NCBI GenBank assembly: GCA_040767195.1
Contig: JAXGPA010000005.1
Coordinates: 81,426 to 145,425 of the forward strand
Reading direction: 5' to 3'
Source of the DNA: Syntrophales bacterium
GTDB taxonomy: Bacteria > Desulfobacterota > Syntrophia > Syntrophales > UBA6807
DNA length: 64,000 bases
Below, one piece after another: positions 1 to 64,000 of this stretch. Each line of letters begins with the position of its first letter. The first letter of the stretch is position 1. Both the position numbers and the translations under genes were made by a program. Below the pieces are notes generated by a model. It was not told the origin of the DNA. It ran no database searches and saw only the letters and a list, made by a program, of their open reading frames with translations.

Positions 1-109
1 CCGGTGCCGGGTCCCACGTGGGGATTTTCAGGATCAGCGTCGAGAGGAGAACGCTCCACAGAAATATCCAGAAAAGCAATTTCCGGGAGATTTTTTTATC
101 CCTTTTCAT
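1..109 (-). CDS. 5' end of a membrane or exported protein (runs off the left edge of the window)
   Basis: ATG at 109 preceded by AGGAG; reads MKRDKKISRKLLFWIFLWSVLLSTLILKIPTWDPAP... (basic N-terminus, then hydrophobic stretch); open to the window edge. Confidence 0.6.
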   Translation of the reverse strand, partial: MKRDKKISRKLLFWIFLWSVLLSTLILKIPTWDPAP

Positions 110-374
110 GTTCTTTTCTCCTGCTTCTCTTTTCGAATATCCGGGGGGCTTTCAGGCCGGCTTTTTGCAGCCCTTCCCGGGACCGGCCGCCCTCCCGTCC
201 CCGGTTTTGCCCGGGGGGCTCTTGTATAACAGGCCGAAGTTCATTTCAATAAAAAGGTTTATTTCCGCCCGTTGCCGGGTTTCCGGAAATGAAGACAGGC
301 CCGGGGAAAACGGTATGTTCTCTCCCCGGGCCTGCTTTTTATGATAGAAGGCTTGTCCTGAAACGGGTAACGGG

Positions 375-1481
375 TCACTCCATCCTGACCCCGTAGACAT
401 CGAACCGCATGCTGATGTGGCCGTGCCAGCTGTCCGGGTAAAACCGGACGTACCGGGCCGGGAAAGGGTCGGTGAGGTCATGGCGGACCGTCGTGTTCCG
501 GTCCCGGTTCCCGTCAAACATGACGTCCCTGCCATCCTGCCGGTAAAAGGACCAGTTTCGCCCGTCCAGGCTGTACCCGATCCGGTAGGCCGTGACCCAC
601 TGGTCCCAGCTGTGCCGTCCCTGGGTGGCCACGGCCTTGACCTTGACGATCGATCCGAGGTCCACCTGGATCCACTGATCCTTGTTGTTTGCGGCGGCGG
701 ACCAGTTTGCCTCCTTCGACGTATCGTTCAGCCGGGCATTCTGAGGCCTGTAGCCCACATGGTTGTTCGCCCAGACGGAAGACGCGCTGAAGGCCCCGGG
801 CGGCAGCCCGGCGACGAGGGGCTCCACTGGCAGGAGGTTCTCCCGGTTCTGGGAGACGGATAGGATTTCGATGGGGTAGATGGTGCCGGTAAACCGGACG
901 CAGTAGGTGTCCGTGTCGGGGATGAAACCGGACTCGGTATACTGGACGTTGTGGACAAGGGGGAGAAGGTGTTTCCACGGAAGGCCTTCCAGGTTCCGGT
1001 CGTAGTTCACCAGGGCCTTTACGAGCGTCTCTTCTTTCGCGTAAGTCATCATCTCGCTTACGGACATCTTTTTTTCCGAGGTGCAGTGCTTGCGGCCGAT
1101 CTTCAGGGGCTTGAACTTTTCCCGGTCCTCCTCGGTGACATAGGCTTCGATCTGGACGCAGACGTCGCCGAAATTCCTCCCGTTGGAATAAAGGGGATCG
1201 CCCTTCACTCTCACGAGCCCCGCCGAGCTGGCCTGGATCCGGTCTTCCGAAAGGGTGAAGTTCTCGACTTTCGTATAGGAGCTGATGAGTTCTCCGAAAA
1301 GTTCTCCCACGGCCATCCGCTGGGCCCCGGCGAGAAGCTCCCGTTTCAGATTGTCGGGGGTTGACGGGTAGCCGATGGCCGTCATGCAGAAATTTTTCTT
1401 AACCACGTCGTCGGCCCCGGCGGGAACGGGAACGAATAATGACAGGATCAGCGCTAAAACGAGAAGAAATGCTTTTCTCAC
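375..1481 (-). CDS. Secreted protein with C-terminal F5/8 type C (discoidin) domain
   Basis: Signal peptide MRKAFLLVLALILSLF..AGA; discoidin motifs WIQVDLG, VATQGR, WVTAY.I.YS.DG, ARYVRFYP, ISMRFDVYG; GTG start with AGGAGG RBS. Confidence 0.85.
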   Translation of the reverse strand: MRKAFLLVLALILSLFVPVPAGADDVVKKNFCMTAIGYPSTPDNLKRELLAGAQRMAVGELFGELISSYTKVENFTLSEDRIQASSAGLVRVKGDPLYSNGRNFGDVCVQIEAYVTEEDREKFKPLKIGRKHCTSEKKMSVSEMMTYAKEETLVKALVNYDRNLEGLPWKHLLPLVHNVQYTESGFIPDTDTYCVRFTGTIYPIEILSVSQNRENLLPVEPLVAGLPPGAFSASSVWANNHVGYRPQNARLNDTSKEANWSAAANNKDQWIQVDLGSIVKVKAVATQGRHSWDQWVTAYRIGYSLDGRNWSFYRQDGRDVMFDGNRDRNTTVRHDLTDPFPARYVRFYPDSWHGHISMRFDVYGVRME

Positions 1482-1663
1482 GGGTTCATCCTCCTTTTTG
1501 TTTTTCCAGGGGCAGGACGTAAAAATAGTTTTTTCAGGTTCACCTTAGAATGATCATTTTTCTGTGTCAAGGCGGCTGTCATTTTTTGCCGCCGTCCCGA
1601 TTGCGGGGTGGCGTTTCCCGGGCCGGTACACGGAAAGCTCGGAGTTCTTCAGGGCCCTTTGCG

Positions 1664-2410
1664 CTATGGCCGCTCCATCATCCAAAGGATCCGCTGACAG
1701 GTGGCCGGCATATCCCCGGGCTTCACCTCCATGGTGATGGTCGACCGGTAGTTCCGGTCCTTCAGGAGGGTCAGGATCCGCGGATAATCGACGACGCCGT
1801 CGCCCAGGGGCAGGTGGAGGTCGTCTTTGACGGACGTTCCGCCCAGGTTGTCGTGAACGTGAACGTGGGCGATCCTGTCGAAGCCGTGTTCGATGAAACC
1901 GAAGGACGTGTTTTCCCGGGAAAGAAGCTCCCCATGGCCGATATCGAGGGTCATTCTCAGGTCCGGGATGGCTTCGAACAGGGGTGCGAAGCTGTCGTAC
2001 CGCTCGCTCAGGTTCTCCAGGCACAGGGTGATCCCGGCGTCCGCCGCCCGGGACACCATCTCGTGAAGCAGGCCTGTTTTCGCCTTCGCCGTACCCGGGT
2101 CCATCCAGCGGCGGTCCATCCAGAAATGAAGGGTTCCCTTGCCGATGCCAAGCCGGCGGGACAGTTCCAGGAGGCGGGCCATCCGGGGCAGAAAGCGCTC
2201 CTTCAGGACAACGGGGTCGGTGGGGTCGTCTTCGTTGGGGTAATGGGCAAGATAGTCTATGCCCGCCTCGTCCCGGATTTCCAGGAGTTCCTCCATTTGC
2301 CGCTCCACTTCGGACGGATGATCCAGGGAAATTTCAGCGAAGGGATATCCCAGCGCGATGACTTCTCGAAGCTCCGACAGGGTGTGGGCGCGGCCGCCGA
2401 TGGTCCACAT
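1664..2410 (-). CDS. Sugar phosphate isomerase/epimerase family (AP endonuclease 2 TIM barrel)
   Basis: Metal-binding motifs LCLEN, TLDIGH, HVHVHDN, DLHLPLGDG, TMEV. Confidence 0.85.
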   Translation of the reverse strand: MWTIGGRAHTLSELREVIALGYPFAEISLDHPSEVERQMEELLEIRDEAGIDYLAHYPNEDDPTDPVVLKERFLPRMARLLELSRRLGIGKGTLHFWMDRRWMDPGTAKAKTGLLHEMVSRAADAGITLCLENLSERYDSFAPLFEAIPDLRMTLDIGHGELLSRENTSFGFIEHGFDRIAHVHVHDNLGGTSVKDDLHLPLGDGVVDYPRILTLLKDRNYRSTITMEVKPGDMPATCQRILWMMERP

Positions 2411-2423
2411 GGGCTTTTCTCCT

Positions 2424-4961
2424 TCAAGGATTTTCGGGAAGAAGGGGTTCGATGAGCCTGACGGGCAGCTTGAGCGTCCTTTCCAGGATGCCCAGGAGAC
2501 CGGCCCCCACCGCCGAGGGCTCCAGGGGGATCACGGAAGGGTTTTTCAGGTTTCCCGTGACCCGGACGGGGATGGCGACGAGGTTCCCGCCGAGAATGTC
2601 CCGGATGACGGGAATATGCTTCACAACGAAGTCGGCCGTCTTAAGGGGGGCCACGGCGACGGTGACGTCCATCGTTTCCGACGGGAGGTCGATCTTTCCG
2701 GTGAAGGCGATCTCGACGGAAGCGCCGTCGATGACGCCTTCCTCGATGAGACAGATGCCGTTTTCGAAGACGGCCCTGACAAGGGCGCTGTCGTAGGCGA
2801 ATCCCTCCGCGACGATGTCGGGAAGTTTGCCCCGGAGGATTTCCGTGACGTTGACCACCGCCAGGATCCTGGCGAGGAGGTTCATCCGGTAAATCCGGCC
2901 CTTTTCCGCCGTTCCCCGGGCCGTTCCGGAGAGGGAGGCAAGAAGGTCCCTGCCCCGTCCAGTCATCCGGATGTCGCCGTCCCCGCTCAGGGTTCCCGAG
3001 GCGAGCCGGGAATCACCGAAAAGGCAGGAAAGGGTTTCTTCCAGGGGCTGCCCGGCGGCGCTCGGCCTCATGTGAAGGGAAAAGCCGTCCGGCCCGTAAA
3101 GGAGCGTCCCCGGGGTGGAGATCCCGCAGAGCCGGCTTTTGCGCACGGTCGTGGACACCTGTCTCCCCGCGATCGCGACATCCGCCTCGAAAGGCCGCCA
3201 GGCCAGGGACCCGTAGCGGAGCGTTTTCAGGGAAACGGAAACGGTTCCCCTTATGGGGGGCTGCCGCAAGGCGTTTCCTTTCACCGGGACGCCTTCATTT
3301 TTTCCATCCAGGCCCGGCAGTTCCTCCCACCGGATCTCGTCGCCTTCGATCTCCAGGTCGAGGTCGACCCCTTCTTCTCCCGTTCCGACGCTCCCCTTAA
3401 GAACCAGGGGCTTCCCGTCCAGTTCGAGAACCGCCTGTACAAGGTGGAGTCCGTCCCTGTCGAAGGCGAGGGGCGCCGAGAGGACGTGGAGGGTCGAACC
3501 TTCGGCAAGGGGAACGGTCAGGCCTTCGATGACCGCTTTCCCCTCCAGGGAGGAACGCCACCAGGCCCGGGGTACCACGGTGCCGCGGATGCGACCGTCG
3601 AGCGTTCCGCCGAGCCACGGGGGGGTGACGAAGACGCGGCTCAGGGTCGCCGCCGCGAGTCGTCCCCGGTAGGAAAAAACGGATTTTCCCTTTTCCATCG
3701 CCATGTCCAGAAAGGCCCGGCGCGGCCCGTCGTGGATCTCCAGTTTTTCGATGCGGAAGCCTTCCGGGGGAAAGGCCATGACGAGGTCGAATCGGGGTCC
3801 TTTCTCGATGGCCACCCCTTCCAGGGAGAGACCGCGGGAAGCGTCGTCCCAGCGGACCCTCCCGTCGGACACGGTGAGGGGATGCCGGAAGCCGGCGCCT
3901 TCCGGGAGACCGGCCAGCCGGGAGAGCCAAAGGGCTTCATCCTTCCCTATGGAGCCCTTTATTTTCGTGTCGAGCACCATTCTCCCGGAGAAGAGACCCT
4001 TGAGAGAGCCGTCGAGAGCGAACCGGCTGCCTCCCAGGGCGGCCTGGGAACCGTGGAGGGAGATTTCCCCCTCTTTCAGCGCCGCCCGCCCCCCGGACAG
4101 CCGGACCTCCCCGGGAAGGTCTTCCCAGGAAAAGGAGGCCCTGTCCAGGGTTCCCGAGGCCCTGCACCGCCAGTCTCCAGGGTCCTGGAGGGGCCCGTCC
4201 CAGGAGACGGTCATGTCTTCGAACACAGCCTTCCCGTCATGGAAACCTTCCTGCCCGTTCCCGTCGTCCTTTCCCCGGGGTGTGTCCCCGAAGGCTCCCT
4301 CGACCAGGCCCGCCTTCACCGTTCCCGAGATGCGGTTGGAGGAGGGTAGCGCCTCGACGCCGCCGGGAGGCGGGTTACCGGGAAGGGTCAACGCGAGGTC
4401 CGCGGTGACCGCCGCGGCTGTCACGGTGACCGGGCCGCTGATCTCGAATCGCCCCCCTCGAATGGTGATTTGCCCGGGGAGGGTTTTCCCGGGAATCGTC
4501 GTCCCGTCCTTCAGAAAAGAGAGGGGGGAAAAGGGGTCTTCCTTTCCCCCGGGGGAACCCCGGCCGGCAAGGGTGACCCGAACATCGGGGTCTTCCAGGA
4601 CAAGCGCCGCGATTTCGACCCGGCCGGCGAGAAGAGAGCGCCCTTTCAGGGTTGCGGCAAGCCGCCTGGCCTTCCCCTGGTAATTTTCCGGTGAGGCCAC
4701 CTCGAGATTGTGAAACGCCAAGGCGGGCGCCGGAAAAAAAGAGAGCGCGATCCTTTCGCAGGTGACTGTTCCACCGATTTGCCGGGACAGTCCGTCAAGG
4801 ATTCGGTTTTTGACGGGTTCCATGTTGGCGAGCCGGGGCGTCAGGAAGAGAAGGATGCCCAGGAGGGCCAGGAGAACCCCTAGAACCGCGGCCAGACGAA
4901 CCGTCAGGTTTCTTCCGTAGGTTCCCGTTCCCGCGGACTTTTCTCGCGTTTTTCCGGTCAT
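2424..4961 (-). CDS. AsmA-family membrane-anchored protein
   Basis: N-terminal TM anchor, beta-rich Gly-containing body, AsmA-like C-terminal region (G.IDL....DVTVAVAPL..IPVI..ILGG...V.V.G.L.NP). Confidence 0.75.
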   Translation of the reverse strand: MTGKTREKSAGTGTYGRNLTVRLAAVLGVLLALLGILLFLTPRLANMEPVKNRILDGLSRQIGGTVTCERIALSFFPAPALAFHNLEVASPENYQGKARRLAATLKGRSLLAGRVEIAALVLEDPDVRVTLAGRGSPGGKEDPFSPLSFLKDGTTIPGKTLPGQITIRGGRFEISGPVTVTAAAVTADLALTLPGNPPPGGVEALPSSNRISGTVKAGLVEGAFGDTPRGKDDGNGQEGFHDGKAVFEDMTVSWDGPLQDPGDWRCRASGTLDRASFSWEDLPGEVRLSGGRAALKEGEISLHGSQAALGGSRFALDGSLKGLFSGRMVLDTKIKGSIGKDEALWLSRLAGLPEGAGFRHPLTVSDGRVRWDDASRGLSLEGVAIEKGPRFDLVMAFPPEGFRIEKLEIHDGPRRAFLDMAMEKGKSVFSYRGRLAAATLSRVFVTPPWLGGTLDGRIRGTVVPRAWWRSSLEGKAVIEGLTVPLAEGSTLHVLSAPLAFDRDGLHLVQAVLELDGKPLVLKGSVGTGEEGVDLDLEIEGDEIRWEELPGLDGKNEGVPVKGNALRQPPIRGTVSVSLKTLRYGSLAWRPFEADVAIAGRQVSTTVRKSRLCGISTPGTLLYGPDGFSLHMRPSAAGQPLEETLSCLFGDSRLASGTLSGDGDIRMTGRGRDLLASLSGTARGTAEKGRIYRMNLLARILAVVNVTEILRGKLPDIVAEGFAYDSALVRAVFENGICLIEEGVIDGASVEIAFTGKIDLPSETMDVTVAVAPLKTADFVVKHIPVIRDILGGNLVAIPVRVTGNLKNPSVIPLEPSAVGAGLLGILERTLKLPVRLIEPLLPENP

Positions 4962-6412
4962 TTCTTCCCTTTGGGGACGGTCCCTCGATTCTTCACGGGG
5001 TTACGAGAGGGGACATCGCCCGATTCCTGTTCCTTCCGGATGGATTGAAACTTGCCCATGGTTTCCCCCCGTCTTTCGATTTTGTCGACGAGGGTGACGC
5101 GGACGGACGGCGCTTCCACACCGAGAGAGGCCAGTTCCCGTTCCAGGAAGTTTCGGATTTTGCCGGGGATGTCCTTTTTCCCCGGGCCGTCGCCGGCGAC
5201 CACCCGGACCCGGAGGGTCTCGCCGTGCTGAACGACCTGGTATTCCTTCACCTCCTGCAGTTCGTCCAGGTAACCCCGGAAAACGATGGGGGGAACAGCG
5301 ATTTTTCCGCCCGCCGTCCCTTTCAGGAAAAGCGTCTCGTCGTTCCGGCCCTCGATGGCCTTGACGAGGCGGAAGGGGCGTCCGCAGGGGCAGGGGCGGG
5401 GAGACAGGGTGAGGATGTCGGAAATCTCGTAGCGGATGAGGGGTTGTGTGTATTGGTAAAGATTGGTGAAGAAAATTTTGTGTCCCCGCTGACCCGCCGG
5501 GACGGGCTTTCCCTCTTCATCGACGGTTTCGTAAATTCCAAGATCCTCGAAGAGGTGAATTCCCTGGTGCCGGGTACAGGCGATGCCGAGAACGCCCTCG
5601 GTGGCGCTGTAACTGTTGAAAGGGATGATGTTCCAGGCCCGGCGGATTTTTTCGACGGTTTTCCCCGGCAGGGGTTCCGCCCCAGTGACCATGACCCGCG
5701 GCGAAATACGAAGCCGCCCGGCGGTCTGCTCATGGGCGAGAAGGGAGGCCACCGATGGGTAGGTGTGAATGTATTCGGGCATGAAGGCGTTCATTTCCCT
5801 GACCAGGTCTTCCAGGGGCGCCGTCGCCTCGAGGCGCTGATAGAAACGATGATCCACCTCCCGGCTGATGGCCCGTCGATAACTCAGGTGAAGGGGGTTG
5901 CCCGCGCCGATGGAGGTGATCCGCATTTTCCGATCCGCCGGGAGATCCATGAAGCGGGAGGCCCGGGTGACGCTTCCGTGTAGGTGCCGCCATAGGAGGC
6001 GGTCGTAGAGAAAGACGCCCTTGTGGCCCGAGCTCCCCGCCGTGGTCAGGACCCGGTATTTCCCCAGGTAGTAGTCGTCTTCCCTGAGCGTCTCCATGTA
6101 ACGCCTGATCTTCTCGAGCCTGAGCCGGCGGTCCGTCACGACCTCGTCGAAGTGCTCCATGATAAGGGACTTGGTGACCGGGGGAAGGTCTTCCAGCGTC
6201 GAGCCGGGCCCGATTCCACGGGACCGGTAAAGATCCCTGTAAAATGGGGAGTGATTCACGGCGTGAGACACGAGGTCGTGAAGGGCTTTCTCCTGGTGGC
6301 GCCGGAGGGTCTCGCCGTCCCACCATTCGCGGGCCTTGAAGACCGGTTCCATGGCTCTCGCCCCCTCGACGTCTTCCCGCCTTTTTTTTCTGTTTTCCTC
6401 TTGCGTTGTCAT
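4958..6412 (-). CDS. Phenylacetate-CoA ligase family adenylate-forming enzyme (start may be 6352)
   Basis: SPFYR, LPPVTK, P-loop TTAGSSG, YSATEG, PLIRYEISD, CPCGR, IEGR. Confidence 0.8.
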   Translation of the reverse strand: MTTQEENRKKRREDVEGARAMEPVFKAREWWDGETLRRHQEKALHDLVSHAVNHSPFYRDLYRSRGIGPGSTLEDLPPVTKSLIMEHFDEVVTDRRLRLEKIRRYMETLREDDYYLGKYRVLTTAGSSGHKGVFLYDRLLWRHLHGSVTRASRFMDLPADRKMRITSIGAGNPLHLSYRRAISREVDHRFYQRLEATAPLEDLVREMNAFMPEYIHTYPSVASLLAHEQTAGRLRISPRVMVTGAEPLPGKTVEKIRRAWNIIPFNSYSATEGVLGIACTRHQGIHLFEDLGIYETVDEEGKPVPAGQRGHKIFFTNLYQYTQPLIRYEISDILTLSPRPCPCGRPFRLVKAIEGRNDETLFLKGTAGGKIAVPPIVFRGYLDELQEVKEYQVVQHGETLRVRVVAGDGPGKKDIPGKIRNFLERELASLGVEAPSVRVTLVDKIERRGETMGKFQSIRKEQESGDVPSRNPVKNRGTVPKGKK

Positions 6413-6642
6413 GGTGAAATTATACTTGCCGGGACTGGAAAAATCAAAAAAGGGCTTCGCTGGTAAAATGTCGCCGATCTTTAGCCTTTTCAAGAGGCCG
6501 CCGATGGAGTAGAAAGAAAAGCGGCGCCCGGGGTTTTCCAGCGGAACGGGAAGAGCTCGGCGCGGCGGCGGAGGCAGGGGCGTCGGTCCGGGCGGCCCCG
6601 GGGAGTTGAATGAAAAATTTCATGCGGGAAAACGGAGCAGGA

Positions 6643-7626
6643 ATGGACTGTGAACTCATCGTCGGCGGCGCGGGATACGTCGGTTCCCATGTGAACAAGT
6701 ACCTTGCGGGGAGGGGCCACCAAACGGTGGTTTACGACAACCTGGTATACGGTCACCGGGACTTCGTAAGGTGGGGGGACTTCGTGGAGGGGGACCTGGC
6801 GGACCTTGAAGCCCTTCGATCCTGTTTCCGTCGTTATCCTATCCGGTCTGTCATGCATTTCGGCGCCTTCGCCTATGTGGGGGAGTCCGTTTCCGATCCC
6901 GGGAAATACTATCAGAATAACGTGGCCAACACCCTGAACCTGTTATCCGTCACGCGGGAGTTCGGCGTCCGTTTTGTCATCTTTTCGTCAAGCTGTGCCG
7001 TTTACGGGATACCCCGGGAGATCCCCCTGACGGAAACCCATCCAACGGACCCCATCAACCCTTATGGGCGGACCAAGCGGATAATCGAGATGGCCCTCGA
7101 GGACTACGCCCGGGCTTACGGGATAAGGTACGTGAATCTTCGTTATTTCAACGCCGCCGGCGCCGATCCGGAGGCGGAAATCGGCGAGTGGCACGACCCG
7201 GAAACGCATCTCATTCCCCTGGTTCTCGAGGCGGCCCTGGGCCGCAGGGAAGACGTGAAGATTTTCGGGACGGACTACGAAACGGCCGATGGAACCTGCA
7301 TTCGGGACTACATTCACGTCATGGACCTGGCCGCGGCCCACGCCCTGGCCCTGGAGAGGCTGATCCGCGGCGGTGGGAGCGACACCTTCAACCTGGGAAA
7401 CGGAAAGGGCTTTTCCGTCCGCCAGGTGATCGACGCGGCCCGGCGGGTCACGGGGAAAGACATCCCGTCCCGGGAGGCGCCCCGGCGGGACGGTGACCCC
7501 CCGGTCCTTGTCGGGAGTTCCGACAAGGCGAGGCGCGTCCTGGGCTGGGAGGCACGGTACGACGACCTGGAAACCATCGTCGAGACGGCCTGGCGGTGGC
7601 AGCAGGTCCTGGAGTCCCGCCGGTAG
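6643..7626 (+). CDS. galE: UDP-glucose 4-epimerase
   Basis: GGAGYVGSH, YVGES, FSSSCAVYG, YGRTK, LRYFNAAGA, RDYIHV.DLA. Confidence 0.95.
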   Translation: MDCELIVGGAGYVGSHVNKYLAGRGHQTVVYDNLVYGHRDFVRWGDFVEGDLADLEALRSCFRRYPIRSVMHFGAFAYVGESVSDPGKYYQNNVANTLNLLSVTREFGVRFVIFSSSCAVYGIPREIPLTETHPTDPINPYGRTKRIIEMALEDYARAYGIRYVNLRYFNAAGADPEAEIGEWHDPETHLIPLVLEAALGRREDVKIFGTDYETADGTCIRDYIHVMDLAAAHALALERLIRGGGSDTFNLGNGKGFSVRQVIDAARRVTGKDIPSREAPRRDGDPPVLVGSSDKARRVLGWEARYDDLETIVETAWRWQQVLESRR

Positions 7627-7696
7627 GGCGTTCAGGAGCGGATGATCCGGGTCCGGACGGGCGGGAATGAGAAGGCCGTCATTTATGATCGGCTGC

Positions 7697-8074
7697 TCAT
7701 CGGGCGGCAAGGGGCGTAACGATGTGGAAGACACCCCCGTCGGTGTAGAAAAAGATCTCGTGGCCCGTCACATCCAGGCTTTTTCCCTCCGGAAGGGCAA
7801 CGGGAACGATTTCCACCGCCTCGATCCGGTGCCAGAGATTTTCCACCTGGATGCGGACGACCATCCCGTCCGGGTTCCGCTCGTAAGGCACCTGGTAGGC
7901 ATCGAGGACGTGGGTCAGAAAACGGTTTTTTAATGCCGTCACCTCCACCCCCCGCTGCTCCAAAGCCCGGATCTGACCGTAACCGTCGGCGCGGTCCGCG
8001 GCGGGAGCAAGGGCCGGGAAAGAAAGACATACGAAAAGGGACACGAGGCAGGCCAAAAGCAGCTTTTTTCTCAT
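7697..8074 (-). CDS. Hypothetical exported protein
   Basis: Signal peptide MRKKLLLACLVSLFVCLSFPALA; start overlaps the upstream gene's stop (ATGA coupling). Confidence 0.7.
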   Translation of the reverse strand: MRKKLLLACLVSLFVCLSFPALAPAADRADGYGQIRALEQRGVEVTALKNRFLTHVLDAYQVPYERNPDGMVVRIQVENLWHRIEAVEIVPVALPEGKSLDVTGHEIFFYTDGGVFHIVTPLAAR

Positions 8075-8814
8075 GACAGGGATCCTTCCTTCACCCTAAA
8101 TTCTCCCAATCCCCTCTCTCGCGACGAATCCCGGCGGCTCGTGTTTTCCGGGGCCTTTGGCCGTAACTCCCCGGTGATCCTTTTTCGTGTTCCCGCGGCG
8201 TCGGTAAAGACGGCGGACAGGACGTCCCAGCGCCCGTTCTCGAGGGCCAGCCTGATCCGGACATCCGTTTCCCCTTTCGGCCCTTTCACGTGGATTTTCA
8301 GGTCCGCCGTGCCCCGCCCCCGGCTTGTCTGAACCGATCCGGCGGGAAACAGCCCGAAGCGCAGGGGGCTTCCCACGGCCTCCCGGATTTCTTCACTGTT
8401 CCGGATGAACGACTCGGCCGTCCGGTAGGCTTCCGACGCCTTGACGACGTAAAGGATTCCCGCGAGGAGGCCTATGGTCAGAAGAACCATGAGGATCAGT
8501 CCCGTGACCATGAACCGGAGGACTTTCCCTTTCGCCGGGGGGATCTTGGTCTTGCTTTCGGGAGCGGCGGGTTTTTTTTCTTCCCCGAGAGGCTGAGCGT
8601 AAAGGGGGGCGCGGCATTTGACGCAGAGATCCTGACCCGCCTGCTCGTAGCCGCAGGCGGGGCAGCGGACTTTTTCCGGGGAGGGCGCGGTGGCGCCCAC
8701 GTCTATCGTTGTCCGGTACCCGCAGTGCCGGCAGGTGACGGCGATGGAGGGCCTTCGCCACCTGCGCTGCCTCACCTCGTTTACTTTTCCGCAATTGGAA
8801 CAGATGATGATCAT
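8071..8814 (-). CDS. Zinc-ribbon membrane protein with Coa1-like extracytoplasmic domain
   Basis: Four CxxC pairs (CSNC, CRHC, CPAC, CVKC), one TM helix, then S.AY..A...I......EAVG.P..G.ADL.I.V.GPKG pattern. Confidence 0.65.
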   Translation of the reverse strand: MIIICSNCGKVNEVRQRRWRRPSIAVTCRHCGYRTTIDVGATAPSPEKVRCPACGYEQAGQDLCVKCRAPLYAQPLGEEKKPAAPESKTKIPPAKGKVLRFMVTGLILMVLLTIGLLAGILYVVKASEAYRTAESFIRNSEEIREAVGSPLRFGLFPAGSVQTSRGRGTADLKIHVKGPKGETDVRIRLALENGRWDVLSAVFTDAAGTRKRITGELRPKAPENTSRRDSSRERGLGEFRVKEGSLS

Positions 8815-9050
8815 GGTAACCTTTTACCTGGTTTTTTCCTGTTCCCGGGTTCGTGGTGCCCTGTTCAGAAAATTAACACAAACGATTTCAACAGGCAAGC
8901 GCTTCCCGGGAAAAGCGGTGGGGGAGACGGGGGAAAGATCTTGCGGTGACGGCCATGTTCCATTATAGTTGTCGAACATGTAAAAATGTCTTGTTGTGTT
9001 TTTCAGGAAAAGCCGCACCGGTTGTACAATTCAGCTTTGAGGAGAAACCC

Positions 9051-9464
9051 ATGAGCGGCAGAATGGTCCGTGTCCTGCTGGCGAAATTCGGAAAAAGCGA
9101 CGAGGGGGACCTGTGGCGGATGGCGAGAAATATCCGCGATGCCGGCGAGGAAGCCATATACACGGAGTCCCAGAAACCGGAGGTCATTGTCGGCGCCGCC
9201 GTCCAGGAGTCGGTGGACTACATCGCCATCGCCGCTTCTCCCGGAACGGATCTTTCCCTGTTCAGGCGGGTCATGGAGCTCCTGCGGAAGGCGGAAGCGA
9301 CGGATATCTTCGTGTCGGCGGGCGGCGAGCTCAGTGAAGAGGAACAGGAATTTCTGAAGAGGGAAGGCGTTCACTCCTTTTTTCCAACCAACGGGGATCA
9401 CGACGATCTCGTCGACTGGATCCGGGGTCATTTCACGGAACCGCTCGACCCCCCCGTTTCCTGA
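9051..9464 (+). CDS. Stand-alone methylmalonyl-CoA mutase C-terminal-like (cobalamin-binding fold) protein lacking the His ligand
   Basis: RVLLAK.G...R.RDAG.E.IYT...PE.IV.AAVQE.VD, AGG, GV..FF align with B12-binding subunits; GAGGAG RBS. Confidence 0.75.
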   Translation: MSGRMVRVLLAKFGKSDEGDLWRMARNIRDAGEEAIYTESQKPEVIVGAAVQESVDYIAIAASPGTDLSLFRRVMELLRKAEATDIFVSAGGELSEEEQEFLKREGVHSFFPTNGDHDDLVDWIRGHFTEPLDPPVS

Positions 9465-10269
9465 GGGAAATAAAGCGAACCGTTTTGACCGACGCCAGAA
9501 GGAGGGCGCCCACGAGGATGATTGCCGCTCCCGACGGAAGGTTAGTGATGTAGGAAACGGCCAGTCCCGCCGTGCACATGACCGTTCCCGTCAGCGCCGA
9601 GAGACCCATGAGGCCCGGGAAACGAATGGTAAGTTCCCGCGCCACCGCCACGGGAAGCGTGAGAAGGGCGAGGACGAGGATGATCCCCACCACCTGGATC
9701 AGGGTCACGATGGTCAGGGCCACGAGCACCAGAAGTCCCGAGTGAAGCGCCTTTACGGGCAGGCCTCTCGCCTGGGCGAATTCCTCGTCCAGGGCGATGG
9801 CGACGAATCCCCTGAAAAAGATGAAGACGGAAAAAAGGACCACCGTTGCGAGAGCGGCTGCCAGGAGGAGGTCCGACCGGGGAACCAGCAGGATGTTGCC
9901 GAACAGGAAGGTCATGAGATTGGGCACGTATCCCGGGGTCAGCTGGATGAAGACGATCCCCAGGGCCATCCCGACGGCCCAGAGAATGCCGATGTAAAGG
10001 TCGCTCTCCTCCGTTTCCTTCCTTCCTGAAAAAGCGAGAGCCAGGGCGGCGAGAAGGGTGAACACCAGGGCTCCGTAAAGGGGGTTCACCCCGAGCCAGA
10101 AGGCGATGCCCATGCCCCCGAAGGCCGAGTGGCTCATGCTTCCCCCGATGAAAACCATTTTCCGGGTGACCACGAAGGGGCCGATGACACCGCACAGGAG
10201 GCTGGCCAGAACACCGGCCGCCAGGGCGTTCTGCATGAATTCATAGGACAGAAGGTTCGGGAGAGGCAT
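9433..10269 (-). CDS. znuB: Zn/Mn ABC transporter permease
   Basis: FMQNAL.AG, SH.AFGG, LFGNIL, VGIILV.ALL; multi-TM; same operon as the ATPase and binding protein. Confidence 0.9.
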   Translation of the reverse strand: MPLPNLLSYEFMQNALAAGVLASLLCGVIGPFVVTRKMVFIGGSMSHSAFGGMGIAFWLGVNPLYGALVFTLLAALALAFSGRKETEESDLYIGILWAVGMALGIVFIQLTPGYVPNLMTFLFGNILLVPRSDLLLAAALATVVLFSVFIFFRGFVAIALDEEFAQARGLPVKALHSGLLVLVALTIVTLIQVVGIILVLALLTLPVAVARELTIRFPGLMGLSALTGTVMCTAGLAVSYITNLPSGAAIILVGALLLASVKTVRFISLRKRGGRAVP

Positions 10270-11025
10270 CTATCGATTCCCGCCGCTGTCGTGGTCCCGG
10301 AGGAGGGTGTGGGGAATGCCGTGGCCGAGAAGCGCCACGGGACACCCGTAAAGCATCTCCAGGGTGTGGCTGTCCAGTTCCCCCTGTCCGTGGAGAAAGG
10401 TCTTCCTGTTGACACACAGGATGTGCTTGTAGGTTCGGGCGAAGGGCGTCGGGTCATGGGTTACGACAATAACGGCCATATCCTTGTTCAGCCTTTCCAG
10501 GAAGTCCAGGAGGCTTTCCCGGGCGGTGATGTCCATGGACGCCGTGGGCTCATCGAGGAAGAGAACCAGGGGGTCGGAGACCAGGGCCCTGGCGATGAGG
10601 GCCCTTTGAAGCTGCCCCCCGGACAGGCGGGCGATCCGCTCTTCCCTTTTTTCCTGAAGCCCGACGTTTTCAATCATCTCGAGAGCCCGCTCCCGGTGGG
10701 ACGGGTGTTTCGCGGAAAGATAGGTGCTTCCGCTCACCAGGCCCGTCAACACCATGTCGAGAACGGAAATGGGGAAATTCCTGTTCAGGGTGGCGTACTG
10801 GGGCACGTACCCCATTCTTTCGGCGAGCCCCTGCCGCAGGGTGACGGAACCGCTCCAGGGTTTTTCGATCCCCAGGATCAGCTTGAGGAGCGTCGTCTTC
10901 CCGCCGCCGTTGGGGCCGATGACGAGGATGTAATCTCTTTCCGTGATCCGGAAGGTCACGTTTTCGAGAACGGGGTGCTCCTCGTAGCCGAAGGTGACGT
11001 CCCGGAGCTCGACGAGGGTTTTCAT
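10270..11025 (-). CDS. znuC: Zn/Mn ABC transporter ATP-binding protein
   Basis: GPNGGGKTT, GYVPQ, LSGGQLQR, LDEPT, VTHD. Confidence 0.9.
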   Translation of the reverse strand: MKTLVELRDVTFGYEEHPVLENVTFRITERDYILVIGPNGGGKTTLLKLILGIEKPWSGSVTLRQGLAERMGYVPQYATLNRNFPISVLDMVLTGLVSGSTYLSAKHPSHRERALEMIENVGLQEKREERIARLSGGQLQRALIARALVSDPLVLFLDEPTASMDITARESLLDFLERLNKDMAVIVVTHDPTPFARTYKHILCVNRKTFLHGQGELDSHTLEMLYGCPVALLGHGIPHTLLRDHDSGGNR

Positions 11026-11951
11026 CGGAGGGTCCTTTGCAGCGCCTCGGAGAACCGCTTCAGGTTTTCCAGCCAGTCTTTTTCCAGGGGGTCCATCTCC
11101 ACGACTTCCCCGCCCGTTTCCCCGGCGATGAGCCGGGCGCTTTTCGTATCGAAGCCCTTCTGGACGAAAATGACGGGGATGTCCTTTTCCCGGGCGAGAT
11201 CGATCATCGCCCGGATCCGGGAGATGGGGGGCGTTTTGCCTTCTTCTTCCAGGGCGATCTGCTCGAGGCCGTACGCATCGGCGAAATACCCCCAGGCGGG
11301 ATGGTAGACCATGAAGGAAAGGCCTTCCTTTCCCCGCAGGGTGTACCGGATTTCCCTGTCGAGGCTGTCGATTTCGGCCTGGAAACGGTCCCGGTTGGCC
11401 TGGTAGAAGCCTTCGCCGGCGGGGTCTATTTCGGAAAGGGCCTTTGAGATCCGCCCGGCGGCGGCCCGGACAATGGCGGGGGAAAGCCAGACGTGCGGAT
11501 CCGGTTCACCGTCCCCGTGATCGCCGCTGTCGCCCCTTTCACCCTTTCCATCCGCCCCGTCTTCGTGCCGGTGTGACGTTTCTCGCCGGAAAGAGATGCC
11601 TTCGGAGAGGCTTATCACCCGGATGTCCCTGTTTCTTTTCAGAAGGGGGTCGACGTATTTTTTTTCGAAGATGAAGGACGGAACGCCGACCTTCACGTAG
11701 AGGGCCGACTGTTCCAGGCCGATCATCTGGCGGGGGGTCGGTTCGTACGTGGCGGGTGATGAGAACCGGGGAACCATGGTCTGGACGACGACCCGGTCTC
11801 CCCCGATCTTCTCCACGAAAAAGGCCTGGGGCGGAACGCTCACGGTTACGGGAATTTTTTTTATTTCACAGGCACCGCTTCCGGGAAATGCAACCAGAAA
11901 GAGGGTGGTCCAAACCGCGATGAAGAAACCCGTTTTGGCGGCGGCACCCAT
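11022..11951 (-). CDS. znuA: Zinc ABC transporter substrate-binding protein
   Basis: YEPTP, His/Asp/Gly-rich loop, DPHVWLSP, HPAWGYFA..YGL. Confidence 0.9.
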   Translation of the reverse strand: MGAAAKTGFFIAVWTTLFLVAFPGSGACEIKKIPVTVSVPPQAFFVEKIGGDRVVVQTMVPRFSSPATYEPTPRQMIGLEQSALYVKVGVPSFIFEKKYVDPLLKRNRDIRVISLSEGISFRRETSHRHEDGADGKGERGDSGDHGDGEPDPHVWLSPAIVRAAAGRISKALSEIDPAGEGFYQANRDRFQAEIDSLDREIRYTLRGKEGLSFMVYHPAWGYFADAYGLEQIALEEEGKTPPISRIRAMIDLAREKDIPVIFVQKGFDTKSARLIAGETGGEVVEMDPLEKDWLENLKRFSEALQRTLR

Positions 11952-11955
11952 CGTT

Positions 11956-12405
11956 TCATTCCTTTCGGCGGGAGGAGCAGGGCCTGCTGCACCGCTCGCA
12001 GAGGCCCGTCAGGCTGATGACGAGGTTTTTGAAGGAGAACGCCTCGGGGAGGGTGATCCACCGGTTGACCGATTCCATGGAAAGAGGGGCCAGGCAGGTC
12101 ATGGATCGGCAGCAGGTGCAGTAAAAGTGAGGATGAAAGGGATTGTGCCGGCAGGCTATCTCGTAGTAGTTGGTCCCGGAAGCCGTAGGGATTTCCCGGA
12201 CAAGCCTCTTGTCCCGCAGGGTGTTCAGCGTGCGGTAGATGGTCGCCCGGTCCATTTTCAGCCCTTCCGCCACGAGGTCGTTCACCGCCACGGGTGCCGC
12301 CGCCCCGATGAGCGCTTCCAGCACGGCGATCCGTGGCGCTGTCCTGGAAAGCCCCTTTTCACGGAGAAGTTCCGTGGGATCGCACTGTTCGTCCATGGGA
12401 ACCAT
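11956..12405 (-). CDS. zur: Fur-family repressor, Zur by context
   Basis: GL..T..R.AVL, ATIYRTL, HPHFYC..C, GLCERC; first gene of the znu operon. Confidence 0.8.
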   Translation of the reverse strand: MVPMDEQCDPTELLREKGLSRTAPRIAVLEALIGAAAPVAVNDLVAEGLKMDRATIYRTLNTLRDKRLVREIPTASGTNYYEIACRHNPFHPHFYCTCCRSMTCLAPLSMESVNRWITLPEAFSFKNLVISLTGLCERCSRPCSSRRKE

Positions 12406-12424
12406 TTAATATTCTGTATCATAA

Positions 12425-12450
12425 ATGCAATTAGTTTGCAAATATTTGCA
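12425..12450. promoter_or_regulatory. Candidate Zur operator (overlapping TGCAA-N-TTGCA palindromes)
   Basis: ATGCAATTAGTTTGCAA (12425-12441) overlaps the perfect palindrome TGCAAATATTTGCA (12437-12450), 20 bp upstream of zur-znuACB. Confidence 0.65.
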
Positions 12451-12523
12451 GAAAGGTCGATTTTTTTCCCTGTCGGTGTTATGAACACGGCAAAATGACG
12501 ATTATGGCTCAAGGAGACGTAAC

Positions 12524-15448
12524 ATGACGGTCTTGCACCATTTCGATAAAGCGGGGGAGCGGGAAATCCCGGAACTGGCCGCCCGGGGGTCCTGGTACCG
12601 GCACCGGCAGACGGGCGCGGAGGTCCTTTCCATGGAAACAAGGGATGAAAACAAGGTTTTCGGGGTCACTTTCCGGACGCCCCCCGCCGACGGAACGGGC
12701 CTGCCCCACATCCTCGAGCACGCCGTTCTCTGCGGCTCCCGAAAATATCCTGTCAAGGAACCCTTCGTCGAGATCCTGAAAGGATCGCTTCAGACGTTCC
12801 TCAACGCCTTCACCTATCCCGACAAGACCTGCTATCCCGTTGCGAGCCAGAATCTCAAGGATTTCTACAATCTTGTCGATGTTTACCTGGACGCCGTGTT
12901 TTATCCCCGCCTTTCCCCCCACATCTTCAGTCAGGAGGGCTGGCATTACGAACTGGAGAACGAGGAAGGGCCCCTGGCCGTCGGGGGGGTCGTCCTGAAC
13001 GAGATGCGGGGCGCCCATGCCTCTCCGGAGCGTCAGCTGGGCGTCTGGTCCCAGAAATCCCTTTTCCCCGACACGCCCTACGGGTTCGATTCGGGGGGGG
13101 ATCCCGAAGAGATACCCCGGCTGACCTACGAAAAATTCATCCGGTTCCACCGCACCTTCTATCACCCCTCGAACGCCCGGTTCTTTTTTTACGGCGACGA
13201 CGATCCGGAAAAGCGCCTCTCCATCGTTCACGAATACGTGAAAGACTTCCGCCGCCGGGACGTTCCTTCCGGGGTTTCCCTCCAGAGGCCCTTTTCGTCG
13301 CCCCGGCGGGTCGTCCGGCCCTTCCCCGCCGGGAACGGGATGGCAGCGGCACCCAAGGGGTTCATGACCGTGAACTGGCTTCTTTCAGAAACGGGGGATG
13401 TGAATCTGAACCTCGCCTTCCACGTTCTTTCCCATATCCTTGTCGGTATGCCCGCCTCGCCGCTCCGGAAGGCCCTCATCGACTCGGGACTGGGAGAGGA
13501 TCTCGCCAGTTCAGGCCTGGAGGGGGAACTCAGGCAGCTCTATTTTTCCGTCGGTCTCCGGGGAATGGACCCCGGGCGGGAGAAGGAGCTGGAGACCCTT
13601 ATATTCGGGACCCTGGACCGTCTCGTCCGGGACGGCATCGATCCCGCTACCGTGGAGGCCTCCCTCAACACGGTGGAATTCCGCCTTCGGGAGAACAACA
13701 CGGGAACGTACCCCCGGGGTCTTGTTCTCATGCTCCGGGCCCTCACCACCTGGCTGTACGACGGCGATCCCTTTCTTCTCCTTTCCTTCGAAGGACCTCT
13801 GGCCGCCCTCCGTTCGGCCCTGGAGAAGAACCCCCGTCACTTTGAAGAACTCATCGCCCGGTGGCTCGTTGACAACCGCCACCGGAGCACGGTCCTTCTC
13901 GTTCCCGAAGAGGGGCTTGCAAGGAAGGAGGAACAGGCGAGGGAGGACGCCCTTCGCCAGGAGCTGGGACCGATGAACCGGGAAGAACGGGCCGGAATCA
14001 TCGCAGAAACGGAAAAACTCCGGGAGGCGCAGAACACCCCTGACCGGCCGGAAGACCTGGCGACGATTCCCGTCCTCCGCCTGGACGACCTGGACCGCCG
14101 GGGCCGGGACATCCCCCTCTCGATCGTGAACCGGGCGGCCCCGACCCTTCTTTTCCATGACATCCAGACGAACGGGGTCTGCTACGTCGATCTGGCTTTC
14201 GACCTCTCCGTCCTTCCCGACGCGCTCCTGACCTGGGTTCCCCTCTTCGGCCGGGCCCTTCTCGAGTCGGGAACGGAACGGGAGGACGAGGTGCGTCTTT
14301 CCCAGCGGATCAGTCGCCTGACAGGGGGGATCCGCACCGCTTTCGTCGCGTCCCAGGGAAGGGACGGGAACGGCCCCGTCCTCCGCCTCGTCCTTCGCGG
14401 AAAAGCCCTGGAGGACAAGATCCCCCACCTGTTCGCCATTTTTGAGGACATCCTCACCATGCCCCGCCTGGATAACCGGGAACGTTTCAGGAAAACGGTC
14501 CTGGAGCAGAAGGCCCGGATGGAGCAGACACTCATCCCCTCGGGGCACCAGTTCATCAACACCCGTCTTCGCTCCGCCTTCAACCGGGCCGGGTTCGTGT
14601 CGGAGTGCCTTTCCGGCCTGAACCAGGTCCTTTTTCTCAGGGATCTCGCCGGGAGGGTGGATGAGGACTGGCCGTCCGTTCTGGGATCCCTGCGGCGGAT
14701 CATGGGTCTTCTGGTGAACGGGAAACGATCCCTTGTCAACGTGACCATGCCCTCGAAGGCCTGGAACGCCCTGGAGCGGTTAAGCTACGGCCTGACAGCG
14801 GCCCTTCCCCCGGGAGAGGAAGAACCGTCCCCCGCGTCCCCGGCGGCCGTCCCGGCTGGGAAAAACGAGGGTTTCGGGATTCCCGCTTCCGTTTACTACG
14901 TGGGGAAGGGGATGAACCTTCACGAGAGAGGGTACGTCTTTCACGGGTCGGCACGGGTCATCAGCCGGTACCTCCGCAACTCGTGGCTCTGGGACCAGGT
15001 CCGGGTCCGGGGGGGTGCGTACGGGGCCTTCTGCCTCTATGACGGTTTCAGCGGTGTGGTGACGCTCCTGTCCTACCGGGACCCCCATTTTTCGGGAACG
15101 CTCCGTGTCTTCGACGGGGCCGGGGATTTTCTGATAAACACCCCCCTGTCACGGGAAGAACAGGCCAAGGCGATCATCGGGGCCATCGGGGACGAGGATT
15201 CTTATCTCCTTCCCGATGCTCAAGGGTACACGTCCATGGTTCGCCACCTGGCCGGGGTCACCGGCGAATACCGCCAGTCGGTCCGCGGGGAGATCTTTTC
15301 CACGTCGCCGGATCACTTCAGGGAGTTCGGACGGCATCTGAAGATGCTGAAAGATTTCGGGACTGTTTCGGTTATGGGACCGGAGAGGGGGATCCGGGAG
15401 GCGTCGGACCGGGAAGCGCTCGGCCTGGCCGTGAGGCCGGTGCTGTAG
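12524..15448 (+). CDS. Insulinase family M16C metallopeptidase (presequence protease-like)
   Basis: Inverted zinc motif HILEH, GSRKYPVKEPF, FLNAFTYPDKTCYP, VRVRGGAYGA, SYRDP. Confidence 0.92.
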   Translation: MTVLHHFDKAGEREIPELAARGSWYRHRQTGAEVLSMETRDENKVFGVTFRTPPADGTGLPHILEHAVLCGSRKYPVKEPFVEILKGSLQTFLNAFTYPDKTCYPVASQNLKDFYNLVDVYLDAVFYPRLSPHIFSQEGWHYELENEEGPLAVGGVVLNEMRGAHASPERQLGVWSQKSLFPDTPYGFDSGGDPEEIPRLTYEKFIRFHRTFYHPSNARFFFYGDDDPEKRLSIVHEYVKDFRRRDVPSGVSLQRPFSSPRRVVRPFPAGNGMAAAPKGFMTVNWLLSETGDVNLNLAFHVLSHILVGMPASPLRKALIDSGLGEDLASSGLEGELRQLYFSVGLRGMDPGREKELETLIFGTLDRLVRDGIDPATVEASLNTVEFRLRENNTGTYPRGLVLMLRALTTWLYDGDPFLLLSFEGPLAALRSALEKNPRHFEELIARWLVDNRHRSTVLLVPEEGLARKEEQAREDALRQELGPMNREERAGIIAETEKLREAQNTPDRPEDLATIPVLRLDDLDRRGRDIPLSIVNRAAPTLLFHDIQTNGVCYVDLAFDLSVLPDALLTWVPLFGRALLESGTEREDEVRLSQRISRLTGGIRTAFVASQGRDGNGPVLRLVLRGKALEDKIPHLFAIFEDILTMPRLDNRERFRKTVLEQKARMEQTLIPSGHQFINTRLRSAFNRAGFVSECLSGLNQVLFLRDLAGRVDEDWPSVLGSLRRIMGLLVNGKRSLVNVTMPSKAWNALERLSYGLTAALPPGEEEPSPASPAAVPAGKNEGFGIPASVYYVGKGMNLHERGYVFHGSARVISRYLRNSWLWDQVRVRGGAYGAFCLYDGFSGVVTLLSYRDPHFSGTLRVFDGAGDFLINTPLSREEQAKAIIGAIGDEDSYLLPDAQGYTSMVRHLAGVTGEYRQSVRGEIFSTSPDHFREFGRHLKMLKDFGTVSVMGPERGIREASDREALGLAVRPVL

Positions 15449-16067
15449 TGCCGTTTTCCCGGCCCGCCACGATGAGCCGGTATTCACCCTGGAACCATTC
15501 CCGTTTCAGGAGGCGGTCTTCCAGGACGGCGAGATCCCGCCCCCGGAGGAGCTTGAAGAAGTCCTTCTCGTAGGTGACCCTCCCGAAATCGATGGTTGTC
15601 ACGTACTTGAGGCGGGGCTTCACGAGTTCCATGAACCACGACCGTTTCCTGAACATGGTCTGAAAGAAGACCACCTTTCCCTCGGGATTCAGCCACGGGC
15701 CGACCCTGTCCAGCACGAGGGCCTGGTCCCGGAAAAGCATGAAGCTCATGCTGAAGAGGATGTAGTCGAAAAGAGAGCCGTTGACGGGCGTGAAATCCTC
15801 CACCGCCGCATGGTGCACACGGATCTGGTCCGACAGGCCGTATTCCCCGATCAGCTCCCGGCAATGGGCGAGATACTTCTCGTTGAGATCGATGCCCTCG
15901 ATCCGGAGCCCCTTTTCACGGATGAGGGCGTGGTGCTCCCTGATCATGATGCCGTTTCCGATGCCCACGTCGAGGATCACCGATCCCCGGGGAAAGTATT
16001 CGAGGCAGTTTCCGTAGCAGAGATTGGTGACGCCGTCGATGAAAAAGGCGTACAAGTGATTTTTCAT
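15372..16067 (-). CDS. Class I SAM-dependent methyltransferase
   Basis: ILDVGIGNG, GIDL, FDYILFS; 3' end overlaps the convergent peptidase gene. Confidence 0.8.
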   Translation of the reverse strand: MKNHLYAFFIDGVTNLCYGNCLEYFPRGSVILDVGIGNGIMIREHHALIREKGLRIEGIDLNEKYLAHCRELIGEYGLSDQIRVHHAAVEDFTPVNGSLFDYILFSMSFMLFRDQALVLDRVGPWLNPEGKVVFFQTMFRKRSWFMELVKPRLKYVTTIDFGRVTYEKDFFKLLRGRDLAVLEDRLLKREWFQGEYRLIVAGRENGTTAPASRPGRALPGPTPPGSPSPVP

Positions 16068-16273
16068 GCCCGTCTCCGGAAGAGTCTCACGATCCGCCGA
16101 CACCTCCTGGGGATGCCGGGGACAATGAGCGCATTAAAATCATCTACCACAGATCCCCGGGATGAACAATAAAAAAGGGCCGTTGATTGTTGCGGGGATA
16201 CGGACCGGACCTGAATCCGCTTTCGACGGGGACGCCGCGACCCGCCGCCGCTGCGGGAGTGACGGCCGAGGCT

Positions 16274-17422
16274 TCAGATGTAGTTGTGCATGATCCGGTG
16301 AAGGTCCCGGTCCAGTTCTCCCGGGTCTCCCGCCTTGTACCCGTCTATGGCCCCCTTGAGAATGCCGTAGACCCGGCGGTCGGACAGGTCCTCGAGACTC
16401 CGGTAGATGCCTTTCCGTCTTCCCAGGCGGTAGACCAGGCGGTCGTCCTCGGGAAGGGCGAAATAGCCGTCGATGATGCCGAGAAGCCTGTCCCGTTCTT
16501 CGGGGAGCTTCCCCTCCAGTTCCTCCAGGAGATTCAGGATGTGATCGCTTACGACACGGCTCTCGATGCCCTCCAGGTTCGCGATGAGAAGACGGATTTC
16601 CCGGACCACTTCCTCGTCGTGGAGGGGGGTGAACAGGCCCTCCTTCATCATGCCGTAGAGCGCCGTGCCTCTTCTGACCTGGAGAGATCGGAGCCGAATG
16701 AAATCGGGGTTAATGGCGTTGAGCACCCGTGCCGTTTCCAGGGCATTTTCCCGGGACCAGCGGGTTCCCCCCAGCCCGGGGATGATGTACTCGGAAAGGG
16801 AAAGGCCCGACGCGACGATGCGACGGCCCCCCTCGATGTGCTCCTCCGCTGTGACGCCCTTCCTGATGAACTCGAGGACGGGGTCGTAGCCTGATTCCAG
16901 GCCGATGTGAATCCGGTTGAGCCCCGCTTCCTTGAGCCTCCGGAATTCTTCTACCGATTTCCGGCAGGCCGTCTTGGAACGGCAGTAGGATGTGATCCGG
17001 GTGACCTGGGGGAACGTCTCCCTGAGATAAGTGAGGATGTCGACCAGATCATCCGTTTTCACGATGATCGAGTTGGCGTCCTGGAGAAAGACCGACTCCC
17101 CCCCATAATAGAGCCAGGCGGCGATGCTCCTGTAGGAATCGTTGTACAGGCCTTCGTTACGGAAAATTCCGTCGATCACCGCTTCGGAAACGGCTCCGCC
17201 TTCCCCCATTTTCCAGGAGATTCGCCCGATGTCGTCGGCGATCCGCCGGGCCTCGTCGATATCCTTCCGGACATCTTCAACGGATCGGAGGCCGAACTTC
17301 CGGTCGTGATAGGAATGGCAGAAGGCGCACTTGTTCCACGGGCAGTTCCGGGTCACCCGGAGAAGAAGGCTCTTTGCCTCGCTGGGCGGCCGGATAGGGC
17401 CCTGTTCGAAAGAAAAATTCAT
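16274..17422 (-). CDS. Radical SAM protein
   Basis: IRPPSEA.S.LL.VT, CPWNKCAFC, FLQDAN, IGLESG. Confidence 0.88.
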   Translation of the reverse strand: MNFSFEQGPIRPPSEAKSLLLRVTRNCPWNKCAFCHSYHDRKFGLRSVEDVRKDIDEARRIADDIGRISWKMGEGGAVSEAVIDGIFRNEGLYNDSYRSIAAWLYYGGESVFLQDANSIIVKTDDLVDILTYLRETFPQVTRITSYCRSKTACRKSVEEFRRLKEAGLNRIHIGLESGYDPVLEFIRKGVTAEEHIEGGRRIVASGLSLSEYIIPGLGGTRWSRENALETARVLNAINPDFIRLRSLQVRRGTALYGMMKEGLFTPLHDEEVVREIRLLIANLEGIESRVVSDHILNLLEELEGKLPEERDRLLGIIDGYFALPEDDRLVYRLGRRKGIYRSLEDLSDRRVYGILKGAIDGYKAGDPGELDRDLHRIMHNYI

Positions 17423-17535
17423 CGTTTATTCAACCTTGAAGATTGTTTTTTCATTACTTTTACGAATAATAATCATGGAATGGCCCATTGGCAAGGCTGC
17501 CCCGCCCCGATGGGCAAAAGGAGGTACCGGGGTTT

Positions 17536-18066
17536 TCAGGCCAGTGACTTCAGGGTTTCGGCAAACACCTGGTAGGTTTTATCGTCGAAAAGGACGAACC
17601 GGACCTCTTCGATCCCGTCCTCTTCCCTCAGAAAATCCATGACCGTTCCGAGGGCGATCCGCGCCCCTTCTTCCGGCGGGTAGCCGTAGACGCCCATGCT
17701 GATCGCCGGAAAGGAAAGGCTTTTCAACCCTCTTTCGGAGGCCCTCTTCAGACTTTCCCGGTAGGCGCTTCTCAGGAGGGCCGCCTCCCCATGGGTGCCG
17801 CCCCGATACACCGGTCCCACGGTGTGGATCACGTACCGGGCCTTCAGGTTTCCCCCGGTAGTCACCACGGCCTGGCCGGTGGGACAGAATCCGATCCTCC
17901 GGCACGCTTCCATGATGGCCGGCCCCCCGGCCCGGTGAATGGCCCCGTCGACACCGCCGCCGCCCCGGAGTCCCGAGTTGGCGGCGTTGACCAGGGCGTC
18001 CGTCGTTTCTTTCGTGATGTCACCCTGGACAAGGGACAGGGTGGCTTTGTTGACGGTAACTTTCAT
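17536..18066 (-). CDS. Macrodomain O-acetyl-ADP-ribose deacetylase (YmdB-like)
   Basis: GDIT, VNAAN, GGGGVDGAIH.AGG, VIHTVGP, FPAIS.GVYGYP; GGAGG RBS before ATG at 18066. Confidence 0.92.
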   Translation of the reverse strand: MKVTVNKATLSLVQGDITKETTDALVNAANSGLRGGGGVDGAIHRAGGPAIMEACRRIGFCPTGQAVVTTGGNLKARYVIHTVGPVYRGGTHGEAALLRSAYRESLKRASERGLKSLSFPAISMGVYGYPPEEGARIALGTVMDFLREEDGIEEVRFVLFDDKTYQVFAETLKSLA

Positions 18067-18100
18067 GACATCACCTCCCCCGTTCGCTCTGGCTGCTTTT

Positions 18101-19711
18101 TCACGGCGCCGGTTCATCATGCCCGGGAGGCCCGCCGTCGCGAACCCGGGTCCCTTCGCCGAAAACGAGCATCCGGTAGGTCTTTTCGATCCGGTCCCAG
18201 TTTTCCTCCCGGTCCATGGACCAGAAACGGCCGATGACGGAGACGAGTTTACCCAGTTTTTTATCAAGGCACCGGCGTTCGATGGTTTCGGTGTATTCGG
18301 CCCCGCTTTCCGGCCGTTCCCCCCGCCGGCCGAGCATGGCGTGGATGAACACCCGGCTTGGGCCTTCCCGGGCCGCCAGGTCGAGAAGCCCGTGGAGGTA
18401 GTCCATGGAGCCGTGGGAGCTGAAAAAGGAAACGATCCCCATGAGGTGAAGGGCCTTTTCCCGCTCCCGGGCTTCCCGGCAGGCTCTCAAAAAGGCGGGC
18501 CTTTGGAAGAAGGTCCCGTCCTCCAGGGATTTTCCTATAAGAACCCGGTCCGACGGGACGACCCGTCCCGAGCCGATGTGCAGATGGCCCGCTTCCGAGT
18601 TTCCCACCGTTCCCGGGGGGAGCCCGACGGCCTCTCCCGACGCCTCGAGGATGGACAGGCCGCCCGTTGCCTCAAGTTCGTCCATGACGGGTGTTCTTGC
18701 CCGGGCGATCAGGTTACCCTCGGGGTTTTCCCGGCGTCCCCACCCGTCCAGGATGAGGAAGAGGACTTTCCGCCTCGCCCCCGCCGGGACGGCTCCTTCC
18801 ATGAGGGTTTCCCCCGTCATGGTCGACGGTGCGGGAAGGCCCAGGAGATGCAGGACCGTCGGGGCGACATCGATAAGGGTGCCTCTTTTTCGCATCGCCA
18901 GCGGGCCCTGGGGATGGCGGACGAAAAAGGGGACCGGCGAGTCGGTGTGCCCTGTGTCGACGGTCCCGTCGGGGTAGAGCCATTTTTCCACCGTGCCGTG
19001 ATCGGCCGTGACGATGACGATCCAGTTTCTTTCCCGGGCGGCCCTGATGACCTGCCCGGCGCAGCGGTCCACGGTCTCCACGGATTTCAGGACCGCTGCC
19101 TCGTTTTCGATGTGGCCCACCACGTCCACATTGGGAAAGTTGACCATGATAAAAGGGCTTTCCCCTTTTTCGATCTCCGCCAGGACGGTCCCCGTCACGT
19201 CCCCGATGGACATCTCCGGGGCTTCGTCGAAAAGGGGCACGTCCTTTCGCGTGGGGATGACGATCCGCCTTTCCCCGGGGAAAAGGCGATGGGACTTGCC
19301 GTTGAGAAAATACCCCAGGTGGGTCGCTTTTTCCGCCTCGGTGATCTTGAGAACCCCCACGCCGTGGGTGGCGAGGACCTCGACGAGGGTGTCCCGCAGG
19401 TCTTCCACGGGGGGAAAAGCGACGTCCACGGGAAGGTCCCGGGCGTATTCGATCATGGTGCAGAATCGAAGCTGAAGATCCGTCCCGGTGGAAAAGGCCG
19501 TGAAACCGGGTTCGGTGAGGCTCCGGGTCAGCTCGATTTCACGCTCGCCCCGGATGTTGTAAAAAATGACCGAGTCCCCCGGCGCGATTCTGCCGACGGG
19601 CGTTCCCGACCCGTCCTCCAGGACAAGGGGGCGCAGGGTCTCGTCGTCCTCACCGTTCCGGTAAGCCCGTCGAACGGCCCGGGCGAGGGGAAAGGCATAT
19701 TCCTTTTTCAT
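18101..19711 (-). CDS. gpmI: 2,3-bisphosphoglycerate-independent phosphoglycerate mutase homolog, circularly permuted
   Basis: All GpmI blocks are present, but the canonical C-terminal half (EK.H, PEMS, D.VGH, TADHG, HT..PVPF, APT) precedes the canonical N-terminal half (ILDGWG, GNSE.GH, GR..SMDR). Confidence 0.85.
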   Translation of the reverse strand: MKKEYAFPLARAVRRAYRNGEDDETLRPLVLEDGSGTPVGRIAPGDSVIFYNIRGEREIELTRSLTEPGFTAFSTGTDLQLRFCTMIEYARDLPVDVAFPPVEDLRDTLVEVLATHGVGVLKITEAEKATHLGYFLNGKSHRLFPGERRIVIPTRKDVPLFDEAPEMSIGDVTGTVLAEIEKGESPFIMVNFPNVDVVGHIENEAAVLKSVETVDRCAGQVIRAARERNWIVIVTADHGTVEKWLYPDGTVDTGHTDSPVPFFVRHPQGPLAMRKRGTLIDVAPTVLHLLGLPAPSTMTGETLMEGAVPAGARRKVLFLILDGWGRRENPEGNLIARARTPVMDELEATGGLSILEASGEAVGLPPGTVGNSEAGHLHIGSGRVVPSDRVLIGKSLEDGTFFQRPAFLRACREAREREKALHLMGIVSFFSSHGSMDYLHGLLDLAAREGPSRVFIHAMLGRRGERPESGAEYTETIERRCLDKKLGKLVSVIGRFWSMDREENWDRIEKTYRMLVFGEGTRVRDGGPPGHDEPAP

Positions 19712-19909
19712 CTGTGTCTGCCTCGCTCTTTTGCGGTTACCCTATGCGATACCGGGTAAATTGTAAAGGCCGACGGCGGGGACGGGGGTTTTTTATTGAA
19801 ACTTCCTGTTATCCATGTTACACAACGGTTTTTTTTAAATAAAATGAACTTTCGACGAAACCCTTGAGAAGGGGTTTTACAAAAAAGCGGAGACGGGGCA
19901 GTATAAAAA

Positions 19910-20323
19910 ATGACCCGTGAAAAAAGCTACAAGCAGACAAAGGAAGACATTCTCCGGGAACGGGCCCAGGTTCTGGCCCGGGCGGGCGAGAGCGTTCACG
20001 CGGCCCTGGAGAGGCTGAAAATCCTCGAGCAGGAAATCGACGACAAAACGGCCCTTTACCGGAGAGCGGAGGCCCGGTCCTCTTCCGGCGATCCCGTCCG
20101 CCCCAGGCTTCACAGGTTCCTGGAACGCCTCCTGGAGGAGATCAATCTCGGGGTCGCGGGGTACAATGAAGAAAGGGAATACGCCAAGGTGCGTTATTAT
20201 TATCTCATCGTCACCCGGGAGGCCATGGGCCTCAGAAGGCACCAGACGGTGGAGGAAGTTTACCGCATTCCGGAAAAAAAGCGATATCTTGAAAGGCCCC
20301 CATGGATCCATACGAAAAAATGA
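19910..20323 (+). CDS. Hypothetical helical protein
   Basis: Host-like codon usage; 3' end overlaps pcm; no family recognised. Confidence 0.7.
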
Positions 20324-20967
20324 GAAAGAAGATGGTGGATTCCCAGCTTCGCTCCCGGGGTGTCCGGGACGAGCGGGTTCTCCGGGCGATGGAGAAAATT
20401 CCCCGGCATCTCTTTGTCGAGGAGGGGCTTCGGGACCAGGCCTATTCGGATCATCCTCTGCCCATCGGTGAACGGCAGACCATTTCTCAACCCTACATCG
20501 TCGCTCTCATGACGGAGGCCCTCTCTCTCGAGGGGACGGAAAAGATTCTTGAAGTCGGGACAGGGTCGGGGTATCAGGCGGCGGTCCTGGCGGAACTCGC
20601 CGACAGGGTCTTCTCCATCGAGCGCATAGTGAAAATGGCCGACCGGGCAAGAAGAATTCTCGGCGCCCTCCGCTACAGCAACGTTCTCATCAAGGTGGGC
20701 GACGGCACCTACGGCTGGAAGGACGAGGCCCCTTTCGACGGCATCATCGTCACCGCCGGGGCCCCGAAAGTGCCCGAGACGCTCGTGGCACAGCTTGCCG
20801 TGGGGGGACGGCTGGTCATTCCCGTCGGGGACCGGTTCACCCAGACGCTTTTTCGGGTGGTGCGCCGGTCCGAAGAACCGGGGGACGTGGTAAAAGAAGA
20901 CCTGGGAGGATGCCGGTTCGTGGATCTCATAGGGGATCATGGATGGAAAAACGACAGCCAGCTTTGA
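20302..20967 (+). CDS. pcm: Protein-L-isoaspartate O-methyltransferase
   Basis: [38 protein letters not shown]. Confidence 0.95.
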
Positions 20968-21545
20968 TGCGAAGGCTCTATGACTGGGTCCTTCACTTCG
21001 CCGAAACCCCTTTCGGAACCTGGGCCCTCTTTCTCCTCGCGTTTGCCGAATCGAGCTTCTTTCCCATTCCGCCGGACGTTCTCCTCATCGCCCTGGCCCT
21101 GGCGATCCCGGCCCGGGCGTTCCGGTATGCCGCCGTCTGCACCGCCGGTTCCGTTCTCGGCGGCATGCTCGGGTATGTCATCGGTTACGGTTTCATGGAA
21201 GCGGTGGGATTCAGGATTCTCGAATTCTACGGTCTCTCGGATAAGTTCGGCGTCATCGGCGGGCTTTACAACCAATACAGCGCCTGGGTGGTGGGTATCG
21301 CGGGGTTTACCCCCATCCCCTACAAGGTGTTCACCATTGCCGGCGGGGCTTTTAAAATCCACTTCCCCGTCTTCGTCGCCGCGTCCGTCGTCAGCCGGGG
21401 CGCCCGTTTTTTTCTTGTGGGCTGGCTGATACACCGTTACGGGGAGCCGATAAAAACCTTCATGAACCGGTATTTCAATCTTCTCACCATTCTTTTCACG
21501 GTTCTCCTCGTGGGGGGGTTCGTCCTCCTGCGCTGGTTCTTCTGA
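20967..21545 (+). CDS. YqaA/DedA-family membrane protein
   Basis: AFAESSFFPIPPD, GFTPIPYKVFTI, SRGARFF; usual position between pcm and nlpD. Confidence 0.9.
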   Translation: MRRLYDWVLHFAETPFGTWALFLLAFAESSFFPIPPDVLLIALALAIPARAFRYAAVCTAGSVLGGMLGYVIGYGFMEAVGFRILEFYGLSDKFGVIGGLYNQYSAWVVGIAGFTPIPYKVFTIAGGAFKIHFPVFVAASVVSRGARFFLVGWLIHRYGEPIKTFMNRYFNLLTILFTVLLVGGFVLLRWFF

Positions 21546-21578
21546 AAGGCGGCAATAGACGGGAGCATGGAAGGTGCC

Positions 21579-22358
21579 ATGCGACATTGCATCATCATCG
21601 TCCTTTCCCTCGTTCTCATGGCCTGCTCGGGACCCGGGGAGAGGTCCGGGGAGCCGGGGACGGGCGTCTACCACTGCGTCGAGGCGGGGGAAACGCTCTG
21701 GTCCATCGCCCGTCTCTATGGCCAGGACGCGGCCACCCTGGCCCGGGTGAACGGCATCGACGATCCCGCCTCCCTGCCTGTCGACACCGTTCTTTTTGTG
21801 CCCGGGGCGGGCCGAACGCTTGCCGGGGAAAGCGACGGGGAAGAACCGCCGGACCGGCCGGCGGCGAAAGAGTCGGCAAAAGCGCCGCCGGAAAAACGGA
21901 CCTCCCCCGGAGCCGGAGCCGGGGCGCCCGGGGAGAAGAAAAAAAAGACCGTTTCCCCACCGCCGGCCCTCAAGGGGTCCCCGTTCATCTGGCCCGTCGA
22001 AGGACCGGTCCTTTCCACCTTCGGCCGGCAGTCCGACGGCATGGTCTACAACGGCATACGGATCGGGGGCAAGGAGGGCGCTTCGGTGAAGGCTTCCGCA
22101 TCGGGGACGGTGATCCACTCGGCGACGCTGAAGTATTACGGGGAAACGGTGATTCTCAAGCACGGGGACGGTTACTGCACCGTCTATGCCCACCTGAAGG
22201 ACAGGCGGGTCAAGGCGGGGGACCGGATACGCCAGGGCGAACCCATCGCCCGTGTCGGGACGGACGAAAAGAAGGGCATTCCCTGCCTCCATTTCGAGAT
22301 ACGGAAGGGAAACCGGCCGAGAGACCCCCTGAAATACCTTTCTTCCCGCGAAGGGTGA
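21579..22358 (+). CDS. LysM + M23 peptidase lipoprotein (NlpD-like)
   Basis: Lipobox LMAC, LysM GETLWSIAR, WPV.G, YAHL, LHFEIR. Confidence 0.88.
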   Translation: MRHCIIIVLSLVLMACSGPGERSGEPGTGVYHCVEAGETLWSIARLYGQDAATLARVNGIDDPASLPVDTVLFVPGAGRTLAGESDGEEPPDRPAAKESAKAPPEKRTSPGAGAGAPGEKKKKTVSPPPALKGSPFIWPVEGPVLSTFGRQSDGMVYNGIRIGGKEGASVKASASGTVIHSATLKYYGETVILKHGDGYCTVYAHLKDRRVKAGDRIRQGEPIARVGTDEKKGIPCLHFEIRKGNRPRDPLKYLSSREG

Positions 22359-22475
22359 CCGTCCTGTCGATAGAGGAGAAAGCGCTTTTTTACGGCCGGC
22401 CATGGCCCAAACTCATTATCAAAATAAAACGGCCCATTCAACCGGGGCGAGTCAACAAACATTATAGGAGAAGAG

Positions 22476-23141
22476 ATGAAGCTTGATGAAAATCTTTACG
22501 TTTACGAGTGGACCGATTTCATGGAAAACAACTGCAACAGCTATTACATCGGGGGTCCTGGGATTCTCATCGACCCCGGGCTGAAAAAATTCTTTCCCGA
22601 TCTCCTGGAGCGGATGGGGGAAGACGGGATTGGGGAAGAAGAAATCCGCTATGTTCTGAACACCCACTCCCACCCCGATCACTTCGAAGCGTCGGTGCTC
22701 TTCAACGGCAACGGTCAGGTTAAAACGGGACTGAGCCCGGAAGAGAGAACCTTTCACGAGGCGTCGGGAAAACTTCTTTACAGCTGGTTCGGCCTCGACC
22801 TTCCCGAGGTGGACATCGATCTGGATCTTCCTGAAGGCCCGCTGGTCCTGGATGGCGAGTCCTTCCAGGTCCTCCTGACTCCCGGTCACTCCCCCGGTCA
22901 TGTCTGTCTCTACTGGCCCGGGCGAAAAGCCCTTTTCTGCGGAGACGTCATTTTCAACCAGAACGTGGGCCGGACCGATTTCCCCGGAGGAAACGGCGAG
23001 CACCTCAAGCGAAGCATCCTCCGCCTTTCACAGCTGGATGTGGAGCACCTCCTCCCGGGGCACATGGATATCATCACGGGCAAGGAACGGGTCCGGAAGA
23101 ACTTCCGCCAGGTCATCGAGTTCGTTTTCCCGTACATTTGA
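22476..23141 (+). CDS. MBL-fold metallo-hydrolase
   Basis: THSHPDH, TPGHSPG, GD, PGH. Confidence 0.88.
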   Translation: MKLDENLYVYEWTDFMENNCNSYYIGGPGILIDPGLKKFFPDLLERMGEDGIGEEEIRYVLNTHSHPDHFEASVLFNGNGQVKTGLSPEERTFHEASGKLLYSWFGLDLPEVDIDLDLPEGPLVLDGESFQVLLTPGHSPGHVCLYWPGRKALFCGDVIFNQNVGRTDFPGGNGEHLKRSILRLSQLDVEHLLPGHMDIITGKERVRKNFRQVIEFVFPYI

Positions 23142-23170
23142 TGACCCCCGGAAGGAAAACGCAAAAGCAT

Positions 23171-23199
23171 TTGACGGATGGGAGAAAAAGGGATATGGT
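23171..23199 (+). promoter_or_regulatory. Sigma70-type promoter
   Basis: TTGACG-17 bp-TATGGT upstream of the MBL-purC genes. Confidence 0.55.
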
Positions 23200-23238
23200 G
23201 CCCTTCTTTGAAAATTAAAGAAAAGGAGCAGTACTTTC

Positions 23239-23874
23239 ATGGTCTTGGAACAGATCCAGGTAGGCCACATGGCCGTGTTCGCTTATCTCATCGGGGATGA
23301 GAAAACCGGTGAGGCCGCTCTCGTCGACCCCGCCGCGGAGGTGGATCTTCTCCTTCGCGAGGCGGAGAGCCGGGGTCTTTCCATTCGCTACATCATCAAC
23401 ACCCACGGACACGTGGATCACATCGCCGGCAACGCCGAGTGCAAGAAGGCGACGGGGGCCCGGATCGTCATCCATGAAGGGGACGCGGGGATGCTGACCT
23501 CCACGCCGTCCATGATACTGCGCATGTTTCACGCCAGGCCGTCGCCGCCGGCGGACCTCACGGTCCGAGACGGGGACGTTCTCCCCCTGGGGGATCACTC
23601 CTGGAAAATTCTTCACACGCCGGGGCACTCGCCGGGGGGGATGTGTCTTTACACCCCGGGCTATGTTCTCACCGGCGACACGCTTTTCGTGGAGAGCGTC
23701 GGCCGGACGGATCTTCCAGGCGGGTCCTGGGAGATTCTCCATCGTTCCATAACGGAAAAGCTCGCCACGCTCCCGGAAGACACGGTGGTCCTGCCGGGGC
23801 ATAATTACGGCCGGGTTTCCCAATCCACCATCGGGCACGAGAAGCGCCGCAATCCTTTCCTGAGACGGGGGTAG
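23239..23874 (+). CDS. MBL-fold hydrolase (glyoxalase II-like)
   Basis: THGHVDH, HTPGHSPG, TGDTLF, GRTDLPGG, PGH. Confidence 0.88.
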   Translation: MVLEQIQVGHMAVFAYLIGDEKTGEAALVDPAAEVDLLLREAESRGLSIRYIINTHGHVDHIAGNAECKKATGARIVIHEGDAGMLTSTPSMILRMFHARPSPPADLTVRDGDVLPLGDHSWKILHTPGHSPGGMCLYTPGYVLTGDTLFVESVGRTDLPGGSWEILHRSITEKLATLPEDTVVLPGHNYGRVSQSTIGHEKRRNPFLRRG

Positions 23875-23881
23875 GTAAGCC

Positions 23882-24766
23882 ATGGAAACAAAGGGACTGT
23901 CAAGGGTCGATCTCCCGGGGCTGACTTTCCGGGCTCGGGGAAAGGTACGGGACATTTACGATCTCGGGGAAGCCCTCCTCATCGTGGCGACGGACCGGAT
24001 ATCGGCGTTCGACGTCATTTTTCCCGATCCTGTCCCCGGCAAGGGAAAGATTCTCACGCGCCTGTCCCTTTTCTGGTTCGACCAGGTCCGGGACCTGGTG
24101 GAAAATCATCTCATCACCGCCGACGTGAGGGCTTACCCGGAGCCCTGCCGGCCCTACGAGGCGCTTCTCGAGGGGCGGAGCATGCTCGTCCGGAAAGCCC
24201 GCCCCCTGCCCGTGGAATGCGTGGTCCGGGGCTATCTGACCGGCTCGGCCTGGAAAGACTACCGGGAGGGCCGCCCTGTTTCCGGGATCCGGCTCCCGGA
24301 AGGGCTCGTCGAATCGGCCCGCCTGGAGACGCCTCTTTTCACGCCGTCCACCAAGGCCCCGGAAGGCGAGCACGACCTTCCCATTTCCATGGCGGAAATG
24401 GAGAGACTCATCGGCCCGGGACTGGCTGAAAAGGTCGCCCGCCTGTCCCTTCGGGTTTACGAAAGGGCCCAGTCGCTGGCGGAGGAACGGGGAATCATCA
24501 TCGCCGACACGAAAATGGAGTTCGGGACCATCGGCGATGATCTCATCCTCATTGACGAGCTGCTCACCCCGGACTCTTCCCGGTTCTGGCCCCGGGAAGA
24601 ATATGAAGAGGGCCGTCCCCAGAAAAGTTTCGACAAGCAGGTTCTCAGGGATTACCTTCTTGCCACGGGCTGGAACCAGAAGCCCCCGGCACCGAGGCTT
24701 CCCGCGGACATCGTGAAAAAAACACGGGAACGATACGAGGAGGCCGTCCGCCGTCTCCTCCCATAG
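23882..24766 (+). CDS. purC: SAICAR synthetase
   Basis: GKVRDIY, DRISAFD, ECVVRGY, FTPSTKA, ADTK.EFG, DELLTPDSSRFW, DKQ. Confidence 0.96.
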   Translation: METKGLSRVDLPGLTFRARGKVRDIYDLGEALLIVATDRISAFDVIFPDPVPGKGKILTRLSLFWFDQVRDLVENHLITADVRAYPEPCRPYEALLEGRSMLVRKARPLPVECVVRGYLTGSAWKDYREGRPVSGIRLPEGLVESARLETPLFTPSTKAPEGEHDLPISMAEMERLIGPGLAEKVARLSLRVYERAQSLAEERGIIIADTKMEFGTIGDDLILIDELLTPDSSRFWPREEYEEGRPQKSFDKQVLRDYLLATGWNQKPPAPRLPADIVKKTRERYEEAVRRLLP

Positions 24767-24777
24767 ACCCGCTTTCC

Positions 24778-24806
24778 TTGACAGGCGGAAAGAGGGATAT
24801 TAAATT
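24778..24806 (+). promoter_or_regulatory. Sigma70-type promoter of dnaJ
   Basis: TTGACA-17 bp-TAAATT. Confidence 0.55.
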
Positions 24807-24875
24807 AAATGATGTATTTTTCTGCCTTTTTAAAGATCCCACCGGGACGGCCCGAAGAAGGTTCACGTTGATTTC

Positions 24876-25937
24876 ATGAAGAACGACTATTACCGCGTCC
24901 TCGGGGTGGAGCGCAGCGCCTCCCCTGAAGAGATCAAGAAAAATTACAGAAAACTCGCCATGAAATTCCACCCCGATCGCAACCCCGGCGATCGGGAGGC
25001 GGAGGAAAAATTCAAGGAAGCCGCCGAGGCTTACGAGGTTCTGTGCGATCCCGAGAAGCGGGGTATTTACGACCGCTACGGGCACGAGGGTCTCCAGGGG
25101 TCGGGATACCGCGGCTTTTCGGGGTTCGAGGATATTTTTTCCAGCTTCGGAGACATTTTCGAGGATGTTTTCGGGTTCGGCGGGGGCGCCCGGGCCCGTT
25201 CCCGGACAGCCGCCCGGGCCGGGGCGGACCTCCGGTACGACCTCCGGGTGGCGTTCATGGACGCCGCTTTCGGGACGTCCCGGGAAATCGACGTGGAAAG
25301 GCTTGTCCGGTGCGATCCGTGCCAGGGGACGGGGGCTGCCGAGGGATCGAGTCCCGAGGTCTGCGGCACCTGCCACGGGAGAGGGCAGGTGACCCAGCGA
25401 AGCGGGTTTTTCAGCATCAGCACGACCTGTCCCTACTGCCGCGGAGAAGGGCGGATCATACGAAACCCCTGCCGGTCCTGCCGGGGGACGGGCCGAAAGC
25501 TGCAAAGCAAATCCGTTCATATCAGGATCCCGCCGGGCGTGGAAACGGGATCCCGCCTGAGGCTTCGCGGGGAAGGCGAAGAAGGCGAACACGGTGGCCC
25601 TCCGGGGGATCTTTATGTCTTCATCGAGGTCGAGCCCCACCCGTTCTTCGAGCGGCACGGAGACGACATCCTCCTGAAACTGACCGTTTCCGTGACCCAG
25701 GCGGCCCTGGGAGCCACCCTGGAGGTTCCCACCCTGAACGGGGCGGAAAAAATAAAGATTCCCCGGGGAACGCAGCACGGGAAGATTTTCCGCCTTCCGG
25801 GAAAAGGGATTCCCAACCTGCGCGGCCGGGGACGGGGAGACCAGGTCGTCGAGGCCTGCGTGGAAGTCCCCACCAACCTGTCCAAGCAGGAGGAGAAAGT
25901 CCTCCGGGAATTCGCCCGGCTTCGCGGCGAAAGCTGA
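24876..25937 (+). CDS. dnaJ: Chaperone DnaJ
   Basis: J-domain with HPD, G/F region, four CxxCxGxG repeats, C-terminal domain. Confidence 0.96.
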
Positions 25938-25982
25938 CGCGGCGGCCCCCCAGGCCGCTTCCCGCCCCAGCGGAAAATCCCG

Positions 25983-26011
25983 TTGACACGAAAAGACGAG
26001 TTCCCTATACT
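25983..26011 (+). promoter_or_regulatory. Near-consensus sigma70 promoter of carB-purF
   Basis: TTGACA-17 bp-TATACT, 69 bp upstream of the carB ATG. Confidence 0.7.
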
Positions 26012-26079
26012 CCAACCGCCTTCAGGACGGAGACCGGAAAAAAGAGAACCTAACGACAAGCCAGGAAAAGGAAACCCCC

Positions 26080-29000
26080 ATGCCCCCACGGACAGACATC
26101 AGGAAAGTTCTCATCATCGGTTCAGGCCCCATCATCATCGGGCAGGCCTGCGAGTTTGACTATTCGGGAACCCAGGCGTGCAAGGCCCTGAAAAAACTGG
26201 GGTACGAGGTGGTCCTGGTGAACTCCAACCCCGCCACCATCATGACGGACCCCGAGATGGCCGACATGACCTACATCGAACCGCTCAACATCCAGACGCT
26301 TCGGGACATCATCGAAAAGGAAAGGCCCGACGCCATCCTGCCCAACCTGGGCGGGCAGACGGGGTTGAATCTTTCATCGGAACTTTACAGGAAGGGGATA
26401 CTCGACGCCTTCGACGTCACGGTCATCGGTGTCAACGTCGACGCCATCGAGAGGGGGGAGGATCGGATCGCCTTCAAGGAAACCATGAACCGCCTGGGAA
26501 TCGAGATACCGAGGAGCAAACCCGCCTACACCGTGGAGGAGGCGGAGGCCATCGCCGATGAACTGGGCTACCCCGTGGTGGTCCGGCCCGCTTACACCCT
26601 CGGGGGTACGGGCGGCGGGCTCGTTTACAACCGGGAGGAACTCCAAGTCGTTGCGAGCCGGGGGATCGCCGCCAGCATGATCGGCCAGGTTCTCATCGAG
26701 GAGTCCGTTCTCGGCTGGGAGGAGCTGGAACTCGAGGTCGTCCGCGACGCGAAGAACCAGATGATTACCGTCTGCTTCATCGAGAACGTGGACCCCATGG
26801 GCGTCCACACCGGTGACTCGTACTGTACCGCCCCCATGCTCACCATCTCGCCGGAACTCCAGGAAAGGCTGCAGAAATATTCATACCACATCGTCGAGGC
26901 CATCGAGGTCATCGGGGGGACCAACGTCCAGTTCGCCCACGACCCCGCCACGGGACGGGTCGTGGTCATCGAAATCAATCCCAGGACCTCCCGTTCATCC
27001 GCCCTGGCCTCCAAGGCGACGGGGTTTCCCATCGCCATGATTTCCGCCATGCTCGCCGCGGGCCTGACCCTGGACGAGATCCCCTACTGGAAAGAGGGAA
27101 CCCTCGACAAGTACCGGCCCTCGGGGGATTACGTGGTCGTCAAGTTCGCCCGGTGGGCCTTCGAGAAGTTTCCCGGTTCCGAGGACGCTCTGGGCACCCA
27201 GATGCGGGCCGTGGGTGAGGTCATGAGCATCGGGAAGACCTACAAGGAGGCCTTCCAGAAAGCCATACGGTCCCTGGAAATCGGCCGTTATGGACTTGGT
27301 TTTGCCCGGGATTTCCATGAAAAGCCCCTGGACGAGCTCATGAAGCTCCTTTCCAGGGCGACCAGCGAAAGGCAGTTTCTCATGTACGAAGCCCTTCGGA
27401 AGGGCGCCACCGTGGAGGCGCTCCATGAGAAAACGGCCATCAAGCGGTGGTTTATCGAGCAGATGAAGGAGCTCGTGGAGCTGGAGGAGGAAATCCTGTC
27501 CCACCGGGGGGGTACGATTCCCGACGATCTTCTCGCCCGGGCCAAGAAAGACGGCTTCTCGGACCGTTATCTCTCCAGGCTTCTCGCCCGGGCGGAAAGG
27601 GACATTCGAAAGCAGCGGACCGCCCTGGGGGTCGTCCACGGGTGGGAACCGGTGCCCGTGAGCGGTGTCGAGGACGCCGCCTACTACTATTCCACCTACA
27701 ACGCCCCGGACAGTGTTTCCACGACGGGAAACCGCAAGGTCATCGTCCTGGGCGGGGGGCCGAACCGGATCGGCCAGGGGATCGAATTCGACTATTGCTG
27801 CGTGCACGCCGCCTTCGCCCTCCGGGACGAGGGGGTGGAGTCCATCATGATCAACTGCAACCCCGAGACGGTTTCCACGGATTACGACACGGCGAACCGC
27901 CTCTACTTCGAACCTCTCACCGTGGAAGACGTGCTCGCCATTTATGAAAAGGAAAAGCCCGAAGGGGTCATCGTCCAGTTCGGCGGGCAGACCCCTCTCA
28001 ACATCGCCGGCGAACTGGCCGCCGAGGGGGTGCGGATCCTCGGGACGTCGCCGGAAACCATCGACCTCGCCGAAGACCGGGACCGGTTCCGCAAGATGAT
28101 GGAAAAGCTCGACATCCCGGAGCCCGAATCAGGGATGGCGAGCACCCTCGACGAGGCCCTGGCGATCGCCACGAAGATCGGGTACCCTCTCATCGTCCGT
28201 CCTTCCTATGTTCTCGGGGGCCGGGGAATGGAGATCGTCTACGACGAGGACATGCTCCGCCGGTATCTCGCCGCCGCGGTGGAGGTGACGCCGGAACGGC
28301 CCATTCTCATCGACAAGTTCCTGGAGGATGCCATCGAATCGGAGACGGACGCCATTTCCGACGGCCGGGACGTCTTCATCCCCGCCGTGATGGAGCACAT
28401 CGAACTGGCGGGAATCCACTCCGGCGACTCGGCCTGCGTGATACCGCCCATCAGCATCTCGGCCCGTCACATGGACACCATCTCGGAATACACGAAACGA
28501 ATCGCCCTGGAACTTGACGTGGTCGGCCTCATGAACATACAATACGCCATCGCCGACGACGTGGTGTACATCCTGGAAGCGAATCCCAGGGCGTCGCGGA
28601 CCGTTCCCCTCGTGTCCAAGGTCTGCAACGTTTCCATGGCCAGGATCGCCACCCAGCTCATGCTGGGGAAACGTCTTGTCGACCTCCGGCTGAAGCCCGG
28701 GCGCGTTTCCCACTTCGGGGTAAAGGAAGCGGTTTTTCCCTTCAACATGTTTCCCGAGGTGGACCCCGTCCTGGGACCGGAGATGCGCTCCACCGGGGAA
28801 GTCCTCGGCCTTGCCGATTCCTTCGGCCTCGCCTTTTACAAGGCCGAGGAAGCGGCCTCCCAGACGCTCCCGTCGGCAGGGACGGTCCTCATCACCGTTT
28901 CCGACCGGGACAAGGCTTCCATCGTGGAAGTGGCCAGGGCTTTCGTCTCCCTGGGGTTCAAGGTCCGCACCACCGGGGGCACCGGTGACTTTCTCAAGTC

Positions 29001-29280
29001 CCGGGGCATCCAGACGGAGGGCATCCTCAAAATGCATGAGGGCCGGCCGAACATCGTCGACGCCATCAAGAACAGCGAGATCCAGCTCGTCATCAACACG
29101 CCCAGCGGGCGGTTGAGCCAGCACGACGATTCCTACATCCGCAAGGCGGCGATCAAGTACAAGGTGCCGTACATCACGACGGCCGCGGCGGCTGTCGCCG
29201 CCGTCAAGGGGATCGCGGCCCTCGAAAAGGGACACGGCCAGGTGAAGTCGGTACAGCAGTACCACAAGGAGATTCTTTGA
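26080..29280 (+). CDS. carB: Carbamoyl-phosphate synthase large subunit
   Basis: GSGPIIIGQACEFDYSG, NSNPATIMTD, GVHTGDS, NPRTSRSSALASKATG, second ATP-grasp domain, MGS domain. Confidence 0.97.
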   Translation: MPPRTDIRKVLIIGSGPIIIGQACEFDYSGTQACKALKKLGYEVVLVNSNPATIMTDPEMADMTYIEPLNIQTLRDIIEKERPDAILPNLGGQTGLNLSSELYRKGILDAFDVTVIGVNVDAIERGEDRIAFKETMNRLGIEIPRSKPAYTVEEAEAIADELGYPVVVRPAYTLGGTGGGLVYNREELQVVASRGIAASMIGQVLIEESVLGWEELELEVVRDAKNQMITVCFIENVDPMGVHTGDSYCTAPMLTISPELQERLQKYSYHIVEAIEVIGGTNVQFAHDPATGRVVVIEINPRTSRSSALASKATGFPIAMISAMLAAGLTLDEIPYWKEGTLDKYRPSGDYVVVKFARWAFEKFPGSEDALGTQMRAVGEVMSIGKTYKEAFQKAIRSLEIGRYGLGFARDFHEKPLDELMKLLSRATSERQFLMYEALRKGATVEALHEKTAIKRWFIEQMKELVELEEEILSHRGGTIPDDLLARAKKDGFSDRYLSRLLARAERDIRKQRTALGVVHGWEPVPVSGVEDAAYYYSTYNAPDSVSTTGNRKVIVLGGGPNRIGQGIEFDYCCVHAAFALRDEGVESIMINCNPETVSTDYDTANRLYFEPLTVEDVLAIYEKEKPEGVIVQFGGQTPLNIAGELAAEGVRILGTSPETIDLAEDRDRFRKMMEKLDIPEPESGMASTLDEALAIATKIGYPLIVRPSYVLGGRGMEIVYDEDMLRRYLAAAVEVTPERPILIDKFLEDAIESETDAISDGRDVFIPAVMEHIELAGIHSGDSACVIPPISISARHMDTISEYTKRIALELDVVGLMNIQYAIADDVVYILEANPRASRTVPLVSKVCNVSMARIATQLMLGKRLVDLRLKPGRVSHFGVKEAVFPFNMFPEVDPVLGPEMRSTGEVLGLADSFGLAFYKAEEAASQTLPSAGTVLITVSDRDKASIVEVARAFVSLGFKVRTTGGTGDFLKSRGIQTEGILKMHEGRPNIVDAIKNSEIQLVINTPSGRLSQHDDSYIRKAAIKYKVPYITTAAAAVAAVKGIAALEKGHGQVKSVQQYHKEIL

Positions 29281-29287
29281 GGGACCC

Positions 29288-30676
29288 ATGAAAACGCCCG
29301 GTGTGACAGGAGAAAATTGCGGGATCTTCGGCATATACTCCAATGAGCCGTGTGCCGACGACATTTACCGGGGCATTGACTTTCTCCAGCACCGGGGCCA
29401 GGAATACTGCGGGATCTCGACCTTCGACAGGGGGCTCCACCATGTCACCCACCACGGCAAGGTGATCACCATGTTCACCGAGGAGGAACTCCGGGGTCTC
29501 CGGGGCCGGTGGGGCATCGGACACGTGAGCCTCTGGGAACGGCAGCCCATGAAGTGGCAGACCCAGGTGGGTGAAATTGCCGTCGCTTTCAGCGGGAACG
29601 TCATGAACGCCGAGGCGCTCATGATGGACATGATGCACCGCGGAAAGTCCTTTTACAAGGGATACAATATCGAGATCCTGTCCAAGGTCATCATCGAGGA
29701 GCAGGACATCGCCAGGGGTATCGCCGCCCTGGCTCGAAAAGTGAAGGGCGCCTACTCTCTCGTGGTGGTCACCCGGGATGGGGTGTATGCCGCCCGGGAT
29801 GTCTACGGTTTCAGGCCTCTCATCCTCGGGACGGACGGGACCCGTTTCGTGGTGAGCTCCGAATCGAGGGCCCTGAAGAACCTGGACCTGGAAATCGTCC
29901 GGGATGTCGAGCCCGGGGAGATTCTTCTGATCAACCAGAAGGGATTCCAGACCCTGGAAAGGATCCCCTCTCCCAGGAAAGCCCACTGTGCCTTCGAGTG
30001 GGCCTATACGGCCAGCATCGATTCGGTCATCGACGGCGTCTATGTCCAGGAAGCCCGCAGCAACCTGGGGGAACAACTGGCCCGCAGGGACATGGAAGAG
30101 GGCGGACTGCCCGGGGATTTCGTGGCGCCGGTCCCCCTTTCCGGCATCGGTCATGCCCTGGGCTATCACCGGTTCTCCCGGATTCCCTACCAGGAGGTTT
30201 TTCTTTACCACCGCTACGCCGACCGGAGCTACACCCAGACCACCCAACCGGCCCGGGAGAGGATGGCCAAGCGGAAACTCTCCGTTTTGCCCTTTGCCGT
30301 CCAGGGAAGCCGAATCATCATCTGCGACGACTCCATCGTCCGGGGGACCCAGATCATGAACAAGGTGCGGGACCTGAAGAAGGCCGGGGCCCGGGAGGTC
30401 CATGTCCGGGTGGCCTGCCCCCCCCTCATGTACCCCTGTGATTTCGGCATTTCGACACGGTCTTACGACGAACTCATCGCCCGGCACTTCATTTCCGAGG
30501 GCAATATCACATCGAAGGAAGCGCTTCGGGCCCTCGAAACCTGGCTGGCCCGTCAGATCGACGCCGATTCCGTGCGGTTCAACAGTCTTGAAAGATTCGT
30601 GTCGGCCCTGAAGATTCCCGGCGAGGATCTCTGCCTCAAGTGTTTCGACGGCCGCTTTCCCATCGAGAACCGCTGA
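29288..30676 (+). CDS. purF: Amidophosphoribosyltransferase (4Fe-4S type) with degenerate glutamine site
   Basis: 10-aa propeptide then CGIFG, LQHRGQE, PRPP loop DDSIVRGT, Fe-S Cys (CAFE, PCDFG, CLKC). Confidence 0.9.
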   Translation: MKTPGVTGENCGIFGIYSNEPCADDIYRGIDFLQHRGQEYCGISTFDRGLHHVTHHGKVITMFTEEELRGLRGRWGIGHVSLWERQPMKWQTQVGEIAVAFSGNVMNAEALMMDMMHRGKSFYKGYNIEILSKVIIEEQDIARGIAALARKVKGAYSLVVVTRDGVYAARDVYGFRPLILGTDGTRFVVSSESRALKNLDLEIVRDVEPGEILLINQKGFQTLERIPSPRKAHCAFEWAYTASIDSVIDGVYVQEARSNLGEQLARRDMEEGGLPGDFVAPVPLSGIGHALGYHRFSRIPYQEVFLYHRYADRSYTQTTQPARERMAKRKLSVLPFAVQGSRIIICDDSIVRGTQIMNKVRDLKKAGAREVHVRVACPPLMYPCDFGISTRSYDELIARHFISEGNITSKEALRALETWLARQIDADSVRFNSLERFVSALKIPGEDLCLKCFDGRFPIENR

Positions 30677-30728
30677 AGCCGGGGGGAAGGGGAAAACGGG
30701 GCCGTTGCGGAGGAAGGACAATCGGCTC

Positions 30729-31634
30729 ATGGATCGACGCAGTTTCATCAGGAAAATGATCATCGCCGCCGCCGCCGTGTCCTGCCCGGCGGCTTTTTCA
30801 CCCCTTGCGGCATCCCGGGCCGCGCCGGCGCCGGCACCGGACCTCGCCGTGGCCCGGGGTCCTTCTCCGGAGCGGATCGTCGCGTCCGCCATCGATGCCC
30901 TGGGAGGGATGAAACGTTTTGTTTCCCCCGGGGACATCGTCGTCGTCAAGCCCAACATGGGGTGGGACCGGGCGCCCGAGTTCGGTGCGAACACCCATCC
31001 CGCTGTCGTGGCCGCCCTCGTGGGACTCGCTGTGGAGGCGGGGGCGAAGAGGGTCAAGGTTTTTGACCACACGGTGAACGACCCGAGGCGATGTTACCGT
31101 CAGAGCGGCGTCGCCGCGGCGGCGGAGGCGGCCGGTGCCGAGGTTTCCTTCGTCGACAAAAGGAAATTCAAGTCGGTGCGCCTCGACGGCGAGGTCCTCA
31201 AGGAGTGGCCCCTCTACGAGGACATCCTCGAGGCCGACAAAATCATCAACGTGCCCGTCGCGAAAACCCACGGCCTTTCCACCCTGACCCTGGCCCTGAA
31301 AAACTGGATGGGCGTCATGGGAGGCGGCCGCTGGCGGATTCATCAGCGGATTCACGAGAGCCTCGTCGATGTGGCCCGGAAGGTAAAGCCCACCCTCACC
31401 GTTCTCGATGCCGTGCGCATTCTCACCGCCAACGGGCCCCAGGGGGGGCGGCTCGAGGACGTGAAGGTTCTCGACACGGTCATTGCCGGTACCGACCAGG
31501 TGGCCGTCGATTCATACGGGGCCACCCTTTTCGGCCTCCGGGGAAGGGACCTGGGGTATGTCCGGATCGGCCATGAAACGGGGCTCGGCAACATGAACCT
31601 GGAAAGCCTGGACATTCGGAAAATCACCCTGTAG
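30729..31634 (+). CDS. DUF362 family protein with Tat signal
   Basis: RRSFI twin-arginine; GGM..FV.PGD.VVVKPN, ANTHP, INVP.AKTH, LKN.MG, D.VAVD. Confidence 0.85.
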   Translation: MDRRSFIRKMIIAAAAVSCPAAFSPLAASRAAPAPAPDLAVARGPSPERIVASAIDALGGMKRFVSPGDIVVVKPNMGWDRAPEFGANTHPAVVAALVGLAVEAGAKRVKVFDHTVNDPRRCYRQSGVAAAAEAAGAEVSFVDKRKFKSVRLDGEVLKEWPLYEDILEADKIINVPVAKTHGLSTLTLALKNWMGVMGGGRWRIHQRIHESLVDVARKVKPTLTVLDAVRILTANGPQGGRLEDVKVLDTVIAGTDQVAVDSYGATLFGLRGRDLGYVRIGHETGLGNMNLESLDIRKITL

Positions 31635-31662
31635 ACGCCTTCATTCCCGAGGAGGCCCCTCC

Positions 31663-33210
31663 ATGAGAATGACGTCACTTCGCTGGTTCGTCCAGGGGGC
31701 CTTTCTGCTCCTGTTTCTCTTCCTTTTCCTCCAGACGGAGTCGAAAGGGGAGGATACCCTGGGCTATCCCGTCCGCTTTTTTCTCGACTTCGACCCCCTG
31801 GTCTTCCTGTCCACCCTCCTCTCCGCGAGAGTCCTCGTTCCCGGGTTTCTCCTGTCCCTTCTCCTCGTCGTCCTCACGATCTTTCTGGGCCGGGTCTTCT
31901 GCGGGTGGGTCTGCCCCCTGGGAACGATTCACAACCTCACGGGGATTCTCAACAGGCGAAAAAGACCGGTTCTCCCCCCGGGCGCCCGCCGATGGAAGTA
32001 TCTCGTTTTGCTCTTTCTTCTGGCCTCCTCCCTTTTCACCGCCCAGGTCACGGGATTCCTCGATCCGCTCTGCCTGCTCATCCGGTCTCTCACCCTTTTC
32101 CTGTATCCCCTCTTTCAGAACGGTCTGGAAGCGGTCTTCAGGGCCGCCGCCGAGGCACCCGTTTCTTTCCTGGCCGCCCCTGCCGAGGCTTTTTACACCC
32201 TGTTTCAGAGATTCCTTTTCGCCTTCCGGGAACCTCATTTTTACCAGGCTGTTTTTACGGGGCTTTTTTTCGGCCTCATCGTGGGACTGAATCTCCTGGA
32301 AAGGCGTTTCTGGTGCAAATATCTCTGCCCGCTCGGCGCTCTCCTGGGCCTCCTCTCCCGAAAAGCCGTTCTGAAACGGTCCGTCGGTGAAGGCTGCACG
32401 GACTGCGGCCGGTGTCAGAAGGCCTGCCAGGGGGCGGCCATCGGGGGTGATCCCCGGGAAACGATCCCCTCCGAGTGCCTCGTTTGTTTCGATTGTGACG
32501 ATCTGTGTCCCGTCGGGGCCGTCCGGTTCGGTTTTCGAGGAGGGGAAAAGGGGCAGGCCCTTCACTTGGGGCGGCGGGCCGTTCTTCTTTCTCTTTTCAG
32601 CGGGGCCCTGGCCGTCCCGTTTCTCCGGGTCAGCCCGCAGAGCCGGTCGGGCCTGTTCCCGGGGAAGTTGATCCGGCCGCCGGGAGCCCTGGATGAAAAG
32701 GACTTCCTCGCTCACTGCGTCCGGTGCGGCGAGTGCATGAAGGTCTGCCTGACCAACGGACTTCAGCCGACCTTTCTGGAAGCGGGACTGGAAGGCCTGT
32801 GGACGCCCGTCCTCGTTCCATCGGTCGGTTACTGCGAGTATCGCTGCACGCTCTGCGGGCAGGTCTGCCCCACGGGGGCCATCCGGCCGCTGAAGCGTGA
32901 AGACAGGAAGCACGTGAAAATCGGGACGGCCTTCATCGACCCGGGGCGCTGCCTTCCCTACGCCTTCGGCATTCCCTGCCTGGTCTGCGAGGAAGTCTGT
33001 CCCACCGAGGTCAAATCGATCTGGTTCGAAACGGTCCGGGTGATCGGGCGGGAGGGGCGGGAGGAACCCGTCAAAAGGCCCCACGTGGACCCCGCCCTGT
33101 GCGTGGGATGCGGGATCTGCGAACACTACTGCCCCGTCCGGGGTGAACCGGCCATCCGGGTGGTCAGCACGGGAGAGTCCCGGTCAAAAGAAAACCGGCT
33201 GCTCCTCTGA
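31663..33210 (+). CDS. Polyferredoxin membrane protein (NapH/MauN-like fused to NapG/MauM-like)
   Basis: GRVFCGWVCPLG, RFWCKYLCPLG, several CxxCxxCxxxCP motifs, IRPPGA. Confidence 0.85.
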   Translation: MRMTSLRWFVQGAFLLLFLFLFLQTESKGEDTLGYPVRFFLDFDPLVFLSTLLSARVLVPGFLLSLLLVVLTIFLGRVFCGWVCPLGTIHNLTGILNRRKRPVLPPGARRWKYLVLLFLLASSLFTAQVTGFLDPLCLLIRSLTLFLYPLFQNGLEAVFRAAAEAPVSFLAAPAEAFYTLFQRFLFAFREPHFYQAVFTGLFFGLIVGLNLLERRFWCKYLCPLGALLGLLSRKAVLKRSVGEGCTDCGRCQKACQGAAIGGDPRETIPSECLVCFDCDDLCPVGAVRFGFRGGEKGQALHLGRRAVLLSLFSGALAVPFLRVSPQSRSGLFPGKLIRPPGALDEKDFLAHCVRCGECMKVCLTNGLQPTFLEAGLEGLWTPVLVPSVGYCEYRCTLCGQVCPTGAIRPLKREDRKHVKIGTAFIDPGRCLPYAFGIPCLVCEEVCPTEVKSIWFETVRVIGREGREEPVKRPHVDPALCVGCGICEHYCPVRGEPAIRVVSTGESRSKENRLLL

Positions 33211-33250
33211 AGGAGGCAGCCGGTCTTCCCGGTTTTTTTAGCCTTGTGCC

Positions 33251-33562
33251 TTAACAGCTGCAGCTCGTTCCGCAGGAACGGGGTGCCATGCTCGAATCGA
33301 TCTTGAATCCCGATCGTGTCCCCACCTGGATAAAATCGATCTTGACGGGCTGGATTTCGTCCATCAGGTCGGGCGCCACGAGAAAGGTGAACCCCTTCTC
33401 CTCGAACACCCTGTCATCCGTTTTAGGCTCATCCAGAGCCATTCCCAGTGAAGGGCCCGCTCAACCGCCCTCGAAAAGCATGATCCGGATGGGCGGGACA
33501 GGGCTCCTGTCCTTGAGGGATGTCTTCAGCATCTCAATGGCTTTTTCGGTAACTTCAAACAT
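33251..33562 (-). CDS. HesB/IscA-like selenoprotein (Sec at codon 34, UGA at 33461-33463)
   Basis: AGGAG RBS, ATG at 33562; MFEVTEKAIEML...IRIMLFEGG-UGA-AGPSLGMALDEP...SCGTSCSC; UGA lies at the conserved Cys of GGCxG. Confidence 0.88.
33426..33440 (-). promoter_or_regulatory. Putative bacterial SECIS hairpin
   Basis: GGCUC-UGGAU-GAGCC stem-loop; loop starts 25 nt after the in-frame UGA and has a G near its 5' side. Confidence 0.6.
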
Positions 33563-33630
33563 TCGCTTTCTCCTGTTCTCATGAGTCGATTTTTTTCGAA
33601 GATCACATCGAAAACTATTTTCTTGAATAA

Positions 33631-33657
33631 TATATTACTTTTTTCTTCCTTGTCAAA
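33631..33657 (-). promoter_or_regulatory. Sigma70-type promoter of the HesB-like selenoprotein gene
   Basis: Minus strand TTGACA-16 bp-TATATT in an AT-rich patch. Confidence 0.5.
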
Positions 33658-33800
33658 CAGGACGACCCCCCAGGGCTGCCCCTGAAAACCGCTGTCTAGG
33701 CCACCTGTAACCTCCGGTTATCACGGCACTTGGCCGGGAAGGCCGGCTCCTCCCAAACCGGAGGTCTTCACCACCGGAAAAAGGGTGTTTGCCGTCTTGT
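33657..33800. ncRNA. Unassigned structured RNA-like element
   Basis: Nested inverted repeats: ACCTCCGGTT/AACCGGAGGT, inner GGCC/GGCC hairpin, imperfect outer ACAGGACGAC/GCCGTCTTGT; no credible ORF. Confidence 0.35.
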
Positions 33801-33881
33801 CATTTCAAGAGATCGAAATCGGTCAAGGTAGGAACTATAACAGGCGCCAGTCCTCCGTTCGGGACGGCCGGCGCAGGGAGG

Positions 33882-34301
33882 TCACTTGACGAGCAGAATG
33901 GGACAGGTGCAAAGCATGCCCACCTTGTAGCTGATGGTCCCCCACCCCTCGGACGGTCGGCCCAGGTCCACCCTGTGGGAGTTCATGACGATCAGGTCGC
34001 TTCTGTTTTCCTCGGAGAATTTCAATATTTCCTGGGCCCGGTTGCCGTACGTGACGGTTTCGTTGATGGTCACCCCGTGATTCTGGAAGGCCTTCCTTTG
34101 CTCCGCCATCTGTTGACGGGCCTTGTTTTCCAGTTTTCTGTAAAACTCCTCGCACTCTTCGAAGGACGTTCCCTGAATGATTTCAACGACATGGAGCAGT
34201 TGCACGGTTCCGCCGTAGTGCTCGGCGATATTGACGGCGATATCCAGGGGCCGGAGGCTCCTTTCGGAAAAATCCGTAGGCACCAGAATCTGCTTGAACA
34301 T
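33882..34301 (-). CDS. Universal stress protein
   Basis: FKQILVPTDFS, LLHV, DLIVM.SH, G.IS.KV, CPILLVK. Confidence 0.92.
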   Translation of the reverse strand: MFKQILVPTDFSERSLRPLDIAVNIAEHYGGTVQLLHVVEIIQGTSFEECEEFYRKLENKARQQMAEQRKAFQNHGVTINETVTYGNRAQEILKFSEENRSDLIVMNSHRVDLGRPSEGWGTISYKVGMLCTCPILLVK

Positions 34302-34630
34302 GACAGACCTCTCTTTACCGGGATGTTTCCGCCGTCCGCGGACGGGCTCCCGTGATCGCCCGGGGCCTCACGCCTCCCCGGTCCACCCGCCCTTTCGGGT
34401 TACCGGTCTTCCGGCCCCGGCTTCCCGTGACGGCCCATGCAGATTTTCTTACCAGCATTGACTGGCGGTTTCAATTTTTTTGTCGGTTTTTTTCCGAGCG
34501 GGATCGACCTTGGAATGCCTCTTGCCGGAAAGTCCCGATCATGCCATAAAAATAGGATATGGACTTCAGCCCTGTTCAGGTTACGAGCAGCCCGGTTTGA
34601 CTTCGCGATGAGGAAAGGGAGAACGAAATT

Positions 34631-35539
34631 ATGAATATTTTCATGACAGGCGGCACGGGGTTTGTTGGAACGACACTGGCGAGGGAACTTTCCGCCGCCA
34701 GCCACAGGGTGACCATCCTGACGAGACCGGGAAAGGAAAAAAAGACGAGCCTGGCCGGTGTTTCTTACGTGGACGGGGACCCGACACGGCGGGGACCCTG
34801 GCAGGAGAAAGTGCCCGGTCACGATGTGCTGATCAACCTGGCCGGTTCGCCTGTTTTTGCCCGATGGACGGACGCTGTTAAAAAGGATCTCAGGGAAAGC
34901 CGCATTCTTACCACGGCCCATCTCGTGGAGGCCCTTGAATCCGGGCCGGGGGAACGCCCTTCTCTTTTAAGCACGTCCGCGGTGGGTTATTACGGTTTTC
35001 ACGGGGATGAGGAACTGGATGAGAGGTCTGGCCCGGGATCGGATTTTCTCGCCACCCTGGCCTTGGAGTGGGAGGAAAAGGCCCTGGAGGCGGAAAAGCG
35101 CGGGGTCCGCGTGGTTCTCTGCCGTTTCGGCATCGTCATGGGGAAAAACGGCGGCGCCCTGGCCCAGATGGTCCGCCCGTTCCGCTTCGGCGCGGGAAGC
35201 CCGCTGGGAAGCGGCAGACAGTGGTTTTCCTGGATTCACGAGATGGATCTCGTCCGCATCTTCCTTTTTCTCATGGAAAATCAGGAAATAACGGGACCCG
35301 TGAACTGTACGGCCCCCCACCCCGTCCGGAACGGAGAACTCACAAAAATCATGGGCCGGGTTCTCGGGGTTCCCACCTTCCTGCCCGCCGTCCCGGGGTT
35401 CCTGGTTTCCCTGATCCTTGGGGAATTCGGCAGCGTTCTCCTGAAGGGACAGAAAGTCATGCCGGTTAAGCTTCTGAAGGCAGGGTTCCGTTTCGAGTAT
35501 CCCGACATGGAAAGGGCCCTCAAAAATCTTCTGAAATAA
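34631..35539 (+). CDS. TIGR01777 family NAD-dependent epimerase (YfcH-like)
   Basis: TGGTGFVG, INLAG, SAVGYYG, R.GIV, GSGRQWFSWIH, GPVN.TAP. Confidence 0.92.
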   Translation: MNIFMTGGTGFVGTTLARELSAASHRVTILTRPGKEKKTSLAGVSYVDGDPTRRGPWQEKVPGHDVLINLAGSPVFARWTDAVKKDLRESRILTTAHLVEALESGPGERPSLLSTSAVGYYGFHGDEELDERSGPGSDFLATLALEWEEKALEAEKRGVRVVLCRFGIVMGKNGGALAQMVRPFRFGAGSPLGSGRQWFSWIHEMDLVRIFLFLMENQEITGPVNCTAPHPVRNGELTKIMGRVLGVPTFLPAVPGFLVSLILGEFGSVLLKGQKVMPVKLLKAGFRFEYPDMERALKNLLK

Positions 35540-35738
35540 CAGGCCGGAAAAGACGGTTCTGAAAGATCCGACGGCGTGGCCGTGAAAAAAAGGATCATCC
35601 CGTTGTCTGTGGCGATGAAATATGCTAAAAAGTATCGATTATAAGAGCGGCGGCAAAGCCGTGTTCCCGGAGGCGGGTCCGGCGGCTCCGCGAGGTAATT
35701 TGACAGGGCCGGATTGCGAGGTTTCAAGCGGGTTCATC

Positions 35739-36731
35739 ATGATTGACAGGTTTCACAGGGATATCAACTACCTTCGTATTTCCGTGACGGACCGGTGCAA
35801 TCTCCGGTGCCGGTACTGCATGCCCAAGGAGGGCGTTTCCCTCATGGGCCACGAGGATATCCTGACGTACGAGGAAATCCTCCGCGTCGTCAGGCTGGCC
35901 GTCGGCATGGGTATCGCCAAGGTTCGCGTCACCGGGGGGGAACCTCTCGTCCGCCTGGGAATCGTCGATTTCATAAAGGAATTGAAGGGGATCGACGGCC
36001 TCCAGGATATCAGTATCACCACGAACGGGATTCTGCTCGAAACCTTCGCCGAGCCCCTTTACCGGGCCGGCCTCAAGCGGATCAACGTCAGCCTGGATTC
36101 CCTGGATCCTGAAAAATACAAGTACATCACGAGGGGCGGCGACCTGGCCAGGGTTCTCCGGGGAATCGAAAAGGCGGAGGCCGTGGGGTTCGACCCCATC
36201 AAGATCAACGTTGTGGCCATCCGTCATTTCAACGAGGACGAAGTGGTCCGCTTCTCGGACATGACCGTGGACAAACCCTATCATGTCCGGTTCATCGAAC
36301 TCATGAACATCGGAAACGGCGGCGAGAAAAATTCCCTGGCATATCTTTCCAACGACACGGTGCTTGAGGAAATCCGCCGGGTTCACGCCCTGGTGCCCCT
36401 GAACGGCAAAAGGGCGTCCACCGACGGGCCCGCCCGGTGTTTCAGGGTCTCCGGCGGGAAGGGGGAACTCGGTTTCATCAGCGCCACGAGCCACCAGTTC
36501 TGTGACAGCTGCAACCGTTTGCGCCTGACCGCGGAAGGCCATCTCAGGGCCTGCCTCCTGTCCGATCGCGAGATCGACCTCAAGGACGCCCTGCGAGGAG
36601 AATGCGACGACGAGGACATCCGGGCCCTTCTTCAGCGGGCGGTCCTGGAGAAGCCGAGAGGGTCTTTCGAACCCGCCTGCCCCAGGAATAGAAAAAAATG
36701 CGAGCGGCACATGTCCTCCATCGGGGGCTGA
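35739..36731 (+). CDS. moaA: GTP 3',8-cyclase (molybdenum cofactor biosynthesis)
   Basis: YLRISVTDRCNLRCRYCMP, TGGEPL, FC..CNRLRLTA.G.L..CL, C-terminal IGG. Confidence 0.96.
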   Translation: MIDRFHRDINYLRISVTDRCNLRCRYCMPKEGVSLMGHEDILTYEEILRVVRLAVGMGIAKVRVTGGEPLVRLGIVDFIKELKGIDGLQDISITTNGILLETFAEPLYRAGLKRINVSLDSLDPEKYKYITRGGDLARVLRGIEKAEAVGFDPIKINVVAIRHFNEDEVVRFSDMTVDKPYHVRFIELMNIGNGGEKNSLAYLSNDTVLEEIRRVHALVPLNGKRASTDGPARCFRVSGGKGELGFISATSHQFCDSCNRLRLTAEGHLRACLLSDREIDLKDALRGECDDEDIRALLQRAVLEKPRGSFEPACPRNRKKCERHMSSIGG

Positions 36732-36764
36732 CCGGCTCGCGGCGGGACAGGCGAGGACGGGAAG

Positions 36765-37535
36765 ATGGGGGTATACGGAAAACAGTCCCCATCATGGGAA
36801 GCCTGGCAGGCCTCTCCCCGGGGAATATACGTAAACCGGAGAAAGCGGCGGTTTCTCATCGACTTGCTTCAGCCGGCCGTCGGCGAGAGGGTCCTCCTGG
36901 TATGCCGGCATAAAACCAGCGCCGCGGATTTTTTAAGAAAGGAAGGGTGCGCCGTCACCCTTTTCTGTTTCAGAGATTCCCGTTCCAGTAACGAAAGGGG
37001 CCCCGATGACCGGGTGCCGGATCTTATTCGATGGGACCCCGGAGACCTCCCTTTTTCCGATGACGAGTTCGATGCGGTCATCCTTGAGGACTGTCTCGAA
37101 TTTTCCGCTGATCCGGAGCCGGTGGTGAACGAGGCCGTCCGGGTGTGCCGGGGACGGGTGTTCGTCGCCGTGGCAAACGGGCTTTCTCTTCACAGGACCC
37201 CCGTGGGCCCGGCGGAAAATTTTTCCCGGAAAGACTCTGGCAAGGCTCGCTTTTTCGGCGCCGCTCGAATCCTCGGGCTCATCAGGGGGATCCTTCCGGA
37301 GACGCGGGTACGCTGGGGCAGTGTGCTCTTTTTCCCTTATTCGTGGTACACGGCCTGGTCGGATGTGGAAGACAGGATTCCGACAACCCGAAACCCCTTC
37401 GGTTATTACCTGGGGTTCGTCTTTCCCGTGGTTTTTAAATGGCGTTCCCTTCAGGAGCCCCTCGCATCGGGCATTGCCAGGGATCTGAAACCGGAAACGG
37501 GTTTTCCGGCGTCGAGGACTGCGGAAAGGAGGTGA
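36765..37535 (+). CDS. Methyltransferase-fold protein with degenerate SAM motif I
   Basis: LPF.DDEFDAV, LEF..DP....EAVRV; expected D.GCG.G replaced by LVCRHK. Confidence 0.6.
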   Translation: MGVYGKQSPSWEAWQASPRGIYVNRRKRRFLIDLLQPAVGERVLLVCRHKTSAADFLRKEGCAVTLFCFRDSRSSNERGPDDRVPDLIRWDPGDLPFSDDEFDAVILEDCLEFSADPEPVVNEAVRVCRGRVFVAVANGLSLHRTPVGPAENFSRKDSGKARFFGAARILGLIRGILPETRVRWGSVLFFPYSWYTAWSDVEDRIPTTRNPFGYYLGFVFPVVFKWRSLQEPLASGIARDLKPETGFPASRTAERR

Positions 37536-37538
37536 CTC

Positions 37539-38552
37539 ATGGTCCGGGAAGCCATGCTCTACGAGAAAAAGGACGACGGCCGGGTCGTCTGCCGCCTGTG
37601 CGCCCACGGCTGTGCCATCGCCCCCGGAAAAAGGGGGATCTGCGCCGTCCGGGAGAACCGGGAAGGGGTGCTTTACACCCTGAATTACGGGCGCGTCGTC
37701 GCCGAGAACGGGGACCCCATCGAGAAGAAACCTTTTTTTCATTTTCAGCCGGGGTCCCGCTCCTATTCCATTGCCGCCGTGGGGTGCAACTTTCAGTGCC
37801 GGTTCTGCCAGAACCATGAGATTTCCCAGATGCCACGGGAAACGGGACAGGTCGTTGGAAGGCCGACGGACCCCTCGGCCGTCGTGAGCCGGGCCCTGGC
37901 GTCGGGTTCCCGAAGCGTGGCCTACACCTACACGGAGCCGACGATTTTCTTCGAATTCGCTTACGACACGGCGAAACTGGCCCGGGAGAGGGGCCTTCGA
38001 AACGTGTTCGTCACGAACGGGTACATGTCCGGCGAGGCCCTTGATCGGATCGAGCCTTTTCTCGACGGGGCCAACGTGGACCTCAAGGCCTTTACCGATG
38101 TCTTTTACCGGAAATACTGCGGTGCCCGGCTCGATCCCGTCCTGGAAACATTGAAAAGAATGAAGGAAAAAAAGATCTGGGTGGAGGTCACGACCCTGAT
38201 GATCCCCAGCCTGAACGACGATCCGGGGGAACTCTCGCGCATGGCTGAATTCATCCGCACCCTGGGGCCGGAAACCCCGTGGCACATCAGCCGGTTCCAT
38301 CCCCAGTACCGGATGCGGGATCTTCCCCCGACGGATGTACGGAAACTCCATGAAGCCGCCCGGATCGGCAAGGCGGCGGGCCTGGAGCACGTCTACACGG
38401 GGAACATTCCCGGGGACGACTGGGAGAACACCTTCTGCGCCCACTGCGGGGAGCTGCTGATCCGCCGGACCGGTTTTCACGTCCGGGAATCCCGTCTCGA
38501 GAACAGCGCCTGTCCCCGCTGCGGGACCCCCCTGGCGGGTCTACTCGGCTGA
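37539..38552 (+). CDS. amrS: AmmeMemoRadiSam system radical SAM enzyme
   Basis: C.LC.H.C, DPIEKKP.FHF.PG, GCNFQCRFCQN.EIS, AYTY.EP, HISRFHP.Y, terminal CxxC pairs. Confidence 0.92.
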   Translation: MVREAMLYEKKDDGRVVCRLCAHGCAIAPGKRGICAVRENREGVLYTLNYGRVVAENGDPIEKKPFFHFQPGSRSYSIAAVGCNFQCRFCQNHEISQMPRETGQVVGRPTDPSAVVSRALASGSRSVAYTYTEPTIFFEFAYDTAKLARERGLRNVFVTNGYMSGEALDRIEPFLDGANVDLKAFTDVFYRKYCGARLDPVLETLKRMKEKKIWVEVTTLMIPSLNDDPGELSRMAEFIRTLGPETPWHISRFHPQYRMRDLPPTDVRKLHEAARIGKAAGLEHVYTGNIPGDDWENTFCAHCGELLIRRTGFHVRESRLENSACPRCGTPLAGLLG

Positions 38553-38819
38553 CCGGTCCTTTTCCCCGTCTTTATCCTCCCACGCCAGGTCTTCCTCGTC
38601 ATAGGAGCGGGAAAGGACGGAGCGGGCGAGAAGCAGCGCGCTTCGGGGCACCAGGACCTTCACTTCCCCCAGCCCGTCCAGGGTCAGACCGTAAAGGGCG
38701 CCCACGGCCTCGTACCGGAGTTTCGTCGGTATTCCTTCCGCCTCGAGCCGCCCCGCCACGATCCGCGCCGGCACCATGCCCTGGGCGAAGTAGATCACCT
38801 CCCAGTCCCGGTCTTCCAT
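38541..38819 (-). CDS. DUF2007-like small protein
   Basis: A.IV.G.LEAEGIP...GEVKVLVP...A..L pattern. Confidence 0.75.
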   Translation of the reverse strand: MEDRDWEVIYFAQGMVPARIVAGRLEAEGIPTKLRYEAVGALYGLTLDGLGEVKVLVPRSALLLARSVLSRSYDEEDLAWEDKDGEKDRSAE

Positions 38820-38823
38820 GAGA

Positions 38824-39813
38824 TCAATCCTTTCCTGTCAGAGGGGACGACACGACGATCCTGATGTAACCGTCCAGGCTGTCGCCGTTTTCGTCCTGCC
38901 CGCCCAACCCGGGCAGGCGAAGGGTCGTCCCGTCCCGGACGCCGGGGGGGACGGATACGTGAAACAATTTCTTCCCGCCCCTTCCGGCAAGGCCGATCAT
39001 TTTCCGGGTTCCCTGGGAGGCCTCCCGGGGCGTGATGGAAAGCGTGCCGACGAGACGGGGTCTTTCACCATCCCTGTCGGGATGAATGACCCGGATCCGG
39101 GGCGTAGTCCTGCGGGCGGTGGCCTGCTCGAGAGCGGCGAAAGCGGCGAACCGGGGAAAGAGGTCAAAGGCTTTCAGGAAAAGGATGCCGAAGACGAAGC
39201 CGCCGATGTGGGCCCACCAGGCGATTCCCCCGCCCGCCGTCCCGGACAGGGTGGCGGAGAGGAACTGGAAGAGGAACCACAGGCCCAGAAAAAAGGCTGC
39301 GGGGAGTTCGAAGAAATAGGGGATGAACAGAATGGGAACGAGAGTAAGCACCCGGGACCGGGGATAGAGCAGGAAATAGGCCCCCATGACCCCCGCGATG
39401 GCCCCGCTCGCCCCGATGGTGGGCATGGCGGACTGGAGGTTGAAGAGAAGGTGGGTCATGCCCGAGGCCCACCCGCAGAAAAGGTAAAACAGGAGGTAGC
39501 GGAGATGGCCCAGGTGGTCCTCCACGTTGTCGCCAAAAATGTAAAGGAACCACATGTTGCCCAGGATGTGCCAGAAACCGCCGTGAAGGAACATAAAGGA
39601 AAGAAGGGAGAAAACCTGTTCGGAAAAGGTGAAGTGAGCGGCGATTTCAGGGATGGTGAACCGGGCCGGGACGAGGCCGTAAAGAAAGACAAACTGGTTC
39701 AGGTGCGGTCCCTGGGACAATTGGACGAAATAGACGAAAACGTTGAGGGCGATGAGGCCGAAGTTCACGAGAGGGAAGGTCCGGGATCGGATGGTGTCTC
39801 GAAGCGGGATCAT
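38824..39813 (-). CDS. Rhomboid intramembrane serine protease fused to a DnaJ C-terminal-like domain
   Basis: MIPLRD, MFLHGG..H..GNM, GASG, AWWAHIGGF; tail ITPREA..G...VSVPPGVRDG..LRLPGLG. Confidence 0.88.
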   Translation of the reverse strand: MIPLRDTIRSRTFPLVNFGLIALNVFVYFVQLSQGPHLNQFVFLYGLVPARFTIPEIAAHFTFSEQVFSLLSFMFLHGGFWHILGNMWFLYIFGDNVEDHLGHLRYLLFYLFCGWASGMTHLLFNLQSAMPTIGASGAIAGVMGAYFLLYPRSRVLTLVPILFIPYFFELPAAFFLGLWFLFQFLSATLSGTAGGGIAWWAHIGGFVFGILFLKAFDLFPRFAAFAALEQATARRTTPRIRVIHPDRDGERPRLVGTLSITPREASQGTRKMIGLAGRGGKKLFHVSVPPGVRDGTTLRLPGLGGQDENGDSLDGYIRIVVSSPLTGKD

Positions 39814-39972
39814 GGCACGTCATGGATGTCCGTTCTTGTTTTCAGCCCGGCGGGACCGGGCTGGCTCATTTATACCTGCCTCCGGGGGAAAATGCAATGA
39901 ACGGGGCCTTTCGGCAAGGCCCTGAAAAGAGGGAACGGGCCGGCGGTTTTTTCCCGGCGGTTCGGTCAGGCG

Positions 39973-40002
39973 AAAAAAAAGGGCGGGAAATCCCGCCCTT
40001 TT
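39973..40002. terminator. Intrinsic terminator (bidirectional form)
   Basis: A8-GGGCGGG-AAAT-CCCGCCC-T4 just downstream of the 40021-40614 gene. Confidence 0.85.
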
Positions 40003-40020
40003 CCACAGCCATGAAAACGA

Positions 40021-40614
40021 TTACTTTATAAAAGGCTTGGGAATGGGGTAAATGGCTTTGCCGTACACGGTGTTGCACGTGATGGCTCCGGCCATGTAGA
40101 TCCCCATCCAGCCGACGATGATCAGCAGGTAGCCCACGACGGGCTTCCAGGTGGCCGGGTCGGCGAGCCCCAGGTCGAGGAATACGATGACCCAAAGGAC
40201 GATGTCGACGAGGATGACGAGAATCGGCATGACCTTGGTGGACTTGAAATAGGCCGGGGTGACCGCCGTGAGGAATCCCGCACCGGCCATCCAGCACCAG
40301 CCTTCCACGTAGGACAGGGGCTTCAGGCTGAAGGTGATGAGCATGAACTTGGCGAAGACGCTGAGCGCCGCGGCGAACATGAAGAAAGCGGAGAAGAAGA
40401 GGAACACGTTACCGCCGGTGATGTTGTGGTCTTTCAGTTCCATGACCGCCGTCGTGTACTGGACGATGCCGCCACCGATGAGCCAGGCGGCGAGAAGAGG
40501 CAGACCGCCGAGTCCCACCTTGCCAAGAAACACTGCTCCGAAACCGAAGCAGGCCACGGCCAGGGCTGCGAGACCGGCCGGACCGGGAGATGCAAAAGTA
40601 TGTTCCTGTGCCAT
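40021..40614 (-). CDS. GPR1/FUN34/YaaH (SatP) family acetate channel, copy 2
   Basis: FASPGPAGL..L...F (variant of the NPAPLGL signature), GG..Q, six TM helices. Confidence 0.85.
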   Translation of the reverse strand: MAQEHTFASPGPAGLAALAVACFGFGAVFLGKVGLGGLPLLAAWLIGGGIVQYTTAVMELKDHNITGGNVFLFFSAFFMFAAALSVFAKFMLITFSLKPLSYVEGWCWMAGAGFLTAVTPAYFKSTKVMPILVILVDIVLWVIVFLDLGLADPATWKPVVGYLLIIVGWMGIYMAGAITCNTVYGKAIYPIPKPFIK

Positions 40615-40985
40615 AATGACGCCTCCTTATTGATATGCTGAAAAAATTGAAATGTTCGGAAAAATGACAGAAATCCAACAACCCCTTTTCGCGTGTTTCA
40701 ACAGGCGGCAGTGACGGGCCATCCCCCCTTTCTTCCCGTGGATTTCTTCCATACCCGGCCTTATCCCTTTTTGACGGGAACGCCCGGGATGGAAGATGAC
40801 GGGTAACGCTTTCAAATGCTTTATAAATGTGTGTTTAAGAGAAATCCCCCTTCGGGAGGCCTTGCCATTGCTACCAAATTCAAGGAGGGATGTCAAGAAA
40901 TAAGGAATAATGCGGTTACAGAAGGACTGCGCCTCGGAAGTAGTTGTAAAACCTCATCATAACATGTGGTGTTTCGGGAAAAAGT

Positions 40986-41020
40986 AAAAAAGGCAGGAGA
41001 TTTCTCTCCTGCCTCTTTTT
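40986..41020. terminator. Intrinsic terminator
   Basis: AGGCAGGAGA-TTTC-TCTCCTGCCT flanked by A and T runs, downstream of the 41055-41651 gene. Confidence 0.8.
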
Positions 41021-41054
41021 GCGGAAAGTCCGGCTTCCGCCGGCGCTTTCGTAT

Positions 41055-41651
41055 TTATTTGATAAAGGGCGATGGGACCGGGTAGACCGATTTCCCGTAG
41101 ACCGTGTTGCACACCACAGCGCCGGCCATGTAGACACCGATCCATCCAGAGACGATGAGGAGGTAGCCCACGATGGGTTTCCAGGTGGCGGCGTCGGCAA
41201 TGCCCAGGTCGAGGGTCACGATGATCCACAGGACGATGTCGATGAGGATGACGAGAATGGCGATTGCCTTCGTCGACTTGAGGTACGCCGGGGTGACCGC
41301 CGTGAGGAACGCCGCGCCGGCCATCCAGCACCAGCCTTCCACGTACGCCAGGGGCTTCAGGCTGAAGGTGATGAGCATGAACTTGGCGAAAACGCTCAGC
41401 GAGGCCGCGAACATGAAGAAGGCGGAGAAGAAGAGGAACACGTTACCGCCGACGATGTTGTGGTCCTTCAACTCCATGACCGCCGTCGTATATTGAACGA
41501 TACCCCCGCCAATGAGCCAGGCAGCCAGCAACGGTAACCCCCCCAGGCCGACTTTGCCAAGAAACACCGCGCCAAAACCGAAACACGCCACCGCAAGAGC
41601 GCCCAAACCAGCCGGACCGGGTGATGCAAATGTATGCTGCGTATGTGCCAT
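41055..41651 (-). CDS. GPR1/FUN34/YaaH (SatP) family acetate channel, copy 1
   Basis: Close paralogue of 40021-40614 with the same motifs; AGGAGG RBS. Confidence 0.85.
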   Translation of the reverse strand: MAHTQHTFASPGPAGLGALAVACFGFGAVFLGKVGLGGLPLLAAWLIGGGIVQYTTAVMELKDHNIVGGNVFLFFSAFFMFAASLSVFAKFMLITFSLKPLAYVEGWCWMAGAAFLTAVTPAYLKSTKAIAILVILIDIVLWIIVTLDLGIADAATWKPIVGYLLIVSGWIGVYMAGAVVCNTVYGKSVYPVPSPFIK

Positions 41652-41993
41652 AGATGAGTCCTCCTTTTTTTATCTTTTTTCATGTCGAACGATTGCCAGT
41701 ATAAACTCCCCTTTAAAAACCCCCGTTCGCTTCTTGGCCGTCACCTCCTTTCTCTTTAAGGATTTTCCCTCCTTTAGGGCTTATGGAAACCGATGATTAC
41801 GTTGACACCCCCCCTGAAAAAGACGCCGCAAGCGGCCCGCTTGATGTGGCGCAGTCTCGAAAAATAAAAGCGACTGCGCACAGCGGTTGGATAACAAATT
41901 TATTGAAACCTTGTCAAGGGAAAAAGAACCCTGTTCCCGTTGAAAAATCCCGATCCTCCGGCCCTGTTTTTCACCGTCGCCGGGGTCGTTCGT

Positions 41994-42176
41994 TTACCAC
42001 TCGAAATAGCGGATGAAGATCACTACGAAACCGAGAAACCAGAGGATGAAGAAGATCAGGTAGCTCGTGTCCCGGTTCAGGTTGAGAAAAGTCTTTTTCG
42101 AAAGGATGGGGTACAGGTCCTCCGCCTTCTCCGGCCGGGGCGCGGGCGTTTTCAGCCCCTTGTTCTTGCGCTTCAC
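41994..42176 (-). CDS. Small single-pass membrane protein
   Basis: GGAGG RBS before GTG at 42176; 60 aa with a C-terminal hydrophobic helix. Confidence 0.55.
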   Translation of the reverse strand: MKRKNKGLKTPAPRPEKAEDLYPILSKKTFLNLNRDTSYLIFFILWFLGFVVIFIRYFEW

Positions 42177-42303
42177 CAAATTCCCTCCCGTCACGTTTGG
42201 TCTTATCTTGAGGGGAAAGAAGGTTCCTGTCAAGAAAAGAAAACAGAAAAGAAAACGTGAAAAGAAATGTGAAAACCGGGGAGGGGAGAGGGCGCCGGAA
42301 AAG

Positions 42304-42331
42304 AAAAGGCCCGGCGTGGCCGGGCCTTTTT
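42304..42331. terminator. Intrinsic terminator
   Basis: AAAAGGCCCGG-CGTGG-CCGGGCCTTTT downstream of the CoA-transferase gene. Confidence 0.85.
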
Positions 42332-42359
42332 CGGTGCGTTCTCGGTTTTGGACGATTCG

Positions 42360-43871
42360 TCATTTCCCGTTCTGGTAGGGGTCCCAGTCGTAACCCCAGA
42401 GCATGCTGTTGGAAGGGGTCTTGTAGTCCCGTCTCTTGTCATAGGACGGGTACTTTCGGGTGACGCCCTCCTTGACCTGCATGGAAACGGGGAACTTGGG
42501 CGGCAGGAGGCCGTGCTCGCGGGCTTCTCTTTCCAGCCATTCCCTGTCGTCGGGGTGGGCGATGGAAATGAGGGACGCCGCCCTCTCGTAGCCGTTCAGG
42601 CCCCGGAGGTTGACGATGCCGTACTCGGTGCAGATGTAATTCGAGAGCTGGGCCGGGACATCGACGGTACTTCCCTCGGGCATGAAGGGCACGATCCGGG
42701 ACGTGCCGTGCTTGCTTCTCGACGTCATGGAGGCGACGCCCCGCCCGCCCCGGGCCTGGGCGCAGAAGGAAACGAACTGGAAATAACCGCCGGAACTCGA
42801 GATGGGCCGCTTCTCGTAGAAACCGCTGCACTGCTGGCCGAGGAGGTCCACGGCGACGCAGTTGTCAATGGCGATCATGTTGTCGATCCGGGTGAGGTTG
42901 TGTAGATTGTTGGTGTAGTCGATGTCGTAACAGGCCATGTTCTGGTTCCGGTGAATCGTGTCGTAATACCACTGCACGTCCACGGGGAAGGCGAAGGTCC
43001 AGACGCTCCGGCCCCTGTCGAGGGTCTTGTACCGGTTGGTCACCTGGCCCGATTCGATGAGCTTGATGAGCCCGTAGTTGAGCATCTCCGTGTGGATGCC
43101 CAGGTCCTTCAGACCGGCGTCGGCCATGGCGGCGACGCAGGCCGAGGGCAGGGAGCCGATGCCGAGCTGGACCACGTCCCGGTCCCGCATGATGCTGAGG
43201 ACGTGCTCGGCGATCTTCTTCTCGTCGGGCTTGGGCTGGATGGCCTTTTCGTTGATCTGCGGCCACTTGTACTTCTCCACGTCCACCTCGACCCAGTAAT
43301 CCACGTCGTCGATGCCGATGGTGTTGAACCGGCCGCCCTCCGCCCACGGGTAGTCGGAGCGGACCTCGACGACGCACTTCTTCGCCGTCTGGCGGAATAT
43401 GTTGCAGTTGTTGGTGCCGTAAGACCAGTTGAAAAAGCCGTGCTCGTCCGGCGGCGTCGCCGCGTTGAACCACCAGTCGATGCCCCGGTCTTCCGGGGCT
43501 CCCGCGAAACGGTAGTGATGCCACCACATGCCCATGGTCCATCCCCACTGGGCCCAGCTGGTGACGTTGTTCGTGTCCCGCGCCCTCCGGCTCCAGGGGA
43601 AAAAGAAGAACTCGTGGAAGCAGTGATACTGCTGCAGGGGATCCACCTGCTGGAATTCCGGGTGGGGGTAAAACATGGCGTAGTTCCATATTTCGATGTC
43701 CTTGAGCTGGCCGGGGCCGGGGCCGATTCTGGTGGCGAGTTCGCTCATGCACTCGGTGGAATCGCCGCCGACGCTGCCCGAGTTGATCCAGTCCCCGGAC
43801 TGGACCATGTCGAGGATCTGCTTGGCCGTCCTCTTTTTATCGCGGATTTTCTGTTGTATCGGTGTCGTCAT
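42360..43871 (-). CDS. Acetyl-CoA hydrolase/transferase family (family I CoA-transferase, 4-hydroxybutyrate/butyrate type)
   Basis: PPDEHG.F, IAEHV, QLGIG.LP, DLGIHTEM, VDL.GQ, SRIVP, TEYGIVNLRG, LISIAHPD.RE.L; GGGAGG RBS. Confidence 0.9.
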   Translation of the reverse strand: MTTPIQQKIRDKKRTAKQILDMVQSGDWINSGSVGGDSTECMSELATRIGPGPGQLKDIEIWNYAMFYPHPEFQQVDPLQQYHCFHEFFFFPWSRRARDTNNVTSWAQWGWTMGMWWHHYRFAGAPEDRGIDWWFNAATPPDEHGFFNWSYGTNNCNIFRQTAKKCVVEVRSDYPWAEGGRFNTIGIDDVDYWVEVDVEKYKWPQINEKAIQPKPDEKKIAEHVLSIMRDRDVVQLGIGSLPSACVAAMADAGLKDLGIHTEMLNYGLIKLIESGQVTNRYKTLDRGRSVWTFAFPVDVQWYYDTIHRNQNMACYDIDYTNNLHNLTRIDNMIAIDNCVAVDLLGQQCSGFYEKRPISSSGGYFQFVSFCAQARGGRGVASMTSRSKHGTSRIVPFMPEGSTVDVPAQLSNYICTEYGIVNLRGLNGYERAASLISIAHPDDREWLEREAREHGLLPPKFPVSMQVKEGVTRKYPSYDKRRDYKTPSNSMLWGYDWDPYQNGK

Positions 43872-44051
43872 TGACTCCCTCCCTTGCAATTGGAATCTTT
43901 TCCGCCCCGTTGAGGGGCCTGCCGGATGTGTGGGTAAAAAAAAGTACAGGCAAGAGGCCTGCCCTTGAAACATCAACTGTCTGTCCCGTAATCCGTCTGA
44001 AAAACATTGTCAAGGAAAAAAGGAAAAATGACCGTTCAAATCGCCTTTGAC

Positions 44052-44098
44052 ACACAACATGTTGTATGACCCTCCGGCTCGAGCACATTTTGTTGTGT
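44052..44098. promoter_or_regulatory. Candidate tandem NrdR-box-like operator
   Basis: ACACAACATGTTGTAT at 44052 and a weaker GCACATTTTGTTGTGT at 44083, 31 bp apart. Confidence 0.45.
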
Positions 44099-44185
44099 TT
44101 TTCCTTTACAACTAACGGTTTTTCCACTATAGGTATTTTCACGGACGGCGTTGTCGCGCGGGCCGGTCAGCGGGGGGCAGTGACC

Positions 44186-47100
44186 ATGATCATCAAAAAA
44201 CTTGAAATAACGGGGTTCAAATCCTTCAGGGAGAAGACGGTCTTTCACTTCTCCCCGGGTGTGAGCGCCGTCGTCGGCCCGAACGGCTGCGGCAAGAGCA
44301 ACGTGGTGGATGCCATTCGATGGGCCATGGGGGAACAGCGGGTCCGGTCCCTCCGGGGCAAGCGGATGGAAGACGTGATTTTCAACGGCAGCGAAAGCGC
44401 GCCGGCGGCGGGAATGGCCGAGGTGTCCCTCCTCCTCGAAGCGAACGGGAGCACCTTTTCCGGGACGTTCGGCGCCTTTCCCGAAATCACGGTGACCCGG
44501 CGGATCTACCGGAACGAGGAAAGCGAGTACCTCATCAATCAGGTTCCCTGCCGGCTCATGGACATACGCGAGTTCTTCATGGATTCAGGCGTCGGCGTGA
44601 GGACTTACTCCATCGTGGAGCAGGAAAGCATTTCGCGGCTTGTCGAGGCGAAGCCGGAGGACATCCGGGAATTCATCGAAGAAGCGGCGGGGATCGTCAA
44701 GTACAAGAGCCGGCGAGAGGCGGCCACCCGGAAGCTGGAGGCCACCGCCCAGAACATGGCCCGGTTGAAGGACATTCTTGCCGAAGTCAGAACCCGGCTC
44801 GACCAGGTCGTGAAACAGGTGAAAAGGGTCGAGGAATATCGGAGGCTCCGGGAAAAAGTGAAAGCCGGGGACATGACCCTCGCCTGCCAGGCCTTTTCCA
44901 GGATCCTGGAGAGGAAGAACCTTCTTCTCCGCCGGAAGGAGGACGTCACCGACGGGCTCTGCGCCCTGAAGAGCGGCCTCGGCGCCCGGGAGGCCGCCCT
45001 GGAAGAGGGCCGCCGGGAACTCCTGGAAATGGAGGAAGGCCTGTTCCGGCTCCAGGAAAGCGTTTTCCGGTTGACAAACGAGATACGGACCCGGGAACAG
45101 CGCATCGAGTTCTCCACCGGAAAAATACGGGACCTGGAAGAGAGAAAAGGGAAAGGGGAGCATTCCCTGGCGGATCTCGAGAACCGCAGGGATGAGACGG
45201 TGGAGGAGGTCCGCCAGGGCCGGGAGCTTCTCTCGCAGCTCGAGGGAACCATCGCGGAGAAAAAAGCGGAACTCCTGGAAACCCAGGAGAGCATCGCCGA
45301 CCTGTGCAGCCGGGATGAGGCGGCGGCGGCGGAACAAGAGCAGGTCAAAACCCGTCATTTCGAGAAAATGGCGGAGGTGGGGCGGCTCAAAAACGGCCTG
45401 CAGAACCTGGCGCGGGCCCTCGAGGACCTGGAAAGCCGGCGGGCCCGGGAGACCCGGGAGTTCGAAGAGCTGGAAAGGCGGCTGTCGGAAGTCTGGGAAC
45501 AGTCCTGCCTTTGGACCGCTGACCTGGAACAGGGGCAGGGGGCTCTCGATGACCTTCGGAAAGAGATGGAGTCGGCCGGGGAGAATCTGGGGTGTCAAAA
45601 GCGGGCCCTGGAGAAGCAGAGTGAAGAACTGGCGGCCCTCAAGGGGGAACTGGCGGAAAAGAAATCGCGGCACGACTCCCTCCAGGAACTCTGGCAGACA
45701 TACGAGTGGTGTGGTGAGGGGACCCGGTCGGTCATGGCGGCGAGAAGGAAGGGACGTCTCCCCGCTGAAGGCATCTTGGGTGTCCTGGCGGACCACCTCG
45801 AGGTTTCAAGGGACTATGAACCGGCCCTGGAAGCGGTCCTGGGGGAACGCCTCCAGCACATTCTCGTGAAAGACCATGAAGAGGGTGTCCGGGCCATCGA
45901 TTACCTGAAGGCGACTGTTTCGGGAAGGGGAAATTTCGTGCCCCTGGAGCTCGGGCACAGCCGGAAAGGCCGGGATAGCGGCCAGCTGCCCCGGGGGAGC
46001 GTCAGGCTCAGGGCCTTCGTCCAGGCGAAGGAGCCTTTCGACAGGCTCCTGGACGTCCTCCTGGACGATGTCCTCGTCGTTCCTGACCTTTTCACCGCCG
46101 TCAGTCAGTGGAAAAGAAATGGTTTTACGGGAACCCTCGTCACGCCTGACGGGGACATGGTCGACCGGGACGGGATTCTCGCGGGGGGAACGAGAGGCAA
46201 CGGGAAAGACGGCCACCTGAAGAATAAAAGGGAAATGGCCGAGCTTGCCGAAGCCGTCGCGGCCCTCCAGGCGCTCGTGGAAAAAAAGTTGAAGGACAGG
46301 GAGGCGCTTCAGGAGGCCATCGGGACATCGGAGAAAGCCCTGTCGCGGACAAGGGCGGAAATGGGCCGGCTCGAGCTGGCCGTTCAGGGCAAGAAGAAAG
46401 ACATCGAGCGGCTCGACGGCGAAAGGAAATGGCTGGAAAAGAGGTTCAACGTTCTGCGCTTCAACAGGGAGAGCCTCGACTCGGAAAAGTCCTCGGCGGA
46501 AAAGAAAGTCCTCGATTACCGGGAGAGGCTGGCAGGCCTGGAGGCGGAAGCGCGGGCGCTTGAGGAGGAATTGAAAACGCTCCGGGAGGCGTGGAAGGAA
46601 ATCCGCGGGGACCTGGCCCTGTGCGAGGAGGAGCTGACGGAGGGAAAAGTTCTCCTGTCATCCCTGGAGGAACGGAGAAGGGGCACGGCGTCCCACGTCG
46701 ACCGCCAGGAAAAGATTGTTAAGGAAACCTCGCGGCAGATCGAAGCGATCAAAAGGGACATGGTGACGTGGGCGAAAGAGGTGAGCGGTCTCACCCGGTC
46801 CATCGAGGAGGACGAAAGGGCGCTGAAAGAGACGCTGGGGGCCCTCGAGAAGCGGGAGGAAGAGCGGTCGGCCCTGAAGGCGGCCCACGACGAGAAGGAA
46901 GCGGCGCTCCGGTCCCGGGAAGGGGACATACGGGAATTGAGAAAGAAAATCGACGAAACCTCGGGGGAACTGAACCGCCTGGAAGTGCAGATCGGCCAGG
47001 CAAACTACGAGGCCGACATCCTGGAAAGGGGCCTTTACGAAAAGCACCAGGTTTCCCTGGAGCCCTCCATGAGCGGGTTTCAGGGCCTCAGCGAAGAGGA

Positions 47101-47746
47101 GGAGAAGAAACTCGAGGAGTCGGTCCTGCGGTATCGCCGGCGGGTGGAAAACTTCGGCGAGATCAACCTGCTGGCGGAACAGGAGCACGGCGAACTGAAA
47201 GAACGGCATGACTTCCTGTCGGCCCAGCTGGAGGACCTGAACGCTTCCATGGAGACCCTGAAAAAGACCATCTCCAAGATGAACGCCCTGTCCAGGCAGA
47301 AATTCATGGAAACCTTTACCGATGTCTCCCGGGCGTTCGAGAACGTGTTCCCCCGCATCTTCCCGGGAGGCAAGGGGGAACTTCGCCTCACCGACCCGTC
47401 GAATCTTCTCGAGACGGGCGTGGACATGGATGTCCAGATAACGGGAAAGAAGAGGCAGAACCTGAGCCTCCTCTCCGGCGGGGAGAAGGCCCTGTGCGCC
47501 ATATCCCTCATCTTTTCAATCCTTGTTCACCGCTCCTCGCCCTTCCTGATCCTCGATGAGGTGGATGCCCCCCTGGACGACGCCAACGTGAACCTCTTCA
47601 AGAAGCTGGTCCGGGAGATCGCCGACACGTCCCAGGTCATCCTCGTCACCCACAACAAGAAAACCATGGAGACCTCGGACAACCTCATCGGGGTCACCAT
47701 GGAAAAAAGCGGCATTTCATCCACCGTGTCGGTGAGCCTCCAGTGA
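44186..47746 (+). CDS. smc: Chromosome segregation protein SMC
   Basis: GFKSF, GPNGCGKSN, coiled coils, hinge, LSGGEK, LDEVDAPLD. Confidence 0.96.
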   Translation: MIIKKLEITGFKSFREKTVFHFSPGVSAVVGPNGCGKSNVVDAIRWAMGEQRVRSLRGKRMEDVIFNGSESAPAAGMAEVSLLLEANGSTFSGTFGAFPEITVTRRIYRNEESEYLINQVPCRLMDIREFFMDSGVGVRTYSIVEQESISRLVEAKPEDIREFIEEAAGIVKYKSRREAATRKLEATAQNMARLKDILAEVRTRLDQVVKQVKRVEEYRRLREKVKAGDMTLACQAFSRILERKNLLLRRKEDVTDGLCALKSGLGAREAALEEGRRELLEMEEGLFRLQESVFRLTNEIRTREQRIEFSTGKIRDLEERKGKGEHSLADLENRRDETVEEVRQGRELLSQLEGTIAEKKAELLETQESIADLCSRDEAAAAEQEQVKTRHFEKMAEVGRLKNGLQNLARALEDLESRRARETREFEELERRLSEVWEQSCLWTADLEQGQGALDDLRKEMESAGENLGCQKRALEKQSEELAALKGELAEKKSRHDSLQELWQTYEWCGEGTRSVMAARRKGRLPAEGILGVLADHLEVSRDYEPALEAVLGERLQHILVKDHEEGVRAIDYLKATVSGRGNFVPLELGHSRKGRDSGQLPRGSVRLRAFVQAKEPFDRLLDVLLDDVLVVPDLFTAVSQWKRNGFTGTLVTPDGDMVDRDGILAGGTRGNGKDGHLKNKREMAELAEAVAALQALVEKKLKDREALQEAIGTSEKALSRTRAEMGRLELAVQGKKKDIERLDGERKWLEKRFNVLRFNRESLDSEKSSAEKKVLDYRERLAGLEAEARALEEELKTLREAWKEIRGDLALCEEELTEGKVLLSSLEERRRGTASHVDRQEKIVKETSRQIEAIKRDMVTWAKEVSGLTRSIEEDERALKETLGALEKREEERSALKAAHDEKEAALRSREGDIRELRKKIDETSGELNRLEVQIGQANYEADILERGLYEKHQVSLEPSMSGFQGLSEEEEKKLEESVLRYRRRVENFGEINLLAEQEHGELKERHDFLSAQLEDLNASMETLKKTISKMNALSRQKFMETFTDVSRAFENVFPRIFPGGKGELRLTDPSNLLETGVDMDVQITGKKRQNLSLLSGGEKALCAISLIFSILVHRSSPFLILDEVDAPLDDANVNLFKKLVREIADTSQVILVTHNKKTMETSDNLIGVTMEKSGISSTVSVSLQ

Positions 47747-47877
47747 TCGTCCCCTCCCTTTACATCGTTTCCGAAACATTGTAAAAAGGACGACAGCCGG
47801 GTCGGAAGCCCCGTAAAACGGCGGCTTTTGATTCTTTTCGCGGGTTTATCATGGAATGGATGCGGGAAGACAAGTCG

Positions 47878-48831
47878 ATGGATCAGGAAAAAACGGAGAA
47901 GGGAAAGAGCCGGAACGGGGGCTTTCTTGACCGGATAAAAGAGGGGCTCTCCAAAACGAGGAAGAGCTTTGTCAAAAATCTCGATGAAATGGTCTTCGGG
48001 GAAAAGATCATCACCGAGGAGGTTTTTGCGAACCTCGAGGAAGCTCTCATCATGGCTGACCTCGGCCCCTACTTTACCGATGACCTGATTGAAGAAATGA
48101 AGTACCGGGCCGGGCGCAGGGAACTGACCAACCCGGGAGCCCTTAAAAACGTGCTGAAAGAGCACATTCTGGAGATCCTGGAAAGAAGTGAGGCGCCCCT
48201 CGTCCTGTCGGAGGAACGTCCTTACACGATCATGGTCGTCGGGGTGAACGGAACGGGCAAGACGACGACCATCGGCAAGATGGCGCGGTATTTTCGGAAC
48301 GACGGCAAATCGGTGCTTCTCGCCGCCGCCGACACGTTCCGGGCGGCGGCCATCGAACAGCTGGAGATCTGGAGCCGGCGGGCCGGCGTCCCCCTGATCA
48401 AGCAGAAAATGGGGTCCGACCCCTCCGCCGTGGTCTACGACGCCCTGCATTCGGCCAGGGCCCGTAAAACCGATGTGCTCATCATCGACACGGCGGGAAG
48501 GCTTCACACCAAGACGACGCTCATGGACGAACTCAAAAAGGTGACCCGCATCATGGGCCGGGAAATGGAGGGGGCCCCCCACGAAACCCTCCTGGTCCTC
48601 GACGCCACGACGGGTCAGAACGCCCTGGCGCAGGCCCGCATGTTCGACGAGGGCGTCGGGATCACGGGCATCGTCCTGACCAAGCTCGACGGAACGTCAA
48701 AAGGCGGCATCGTCATCCGCATCGCCAAGGAGATGAAGCTGCCCATCCGGTACATCGGGGTCGGGGAAGGCCTCGACGACCTCCGCGAGTTCAGGAGCGA
48801 GGATTTTGTGGAGGCCCTCTTCGCGCCGTAA
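47878..48831 (+). CDS. ftsY: SRP receptor FtsY
   Basis: [30 protein letters not shown]. Confidence 0.96.
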
Positions 48832-48841
48832 AGACCGAACC

Positions 48842-49483
48842 ATGGAAAGAATCTTCGCCATCGGGGATATTCACGGGTGTCTTGATAAACTTCGGGCGAT
48901 GATGGAGACGATCCATCCCGACCGGGAAAAGGACGGGATCGTTTTCATCGGCGACTACATCGACCGGGGGCCTGATTCCCGTGGCGTCGTCGACTATGTT
49001 CTCGGGCTGAAAAACCGCTTCGAGCAGGTGGTCTGTCTCAAGGGGAACCACGAGGAGATGTTCCTCGATTTCCATCTTCACGGCAGAAACGGAGACCTGT
49101 TTCTTATGAATGGTGGCGACGCCACGCTCCTGTCCTATGGCATGGTGGACACGCCGTCGGGAAAGAGAGCCGACATTCCCGAAGAGCACCTTCGGTTCTT
49201 TCTCAACCTTCTCCCCTACTACGAGACGGAAAAATACATTTTCGTCCACGCGGGGCTGAGACCCCGGGTTCCCCTGGAGGACCAGTATCCGGAGGATCTT
49301 TTCTGGATACGCCACGCCTTCATCCGGTCTTATCAAGATTTTGGAAAGATCGTTGTATTCGGCCACACCCCCCTGCCGGAGCCGCTCATTGATTACAACA
49401 AAATCGGGATCGACACCGGGGCGGTCTACGGGGGCCGGCTGACCTGCGTCGAGCTGCCGGCCGTTAAAATCTACCAGGTGTAA
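48842..49483 (+). CDS. PPP-family Ser/Thr phosphatase-like metallophosphoesterase
   Basis: GDIHG, GDYIDRG, GNHE, VHAG, FGHTP, IDTG. Confidence 0.9.
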   Translation: MERIFAIGDIHGCLDKLRAMMETIHPDREKDGIVFIGDYIDRGPDSRGVVDYVLGLKNRFEQVVCLKGNHEEMFLDFHLHGRNGDLFLMNGGDATLLSYGMVDTPSGKRADIPEEHLRFFLNLLPYYETEKYIFVHAGLRPRVPLEDQYPEDLFWIRHAFIRSYQDFGKIVVFGHTPLPEPLIDYNKIGIDTGAVYGGRLTCVELPAVKIYQV

Positions 49484-49487
49484 GCCC

Positions 49488-50375
49488 TTGAAAATCCTAG
49501 AATGTGTTCCCAATTTCAGCGAGGGCCGGGACGAGACCGTCCTCAGCGGGATCACGGAAGCCCTGGAAGCCGCCGGGGGCGTCCGGATCATGGACAAAAG
49601 CCGGGATCCCGACCACAACCGGTCCGTGGTCACCTTTCTCGGGCCGCCGGAGGCGGTGGTCCGGGCGGCCGGCGCCGCCTGCGGGAAGGCCCTGGAACGC
49701 ATCGACATGAGAAAACACGGCGGGGGCCACCCGAGGATCGGTGCCGTGGACGTCGTCCCGTTCATACCCGTTCGGGGCATGACGATGGATGAAACGGTCT
49801 CGCTCGCCCGCGGCTTCGGGCACGCTATCGGGGAGAAATACCGGGTGCCCGTGTATTTCTACGGAAAGGCAGCCCTTCGCCCGGAAAGACAAAAACTCGC
49901 CTTTCTAAGAAAGGGGGGCTATGAGGGGCTCAGGAAGCGTATCGGCGATCCCCTTTGGACACCCGATGCGGGCCCAGCGGCATTCAATGAAAAATCGGGG
50001 GCCATGGCCGTGGGGGCGCGGGATTACCTCATCGCCTTCAATGTCAACCTTGCCACGGGAGATCTTGCAATCGCCCGGGAAATCGCCGCCCGCGTCCGCC
50101 AGTCCGGCGGCGGGCTCGACCATGTTCAGGCCATGGGGGTTTTTCTTGAATCGAGGAATGTCGCCCAGGTCTCCATGAACCTGACCAATTACCGGGTCAC
50201 CTCGATCCGGACGGCCTACGAAGCGGTGAAACGGGAAGCGGCGAAAAGAGGTGTCGGGGTTCTCGAGTCGGAACTCATCGGCTGTCTCCCCCGGGAGGCC
50301 CTGGCGGACGGGGAGGCGGAAGAGCTCAACATCTGCGGATTCTGCCGGGAACGGTTCATTGAAAGTCATTTTTGA
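49488..50375 (+). CDS. ftcD: Glutamate formimidoyltransferase
   Basis: ECVPNFSEGR, DHNRSV.T, HPRIGAVDVVPF, IAFNVNL, QVSMNL, SELIG. Confidence 0.93.
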   Translation: MKILECVPNFSEGRDETVLSGITEALEAAGGVRIMDKSRDPDHNRSVVTFLGPPEAVVRAAGAACGKALERIDMRKHGGGHPRIGAVDVVPFIPVRGMTMDETVSLARGFGHAIGEKYRVPVYFYGKAALRPERQKLAFLRKGGYEGLRKRIGDPLWTPDAGPAAFNEKSGAMAVGARDYLIAFNVNLATGDLAIAREIAARVRQSGGGLDHVQAMGVFLESRNVAQVSMNLTNYRVTSIRTAYEAVKREAAKRGVGVLESELIGCLPREALADGEAEELNICGFCRERFIESHF

Positions 50376-50435
50376 GCCCCCCTGCCCGAACCCTCGGGTC
50401 AAAAGGAAACGGTCCCGGCCCGCGAAACGTCCCCG

Positions 50436-50464
50436 TTGACACCCGGATATATCAGTGATACAAA
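50436..50464 (+). promoter_or_regulatory. Sigma70-type promoter of the tRNA
   Basis: TTGACA-17 bp-TACAAA about 25 bp upstream of the tRNA. Confidence 0.55.
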
Positions 50465-50488
50465 AACTTCCCTTACAGCATTGAGAAA

Positions 50489-50565
50489 GCCCCCGTAGCT
50501 CAGGTGGATAGAGCAACGGATTCCTAATCCGTGTGCCGTGTGTTCGAGTCACACCGGGGGCACCA
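50489..50565 (+). tRNA. tRNA-Arg (anticodon CCT)
   Basis: Acceptor GCCCCCG/CGGGGGC + ACCA; D-arm; anticodon arm ACGGA-TTCCTAA-TCCGT; T-loop GTTCGAG. Confidence 0.97.
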
Positions 50566-50576
50566 AGAAAATCAAG

Positions 50577-50607
50577 GGGTTACGGGTAATGGCCGTAACC
50601 CTTTTTT
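50577..50607 (+). terminator. Intrinsic terminator after tRNA-Arg
   Basis: GGGTTACGG-N7-CCGTAACCC-TTTTTT. Confidence 0.85.
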
Positions 50608-51269
50608 CTTGAAATCGAATTTTGTCCCCCTTATGTCCCCCCTTCCGATACTCACGGTAACCTTTTTCAGCTAACAAACAGCCCATAGATGGAACGATCG
50701 TTCTATTGCCTTATGGATGTCAACCCGGAGTGATAATCTTCGTGATGGCAGGGCCACAAACCATGTATTTCCGATTTATTACAGTAGTTTCGCAACCGCT
50801 TTATCTAATGATGTCCTACCGGAAAGAGGAGTCATATCGGATCATGGGCTCCACCGAGGCCCAGAAGAGCGCCCTGCGACAAGGATGGTACGACTTTGCC
50901 CTGGCGAGCCCTCCACAACGGCTGCCAGCAAAACAAACCGCCCAGGCAAGGTCCTACCCCCATCCCCCGGATCGTCATTCTTTTCTTCCCCGTGAGCACG
51001 GGGGGGTTTTTAAGACTTCTTACCCAGGAGCCGGACGACGGCCGCGCTTCTTAAAAAAACGCCGCCCAGACAAGGTATCACATATCACCCCACCCCCCTT
51101 GCTCTCTTTCTTTTTTTCACGACGGGCATCGGTGATTTCGACGTACATCCCGTTTTCTTTGACACATGCGGGCCCGTGTGCTATCGAATTTCCGGGGGCT
51201 CAAGTATCAAGGCCGGCGAGGCCGAGTTTCTTCTGACAAAAAAAGCAGATCCTTCATCATTAAGTTGCC

Positions 51270-51377
51270 ATGACGAAGCTATCGAACGTGAAACGGGCAA
51301 TCAAGGTCCTCGTTGGCGTGGCTGTGATGATTACCGTCGCGGCCCTTACGTTTCTTTTTCTTCAAAGATGCAGCTAA
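51270..51377 (+). CDS. Possible 35-aa single-TM peptide
   Basis: MTKLSNVKRAIKVLVGVAVMITVAALTFLFLQRCS; upstream TTGACA-17-TATCGA at 51159-51187; no clear RBS. Confidence 0.35.
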   Translation: MTKLSNVKRAIKVLVGVAVMITVAALTFLFLQRCS

Positions 51378-51472
51378 TTTCGTGAAATAAGCGAACCAAG
51401 GATGGTGTTTAACAAGTTTTGACCTAATGTGTCATAGTCCTTTATAAGAAATCCAACAGGGGGGAGTAACAG

Positions 51473-52384
51473 ATGGCTGTTCCGGATTTCCAATCATTCT
51501 TCAGGCCACTATTAGATGTTGCCGCTGACGGCAAAGAACATTCAATAAGAGAAGCGCGGGAGATCATAGCCAAAAAAATGAATCTCTCCGATGAAGACCT
51601 CCAGAAACTCCTGCCGAGTGGAACTCAAGCAGTATTCGATAATCGTGTTCAATGGGCTAAAGCTTACCTGTCGAAGGCGAAAGTACTTGAAAGCACCCGC
51701 AGGGCACACTTCAAAATTACTGATCGGGGCCGAGAACTCCATAAGAAGGGTCACAAGCGTATCGACGTTAAAATTTTGAACAAATATCCTGAGTTTGTTG
51801 AGTTTCATACAGGGGGAAAAGGTAAGTTCGAGCCAGGACCGATTGGCCGCAATGGCCAAGAAAATGAAACGCCGGAAGAAGTTCTCCAAAAAGCCTATGA
51901 GGGCATTCGAAATGATCTTGCAACAGAGCTTCTCGAAAAGATAATGCAAAACTCGCCCAAATTTTTTGAGCGCCTCGTCGTCGATTTTATGGTTGCCCTG
52001 GGTTACGGCGGGTCCTTGGCCGATGCAGGTAGATCGATTGGGCAATCGGGAGATGAGGGAATCGACGGGATCATCAAGGAAGACCGTCTGGGCCTTGACC
52101 TGATCTATCTTCAGGCAAAGAGATGGAATGGTGCGGTAGGACGGCCTGAAGTCCAGAAGTTCGTCGGAGCCTTACAGGGGAAAAGGGCTAGGAAAGGCGT
52201 ATACATCACGACAGGAAAATTCACCGATGATGCCGTGAGATATGCTGACTCTATCGATCCGAAGGTTATATTGATCGACGGTATCACATTGGCGAACATG
52301 ATGATCGATCATGGATTAGGAACAACAACGACGGCAACATACGAAATCAAAAGGATCGATTCTGACTACTTTACGGAGGAATGA
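51473..52384 (+). CDS. mrr: Mrr-family type IV (modification-dependent) restriction endonuclease
   Basis: Mrr N-terminal wHTH (PDFQS...LLPSG.Q..F.NRV.WA..YL); catalytic D.GIDG, YLQAKRW, G.YITT, LIDG. Confidence 0.93.
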   Translation: MAVPDFQSFFRPLLDVAADGKEHSIREAREIIAKKMNLSDEDLQKLLPSGTQAVFDNRVQWAKAYLSKAKVLESTRRAHFKITDRGRELHKKGHKRIDVKILNKYPEFVEFHTGGKGKFEPGPIGRNGQENETPEEVLQKAYEGIRNDLATELLEKIMQNSPKFFERLVVDFMVALGYGGSLADAGRSIGQSGDEGIDGIIKEDRLGLDLIYLQAKRWNGAVGRPEVQKFVGALQGKRARKGVYITTGKFTDDAVRYADSIDPKVILIDGITLANMMIDHGLGTTTTATYEIKRIDSDYFTEE

Positions 52385-52486
52385 AAATAAAATCATAAGG
52401 TAAGGATTATCAGTCGACAATCAATCTCTTTAGTAAGGAAATCATAAGATTGAGTATTTTTGACTTGACGTTTAAAGGAGGGGCCA

Positions 52487-55400
52487 TTGAATGTCTTCGA
52501 ATTTCGGAACCGTCTCGTCACGGACTACGAACAATTTTCAAGAAGCTTTACCAAGTATCGGGTGGGGGACATTAAGAGGACTATCGACGATATATATTCG
52601 TCCCAACATTTTTTCCCGCCACCCCTCATTCAATTGAATCCCTACTTTGTTCCGGGCCGCACGATTGAGCAGCTTGTCGACCAGAAGGTGCTCGATCTGG
52701 AATGCGAGAAGATCTTCCGCATACAGAAAAAAGAAAGCCCGCCCGGCCGGACCCTTCAGCTCCATCTTCACCAAGACGAAGCCATTGACAAGGCTAGGAC
52801 CGGCGGGAGTTACGTGCTCACCACCGGCACCGGTTCAGGGAAATCTCTCGGCTATTTCATACCCATCATTGATGCTGTCCTTAAGGAGAAGAAAGCCGGC
52901 ATATCCACAAAAGGGAGTATCCGGGCCATTGTCATTTACCCGATGAACGCCCTTTGCAACAGCCAGATGGAAGAGCTCCGAAAGTTCCTCGAAGAGGGAT
53001 ACGGCCACGGGAAGGCACCAGTGACCTTCGGGCGCTATACGGGGCAGGAGGACCAGGAGGAACGCCATCGGCTGGCAGCAAACCCTCCAGACATCATGCT
53101 TACAAACTTCATGATGCTGGAACTCATCATGACTCGCCAGGATGATCCGGACAAGGCGGTGGTCAATGCATCGAAGGGACTCAAATTTCTTGTCCTTGAT
53201 GAGCTTCACACATACCGGGGCCGCCAAGGCTCCGATGTGGCTCTTCTGATCCGACGGGTAAGACAGGCTCTCAATAAGGACCTTCTGTGCATCGGAACAT
53301 CGGCCACAATGGCTACGGAAGGGGATTATGAAGTCCGAAGGGAGAAAATCGCCGAGGTGGCCAGCCGGCTTTTCGGATCTGAAGTGAAAACTGAGAATGT
53401 CATCACCGAGACCCTGCAACGCATCACGGTCCCGGAAACCCCGGTCGATAAAAAATCGCTTCAAGAAGCTGTATCAGCAGGCGTACCCGAGAGTATCACC
53501 TTTGATGAACTTCGAAAACACCCTGTGGCCGCCTGGGTGGAAATGAATCTGGGTCTTGCCAAGGAAGGGCAGCGGCTTATCCGGGCCTGTCCCCGAAACA
53601 TCGAAGAAGCCTCTCATCTTCTCAGCCATGAAAGTGGAAGTCCCGTTGACTCCTGCCGGGAGTATCTACAGCGTTTTCTCTTGCTGGCCTACGGCACGAA
53701 GGATGTGAGCGGCCGGAGTTTTTTCGCTTTCCGGCTCCATCAGTTCATATCGGGTCCCGGGGATCTTTTCACGACCCTGGAGCCGGCCAGGGAAAGGTTC
53801 ATTACCGTCGAGGGCCAGCAGTACAAGCCCGGTGATCGAAGCAAGCTTCTTTTCAATGCCGTTTTTTGCCGGGAATGTGGACAGGAATATTACCCCGTCT
53901 GGGCTGAAATGGAAGGGAAAAAACCCCGGATTTTAAGTTCCCGGAGCATCGACGAGCGAAGCCACGAAGACGAGGAAACCCAGTACGGTTTTTTCATGCC
54001 CGATCCGGAACATCAATGGAACCCTTCGGATCTCGAGGAGGCCTTTCCCGAGGACTGGATGGACTATTCAGGAAAGGACATCCGGATAAAATCAAGTTAT
54101 CGTCGATATATGCCCAAGATGATCACCGTCAGGGAAGACGGCGTCTGTGGCGAAGGCCCTCTTCCCGGATGGTATATTCCAGGACGATTCAGGTTCTGTC
54201 TCAACCCCGATTGTAAGGCCGTCTATAATCCTTTCAGTAAGAGCGACGCGACCATGCTGGCGGGTCTCAGCATGGAGGGCCGCAGTTCGGCCACGACGGT
54301 CTTGACCATCTCCGCCCTTCGGTACCTCCTGTCGGAGGCCCACACCTTGAGTCCCCAGGCGAAGAAAATTCTGGGGTTCACAGACAACCGCCAGGACGCC
54401 GCCCTTCAGGCTGGCCATTTCAACGATTTCGTCCAGATCGTTCTTTTGAGGGCCGCCCTTCTTCATGCGGCCATGAATGCGAAACGGGGCTACCTGACCG
54501 ATGATGTCATTACCCATGAAGTCTACCGAAGCCTGCAACTGGCACCCCATGATTTCATGGTCCAAGAAAACTCTGGGAAAAAAATCCCTTCTTTTGTCAT
54601 GCACCGGGCGGAGGAAACGCTTCGGGACATTATCGGTTACCGGCTGTATCACGACCTTCGCAGAGGCTGGCGTTTAAATCATCCTAATCTTGAACAGCTT
54701 GGTCTTATCACAATTGACTATGAAGATCTGGAGAACCATTGTTCAGATGATCAATTCTGGCAGGGGAAGCACCCCCTCCTGGCCAATGCAGCCCCCGAGA
54801 TCCGCCTTAAGGTGGCCCGGGAACTCCTCGATGAGCTGAGACGTCGACTTTGCATCCGAACAGCCTATCTCGATCGAATTAAACAGGAACAGATGAAGAC
54901 GGCGAGCTATACGGACCTTCGGGAACCATGGGGTCTGGAACAGGGAGAAGCTCTCATATCGAGCCATTACATGATACCTGAAACCAAACCGAAAGATGGC
55001 GGGGATGATCTTTTTTCTTACCTGTCTTACCGATCCCGTTTCGGAGCCTTTCTTCGTAAAGGATCCACATGGGGCCGGGATGGCAGCCCCGATTACCCTG
55101 CAAAGTTCACGGAGTCCGTGTATAAAACGATCATGGAAGGACTCCTGGAAGCGCTCGGGGGATACATCACGACCGATCGGGTGGAAGGGAAACAGGCTTT
55201 CCAACTCAATGCACTCTGCCTAAAGTGGAAATATGAAGAAAATCCCTCGATACCAGTATCGGGTATCCGGCGAACGGACAATATTTTCTTCAATTCTCTC
55301 TACCGAAATGCAGCGGCTCTTCTTGATCAGAAAAACCGCCTCATGCACCAGCTTGAAGCCCATGAACACACCGCCCAGGTGGATGCCGAGGTTCGCCGTG

Positions 55401-57694
55401 AAAGAGAAGAGGCTTTCAGGGCAGCCAAGCTTCCCGCCATGTTCTGCTCACCGACCATGGAGCTTGGGGTCGATATAGCCGACCTCAACACGGTCTACAT
55501 GAGAAACGTCCCCCCGACGCCGGCGAATTACGCCCAGCGGAGTGGTCGTGCCGGTCGAAGCGGTCAGCCCGCCCTCGTCATCACCTACTGCGCCGCCCGA
55601 GCCCCTCACGATCAGTACTTCTTTGCCGATCCGACACGGGTCGTGGCTGGCAGTGTCCATCCTCCCACTCTGGATCTGGCCAATGAAGATCTCATCCGAA
55701 GCCATATACATGCTGTCTGGCTTGCCGAAACGGGGAAAAAACTTGAGCGCACGGTCAATGCGCTTCTGGATATGGGGAATGCAGACCTTCCTGTTCTCGA
55801 AGAGATGAGGACGGATCTTGACGCCGAGGGAGCAAGAAAACGGGCCATGGAAAGAGGAACGGAGATCCTGGCCATGCTGACGGACGAGCTGACTCCGGAA
55901 ATGGCACCCTGGTATCAGGAAGACTGGGTGAGGAGAACCTGTCAGAGTACCTTCAGAAATTTTGACCATGCTCTAGACCGCTGGCGGGACCTTTACAAAG
56001 CGACGGCCCGGCAGCTCGAGGCGAGCCATGCCGTACAGATGAATGCGGCGGCTTCCGAAAGAGACCGGAAGGAGGCAAGTCTTCGGTACAACGAGGCCCG
56101 CATCCAGCAGAACCTCCTTCTTGACGCCGCAGCCACCTTCAATTCCGATTTTTATACCTATCGTTACCTGGCAAGCCAGGGGTTTCTGCCTGGCTACAAT
56201 TTCCCCAGACTGCCTCTCATGGCTTACCTGCCGGGGATGAAGGAGAAAAGAAAGCGGGATGCCTTCATCTCCCGTCCCCGCTTCCTGGCCCTCTCCGAAT
56301 TCGGGCCTTTGAGCCTCATCTACCATGAAGGAAATCAGTTCCGGGTACGAAAGGTCATCGTCGGGGTTCGTGAGGAGCTGAAGACCGATCTACCCGTCAT
56401 TGCCGTTTCTCTTTGCCCGGATTGCGGATACGGCCACTTCGGGGCTCAGGAGAGCAGCGACAAATGCCATTCCTGCGGCTCCGTTCTCAACGGGGGTTTG
56501 AGGCTCACAAACATGTATCGTGTGGAAAACGTGAGTACCAGGAAGGCCCTTAGAATCACCTCCGATGAGGAAGAGCGGCTTCGGGTGGGCTACGAGATGC
56601 AGACCACCTTTCAATACCCTGAAGAACGGGGCAATCTACAGGTCACGAAGACGATTTTCAGCGAAGGAGGAGATGACCTCCTTCGAATTCACTACAGCGC
56701 TGCCGCCACCGTGTGGCGAATGAACCTTGGATGGCGGAGACGGCGAAACAAAACCATTTACGGATTCAACATCGATCCGAACACAGGAAAGTGGTGTCAG
56801 GACAGCCAGGCCCCGGATGACGTGGAAGACGATATGGAAAAGGCTCTTTCCATCCAAAGAATTGTCCCCTATGTAGAGGACCGCCGGAACATCCTGATCG
56901 TTTACCCTGTCGGCTCTTTGGAGGAAAACCAGATCACGACACTTCAATATATATTGAAAAGAGGTATTGAAAAGCACTTCCAGCTCGAGGAAAGTGAGTT
57001 GATGTCGGAGCCCCTTCCAACGCGGGACAATCGGAATGCCATTCTTTTTTACGAGTCCGCCGAGGGTGGTGCCGGCGTCCTTAACCGGATCGCTCATGAT
57101 CTTAATGCCTTAAAGCACGTTATCATGAAGGGCCTCGAAGTCTGTCATTATCGAAGAAAGGGCGATCAATGGCTTTTCGAGGAACTGGAAAACACCGCTG
57201 ACGACTGCGAGGCGGGTTGCTACCGGTGTCTTCTCAGCTATTACAATCAGCCGGACCATGACAAAATCGACCGCAGGGACGAAACCGTACTTTCGATTCT
57301 CTGTCGCCTCCTCTATGCCGAGGGACGCCGGGGAACCGAGGGAAGGCCTCCGGAGGAACAGTATGAGGAGTTGATGCGGCTTTCGGGGAGTTCCCTGGAA
57401 AAGGCTTGGCTCGAATTCGTCAAGCGTCATGGCTTTAACCTGCCGGACCAAGCCCAATGGCTTATCAGGGAATTTAAAACCCGGCCCGACTTTTTGTATT
57501 CACAGAACCAAGCTGTGATCTATATCGATGGTCCCCACCATGAAGGGAACAGTCAGAAAAAACTCGATGAAGAAATCCGGGGACGGCTGAGGGATGCGGG
57601 ATTCGAGGTCATTGTCTTTACAACAAAAAAGGATGAATGGCCTGACGCGTTCGCCCGTCATCCTGATGTGTTCGGAAAGGGAGATCTTTCATGA
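52487..57694 (+). CDS. YprA/DUF1998-family DEAD/DEAH helicase with C-terminal DUF559/Vsr-like nuclease domain (DruE/DrmAB-related)
   Basis: TTG start after AAGGAGG; TGTGSGKS, YPMNAL, DELH.YRG.QG, SAT, FTDNRQDAA, TMELGVDI, QRSGRAGR; Zn clusters CRECG, CPDCG, CHSCG, CEAGCYRCL; tail PDFLY..IYIDG..H. Confidence 0.9.
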   Translation: MNVFEFRNRLVTDYEQFSRSFTKYRVGDIKRTIDDIYSSQHFFPPPLIQLNPYFVPGRTIEQLVDQKVLDLECEKIFRIQKKESPPGRTLQLHLHQDEAIDKARTGGSYVLTTGTGSGKSLGYFIPIIDAVLKEKKAGISTKGSIRAIVIYPMNALCNSQMEELRKFLEEGYGHGKAPVTFGRYTGQEDQEERHRLAANPPDIMLTNFMMLELIMTRQDDPDKAVVNASKGLKFLVLDELHTYRGRQGSDVALLIRRVRQALNKDLLCIGTSATMATEGDYEVRREKIAEVASRLFGSEVKTENVITETLQRITVPETPVDKKSLQEAVSAGVPESITFDELRKHPVAAWVEMNLGLAKEGQRLIRACPRNIEEASHLLSHESGSPVDSCREYLQRFLLLAYGTKDVSGRSFFAFRLHQFISGPGDLFTTLEPARERFITVEGQQYKPGDRSKLLFNAVFCRECGQEYYPVWAEMEGKKPRILSSRSIDERSHEDEETQYGFFMPDPEHQWNPSDLEEAFPEDWMDYSGKDIRIKSSYRRYMPKMITVREDGVCGEGPLPGWYIPGRFRFCLNPDCKAVYNPFSKSDATMLAGLSMEGRSSATTVLTISALRYLLSEAHTLSPQAKKILGFTDNRQDAALQAGHFNDFVQIVLLRAALLHAAMNAKRGYLTDDVITHEVYRSLQLAPHDFMVQENSGKKIPSFVMHRAEETLRDIIGYRLYHDLRRGWRLNHPNLEQLGLITIDYEDLENHCSDDQFWQGKHPLLANAAPEIRLKVARELLDELRRRLCIRTAYLDRIKQEQMKTASYTDLREPWGLEQGEALISSHYMIPETKPKDGGDDLFSYLSYRSRFGAFLRKGSTWGRDGSPDYPAKFTESVYKTIMEGLLEALGGYITTDRVEGKQAFQLNALCLKWKYEENPSIPVSGIRRTDNIFFNSLYRNAAALLDQKNRLMHQLEAHEHTAQVDAEVRREREEAFRAAKLPAMFCSPTMELGVDIADLNTVYMRNVPPTPANYAQRSGRAGRSGQPALVITYCAARAPHDQYFFADPTRVVAGSVHPPTLDLANEDLIRSHIHAVWLAETGKKLERTVNALLDMGNADLPVLEEMRTDLDAEGARKRAMERGTEILAMLTDELTPEMAPWYQEDWVRRTCQSTFRNFDHALDRWRDLYKATARQLEASHAVQMNAAASERDRKEASLRYNEARIQQNLLLDAAATFNSDFYTYRYLASQGFLPGYNFPRLPLMAYLPGMKEKRKRDAFISRPRFLALSEFGPLSLIYHEGNQFRVRKVIVGVREELKTDLPVIAVSLCPDCGYGHFGAQESSDKCHSCGSVLNGGLRLTNMYRVENVSTRKALRITSDEEERLRVGYEMQTTFQYPEERGNLQVTKTIFSEGGDDLLRIHYSAAATVWRMNLGWRRRRNKTIYGFNIDPNTGKWCQDSQAPDDVEDDMEKALSIQRIVPYVEDRRNILIVYPVGSLEENQITTLQYILKRGIEKHFQLEESELMSEPLPTRDNRNAILFYESAEGGAGVLNRIAHDLNALKHVIMKGLEVCHYRRKGDQWLFEELENTADDCEAGCYRCLLSYYNQPDHDKIDRRDETVLSILCRLLYAEGRRGTEGRPPEEQYEELMRLSGSSLEKAWLEFVKRHGFNLPDQAQWLIREFKTRPDFLYSQNQAVIYIDGPHHEGNSQKKLDEEIRGRLRDAGFEVIVFTTKKDEWPDAFARHPDVFGKGDLS

Positions 57695-60531
57695 CAACCG
57701 GTGTTTTTCAGACGGGAAGTCTTGTCCGGGCTCGGGGACGGGAATGGGTGGTCCTTCCGGAAACGAGGCAGGATATTCTTAAACTTCGCCCCTTGGGCGG
57801 TAGCGACGAGGATGCCACGGTAATCTATCTTCCCCTGGAGCGAAAACCTCCTGAAACGGCCGTATTCGGACCTCCGAACCCGGAAAAAGCGGGAGACTGG
57901 GTGGCGAGTCAGATGCTCCGGGATGCCATGATGCTCAAGCTGCGGGCGGGGGCGGGACCTTTTCGCGGTCTCGGGAACATCTGTGTCGAGCCTCGGGCCT
58001 ATCAGCTCGTTCCCCTTATGATGGCCCTGAAACTGGACGTCGTCCGCCTTCTCGTTGCCGATGATGTGGGAATAGGAAAAACCATCGAGGCAGGCCTTAT
58101 TGTCCGGGAGCTTCTCGACCGGGGAGAGGTGGAACGCCTCGCGGTCCTTTGTCCCCCTCATCTGTGTGACCAATGGAAAGAGGAGCTTTTCCGGAAATTC
58201 AACATCTCCTGTGAAGTCGTGCGGACGGGGACGGCCTCCCGCCTGGATCGGGGATTGCCTGCCGGTAAATCTCTTTTCGAAGTATATCCCTTTACGGTTG
58301 TAAGCCTCGACTTCATCAAGTCGGATAACCGCCGGGATGAATTTCAGAGGGCCTGCCCCGAGTGTGTCATTGTCGAGGAAGCCCACACCTGTGTCAGCCA
58401 TGGAAAGGCCCGCCATCAAAGATACCGTCTTCTCCGGGCCCTTGCCGACGAAAAAAACCGGCACATGATATTTCTGACGGCAACGCCGCATAGCGGAAAC
58501 GATGAAGCGTTCTATAACCTTCTCGGGATGCTCCGGTCGGAGTTCTCAGGGTTGGGAAGCCTGCGGGGTCCAGAGCGTGAACAACGACGAGAAAACCTTG
58601 CTCTTCATTTTGTCCAGAGACGGAGGGCCGACATCGCTGAGTGGAGAGACACCACCCTGTTCCCGGATCGGCAGACCCGGGAAAATACCTATGCTTTGAC
58701 CAGGGAATGGTCTTCCCTTTTTGATGACGTTCTTGGATATGCCCGGGAAATCGTCGAAAGGGCCGAATCTCTCGGGAAGCTTCAGCAACGGATGAGTTGG
58801 TGGGCCGCCCTGGCCCTCTTACGGTGCATCAGTTCCAGTCCCCAGGCGGCAGGGCTCGCCCTTAGAACACGCATACAGAACATGACAGGCGAGACGGAAG
58901 AGGAGCAAGTCAAGAACCTTGACGCCCTTGGGGAAGAAAGTGTCCTTGACGGCGATGGGGAAGACCTCCTCATGCTGAGCGAGACGGTTCCCGGGGCTGT
59001 TACGGATGAGGCACTGAGCGAGAATGCCGAACAGCAGAAACTTCTGTCTCTTGCTTTTCGTGCCGAAGCTCTTCGCGGACCCGGTAAAGATCCCAAGCTT
59101 GCCGCCCTTCTGGATATTCTTGATGACATGATCGCTTCAGGGTTTTCCCCCGTCGTCTTCTGCCGCTATATTGCAACGGCCCATTACCTGGAGCTTCACT
59201 TGAGGGATCATTTTCAAGACAAGGAGATGACCATCAAGGCGATCACCGGCGAGATGGCACCGGAAGAACGGGAAGAGCATGTGCGGAGCATGGGTGAAGG
59301 AGAGAAAAGGGTTCTCGTCGCCACCGATTGTCTTTCCGAAGGCATCAATCTTCAGGAACTCTTTACGGCTGTGATTCATTACGATCTCAGTTGGAACCCG
59401 ACCCGTCATGAACAGCGGGAAGGCCGGGTGGACCGGTTCGGACAGCGGGCACCCGTTGTCCGCGCCGTCATGCTCTACGGGAAGGATAACCCCGTGGATG
59501 GGGCCGTTCTGCAGGTGATTCTGAGAAAGGCCGAAAAGATCCGTAAGGAACTTGGAGTCACCGTTCCCCTGCCCATGGATACCACCCAAGTCATGGAAAC
59601 GGTCATGAGAACCGTTCTTTTCCGCAAGAAAAAGAAAACAGAGGATAGGCAACTTGCATTGGATCTGGGAGAGATCGACACCCAGGTCGATGAATCATGG
59701 TCCAGTGCCAAAGAAAAGGCGGAGCAGAGCAGGACCATCTTCGCCCAGCGCCGCTTGAAGCCAGACGAGGTCCTTCCCGAATGGCGGAAAGCCATCCGGG
59801 CCCTTGGCGGCGAGGAAGATGTCCGTCGATTCATACAGGCGGCAGCGGAAAGGCTTGGGGCACCCCTCGAAAAGTGGAAGGGAGGCTTCCGTTTTCACAC
59901 GGATTATCTTCCCGGGAGCCTCAGGGAGCGGTTCGACTTGGCCGGCTATCGCGGGACTATCAGAATATCCTTCTCCACGCCGAGGCATCCCGCCGTGGAG
60001 CATCTTCACCGCACACATCCTTTTGTTGTCATCCTGGCGGACTATATCGCCGAAAGGGCCCTCGCAGGGGACACCCCGAATACGGCGGCCCGATCGGGAG
60101 CCATGTTCACCAAGGAGGTGAAAGAACGGACGACCCTGTTTCTTCTTCGCCTCCGCAACCAGCTTTCGGTCAAGCGTCAGCAGAAAGAGAGGCTGATTCT
60201 CGCTGAAGAGTGTTTCATTGCGGCTGCAAAGGGAACATCTACGCCTGTTCTTCTGGAGGAAGATCAGGCGGAAAAACTCCTTTCGGCCGTTCCATCGAAA
60301 AACATGGCCCAGCCCCAGCGAATCCGGCTCATAGGCGAAGCCATTCAGATGGTGAAGCCGTTAACGCCTCTCCTGAATGAGCTTGCAGGAGAGCGGGCGA
60401 AGGATCTTCTGGCGGACCACCGCAGAGTAAGGACGGCAAGCGATGCCACCGGTCTCCGATATGATGTAAAGCCCTGCCTGCCTGTGGACGTAATCGGAAC
60501 GTACATCTTCATTCCCGACGTAACCTTTTGA
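57691..60531 (+). CDS. SNF2-like helicase (DrmD/BrxHII-like)
   Basis: LVRARGREW, PRAYQL.P, LVADDVGIGKTIEAG, LTATPHSG, SEGINLQ, YDL.WNP.R.EQR.GRVDR.GQ; ATGA overlap with the upstream gene. Confidence 0.9.
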   Translation: MTTGVFQTGSLVRARGREWVVLPETRQDILKLRPLGGSDEDATVIYLPLERKPPETAVFGPPNPEKAGDWVASQMLRDAMMLKLRAGAGPFRGLGNICVEPRAYQLVPLMMALKLDVVRLLVADDVGIGKTIEAGLIVRELLDRGEVERLAVLCPPHLCDQWKEELFRKFNISCEVVRTGTASRLDRGLPAGKSLFEVYPFTVVSLDFIKSDNRRDEFQRACPECVIVEEAHTCVSHGKARHQRYRLLRALADEKNRHMIFLTATPHSGNDEAFYNLLGMLRSEFSGLGSLRGPEREQRRENLALHFVQRRRADIAEWRDTTLFPDRQTRENTYALTREWSSLFDDVLGYAREIVERAESLGKLQQRMSWWAALALLRCISSSPQAAGLALRTRIQNMTGETEEEQVKNLDALGEESVLDGDGEDLLMLSETVPGAVTDEALSENAEQQKLLSLAFRAEALRGPGKDPKLAALLDILDDMIASGFSPVVFCRYIATAHYLELHLRDHFQDKEMTIKAITGEMAPEEREEHVRSMGEGEKRVLVATDCLSEGINLQELFTAVIHYDLSWNPTRHEQREGRVDRFGQRAPVVRAVMLYGKDNPVDGAVLQVILRKAEKIRKELGVTVPLPMDTTQVMETVMRTVLFRKKKKTEDRQLALDLGEIDTQVDESWSSAKEKAEQSRTIFAQRRLKPDEVLPEWRKAIRALGGEEDVRRFIQAAAERLGAPLEKWKGGFRFHTDYLPGSLRERFDLAGYRGTIRISFSTPRHPAVEHLHRTHPFVVILADYIAERALAGDTPNTAARSGAMFTKEVKERTTLFLLRLRNQLSVKRQQKERLILAEECFIAAAKGTSTPVLLEEDQAEKLLSAVPSKNMAQPQRIRLIGEAIQMVKPLTPLLNELAGERAKDLLADHRRVRTASDATGLRYDVKPCLPVDVIGTYIFIPDVTF

Positions 60532-60541
60532 GCAGAAAGCG

Positions 60542-63500
60542 ATGAGAAAGAGAACAGACCTCGGATTTGCCTCTATACGAATCGAAGGAGGAATTCTCCC
60601 AGCGGAGTTCTTCCAGAAGCTGGTGGCTCTGGAAGGAAAGAACCAGAAGCCAGGTGATTACGGCCTCGAAAAAGGGATCAGCGTCCGTGATGAAATCGGG
60701 CGGGCGTGGCGGACGTCCCTCGTGGAATGGCAGAAATATCGTGATCGCCGGACCCGTCTCAATGTCAGCCCCGTGGAAGTTGGTGTTCGAAACTGGCTGC
60801 TCCGGCTGCTGTCGATCCTCGGGTTTTCTGACATACAAGCGCTCAGGTCCCTTCAGCGGGACGGTCGGAGCTTTCCCATCACCCACCGAGCCTGCAAGGG
60901 AACTGTGCCCATGGTTCTCACAACGGCGGACTATTTCCTGGACCGGGGGGATCCCCGGTTTGGTGACGAGGGAAGGCGTCGCTCACCCCATGCCCTTTTG
61001 CAGGAGTACCTGAACGTCGATGACGACTGCCTGTGGGGCATCGTGAGTAACGGTTTTATCATTCGTCTTCTCAGGGACAATCCCAGCCTGACAAGGCCTG
61101 CCTTCATCGAAGCCAACCTAGAGCGGATGTTCGAGGAGGAACTCTTTCCGGATTTCGCCGCTTTCTGGCTTCTCTTTCATGAAAGCCGTTTTATCGCTCC
61201 CGCAGGAAAACCAGGGCTTTGCACCCTTGAAGCCTGGCGCTCAGAAGCCCACGAGGTCGGGGAGCGGGCCCTGGAGAATATGCGGAAAGGCGTCACCCAG
61301 GCCCTGGTGCAACTAGGAAACGGGTTTATCCAGTATCCCGAAAATACTCCCCTCCGTGAGGCCCTGAGCACGAGGCAACTGCCCCTTCTCGATTATTACG
61401 CCGAGCTTCTTCGTTTAGTCTACCGTCTTATTTTCCTGCTGACCATGGAGGACCGGGACCTCCTTCATGATCCTGAGTCAGGAGATGAGAAGAAACAGAT
61501 TTATGAGGAAGGCTATAGTATCTCCCGACTCCGGGAGTTTGCCCTCAAACGCCACCATTACGATAACTGCCCTGACCTCTGGGAAGGCCTCACGGTGACC
61601 TTCAGGGCTCTTTATACTGGAGCCGAGCCTCTGGGTTTGCCTCCTTTGGGAGGTCTTTTTCGGGGAGACCAATGCCCTTTTCTGGATGTTTCCCTTGTGG
61701 ACAATGACCATCTTCTCAAGGCCGTTTTCGCCCTGTCCTTTTTCAAGACGGGGGAGGTTCTTGCCCGGATCAACTATCACGATATGGGTACAGAGGAACT
61801 GGGAAGCGTCTACGAAAGCCTCCTGGAGCTTCACCCGGACATCAAGATCGATACTGTCCCCTGGACCTTCTCTTTCCTCGGGTTGGACGAATCGGGCCAG
61901 ATCAGCGGTCATGTCCGGAAGCTGACAGGCAGCTACTATACCCCGTCTGCCCTCGTTCAGGAACTTATCAGAACCGCTTTGGAGCCTGTCATCAAGAAAA
62001 CCATTGAAGAGCACCCCTCCGACAGTGAGAAGGCCCTTCTCAGGCTCCGGGTCATCGATCCAGCCTGCGGTTCCGGTCATTTCCTTCTGGCGGCGGCCCG
62101 GCGGTTGGCAGACGAACTCGCCCGGATAGTCGCCGACACGGGACAACCTGACGATCGTCTCTATCGATATTGCCTGAGGTCCGTTGTCCGTCATTGCATC
62201 TATGGGGTGGACCTGAACCCCCTGGCGGTGGAGCTTTGCAAGACGGCCCTGTGGCTTGAGACCGTGGAGCCTGGGAAACCCCTGGGCTTTCTCGACAACC
62301 ACATCCGCTGCGGGAACTCCCTCATCGGTGTCCGGGATTTGAAAATCCTGGCGGAAGGCATTCCCGAAAAGGCCTATACGGTCCTGACGGGAGATGACCG
62401 GACGGCGGTGAGGTCCCTGAAGGAAACGAACAGACAGTCCCGCCGCAGTGTCCAGGGCAGCCTTTTTGACCAGGGCTCCCTTGAAGACGAGGCCCTTGAT
62501 GCCGTTTTTCTCGATGACATGCCCGAAGACACGCCGGAAGAGATCGAGGCCAAACGACGGGCGTTTGAAAACATGCAACTCGACAATACACAACGAAGGA
62601 TGGCGGATCTTTATACCGCGGCCTTCTTCACCCCCAAGACCGTCAAGGGGTGGGAGAGTGTGCCGGTCAATGACGATCTCAATAGGGCCAAAAAAGGGAT
62701 TGTCCCGAGAAAGGACGTCCTTCAAAGGTCCCGGGAAGTTGCTGCGAAACAACGATTTTTTCATTGGCCACTCGAGTTTCCTGATGCTTTTGCCGATGGG
62801 GGGTTCGATGTCGTTATTGGGAATCCGCCGTGGGAAGTATCACAGCTTTCTGAAGAGGAATATTTTGCAACCCGTTTACCTTCTATTGCCACTTTAGTCG
62901 GAGAAAACAGAAAAAAAGCCATCGCATTGTTAGAAAAACAGAAACCTGAAATTTGGACCCAGTTTGTTACTGACAAAAAGGGACATGAAGCAACGAATTT
63001 ATTTCTGAGAGAAAGTGGATTATTCAACCTTACAGCTGTGGGTAAATTGAACACCTACGCCCTTTTTGCCGAGTTGGCCCTGCGCCTTCTTTCTCTAAAA
63101 GGACGGGCGGGCATTGTCGTGCCTTCAGGGATTGCCACCGACAGCAGCACAAAGGCCTTTTTTGATGAAATCACCGGCAAAGACCGGCTGGTGAATCTCC
63201 TGGACTTTGAAAATCGGGAAGGAATCTTTCCCGGAGTTCATCGAAGCTATAAATTCTGCCTTCTGACTCTGGGGAGCGAGGTGGTTCAGTCTGAATTCTG
63301 CTTCTTTGCCACAAACACAGGGCAGATTGAGGATTCCCGTCGGCGGTTTACCCTGTCAGGTGAGGACATCCGCCTCCTCAATCCCAATACTCGGACCTGC
63401 CCTGTCTTCCGGTCTCAGGCAGATGCCGAGTTGACAAAAAAGATTTACAGTCGGGTGCCGGTCCTTATTGAAGAGAGCAAAGGAGAGGCTGGGAATCCTT

Positions 63501-64000
63501 GGGGTATCTCCTTTAGGCAAGGCCTTTTCAATATGACAAGTGACCACCACCTCTTTCGAACCTATGAACAACTTGCCGCAATGGGGGCAAAATTGAAAGG
63601 AACCACCTGGCATGGGAGGGGCGGCGAACGGTGGCTTCCTCTTTATGAAGCAAAGATGATCCATCAATTCGATCACCGCTGGGCCACTTATGAGTCAAAC
63701 GGACGTGATTCGAGGGACATGACCGATGAGGAGAAAAGGAACCCTTTGGCAGAGCCGCTTTCGAGGTACTGGATCGATTCCCGATTGGTGGAAGAGACTT
63801 TGTCTGGGAAGTGGGATCGGAAATGGTTATTGGGATTTAGGGATATAACGAATGCAACGAATGAAAGAACCACGATTGCAATGGTTACGCCTCGGGTTGG
63901 TGTGGGGCATACATCGCCGTTGATTATGACATCTCAGAACCCCAAACGTTCAGCTTTAATTCTCGGTAATTTATGTTCTCTTGTGTTTGATTTTGTTACT
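60542..64000 (+). CDS. Large N6-adenine DNA methyltransferase (Eco57I/type IIG-like, DrmMI/PglX-related); partial, runs off the window, absent from the ORF track
   Basis: ATG at 60542 (MRKRTDLGFASIRIEGG...); in-frame EELGSVYESLL, RKLTGSYYTP, DPACGSGHFL, YGVDLNP, FHWPLEF, GNPPW (N codon at 62822), LYEAKMIHQFDHR. Confidence 0.92.
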   Translation, partial: MRKRTDLGFASIRIEGGILPAEFFQKLVALEGKNQKPGDYGLEKGISVRDEIGRAWRTSLVEWQKYRDRRTRLNVSPVEVGVRNWLLRLLSILGFSDIQALRSLQRDGRSFPITHRACKGTVPMVLTTADYFLDRGDPRFGDEGRRRSPHALLQEYLNVDDDCLWGIVSNGFIIRLLRDNPSLTRPAFIEANLERMFEEELFPDFAAFWLLFHESRFIAPAGKPGLCTLEAWRSEAHEVGERALENMRKGVTQALVQLGNGFIQYPENTPLREALSTRQLPLLDYYAELLRLVYRLIFLLTMEDRDLLHDPESGDEKKQIYEEGYSISRLREFALKRHHYDNCPDLWEGLTVTFRALYTGAEPLGLPPLGGLFRGDQCPFLDVSLVDNDHLLKAVFALSFFKTGEVLARINYHDMGTEELGSVYESLLELHPDIKIDTVPWTFSFLGLDESGQISGHVRKLTGSYYTPSALVQELIRTALEPVIKKTIEEHPSDSEKALLRLRVIDPACGSGHFLLAAARRLADELARIVADTGQPDDRLYRYCLRSVVRHCIYGVDLNPLAVELCKTALWLETVEPGKPLGFLDNHIRCGNSLIGVRDLKILAEGIPEKAYTVLTGDDRTAVRSLKETNRQSRRSVQGSLFDQGSLEDEALDAVFLDDMPEDTPEEIEAKRRAFENMQLDNTQRRMADLYTAAFFTPKTVKGWESVPVNDDLNRAKKGIVPRKDVLQRSREVAAKQRFFHWPLEFPDAFADGGFDVVIGNPPWEVSQLSEEEYFATRLPSIATLVGENRKKAIALLEKQKPEIWTQFVTDKKGHEATNLFLRESGLFNLTAVGKLNTYALFAELALRLLSLKGRAGIVVPSGIATDSSTKAFFDEITGKDRLVNLLDFENREGIFPGVHRSYKFCLLTLGSEVVQSEFCFFATNTGQIEDSRRRFTLSGEDIRLLNPNTRTCPVFRSQADAELTKKIYSRVPVLIEESKGEAGNPWGISFRQGLFNMTSDHHLFRTYEQLAAMGAKLKGTTWHGRGGERWLPLYEAKMIHQFDHRWATYESNGRDSRDMTDEEKRNPLAEPLSRYWIDSRLVEETLSGKWDRKWLLGFRDITNATNERTTIAMVTPRVGVGHTSPLIMTSQNPKRSALILGNLCSLVFDFVT

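What the first reader, a model, noticed from the sequence alone, without database searches (positions are those of the whole stretch)
29288..29720. PurF with a dismantled glutaminase site: candidate ammonia-dependent PRPP amidotransferase
Knowledge: class II (Ntn) amidotransferases conserve Cys1, Arg26, Gly27, Gly32, Arg73, Pro86, Asn101, Gly102 and Asp127 (E. coli PurF numbering); Arg73, Asn101 and Asp127 bind glutamine or form the oxyanion hole. Seen: Cys1, HRG, G32, QP and G102 are kept. GHVRY(S/A)T+loop has become GHVSLWERQP (Arg lost, glutamine loop shortened by about 8 aa), AHNGN has become AFSGN, and SDTE has become YNIE. The PRPP loop and all four Fe-S cysteines are intact. Inference: selective loss of exactly the glutamine-handling residues points to use of free NH3.
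Basis: partly seen in the sequence, partly recalled or inferred. Interest (0 to 1): 0.78.

Follow-up and report, generated by a model that had tools for sequence, protein, structure and literature searches.

The report
Second PurF likely using free ammonia
Besides its normal glutamine-using enzymes, this anaerobic bacterium carries a conserved second gene pair in which the purine-starting enzyme PurF has lost its glutamine-binding loop, so the pair likely starts nucleotide synthesis straight from free ammonia, which would save energy where ammonia is plentiful.

Summary
Observation confirmed. ORF 29288-30676 keeps Cys1, HRG, the PRPP loop and four Fe-S cysteines, but lacks Arg73/Tyr74 (8-residue loop deletion) and has Asn101->Ser and Asp127->Asn. 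It is not a decaying gene: the rebuilt motifs are invariant in 120 of 120 closest homologues and both domains are under purifying selection. The genome also has a canonical purF-carA-guaA-carB operon. This copy (PurF2) sits 7 nt behind a second carB that has no carA; the pairing holds in 65 of 80 genome loci. PurF2 belongs to a wide short-loop lineage in which Cys1 is often lost; PurF2 and its Cys-less sister never co-occurred in 41 genomes. Canonical genes often lie by glutamine synthetase, these never did within 12 kb. Best reading (0.67): an ammonia-dependent phosphoribosylamine synthase paired with an ammonia-dependent CarB, echoing Bacteroides CarB2. Against: Cys1 and a new Arg are invariant within PurF2, Asp127 survives in about 38% of the family, and nothing was assayed. 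The scan reported this operon twice before on other genomes; ten literature-style searches and reads found no description of the subfamily.

The parts
25983..26011 (+). Near-consensus sigma-70-type promoter (TTGACA-17-TATACT) upstream of carB2
   Evidence: 11 of 12 matches; a site with at least 10 of 12 in 46 of 56 carB2 upstream regions, about 7 of them the same locus fetched twice, no shuffle control
26080..29280 (+). carB2: second carbamoyl-phosphate synthetase large subunit (1066 aa) with no carA beside it
   Evidence: TIGR01369 1369 bits, over cut-off; genome has two carB and one carA; 55% identical to CarB1
26848..26877 (+). CarB2 helix 257-266, replaced relative to E. coli CarB and CarB1; recalled as a CarA-contact helix
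   Evidence: E. coli alignment; family comparison; its role is recalled, papers not held
29279..29283 (+). Ribosome-binding-like GAGGG overlapping the carB2 stop codon; 7-nt gap to purF2
   Evidence: sequence
29288..30676 (+). purF2: short-loop PurF paralog, 462 aa, Ntn domain plus type I PRTase domain
   Evidence: model pLDDT 92.6; Z 43-47 to solved PurF
29288..29320 (+). Predicted propeptide (10 aa) and Cys1
   Evidence: Cys in 120 of 120 and 90 of 90; cleavage inferred
29387..29413 (+). QHRGQE motif (Arg26, Gly27) and Gly32, kept
29519..29548 (+). Shortened glutamine loop GHVSLWERQP (Arg73, Tyr74 gone; new invariant Arg85)
29585..29599 (+). AFSGN: Asn101 to Ser, His100 to Phe, Gly102 kept
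29663..29674 (+). YNIE: Ser126 to Tyr, Asp127 to Asn (variable in the family)
30131..30145 (+). PPi loop VPLSG: canonical Asp replaced by Leu (Met 86%, Leu 14% in PurF2)
30206..30238 (+). PRTase flexible loop; Ile335 equivalent is Thr316
   Evidence: Ile335-Tyr74 pair from PMC7953260 passages
30323..30349 (+). PRPP-binding loop CDDSIVRGT, intact
30632..30643 (+). CxxC pair of Fe-S ligands (others at 29987-29989 and 30437-30439)

Best explanation
PurF2 is a conserved second PurF that has lost its glutamine-binding loop and likely makes phosphoribosylamine from PRPP and free ammonia, working beside an orphan CarB that likely makes carbamoyl phosphate from free ammonia. Shown: the lesions, their conservation, the intact PRPP loop, Fe-S ligands and fold, the carB2-purF2 pairing, and a separate canonical operon. 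Inferred: without the glutamine loop and its Tyr74-Ile335 channel wall, ammonia reaches the PRPP site from solvent; the operon is a housekeeping route for ammonia-rich conditions that avoids the ATP spent on glutamine synthetase, while the canonical glutamine route covers ammonia shortage; Cys1 is kept for propeptide processing or packing rather than for glutamine hydrolysis.
For: (1) Arg73 salt-bridges the glutamine carboxylate and Tyr74-Ile335 form a wall of the ammonia channel (PMC7953260 passages); all three are gone in 90 of 90 PurF2. Cys1 mutants of E. coli PurF still use ammonia (PMC3261824 section 6). (2) PRTase side intact and selected: DDSIVRGT and Fe-S Cys invariant; median dN/dS 0.14 PRTase, 0.19 Ntn; fold Z 43-47, rmsd 2.2-2.6 A over 420-428 residues. 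(3) carB2 directly upstream in 65 of 80 loci; 9 of the other 15 start within 400 nt of the locus end; no carA in any of the 80. All 17 PurF2 genomes among 41 have carB2. (4) carB2 is the only carB, and no carA was found, in G002, G006, G013, G034 (94-100% complete), which keep two carbamoyltransferase genes each; in G034 glnA is followed directly by purF1. (5) Among 133 full-length 50%-level representatives, 33 have the short loop: Cys1 in 9 (31 have the N-terminus), Arg-Tyr in 0, Asn101 in 4, yet DDS in 30 and four Fe-S Cys in 28; the 100 long-loop ones keep Cys1 93, Arg-Tyr 90, Asn101 94. (6) The Cys-less sister type (PurF3) and PurF2 occur in 17 and 17 of 41 genomes, 0 together, and PurF3 also follows carB2 in L108, L162, L164. 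Six genomes without carB2 carry instead a CarA lacking the catalytic Cys and His. (7) Canonical carA lies within 12 kb of a glutamine synthetase gene in 16 of 34 cases, purF1 16 of 36; carB2 0 of 31, purF2 0 of 18, purF3 0 of 17. No ammonium transporter was found in 6 of 7 genomes without a live carA, against 4 of 34 with one (about four independent lineages). (8) Precedent: B. thetaiotaomicron orphan CarB2 is needed at high ammonium, CarAB at low (PMC8121099 section 13). (9) PurF2 is the only PurF found in G002 and G006, which have purD.
Against: No activity was measured. Cys1, Arg26, Ser81, Arg85 are invariant in 90 of 90 PurF2 genes with free synonymous variation, more than a dead pocket needs. 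Asp127 is kept in 35 of 90 PurF2 and 15 of 33 short-loop representatives. The PPi-loop Asp is replaced, so PRPP chemistry may differ. PurF2 nearly always co-occurs with canonical PurF; apparent PurF2-only genomes mostly dissolved on checking: G066 has purF1 at a contig end, G019 has an internally deleted purF1, G191 a truncated one whose three genus mates are intact. The clean cases are two MAGs of one genus, and G002 also lacks a guaA hit, so an assembly gap is possible there. In this genome the canonical operon is not next to glutamine synthetase and Amt is present. In G018 and G024 purF2 is on the same contig as glutamine synthetase, 16-20 kb away, just outside my 12-kb cut.
Confidence: 0.67

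Rival explanations
1. The pocket is rebuilt, not dismantled: Cys1 attacks a small non-glutamine amide, most attractively carbamoyl phosphate made by the neighbouring CarB2 (Arg85 binding the phosphate, Ser in place of Asn101), and the released ammonia is channelled to PRPP.
For: Cys1, Arg26, Ser81, Arg85, Ser102 and Gly103 are invariant or nearly so in PurF2; tight pairing with carB2 and all 17 PurF2 genomes have it; Ntn amidotransferases with other donors exist, e.g. the hydroxyamidotransferase TsnB9 listed (title only).
Against: Cys-less PurF3 fills the same slot behind carB2 and excludes PurF2 across genomes; only 2 of 9 short-loop representatives that keep Cys1 have Arg before Gln-Pro; 6 PurF2 loci have other genes upstream; two ATP per nitrogen would be costlier than glutamine (established chemistry).
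Confidence: 0.13
2. PurF2 still hydrolyses glutamine, with Arg85 replacing Arg73, Ser replacing Asn101 in the oxyanion hole, and looser coupling or regulation.
For: Cys1, HRG, Gly102 kept; Asp127 present in 35 of 90; new invariant Arg next to the old loop.
Against: Whole loop including Tyr74 and the Thr76/Ala77 backbone contacts to the substrate is deleted; Asp127 drifts freely to Asn, His, Ser, Ala; Ile335 also changed; sister lineages lose Cys1 repeatedly.
Confidence: 0.1
3. PurF2 is not a purine entry enzyme: it transfers ribose phosphate to another acceptor, or is a non-catalytic nucleotide-sensing partner of CarB2.
For: PPi loop, flexible loop and other PRTase positions are systematically changed; below the TIGR01134 cut-off, 311 against 350 bits; canonical PurF is almost always also present.
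Against: PRPP-loop residues needed for activity in the plant enzyme (PMC7056826 passages) and the pyrophosphate-binding Tyr are invariant; only PurF found in G002 and G006, which have purD; purC lies close upstream in 9 of 81 loci.
Confidence: 0.08
4. A decaying duplicate or an assembly error.
For: Several catalytic residues are missing.
Against: Invariant replacement motifs in 120 of 120 homologues, dN/dS below 0.2, same sequence in independent libraries, confident fold.
Confidence: 0.02

Closest known systems
Glutamine PRPP amidotransferase PurF, Fe-S type with propeptide (B. subtilis 1ao0/1gph, Arabidopsis 6lbp; TIGR01134; EC 2.4.2.14)
   Same: Two-domain fold (Z 45-47), propeptide plus Cys1, HRG, Gly32, Gln-Pro, Gly102, PRPP loop, four Fe-S cysteines; about 35% identity
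   Different: 8-residue deletion removing Arg73/Tyr74, Asn101Ser, Ser126Tyr, Asp127 variable, PPi-loop Asp to Met/Leu, Ile335Thr, an insertion near residues 402-414; below family cut-off; encoded behind an orphan carB
Crenarchaeal PurF' (Brown et al. 2011, PMC3261824, section 6 read)
   Same: Second PurF beside a canonical one, glutaminase site defective, proposed but untested as an ammonia-dependent PRPP aminotransferase
   Different: PurF' lacks Cys1 and lies in purine clusters; PurF2 keeps Cys1, lost the loop, and lies behind carB2; kinship of the two was not tested
B. thetaiotaomicron orphan CarB2, BT3866 (Liu et al. 2021, PMC8121099, section 13 and supplement rows read)
   Same: Lone second CarB without a glutaminase partner, beside a canonical CarAB; that genome also has two purF genes, BT0555 co-fit with carAB (r 0.91, 0.82) and BT4582 with its own phenotypes
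   Different: The paper's text does not discuss PurF; orthology of BT3866 to this CarB2 and the short-loop status of BT4582 (recalled) were not tested
Cys-less short-loop PurF (here PurF3; annotated simply amidophosphoribosyltransferase in Bacteroidales and others)
   Same: Same loop length and shared derived residues in both domains; can follow carB2; at least 8000 clusters at E 1e-100
   Different: No propeptide, no Cys1, HRG replaced; uncharacterised as far as my searches show
Ammonia-dependent CPS of mitochondria (CPS1) and dead-CarA operons
   Same: Same logic of a synthetase freed from its glutaminase; six related genomes carry CarA without the catalytic Cys/His (residues from PMC6245113 passage)
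   Different: Class I glutaminase, different pathway step

Membership tests
Glutamine-dependent PurF (TIGR01134, EC 2.4.2.14) | Whole-protein score over the curated cut-off | tested here: not met
   311 bits against 350; the genome's other purF scores 510
Glutamine-dependent PurF (TIGR01134, EC 2.4.2.14) | Ntn domain fused to type I PRTase domain | tested here: met
   Model pLDDT 92.6; Z 43-47, TM about 0.87 to PurF
Glutamine-dependent PurF (TIGR01134, EC 2.4.2.14) | Cys1 with Arg26, Gly27, Gly32, Pro86, Gly102 | tested here: met
Glutamine-dependent PurF (TIGR01134, EC 2.4.2.14) | Glutamine loop with Arg73 and Tyr74 | tested here: not met
   8 residues deleted in 90 of 90 PurF2, present in 11 of 11 canonical
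Glutamine-dependent PurF (TIGR01134, EC 2.4.2.14) | Asn101 (oxyanion hole; role recalled) | tested here: not met
   Ser in 120 of 120
Glutamine-dependent PurF (TIGR01134, EC 2.4.2.14) | Asp127 (glutamine amino group; role recalled) | tested here: not met
   Asn in this protein; Asp in 45 of 120 and 35 of 90 family members
Glutamine-dependent PurF (TIGR01134, EC 2.4.2.14) | PRPP loop DDS-x-x-RGT and pyrophosphate-binding Tyr | tested here: met
   invariant; roles
Glutamine-dependent PurF (TIGR01134, EC 2.4.2.14) | PPi loop and flexible loop as in canonical enzymes | tested here: inconclusive
   Loops present, but Asp to Met/Leu and Ile335 to Thr/Met; effect unknown
Glutamine-dependent PurF (TIGR01134, EC 2.4.2.14) | Four Fe-S cysteines | tested here: met
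   120 of 120
Glutamine-dependent PurF (TIGR01134, EC 2.4.2.14) | Glutamine-dependent phosphoribosylamine synthesis; propeptide cleavage | not testable with these tools
   needs assay
Crenarchaeal PurF' | No N-terminal cysteine | tested here: not met
   Cys kept; met by the sister type PurF3
Crenarchaeal PurF' | Common descent with PurF' | not tested
   no named PurF' sequence was fetched
Bacteroides-type orphan CarB2 (partner gene) | Second CarB with no carA beside it | tested here: met
Bacteroides-type orphan CarB2 (partner gene) | Needed at high, not low, ammonium | not testable with these tools
   only indirect: gene context and Amt pattern
Bacteroides-type orphan CarB2 (partner gene) | Orthology to BT3866 | not tested
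   sequence not available through the tools used

The most novel reading that the evidence does not exclude
Anaerobes across several phyla run a parallel, glutamine-free entry into purine, pyrimidine and arginine synthesis, built from a large unrecognised lineage of dedicated ammonia-dependent PurFs and CarBs; PurF2 is the intermediate stage that still holds Cys1, and in the boldest version that Cys1 takes its nitrogen from carbamoyl phosphate made by CarB2, a new amide donor for purine synthesis.
Probability: 0.2. Interest if true: 0.82.

Novelty: new variant of a known kind. Interest (0 to 1): 0.58.

Why it matters
Every characterised PurF uses glutamine, and a dedicated ammonia-dependent PurF has only been proposed, for archaea. 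Bacterial ammonia-dependent CPS rests on fitness data in one species. A compact two-gene operon in energy-starved syntrophs would make both questions testable with one E. coli complementation and two enzyme assays. It would also mean that thousands of genes annotated as ordinary amidophosphoribosyltransferase in digester, sediment and gut anaerobes have a different nitrogen donor, which changes the ATP and nitrogen budgets in metabolic models.

Tried and rejected
Pseudogene or sequencing error: rejected. Sole-PurF argument: of six candidate genomes, G066 (purF1 at contig end), G019 and G191 (broken purF1 of uncertain cause) were dropped, G014 has the PurF3 type only while its genus mate has purF1, leaving G002 and G006; their genus holds only these two genomes. 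G040 was dropped as a carA-less genome (carB1 fragment at a contig end) and G004 because no carB was found. Loss of glutamine synthetase as the driver: rejected, 41 of 41 genomes have a PF00120 match. General decay of glutaminases in this genome: rejected, six class I glutaminases keep their Cys and His-Pro-Glu motifs (one hit began too late to show more than these motifs). Expression: RNA libraries hold both operons but only as contigs with flat depth, so transcription and ranking are not shown. Tree: three groups each one side of a branch, but a three-group unrooted quick tree cannot show that PurF2 and PurF3 are sisters (42 of 134 unique sequences used); that claim rests on shared derived characters. 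No Rfam match in 20000-36000. The model gave no coordinates, so the reach of Arg85 was not inspected. Literature searches found no description of this subfamily; four primary papers on PurF and CPS residues were not held, so the roles of Asn101, Asp127, Phe259 and the CarB contact helix are recalled.

Full report
What is there. The window holds carB (26080-29280) followed 7 nt later by a 462-aa PurF-like ORF (29288-30676). The protein scores 311 bits on TIGR01134, below the 350 cut-off. A model built on 112 sequences has mean pLDDT 92.6 and matches solved PurF structures at Z 43-47, rmsd 2.2-2.6 A over 420-428 residues.

It is a conserved subfamily. In the 120 listed homologues (66-99% identical) Cys1, QHRGQ, GHVSL, RQP and AFSG are invariant. 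In 90 unique genes from loci, median pairwise dN/dS is 0.19 for the Ntn domain and 0.14 for the PRTase domain (434 and 502 unsaturated pairs), and the codons of Cys1, Arg26 and Arg85 vary synonymously. Contigs from anaerobic-digester libraries X1-X3 (one study) and a sludge library carry the same frame. Asp127 is variable, not fixed as lost: Asn 66, Asp 45 of 120, Asn 47, Asp 35 of 90. And the PRTase domain also changes: PPi-loop Asp to Met/Leu, Ile335 to Thr/Met, the Phe after the conserved Tyr to Thr. [quoted passage not shown]

It is a second copy. The genome (98.8% complete) has a canonical purF (510 bits) in an operon purF-carA-guaA-carB on the same contig, one carA in all, and two carB. 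Its six class I glutaminases keep their catalytic motifs, it has glutamine synthetase and an ammonium transporter. The nearest named relatives are Syntrophaceae, Syntrophales, Desulfobacterales and Desulfobacca MAGs.

The partner. carB2 lies directly upstream of purF2 in 65 of 80 genome loci; 9 of the other 15 begin within 400 nt of the locus end, 6 have other genes upstream; none of the 80 shows carA. CarB2 has replaced the helix that E. coli CarB and CarB1 share at 257-266, which I recall as a CarA contact. A near-consensus sigma-70 promoter precedes carB2 here and in 46 of 56 upstream regions examined, about 7 of them duplicates, without a shuffle control. Among 41 related genomes, no live carA was found in 7. 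Two were set aside (G040, G004). G002, G006, G013 and G034 have carB2 as their only carB and keep two carbamoyltransferase genes; G014 has only a dead CarA with its CarB. So CarB2 seems to work without CarA in at least two lineages.

The wider lineage. The same genomes revealed a third PurF type (PurF3) that starts Met-Gly-Gly or Met-Ser-Gly, has no Cys1 and no HRG, but has the same short loop and shares derived residues with PurF2 in both domains. PurF2 and PurF3 occur in 17 and 17 of 41 genomes and never together; 7 have neither; most canonical hits were classed by score and span, not read. PurF3 follows carB2 in three loci, is common in the phylum sample and has at least 8000 clusters, some named Bacteroidales. 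In the index-free search, 33 of 133 full-length representatives have the short loop; Cys1 survives in 9, Arg-Tyr in 0, Asn101 in 4, Asp127 in 15, while DDS is kept in 30 and all four Fe-S cysteines in 28; the 100 long-loop proteins keep Cys1 93, Arg-Tyr 90, Asn101 94, Asp127 95. Only 2 of the 9 short-loop proteins with Cys1 have Arg before Gln-Pro. This is the pattern expected when the glutaminase site is released from selection and the PRTase site is not. A quick tree of 42 of the 134 unique sequences separates the three types but cannot root them.

Nitrogen context. Canonical carA lies within 12 kb of a glutamine synthetase match in 16 of 34 cases and purF1 in 16 of 36; carB2 in 0 of 31, purF2 in 0 of 18, purF3 in 0 of 17 (the cut-off is mine, contigs are short, and two genomes have purF2 16-20 kb away). 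An ammonium transporter was not found in 6 of 7 genomes without live carA and in 4 of 34 with it; kin are not independent, so the nominal p of 3e-4 overstates about four lineages. Six genomes lacking carB2 carry a CarA without the catalytic Cys and His next to another carB, and none has both solutions.

What is in print. Brown et al. 2011 (section 6 read) note that E. coli PurF without Cys1 still uses ammonia and propose, untested, that a Cys-less crenarchaeal PurF' is ammonia-dependent. Liu et al. 2021 (section 13 and supplement rows read) show that an orphan CarB2 of B. thetaiotaomicron is needed at high ammonium and CarAB at low; that genome has two purF genes, one co-fit with carAB, but the text does not discuss them. 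Nine searches found no description of PurF2 or PurF3; the library lacks most subscription journals. The scan itself reported this operon from two other genomes; I recorded my reading before seeing those notes and do not count them as support.

Weighing. The best reading is an ammonia-dependent phosphoribosylamine synthase in a two-gene, glutamine-independent operon (0.67). The weak points are real. Nothing was assayed. Cys1 and Arg85 are under selection within PurF2, which leaves room for a rebuilt pocket using another amide such as carbamoyl phosphate (0.13) or still glutamine (0.10). The altered PPi loop leaves room for another reaction or a regulatory role (0.08). Evidence that PurF2 alone can feed purine synthesis rests on two MAGs of one genus, G002 and G006, which have purD and no other PurF; in G006 guaA has an unrelated upstream neighbour, but G002 lacks a guaA hit and may have a gap. 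Four other candidates were dropped. It works like PurF in fold and PRPP site, but fails the glutamine-site features, so it should not be filed as a glutamine-dependent PurF. Verdict: real, conserved, a new variant of a known enzyme with partial precedent, and cheap to test.

Noticed in passing
L092-L108, L162-L176, L181: PurF3: Cys-less, propeptide-less short-loop PurF; in most Syntrophales it lies behind coaD and an aminotransferase and before ispG-proS rather than behind carB2 (gene names from my reading of the translations).
   Followed up: partly
L132-L137: Six genomes carry a CarA with the catalytic Cys replaced by Gly, Ala or Ser and the catalytic His lost, upstream of a third carB type; none of them has carB2.
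   Followed up: partly
L182:4876-5445 and L183:4644-5522: Canonical purF is truncated at residue 179 in G191 and internally deleted (about 220-435) in G019, mid-contig, in genomes with intact purF2; real loss or misassembly not resolved.
   Followed up: partly
L119, L121-L127: PurF2 of several same-family genomes has an acidic insertion of about 25 residues after position 47 of the Ntn domain; 33 of 120 homologues have it.
   Followed up: no
L112:1743-5049: carB2 of the same-genus genome G001 is split into two overlapping frames, and its carB1 is also split; carB1 is likewise split in G018 and G036.
   Followed up: no
window 23882-24766: purC lies 1.3 kb of dnaJ-like gene away upstream of carB2; purC is near the pair in 9 of 81 loci.
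   Followed up: partly
window 30705-33210: Downstream are a Tat-like-signal protein with a weak Npun_F2552 family match and a membrane polyferredoxin (NapG/NapH-like); this neighbourhood is not conserved around purF2.
   Followed up: no
G164:C24:44347-45456 and G191:C34:20726-21829: In these two genomes the only purD match is weak (142-151 bits, cut-off 288), suggesting a divergent GAR synthetase.
   Followed up: no
G006:C175 and G006:C5: G006 has two purF2 copies, only one behind carB2.
   Followed up: no
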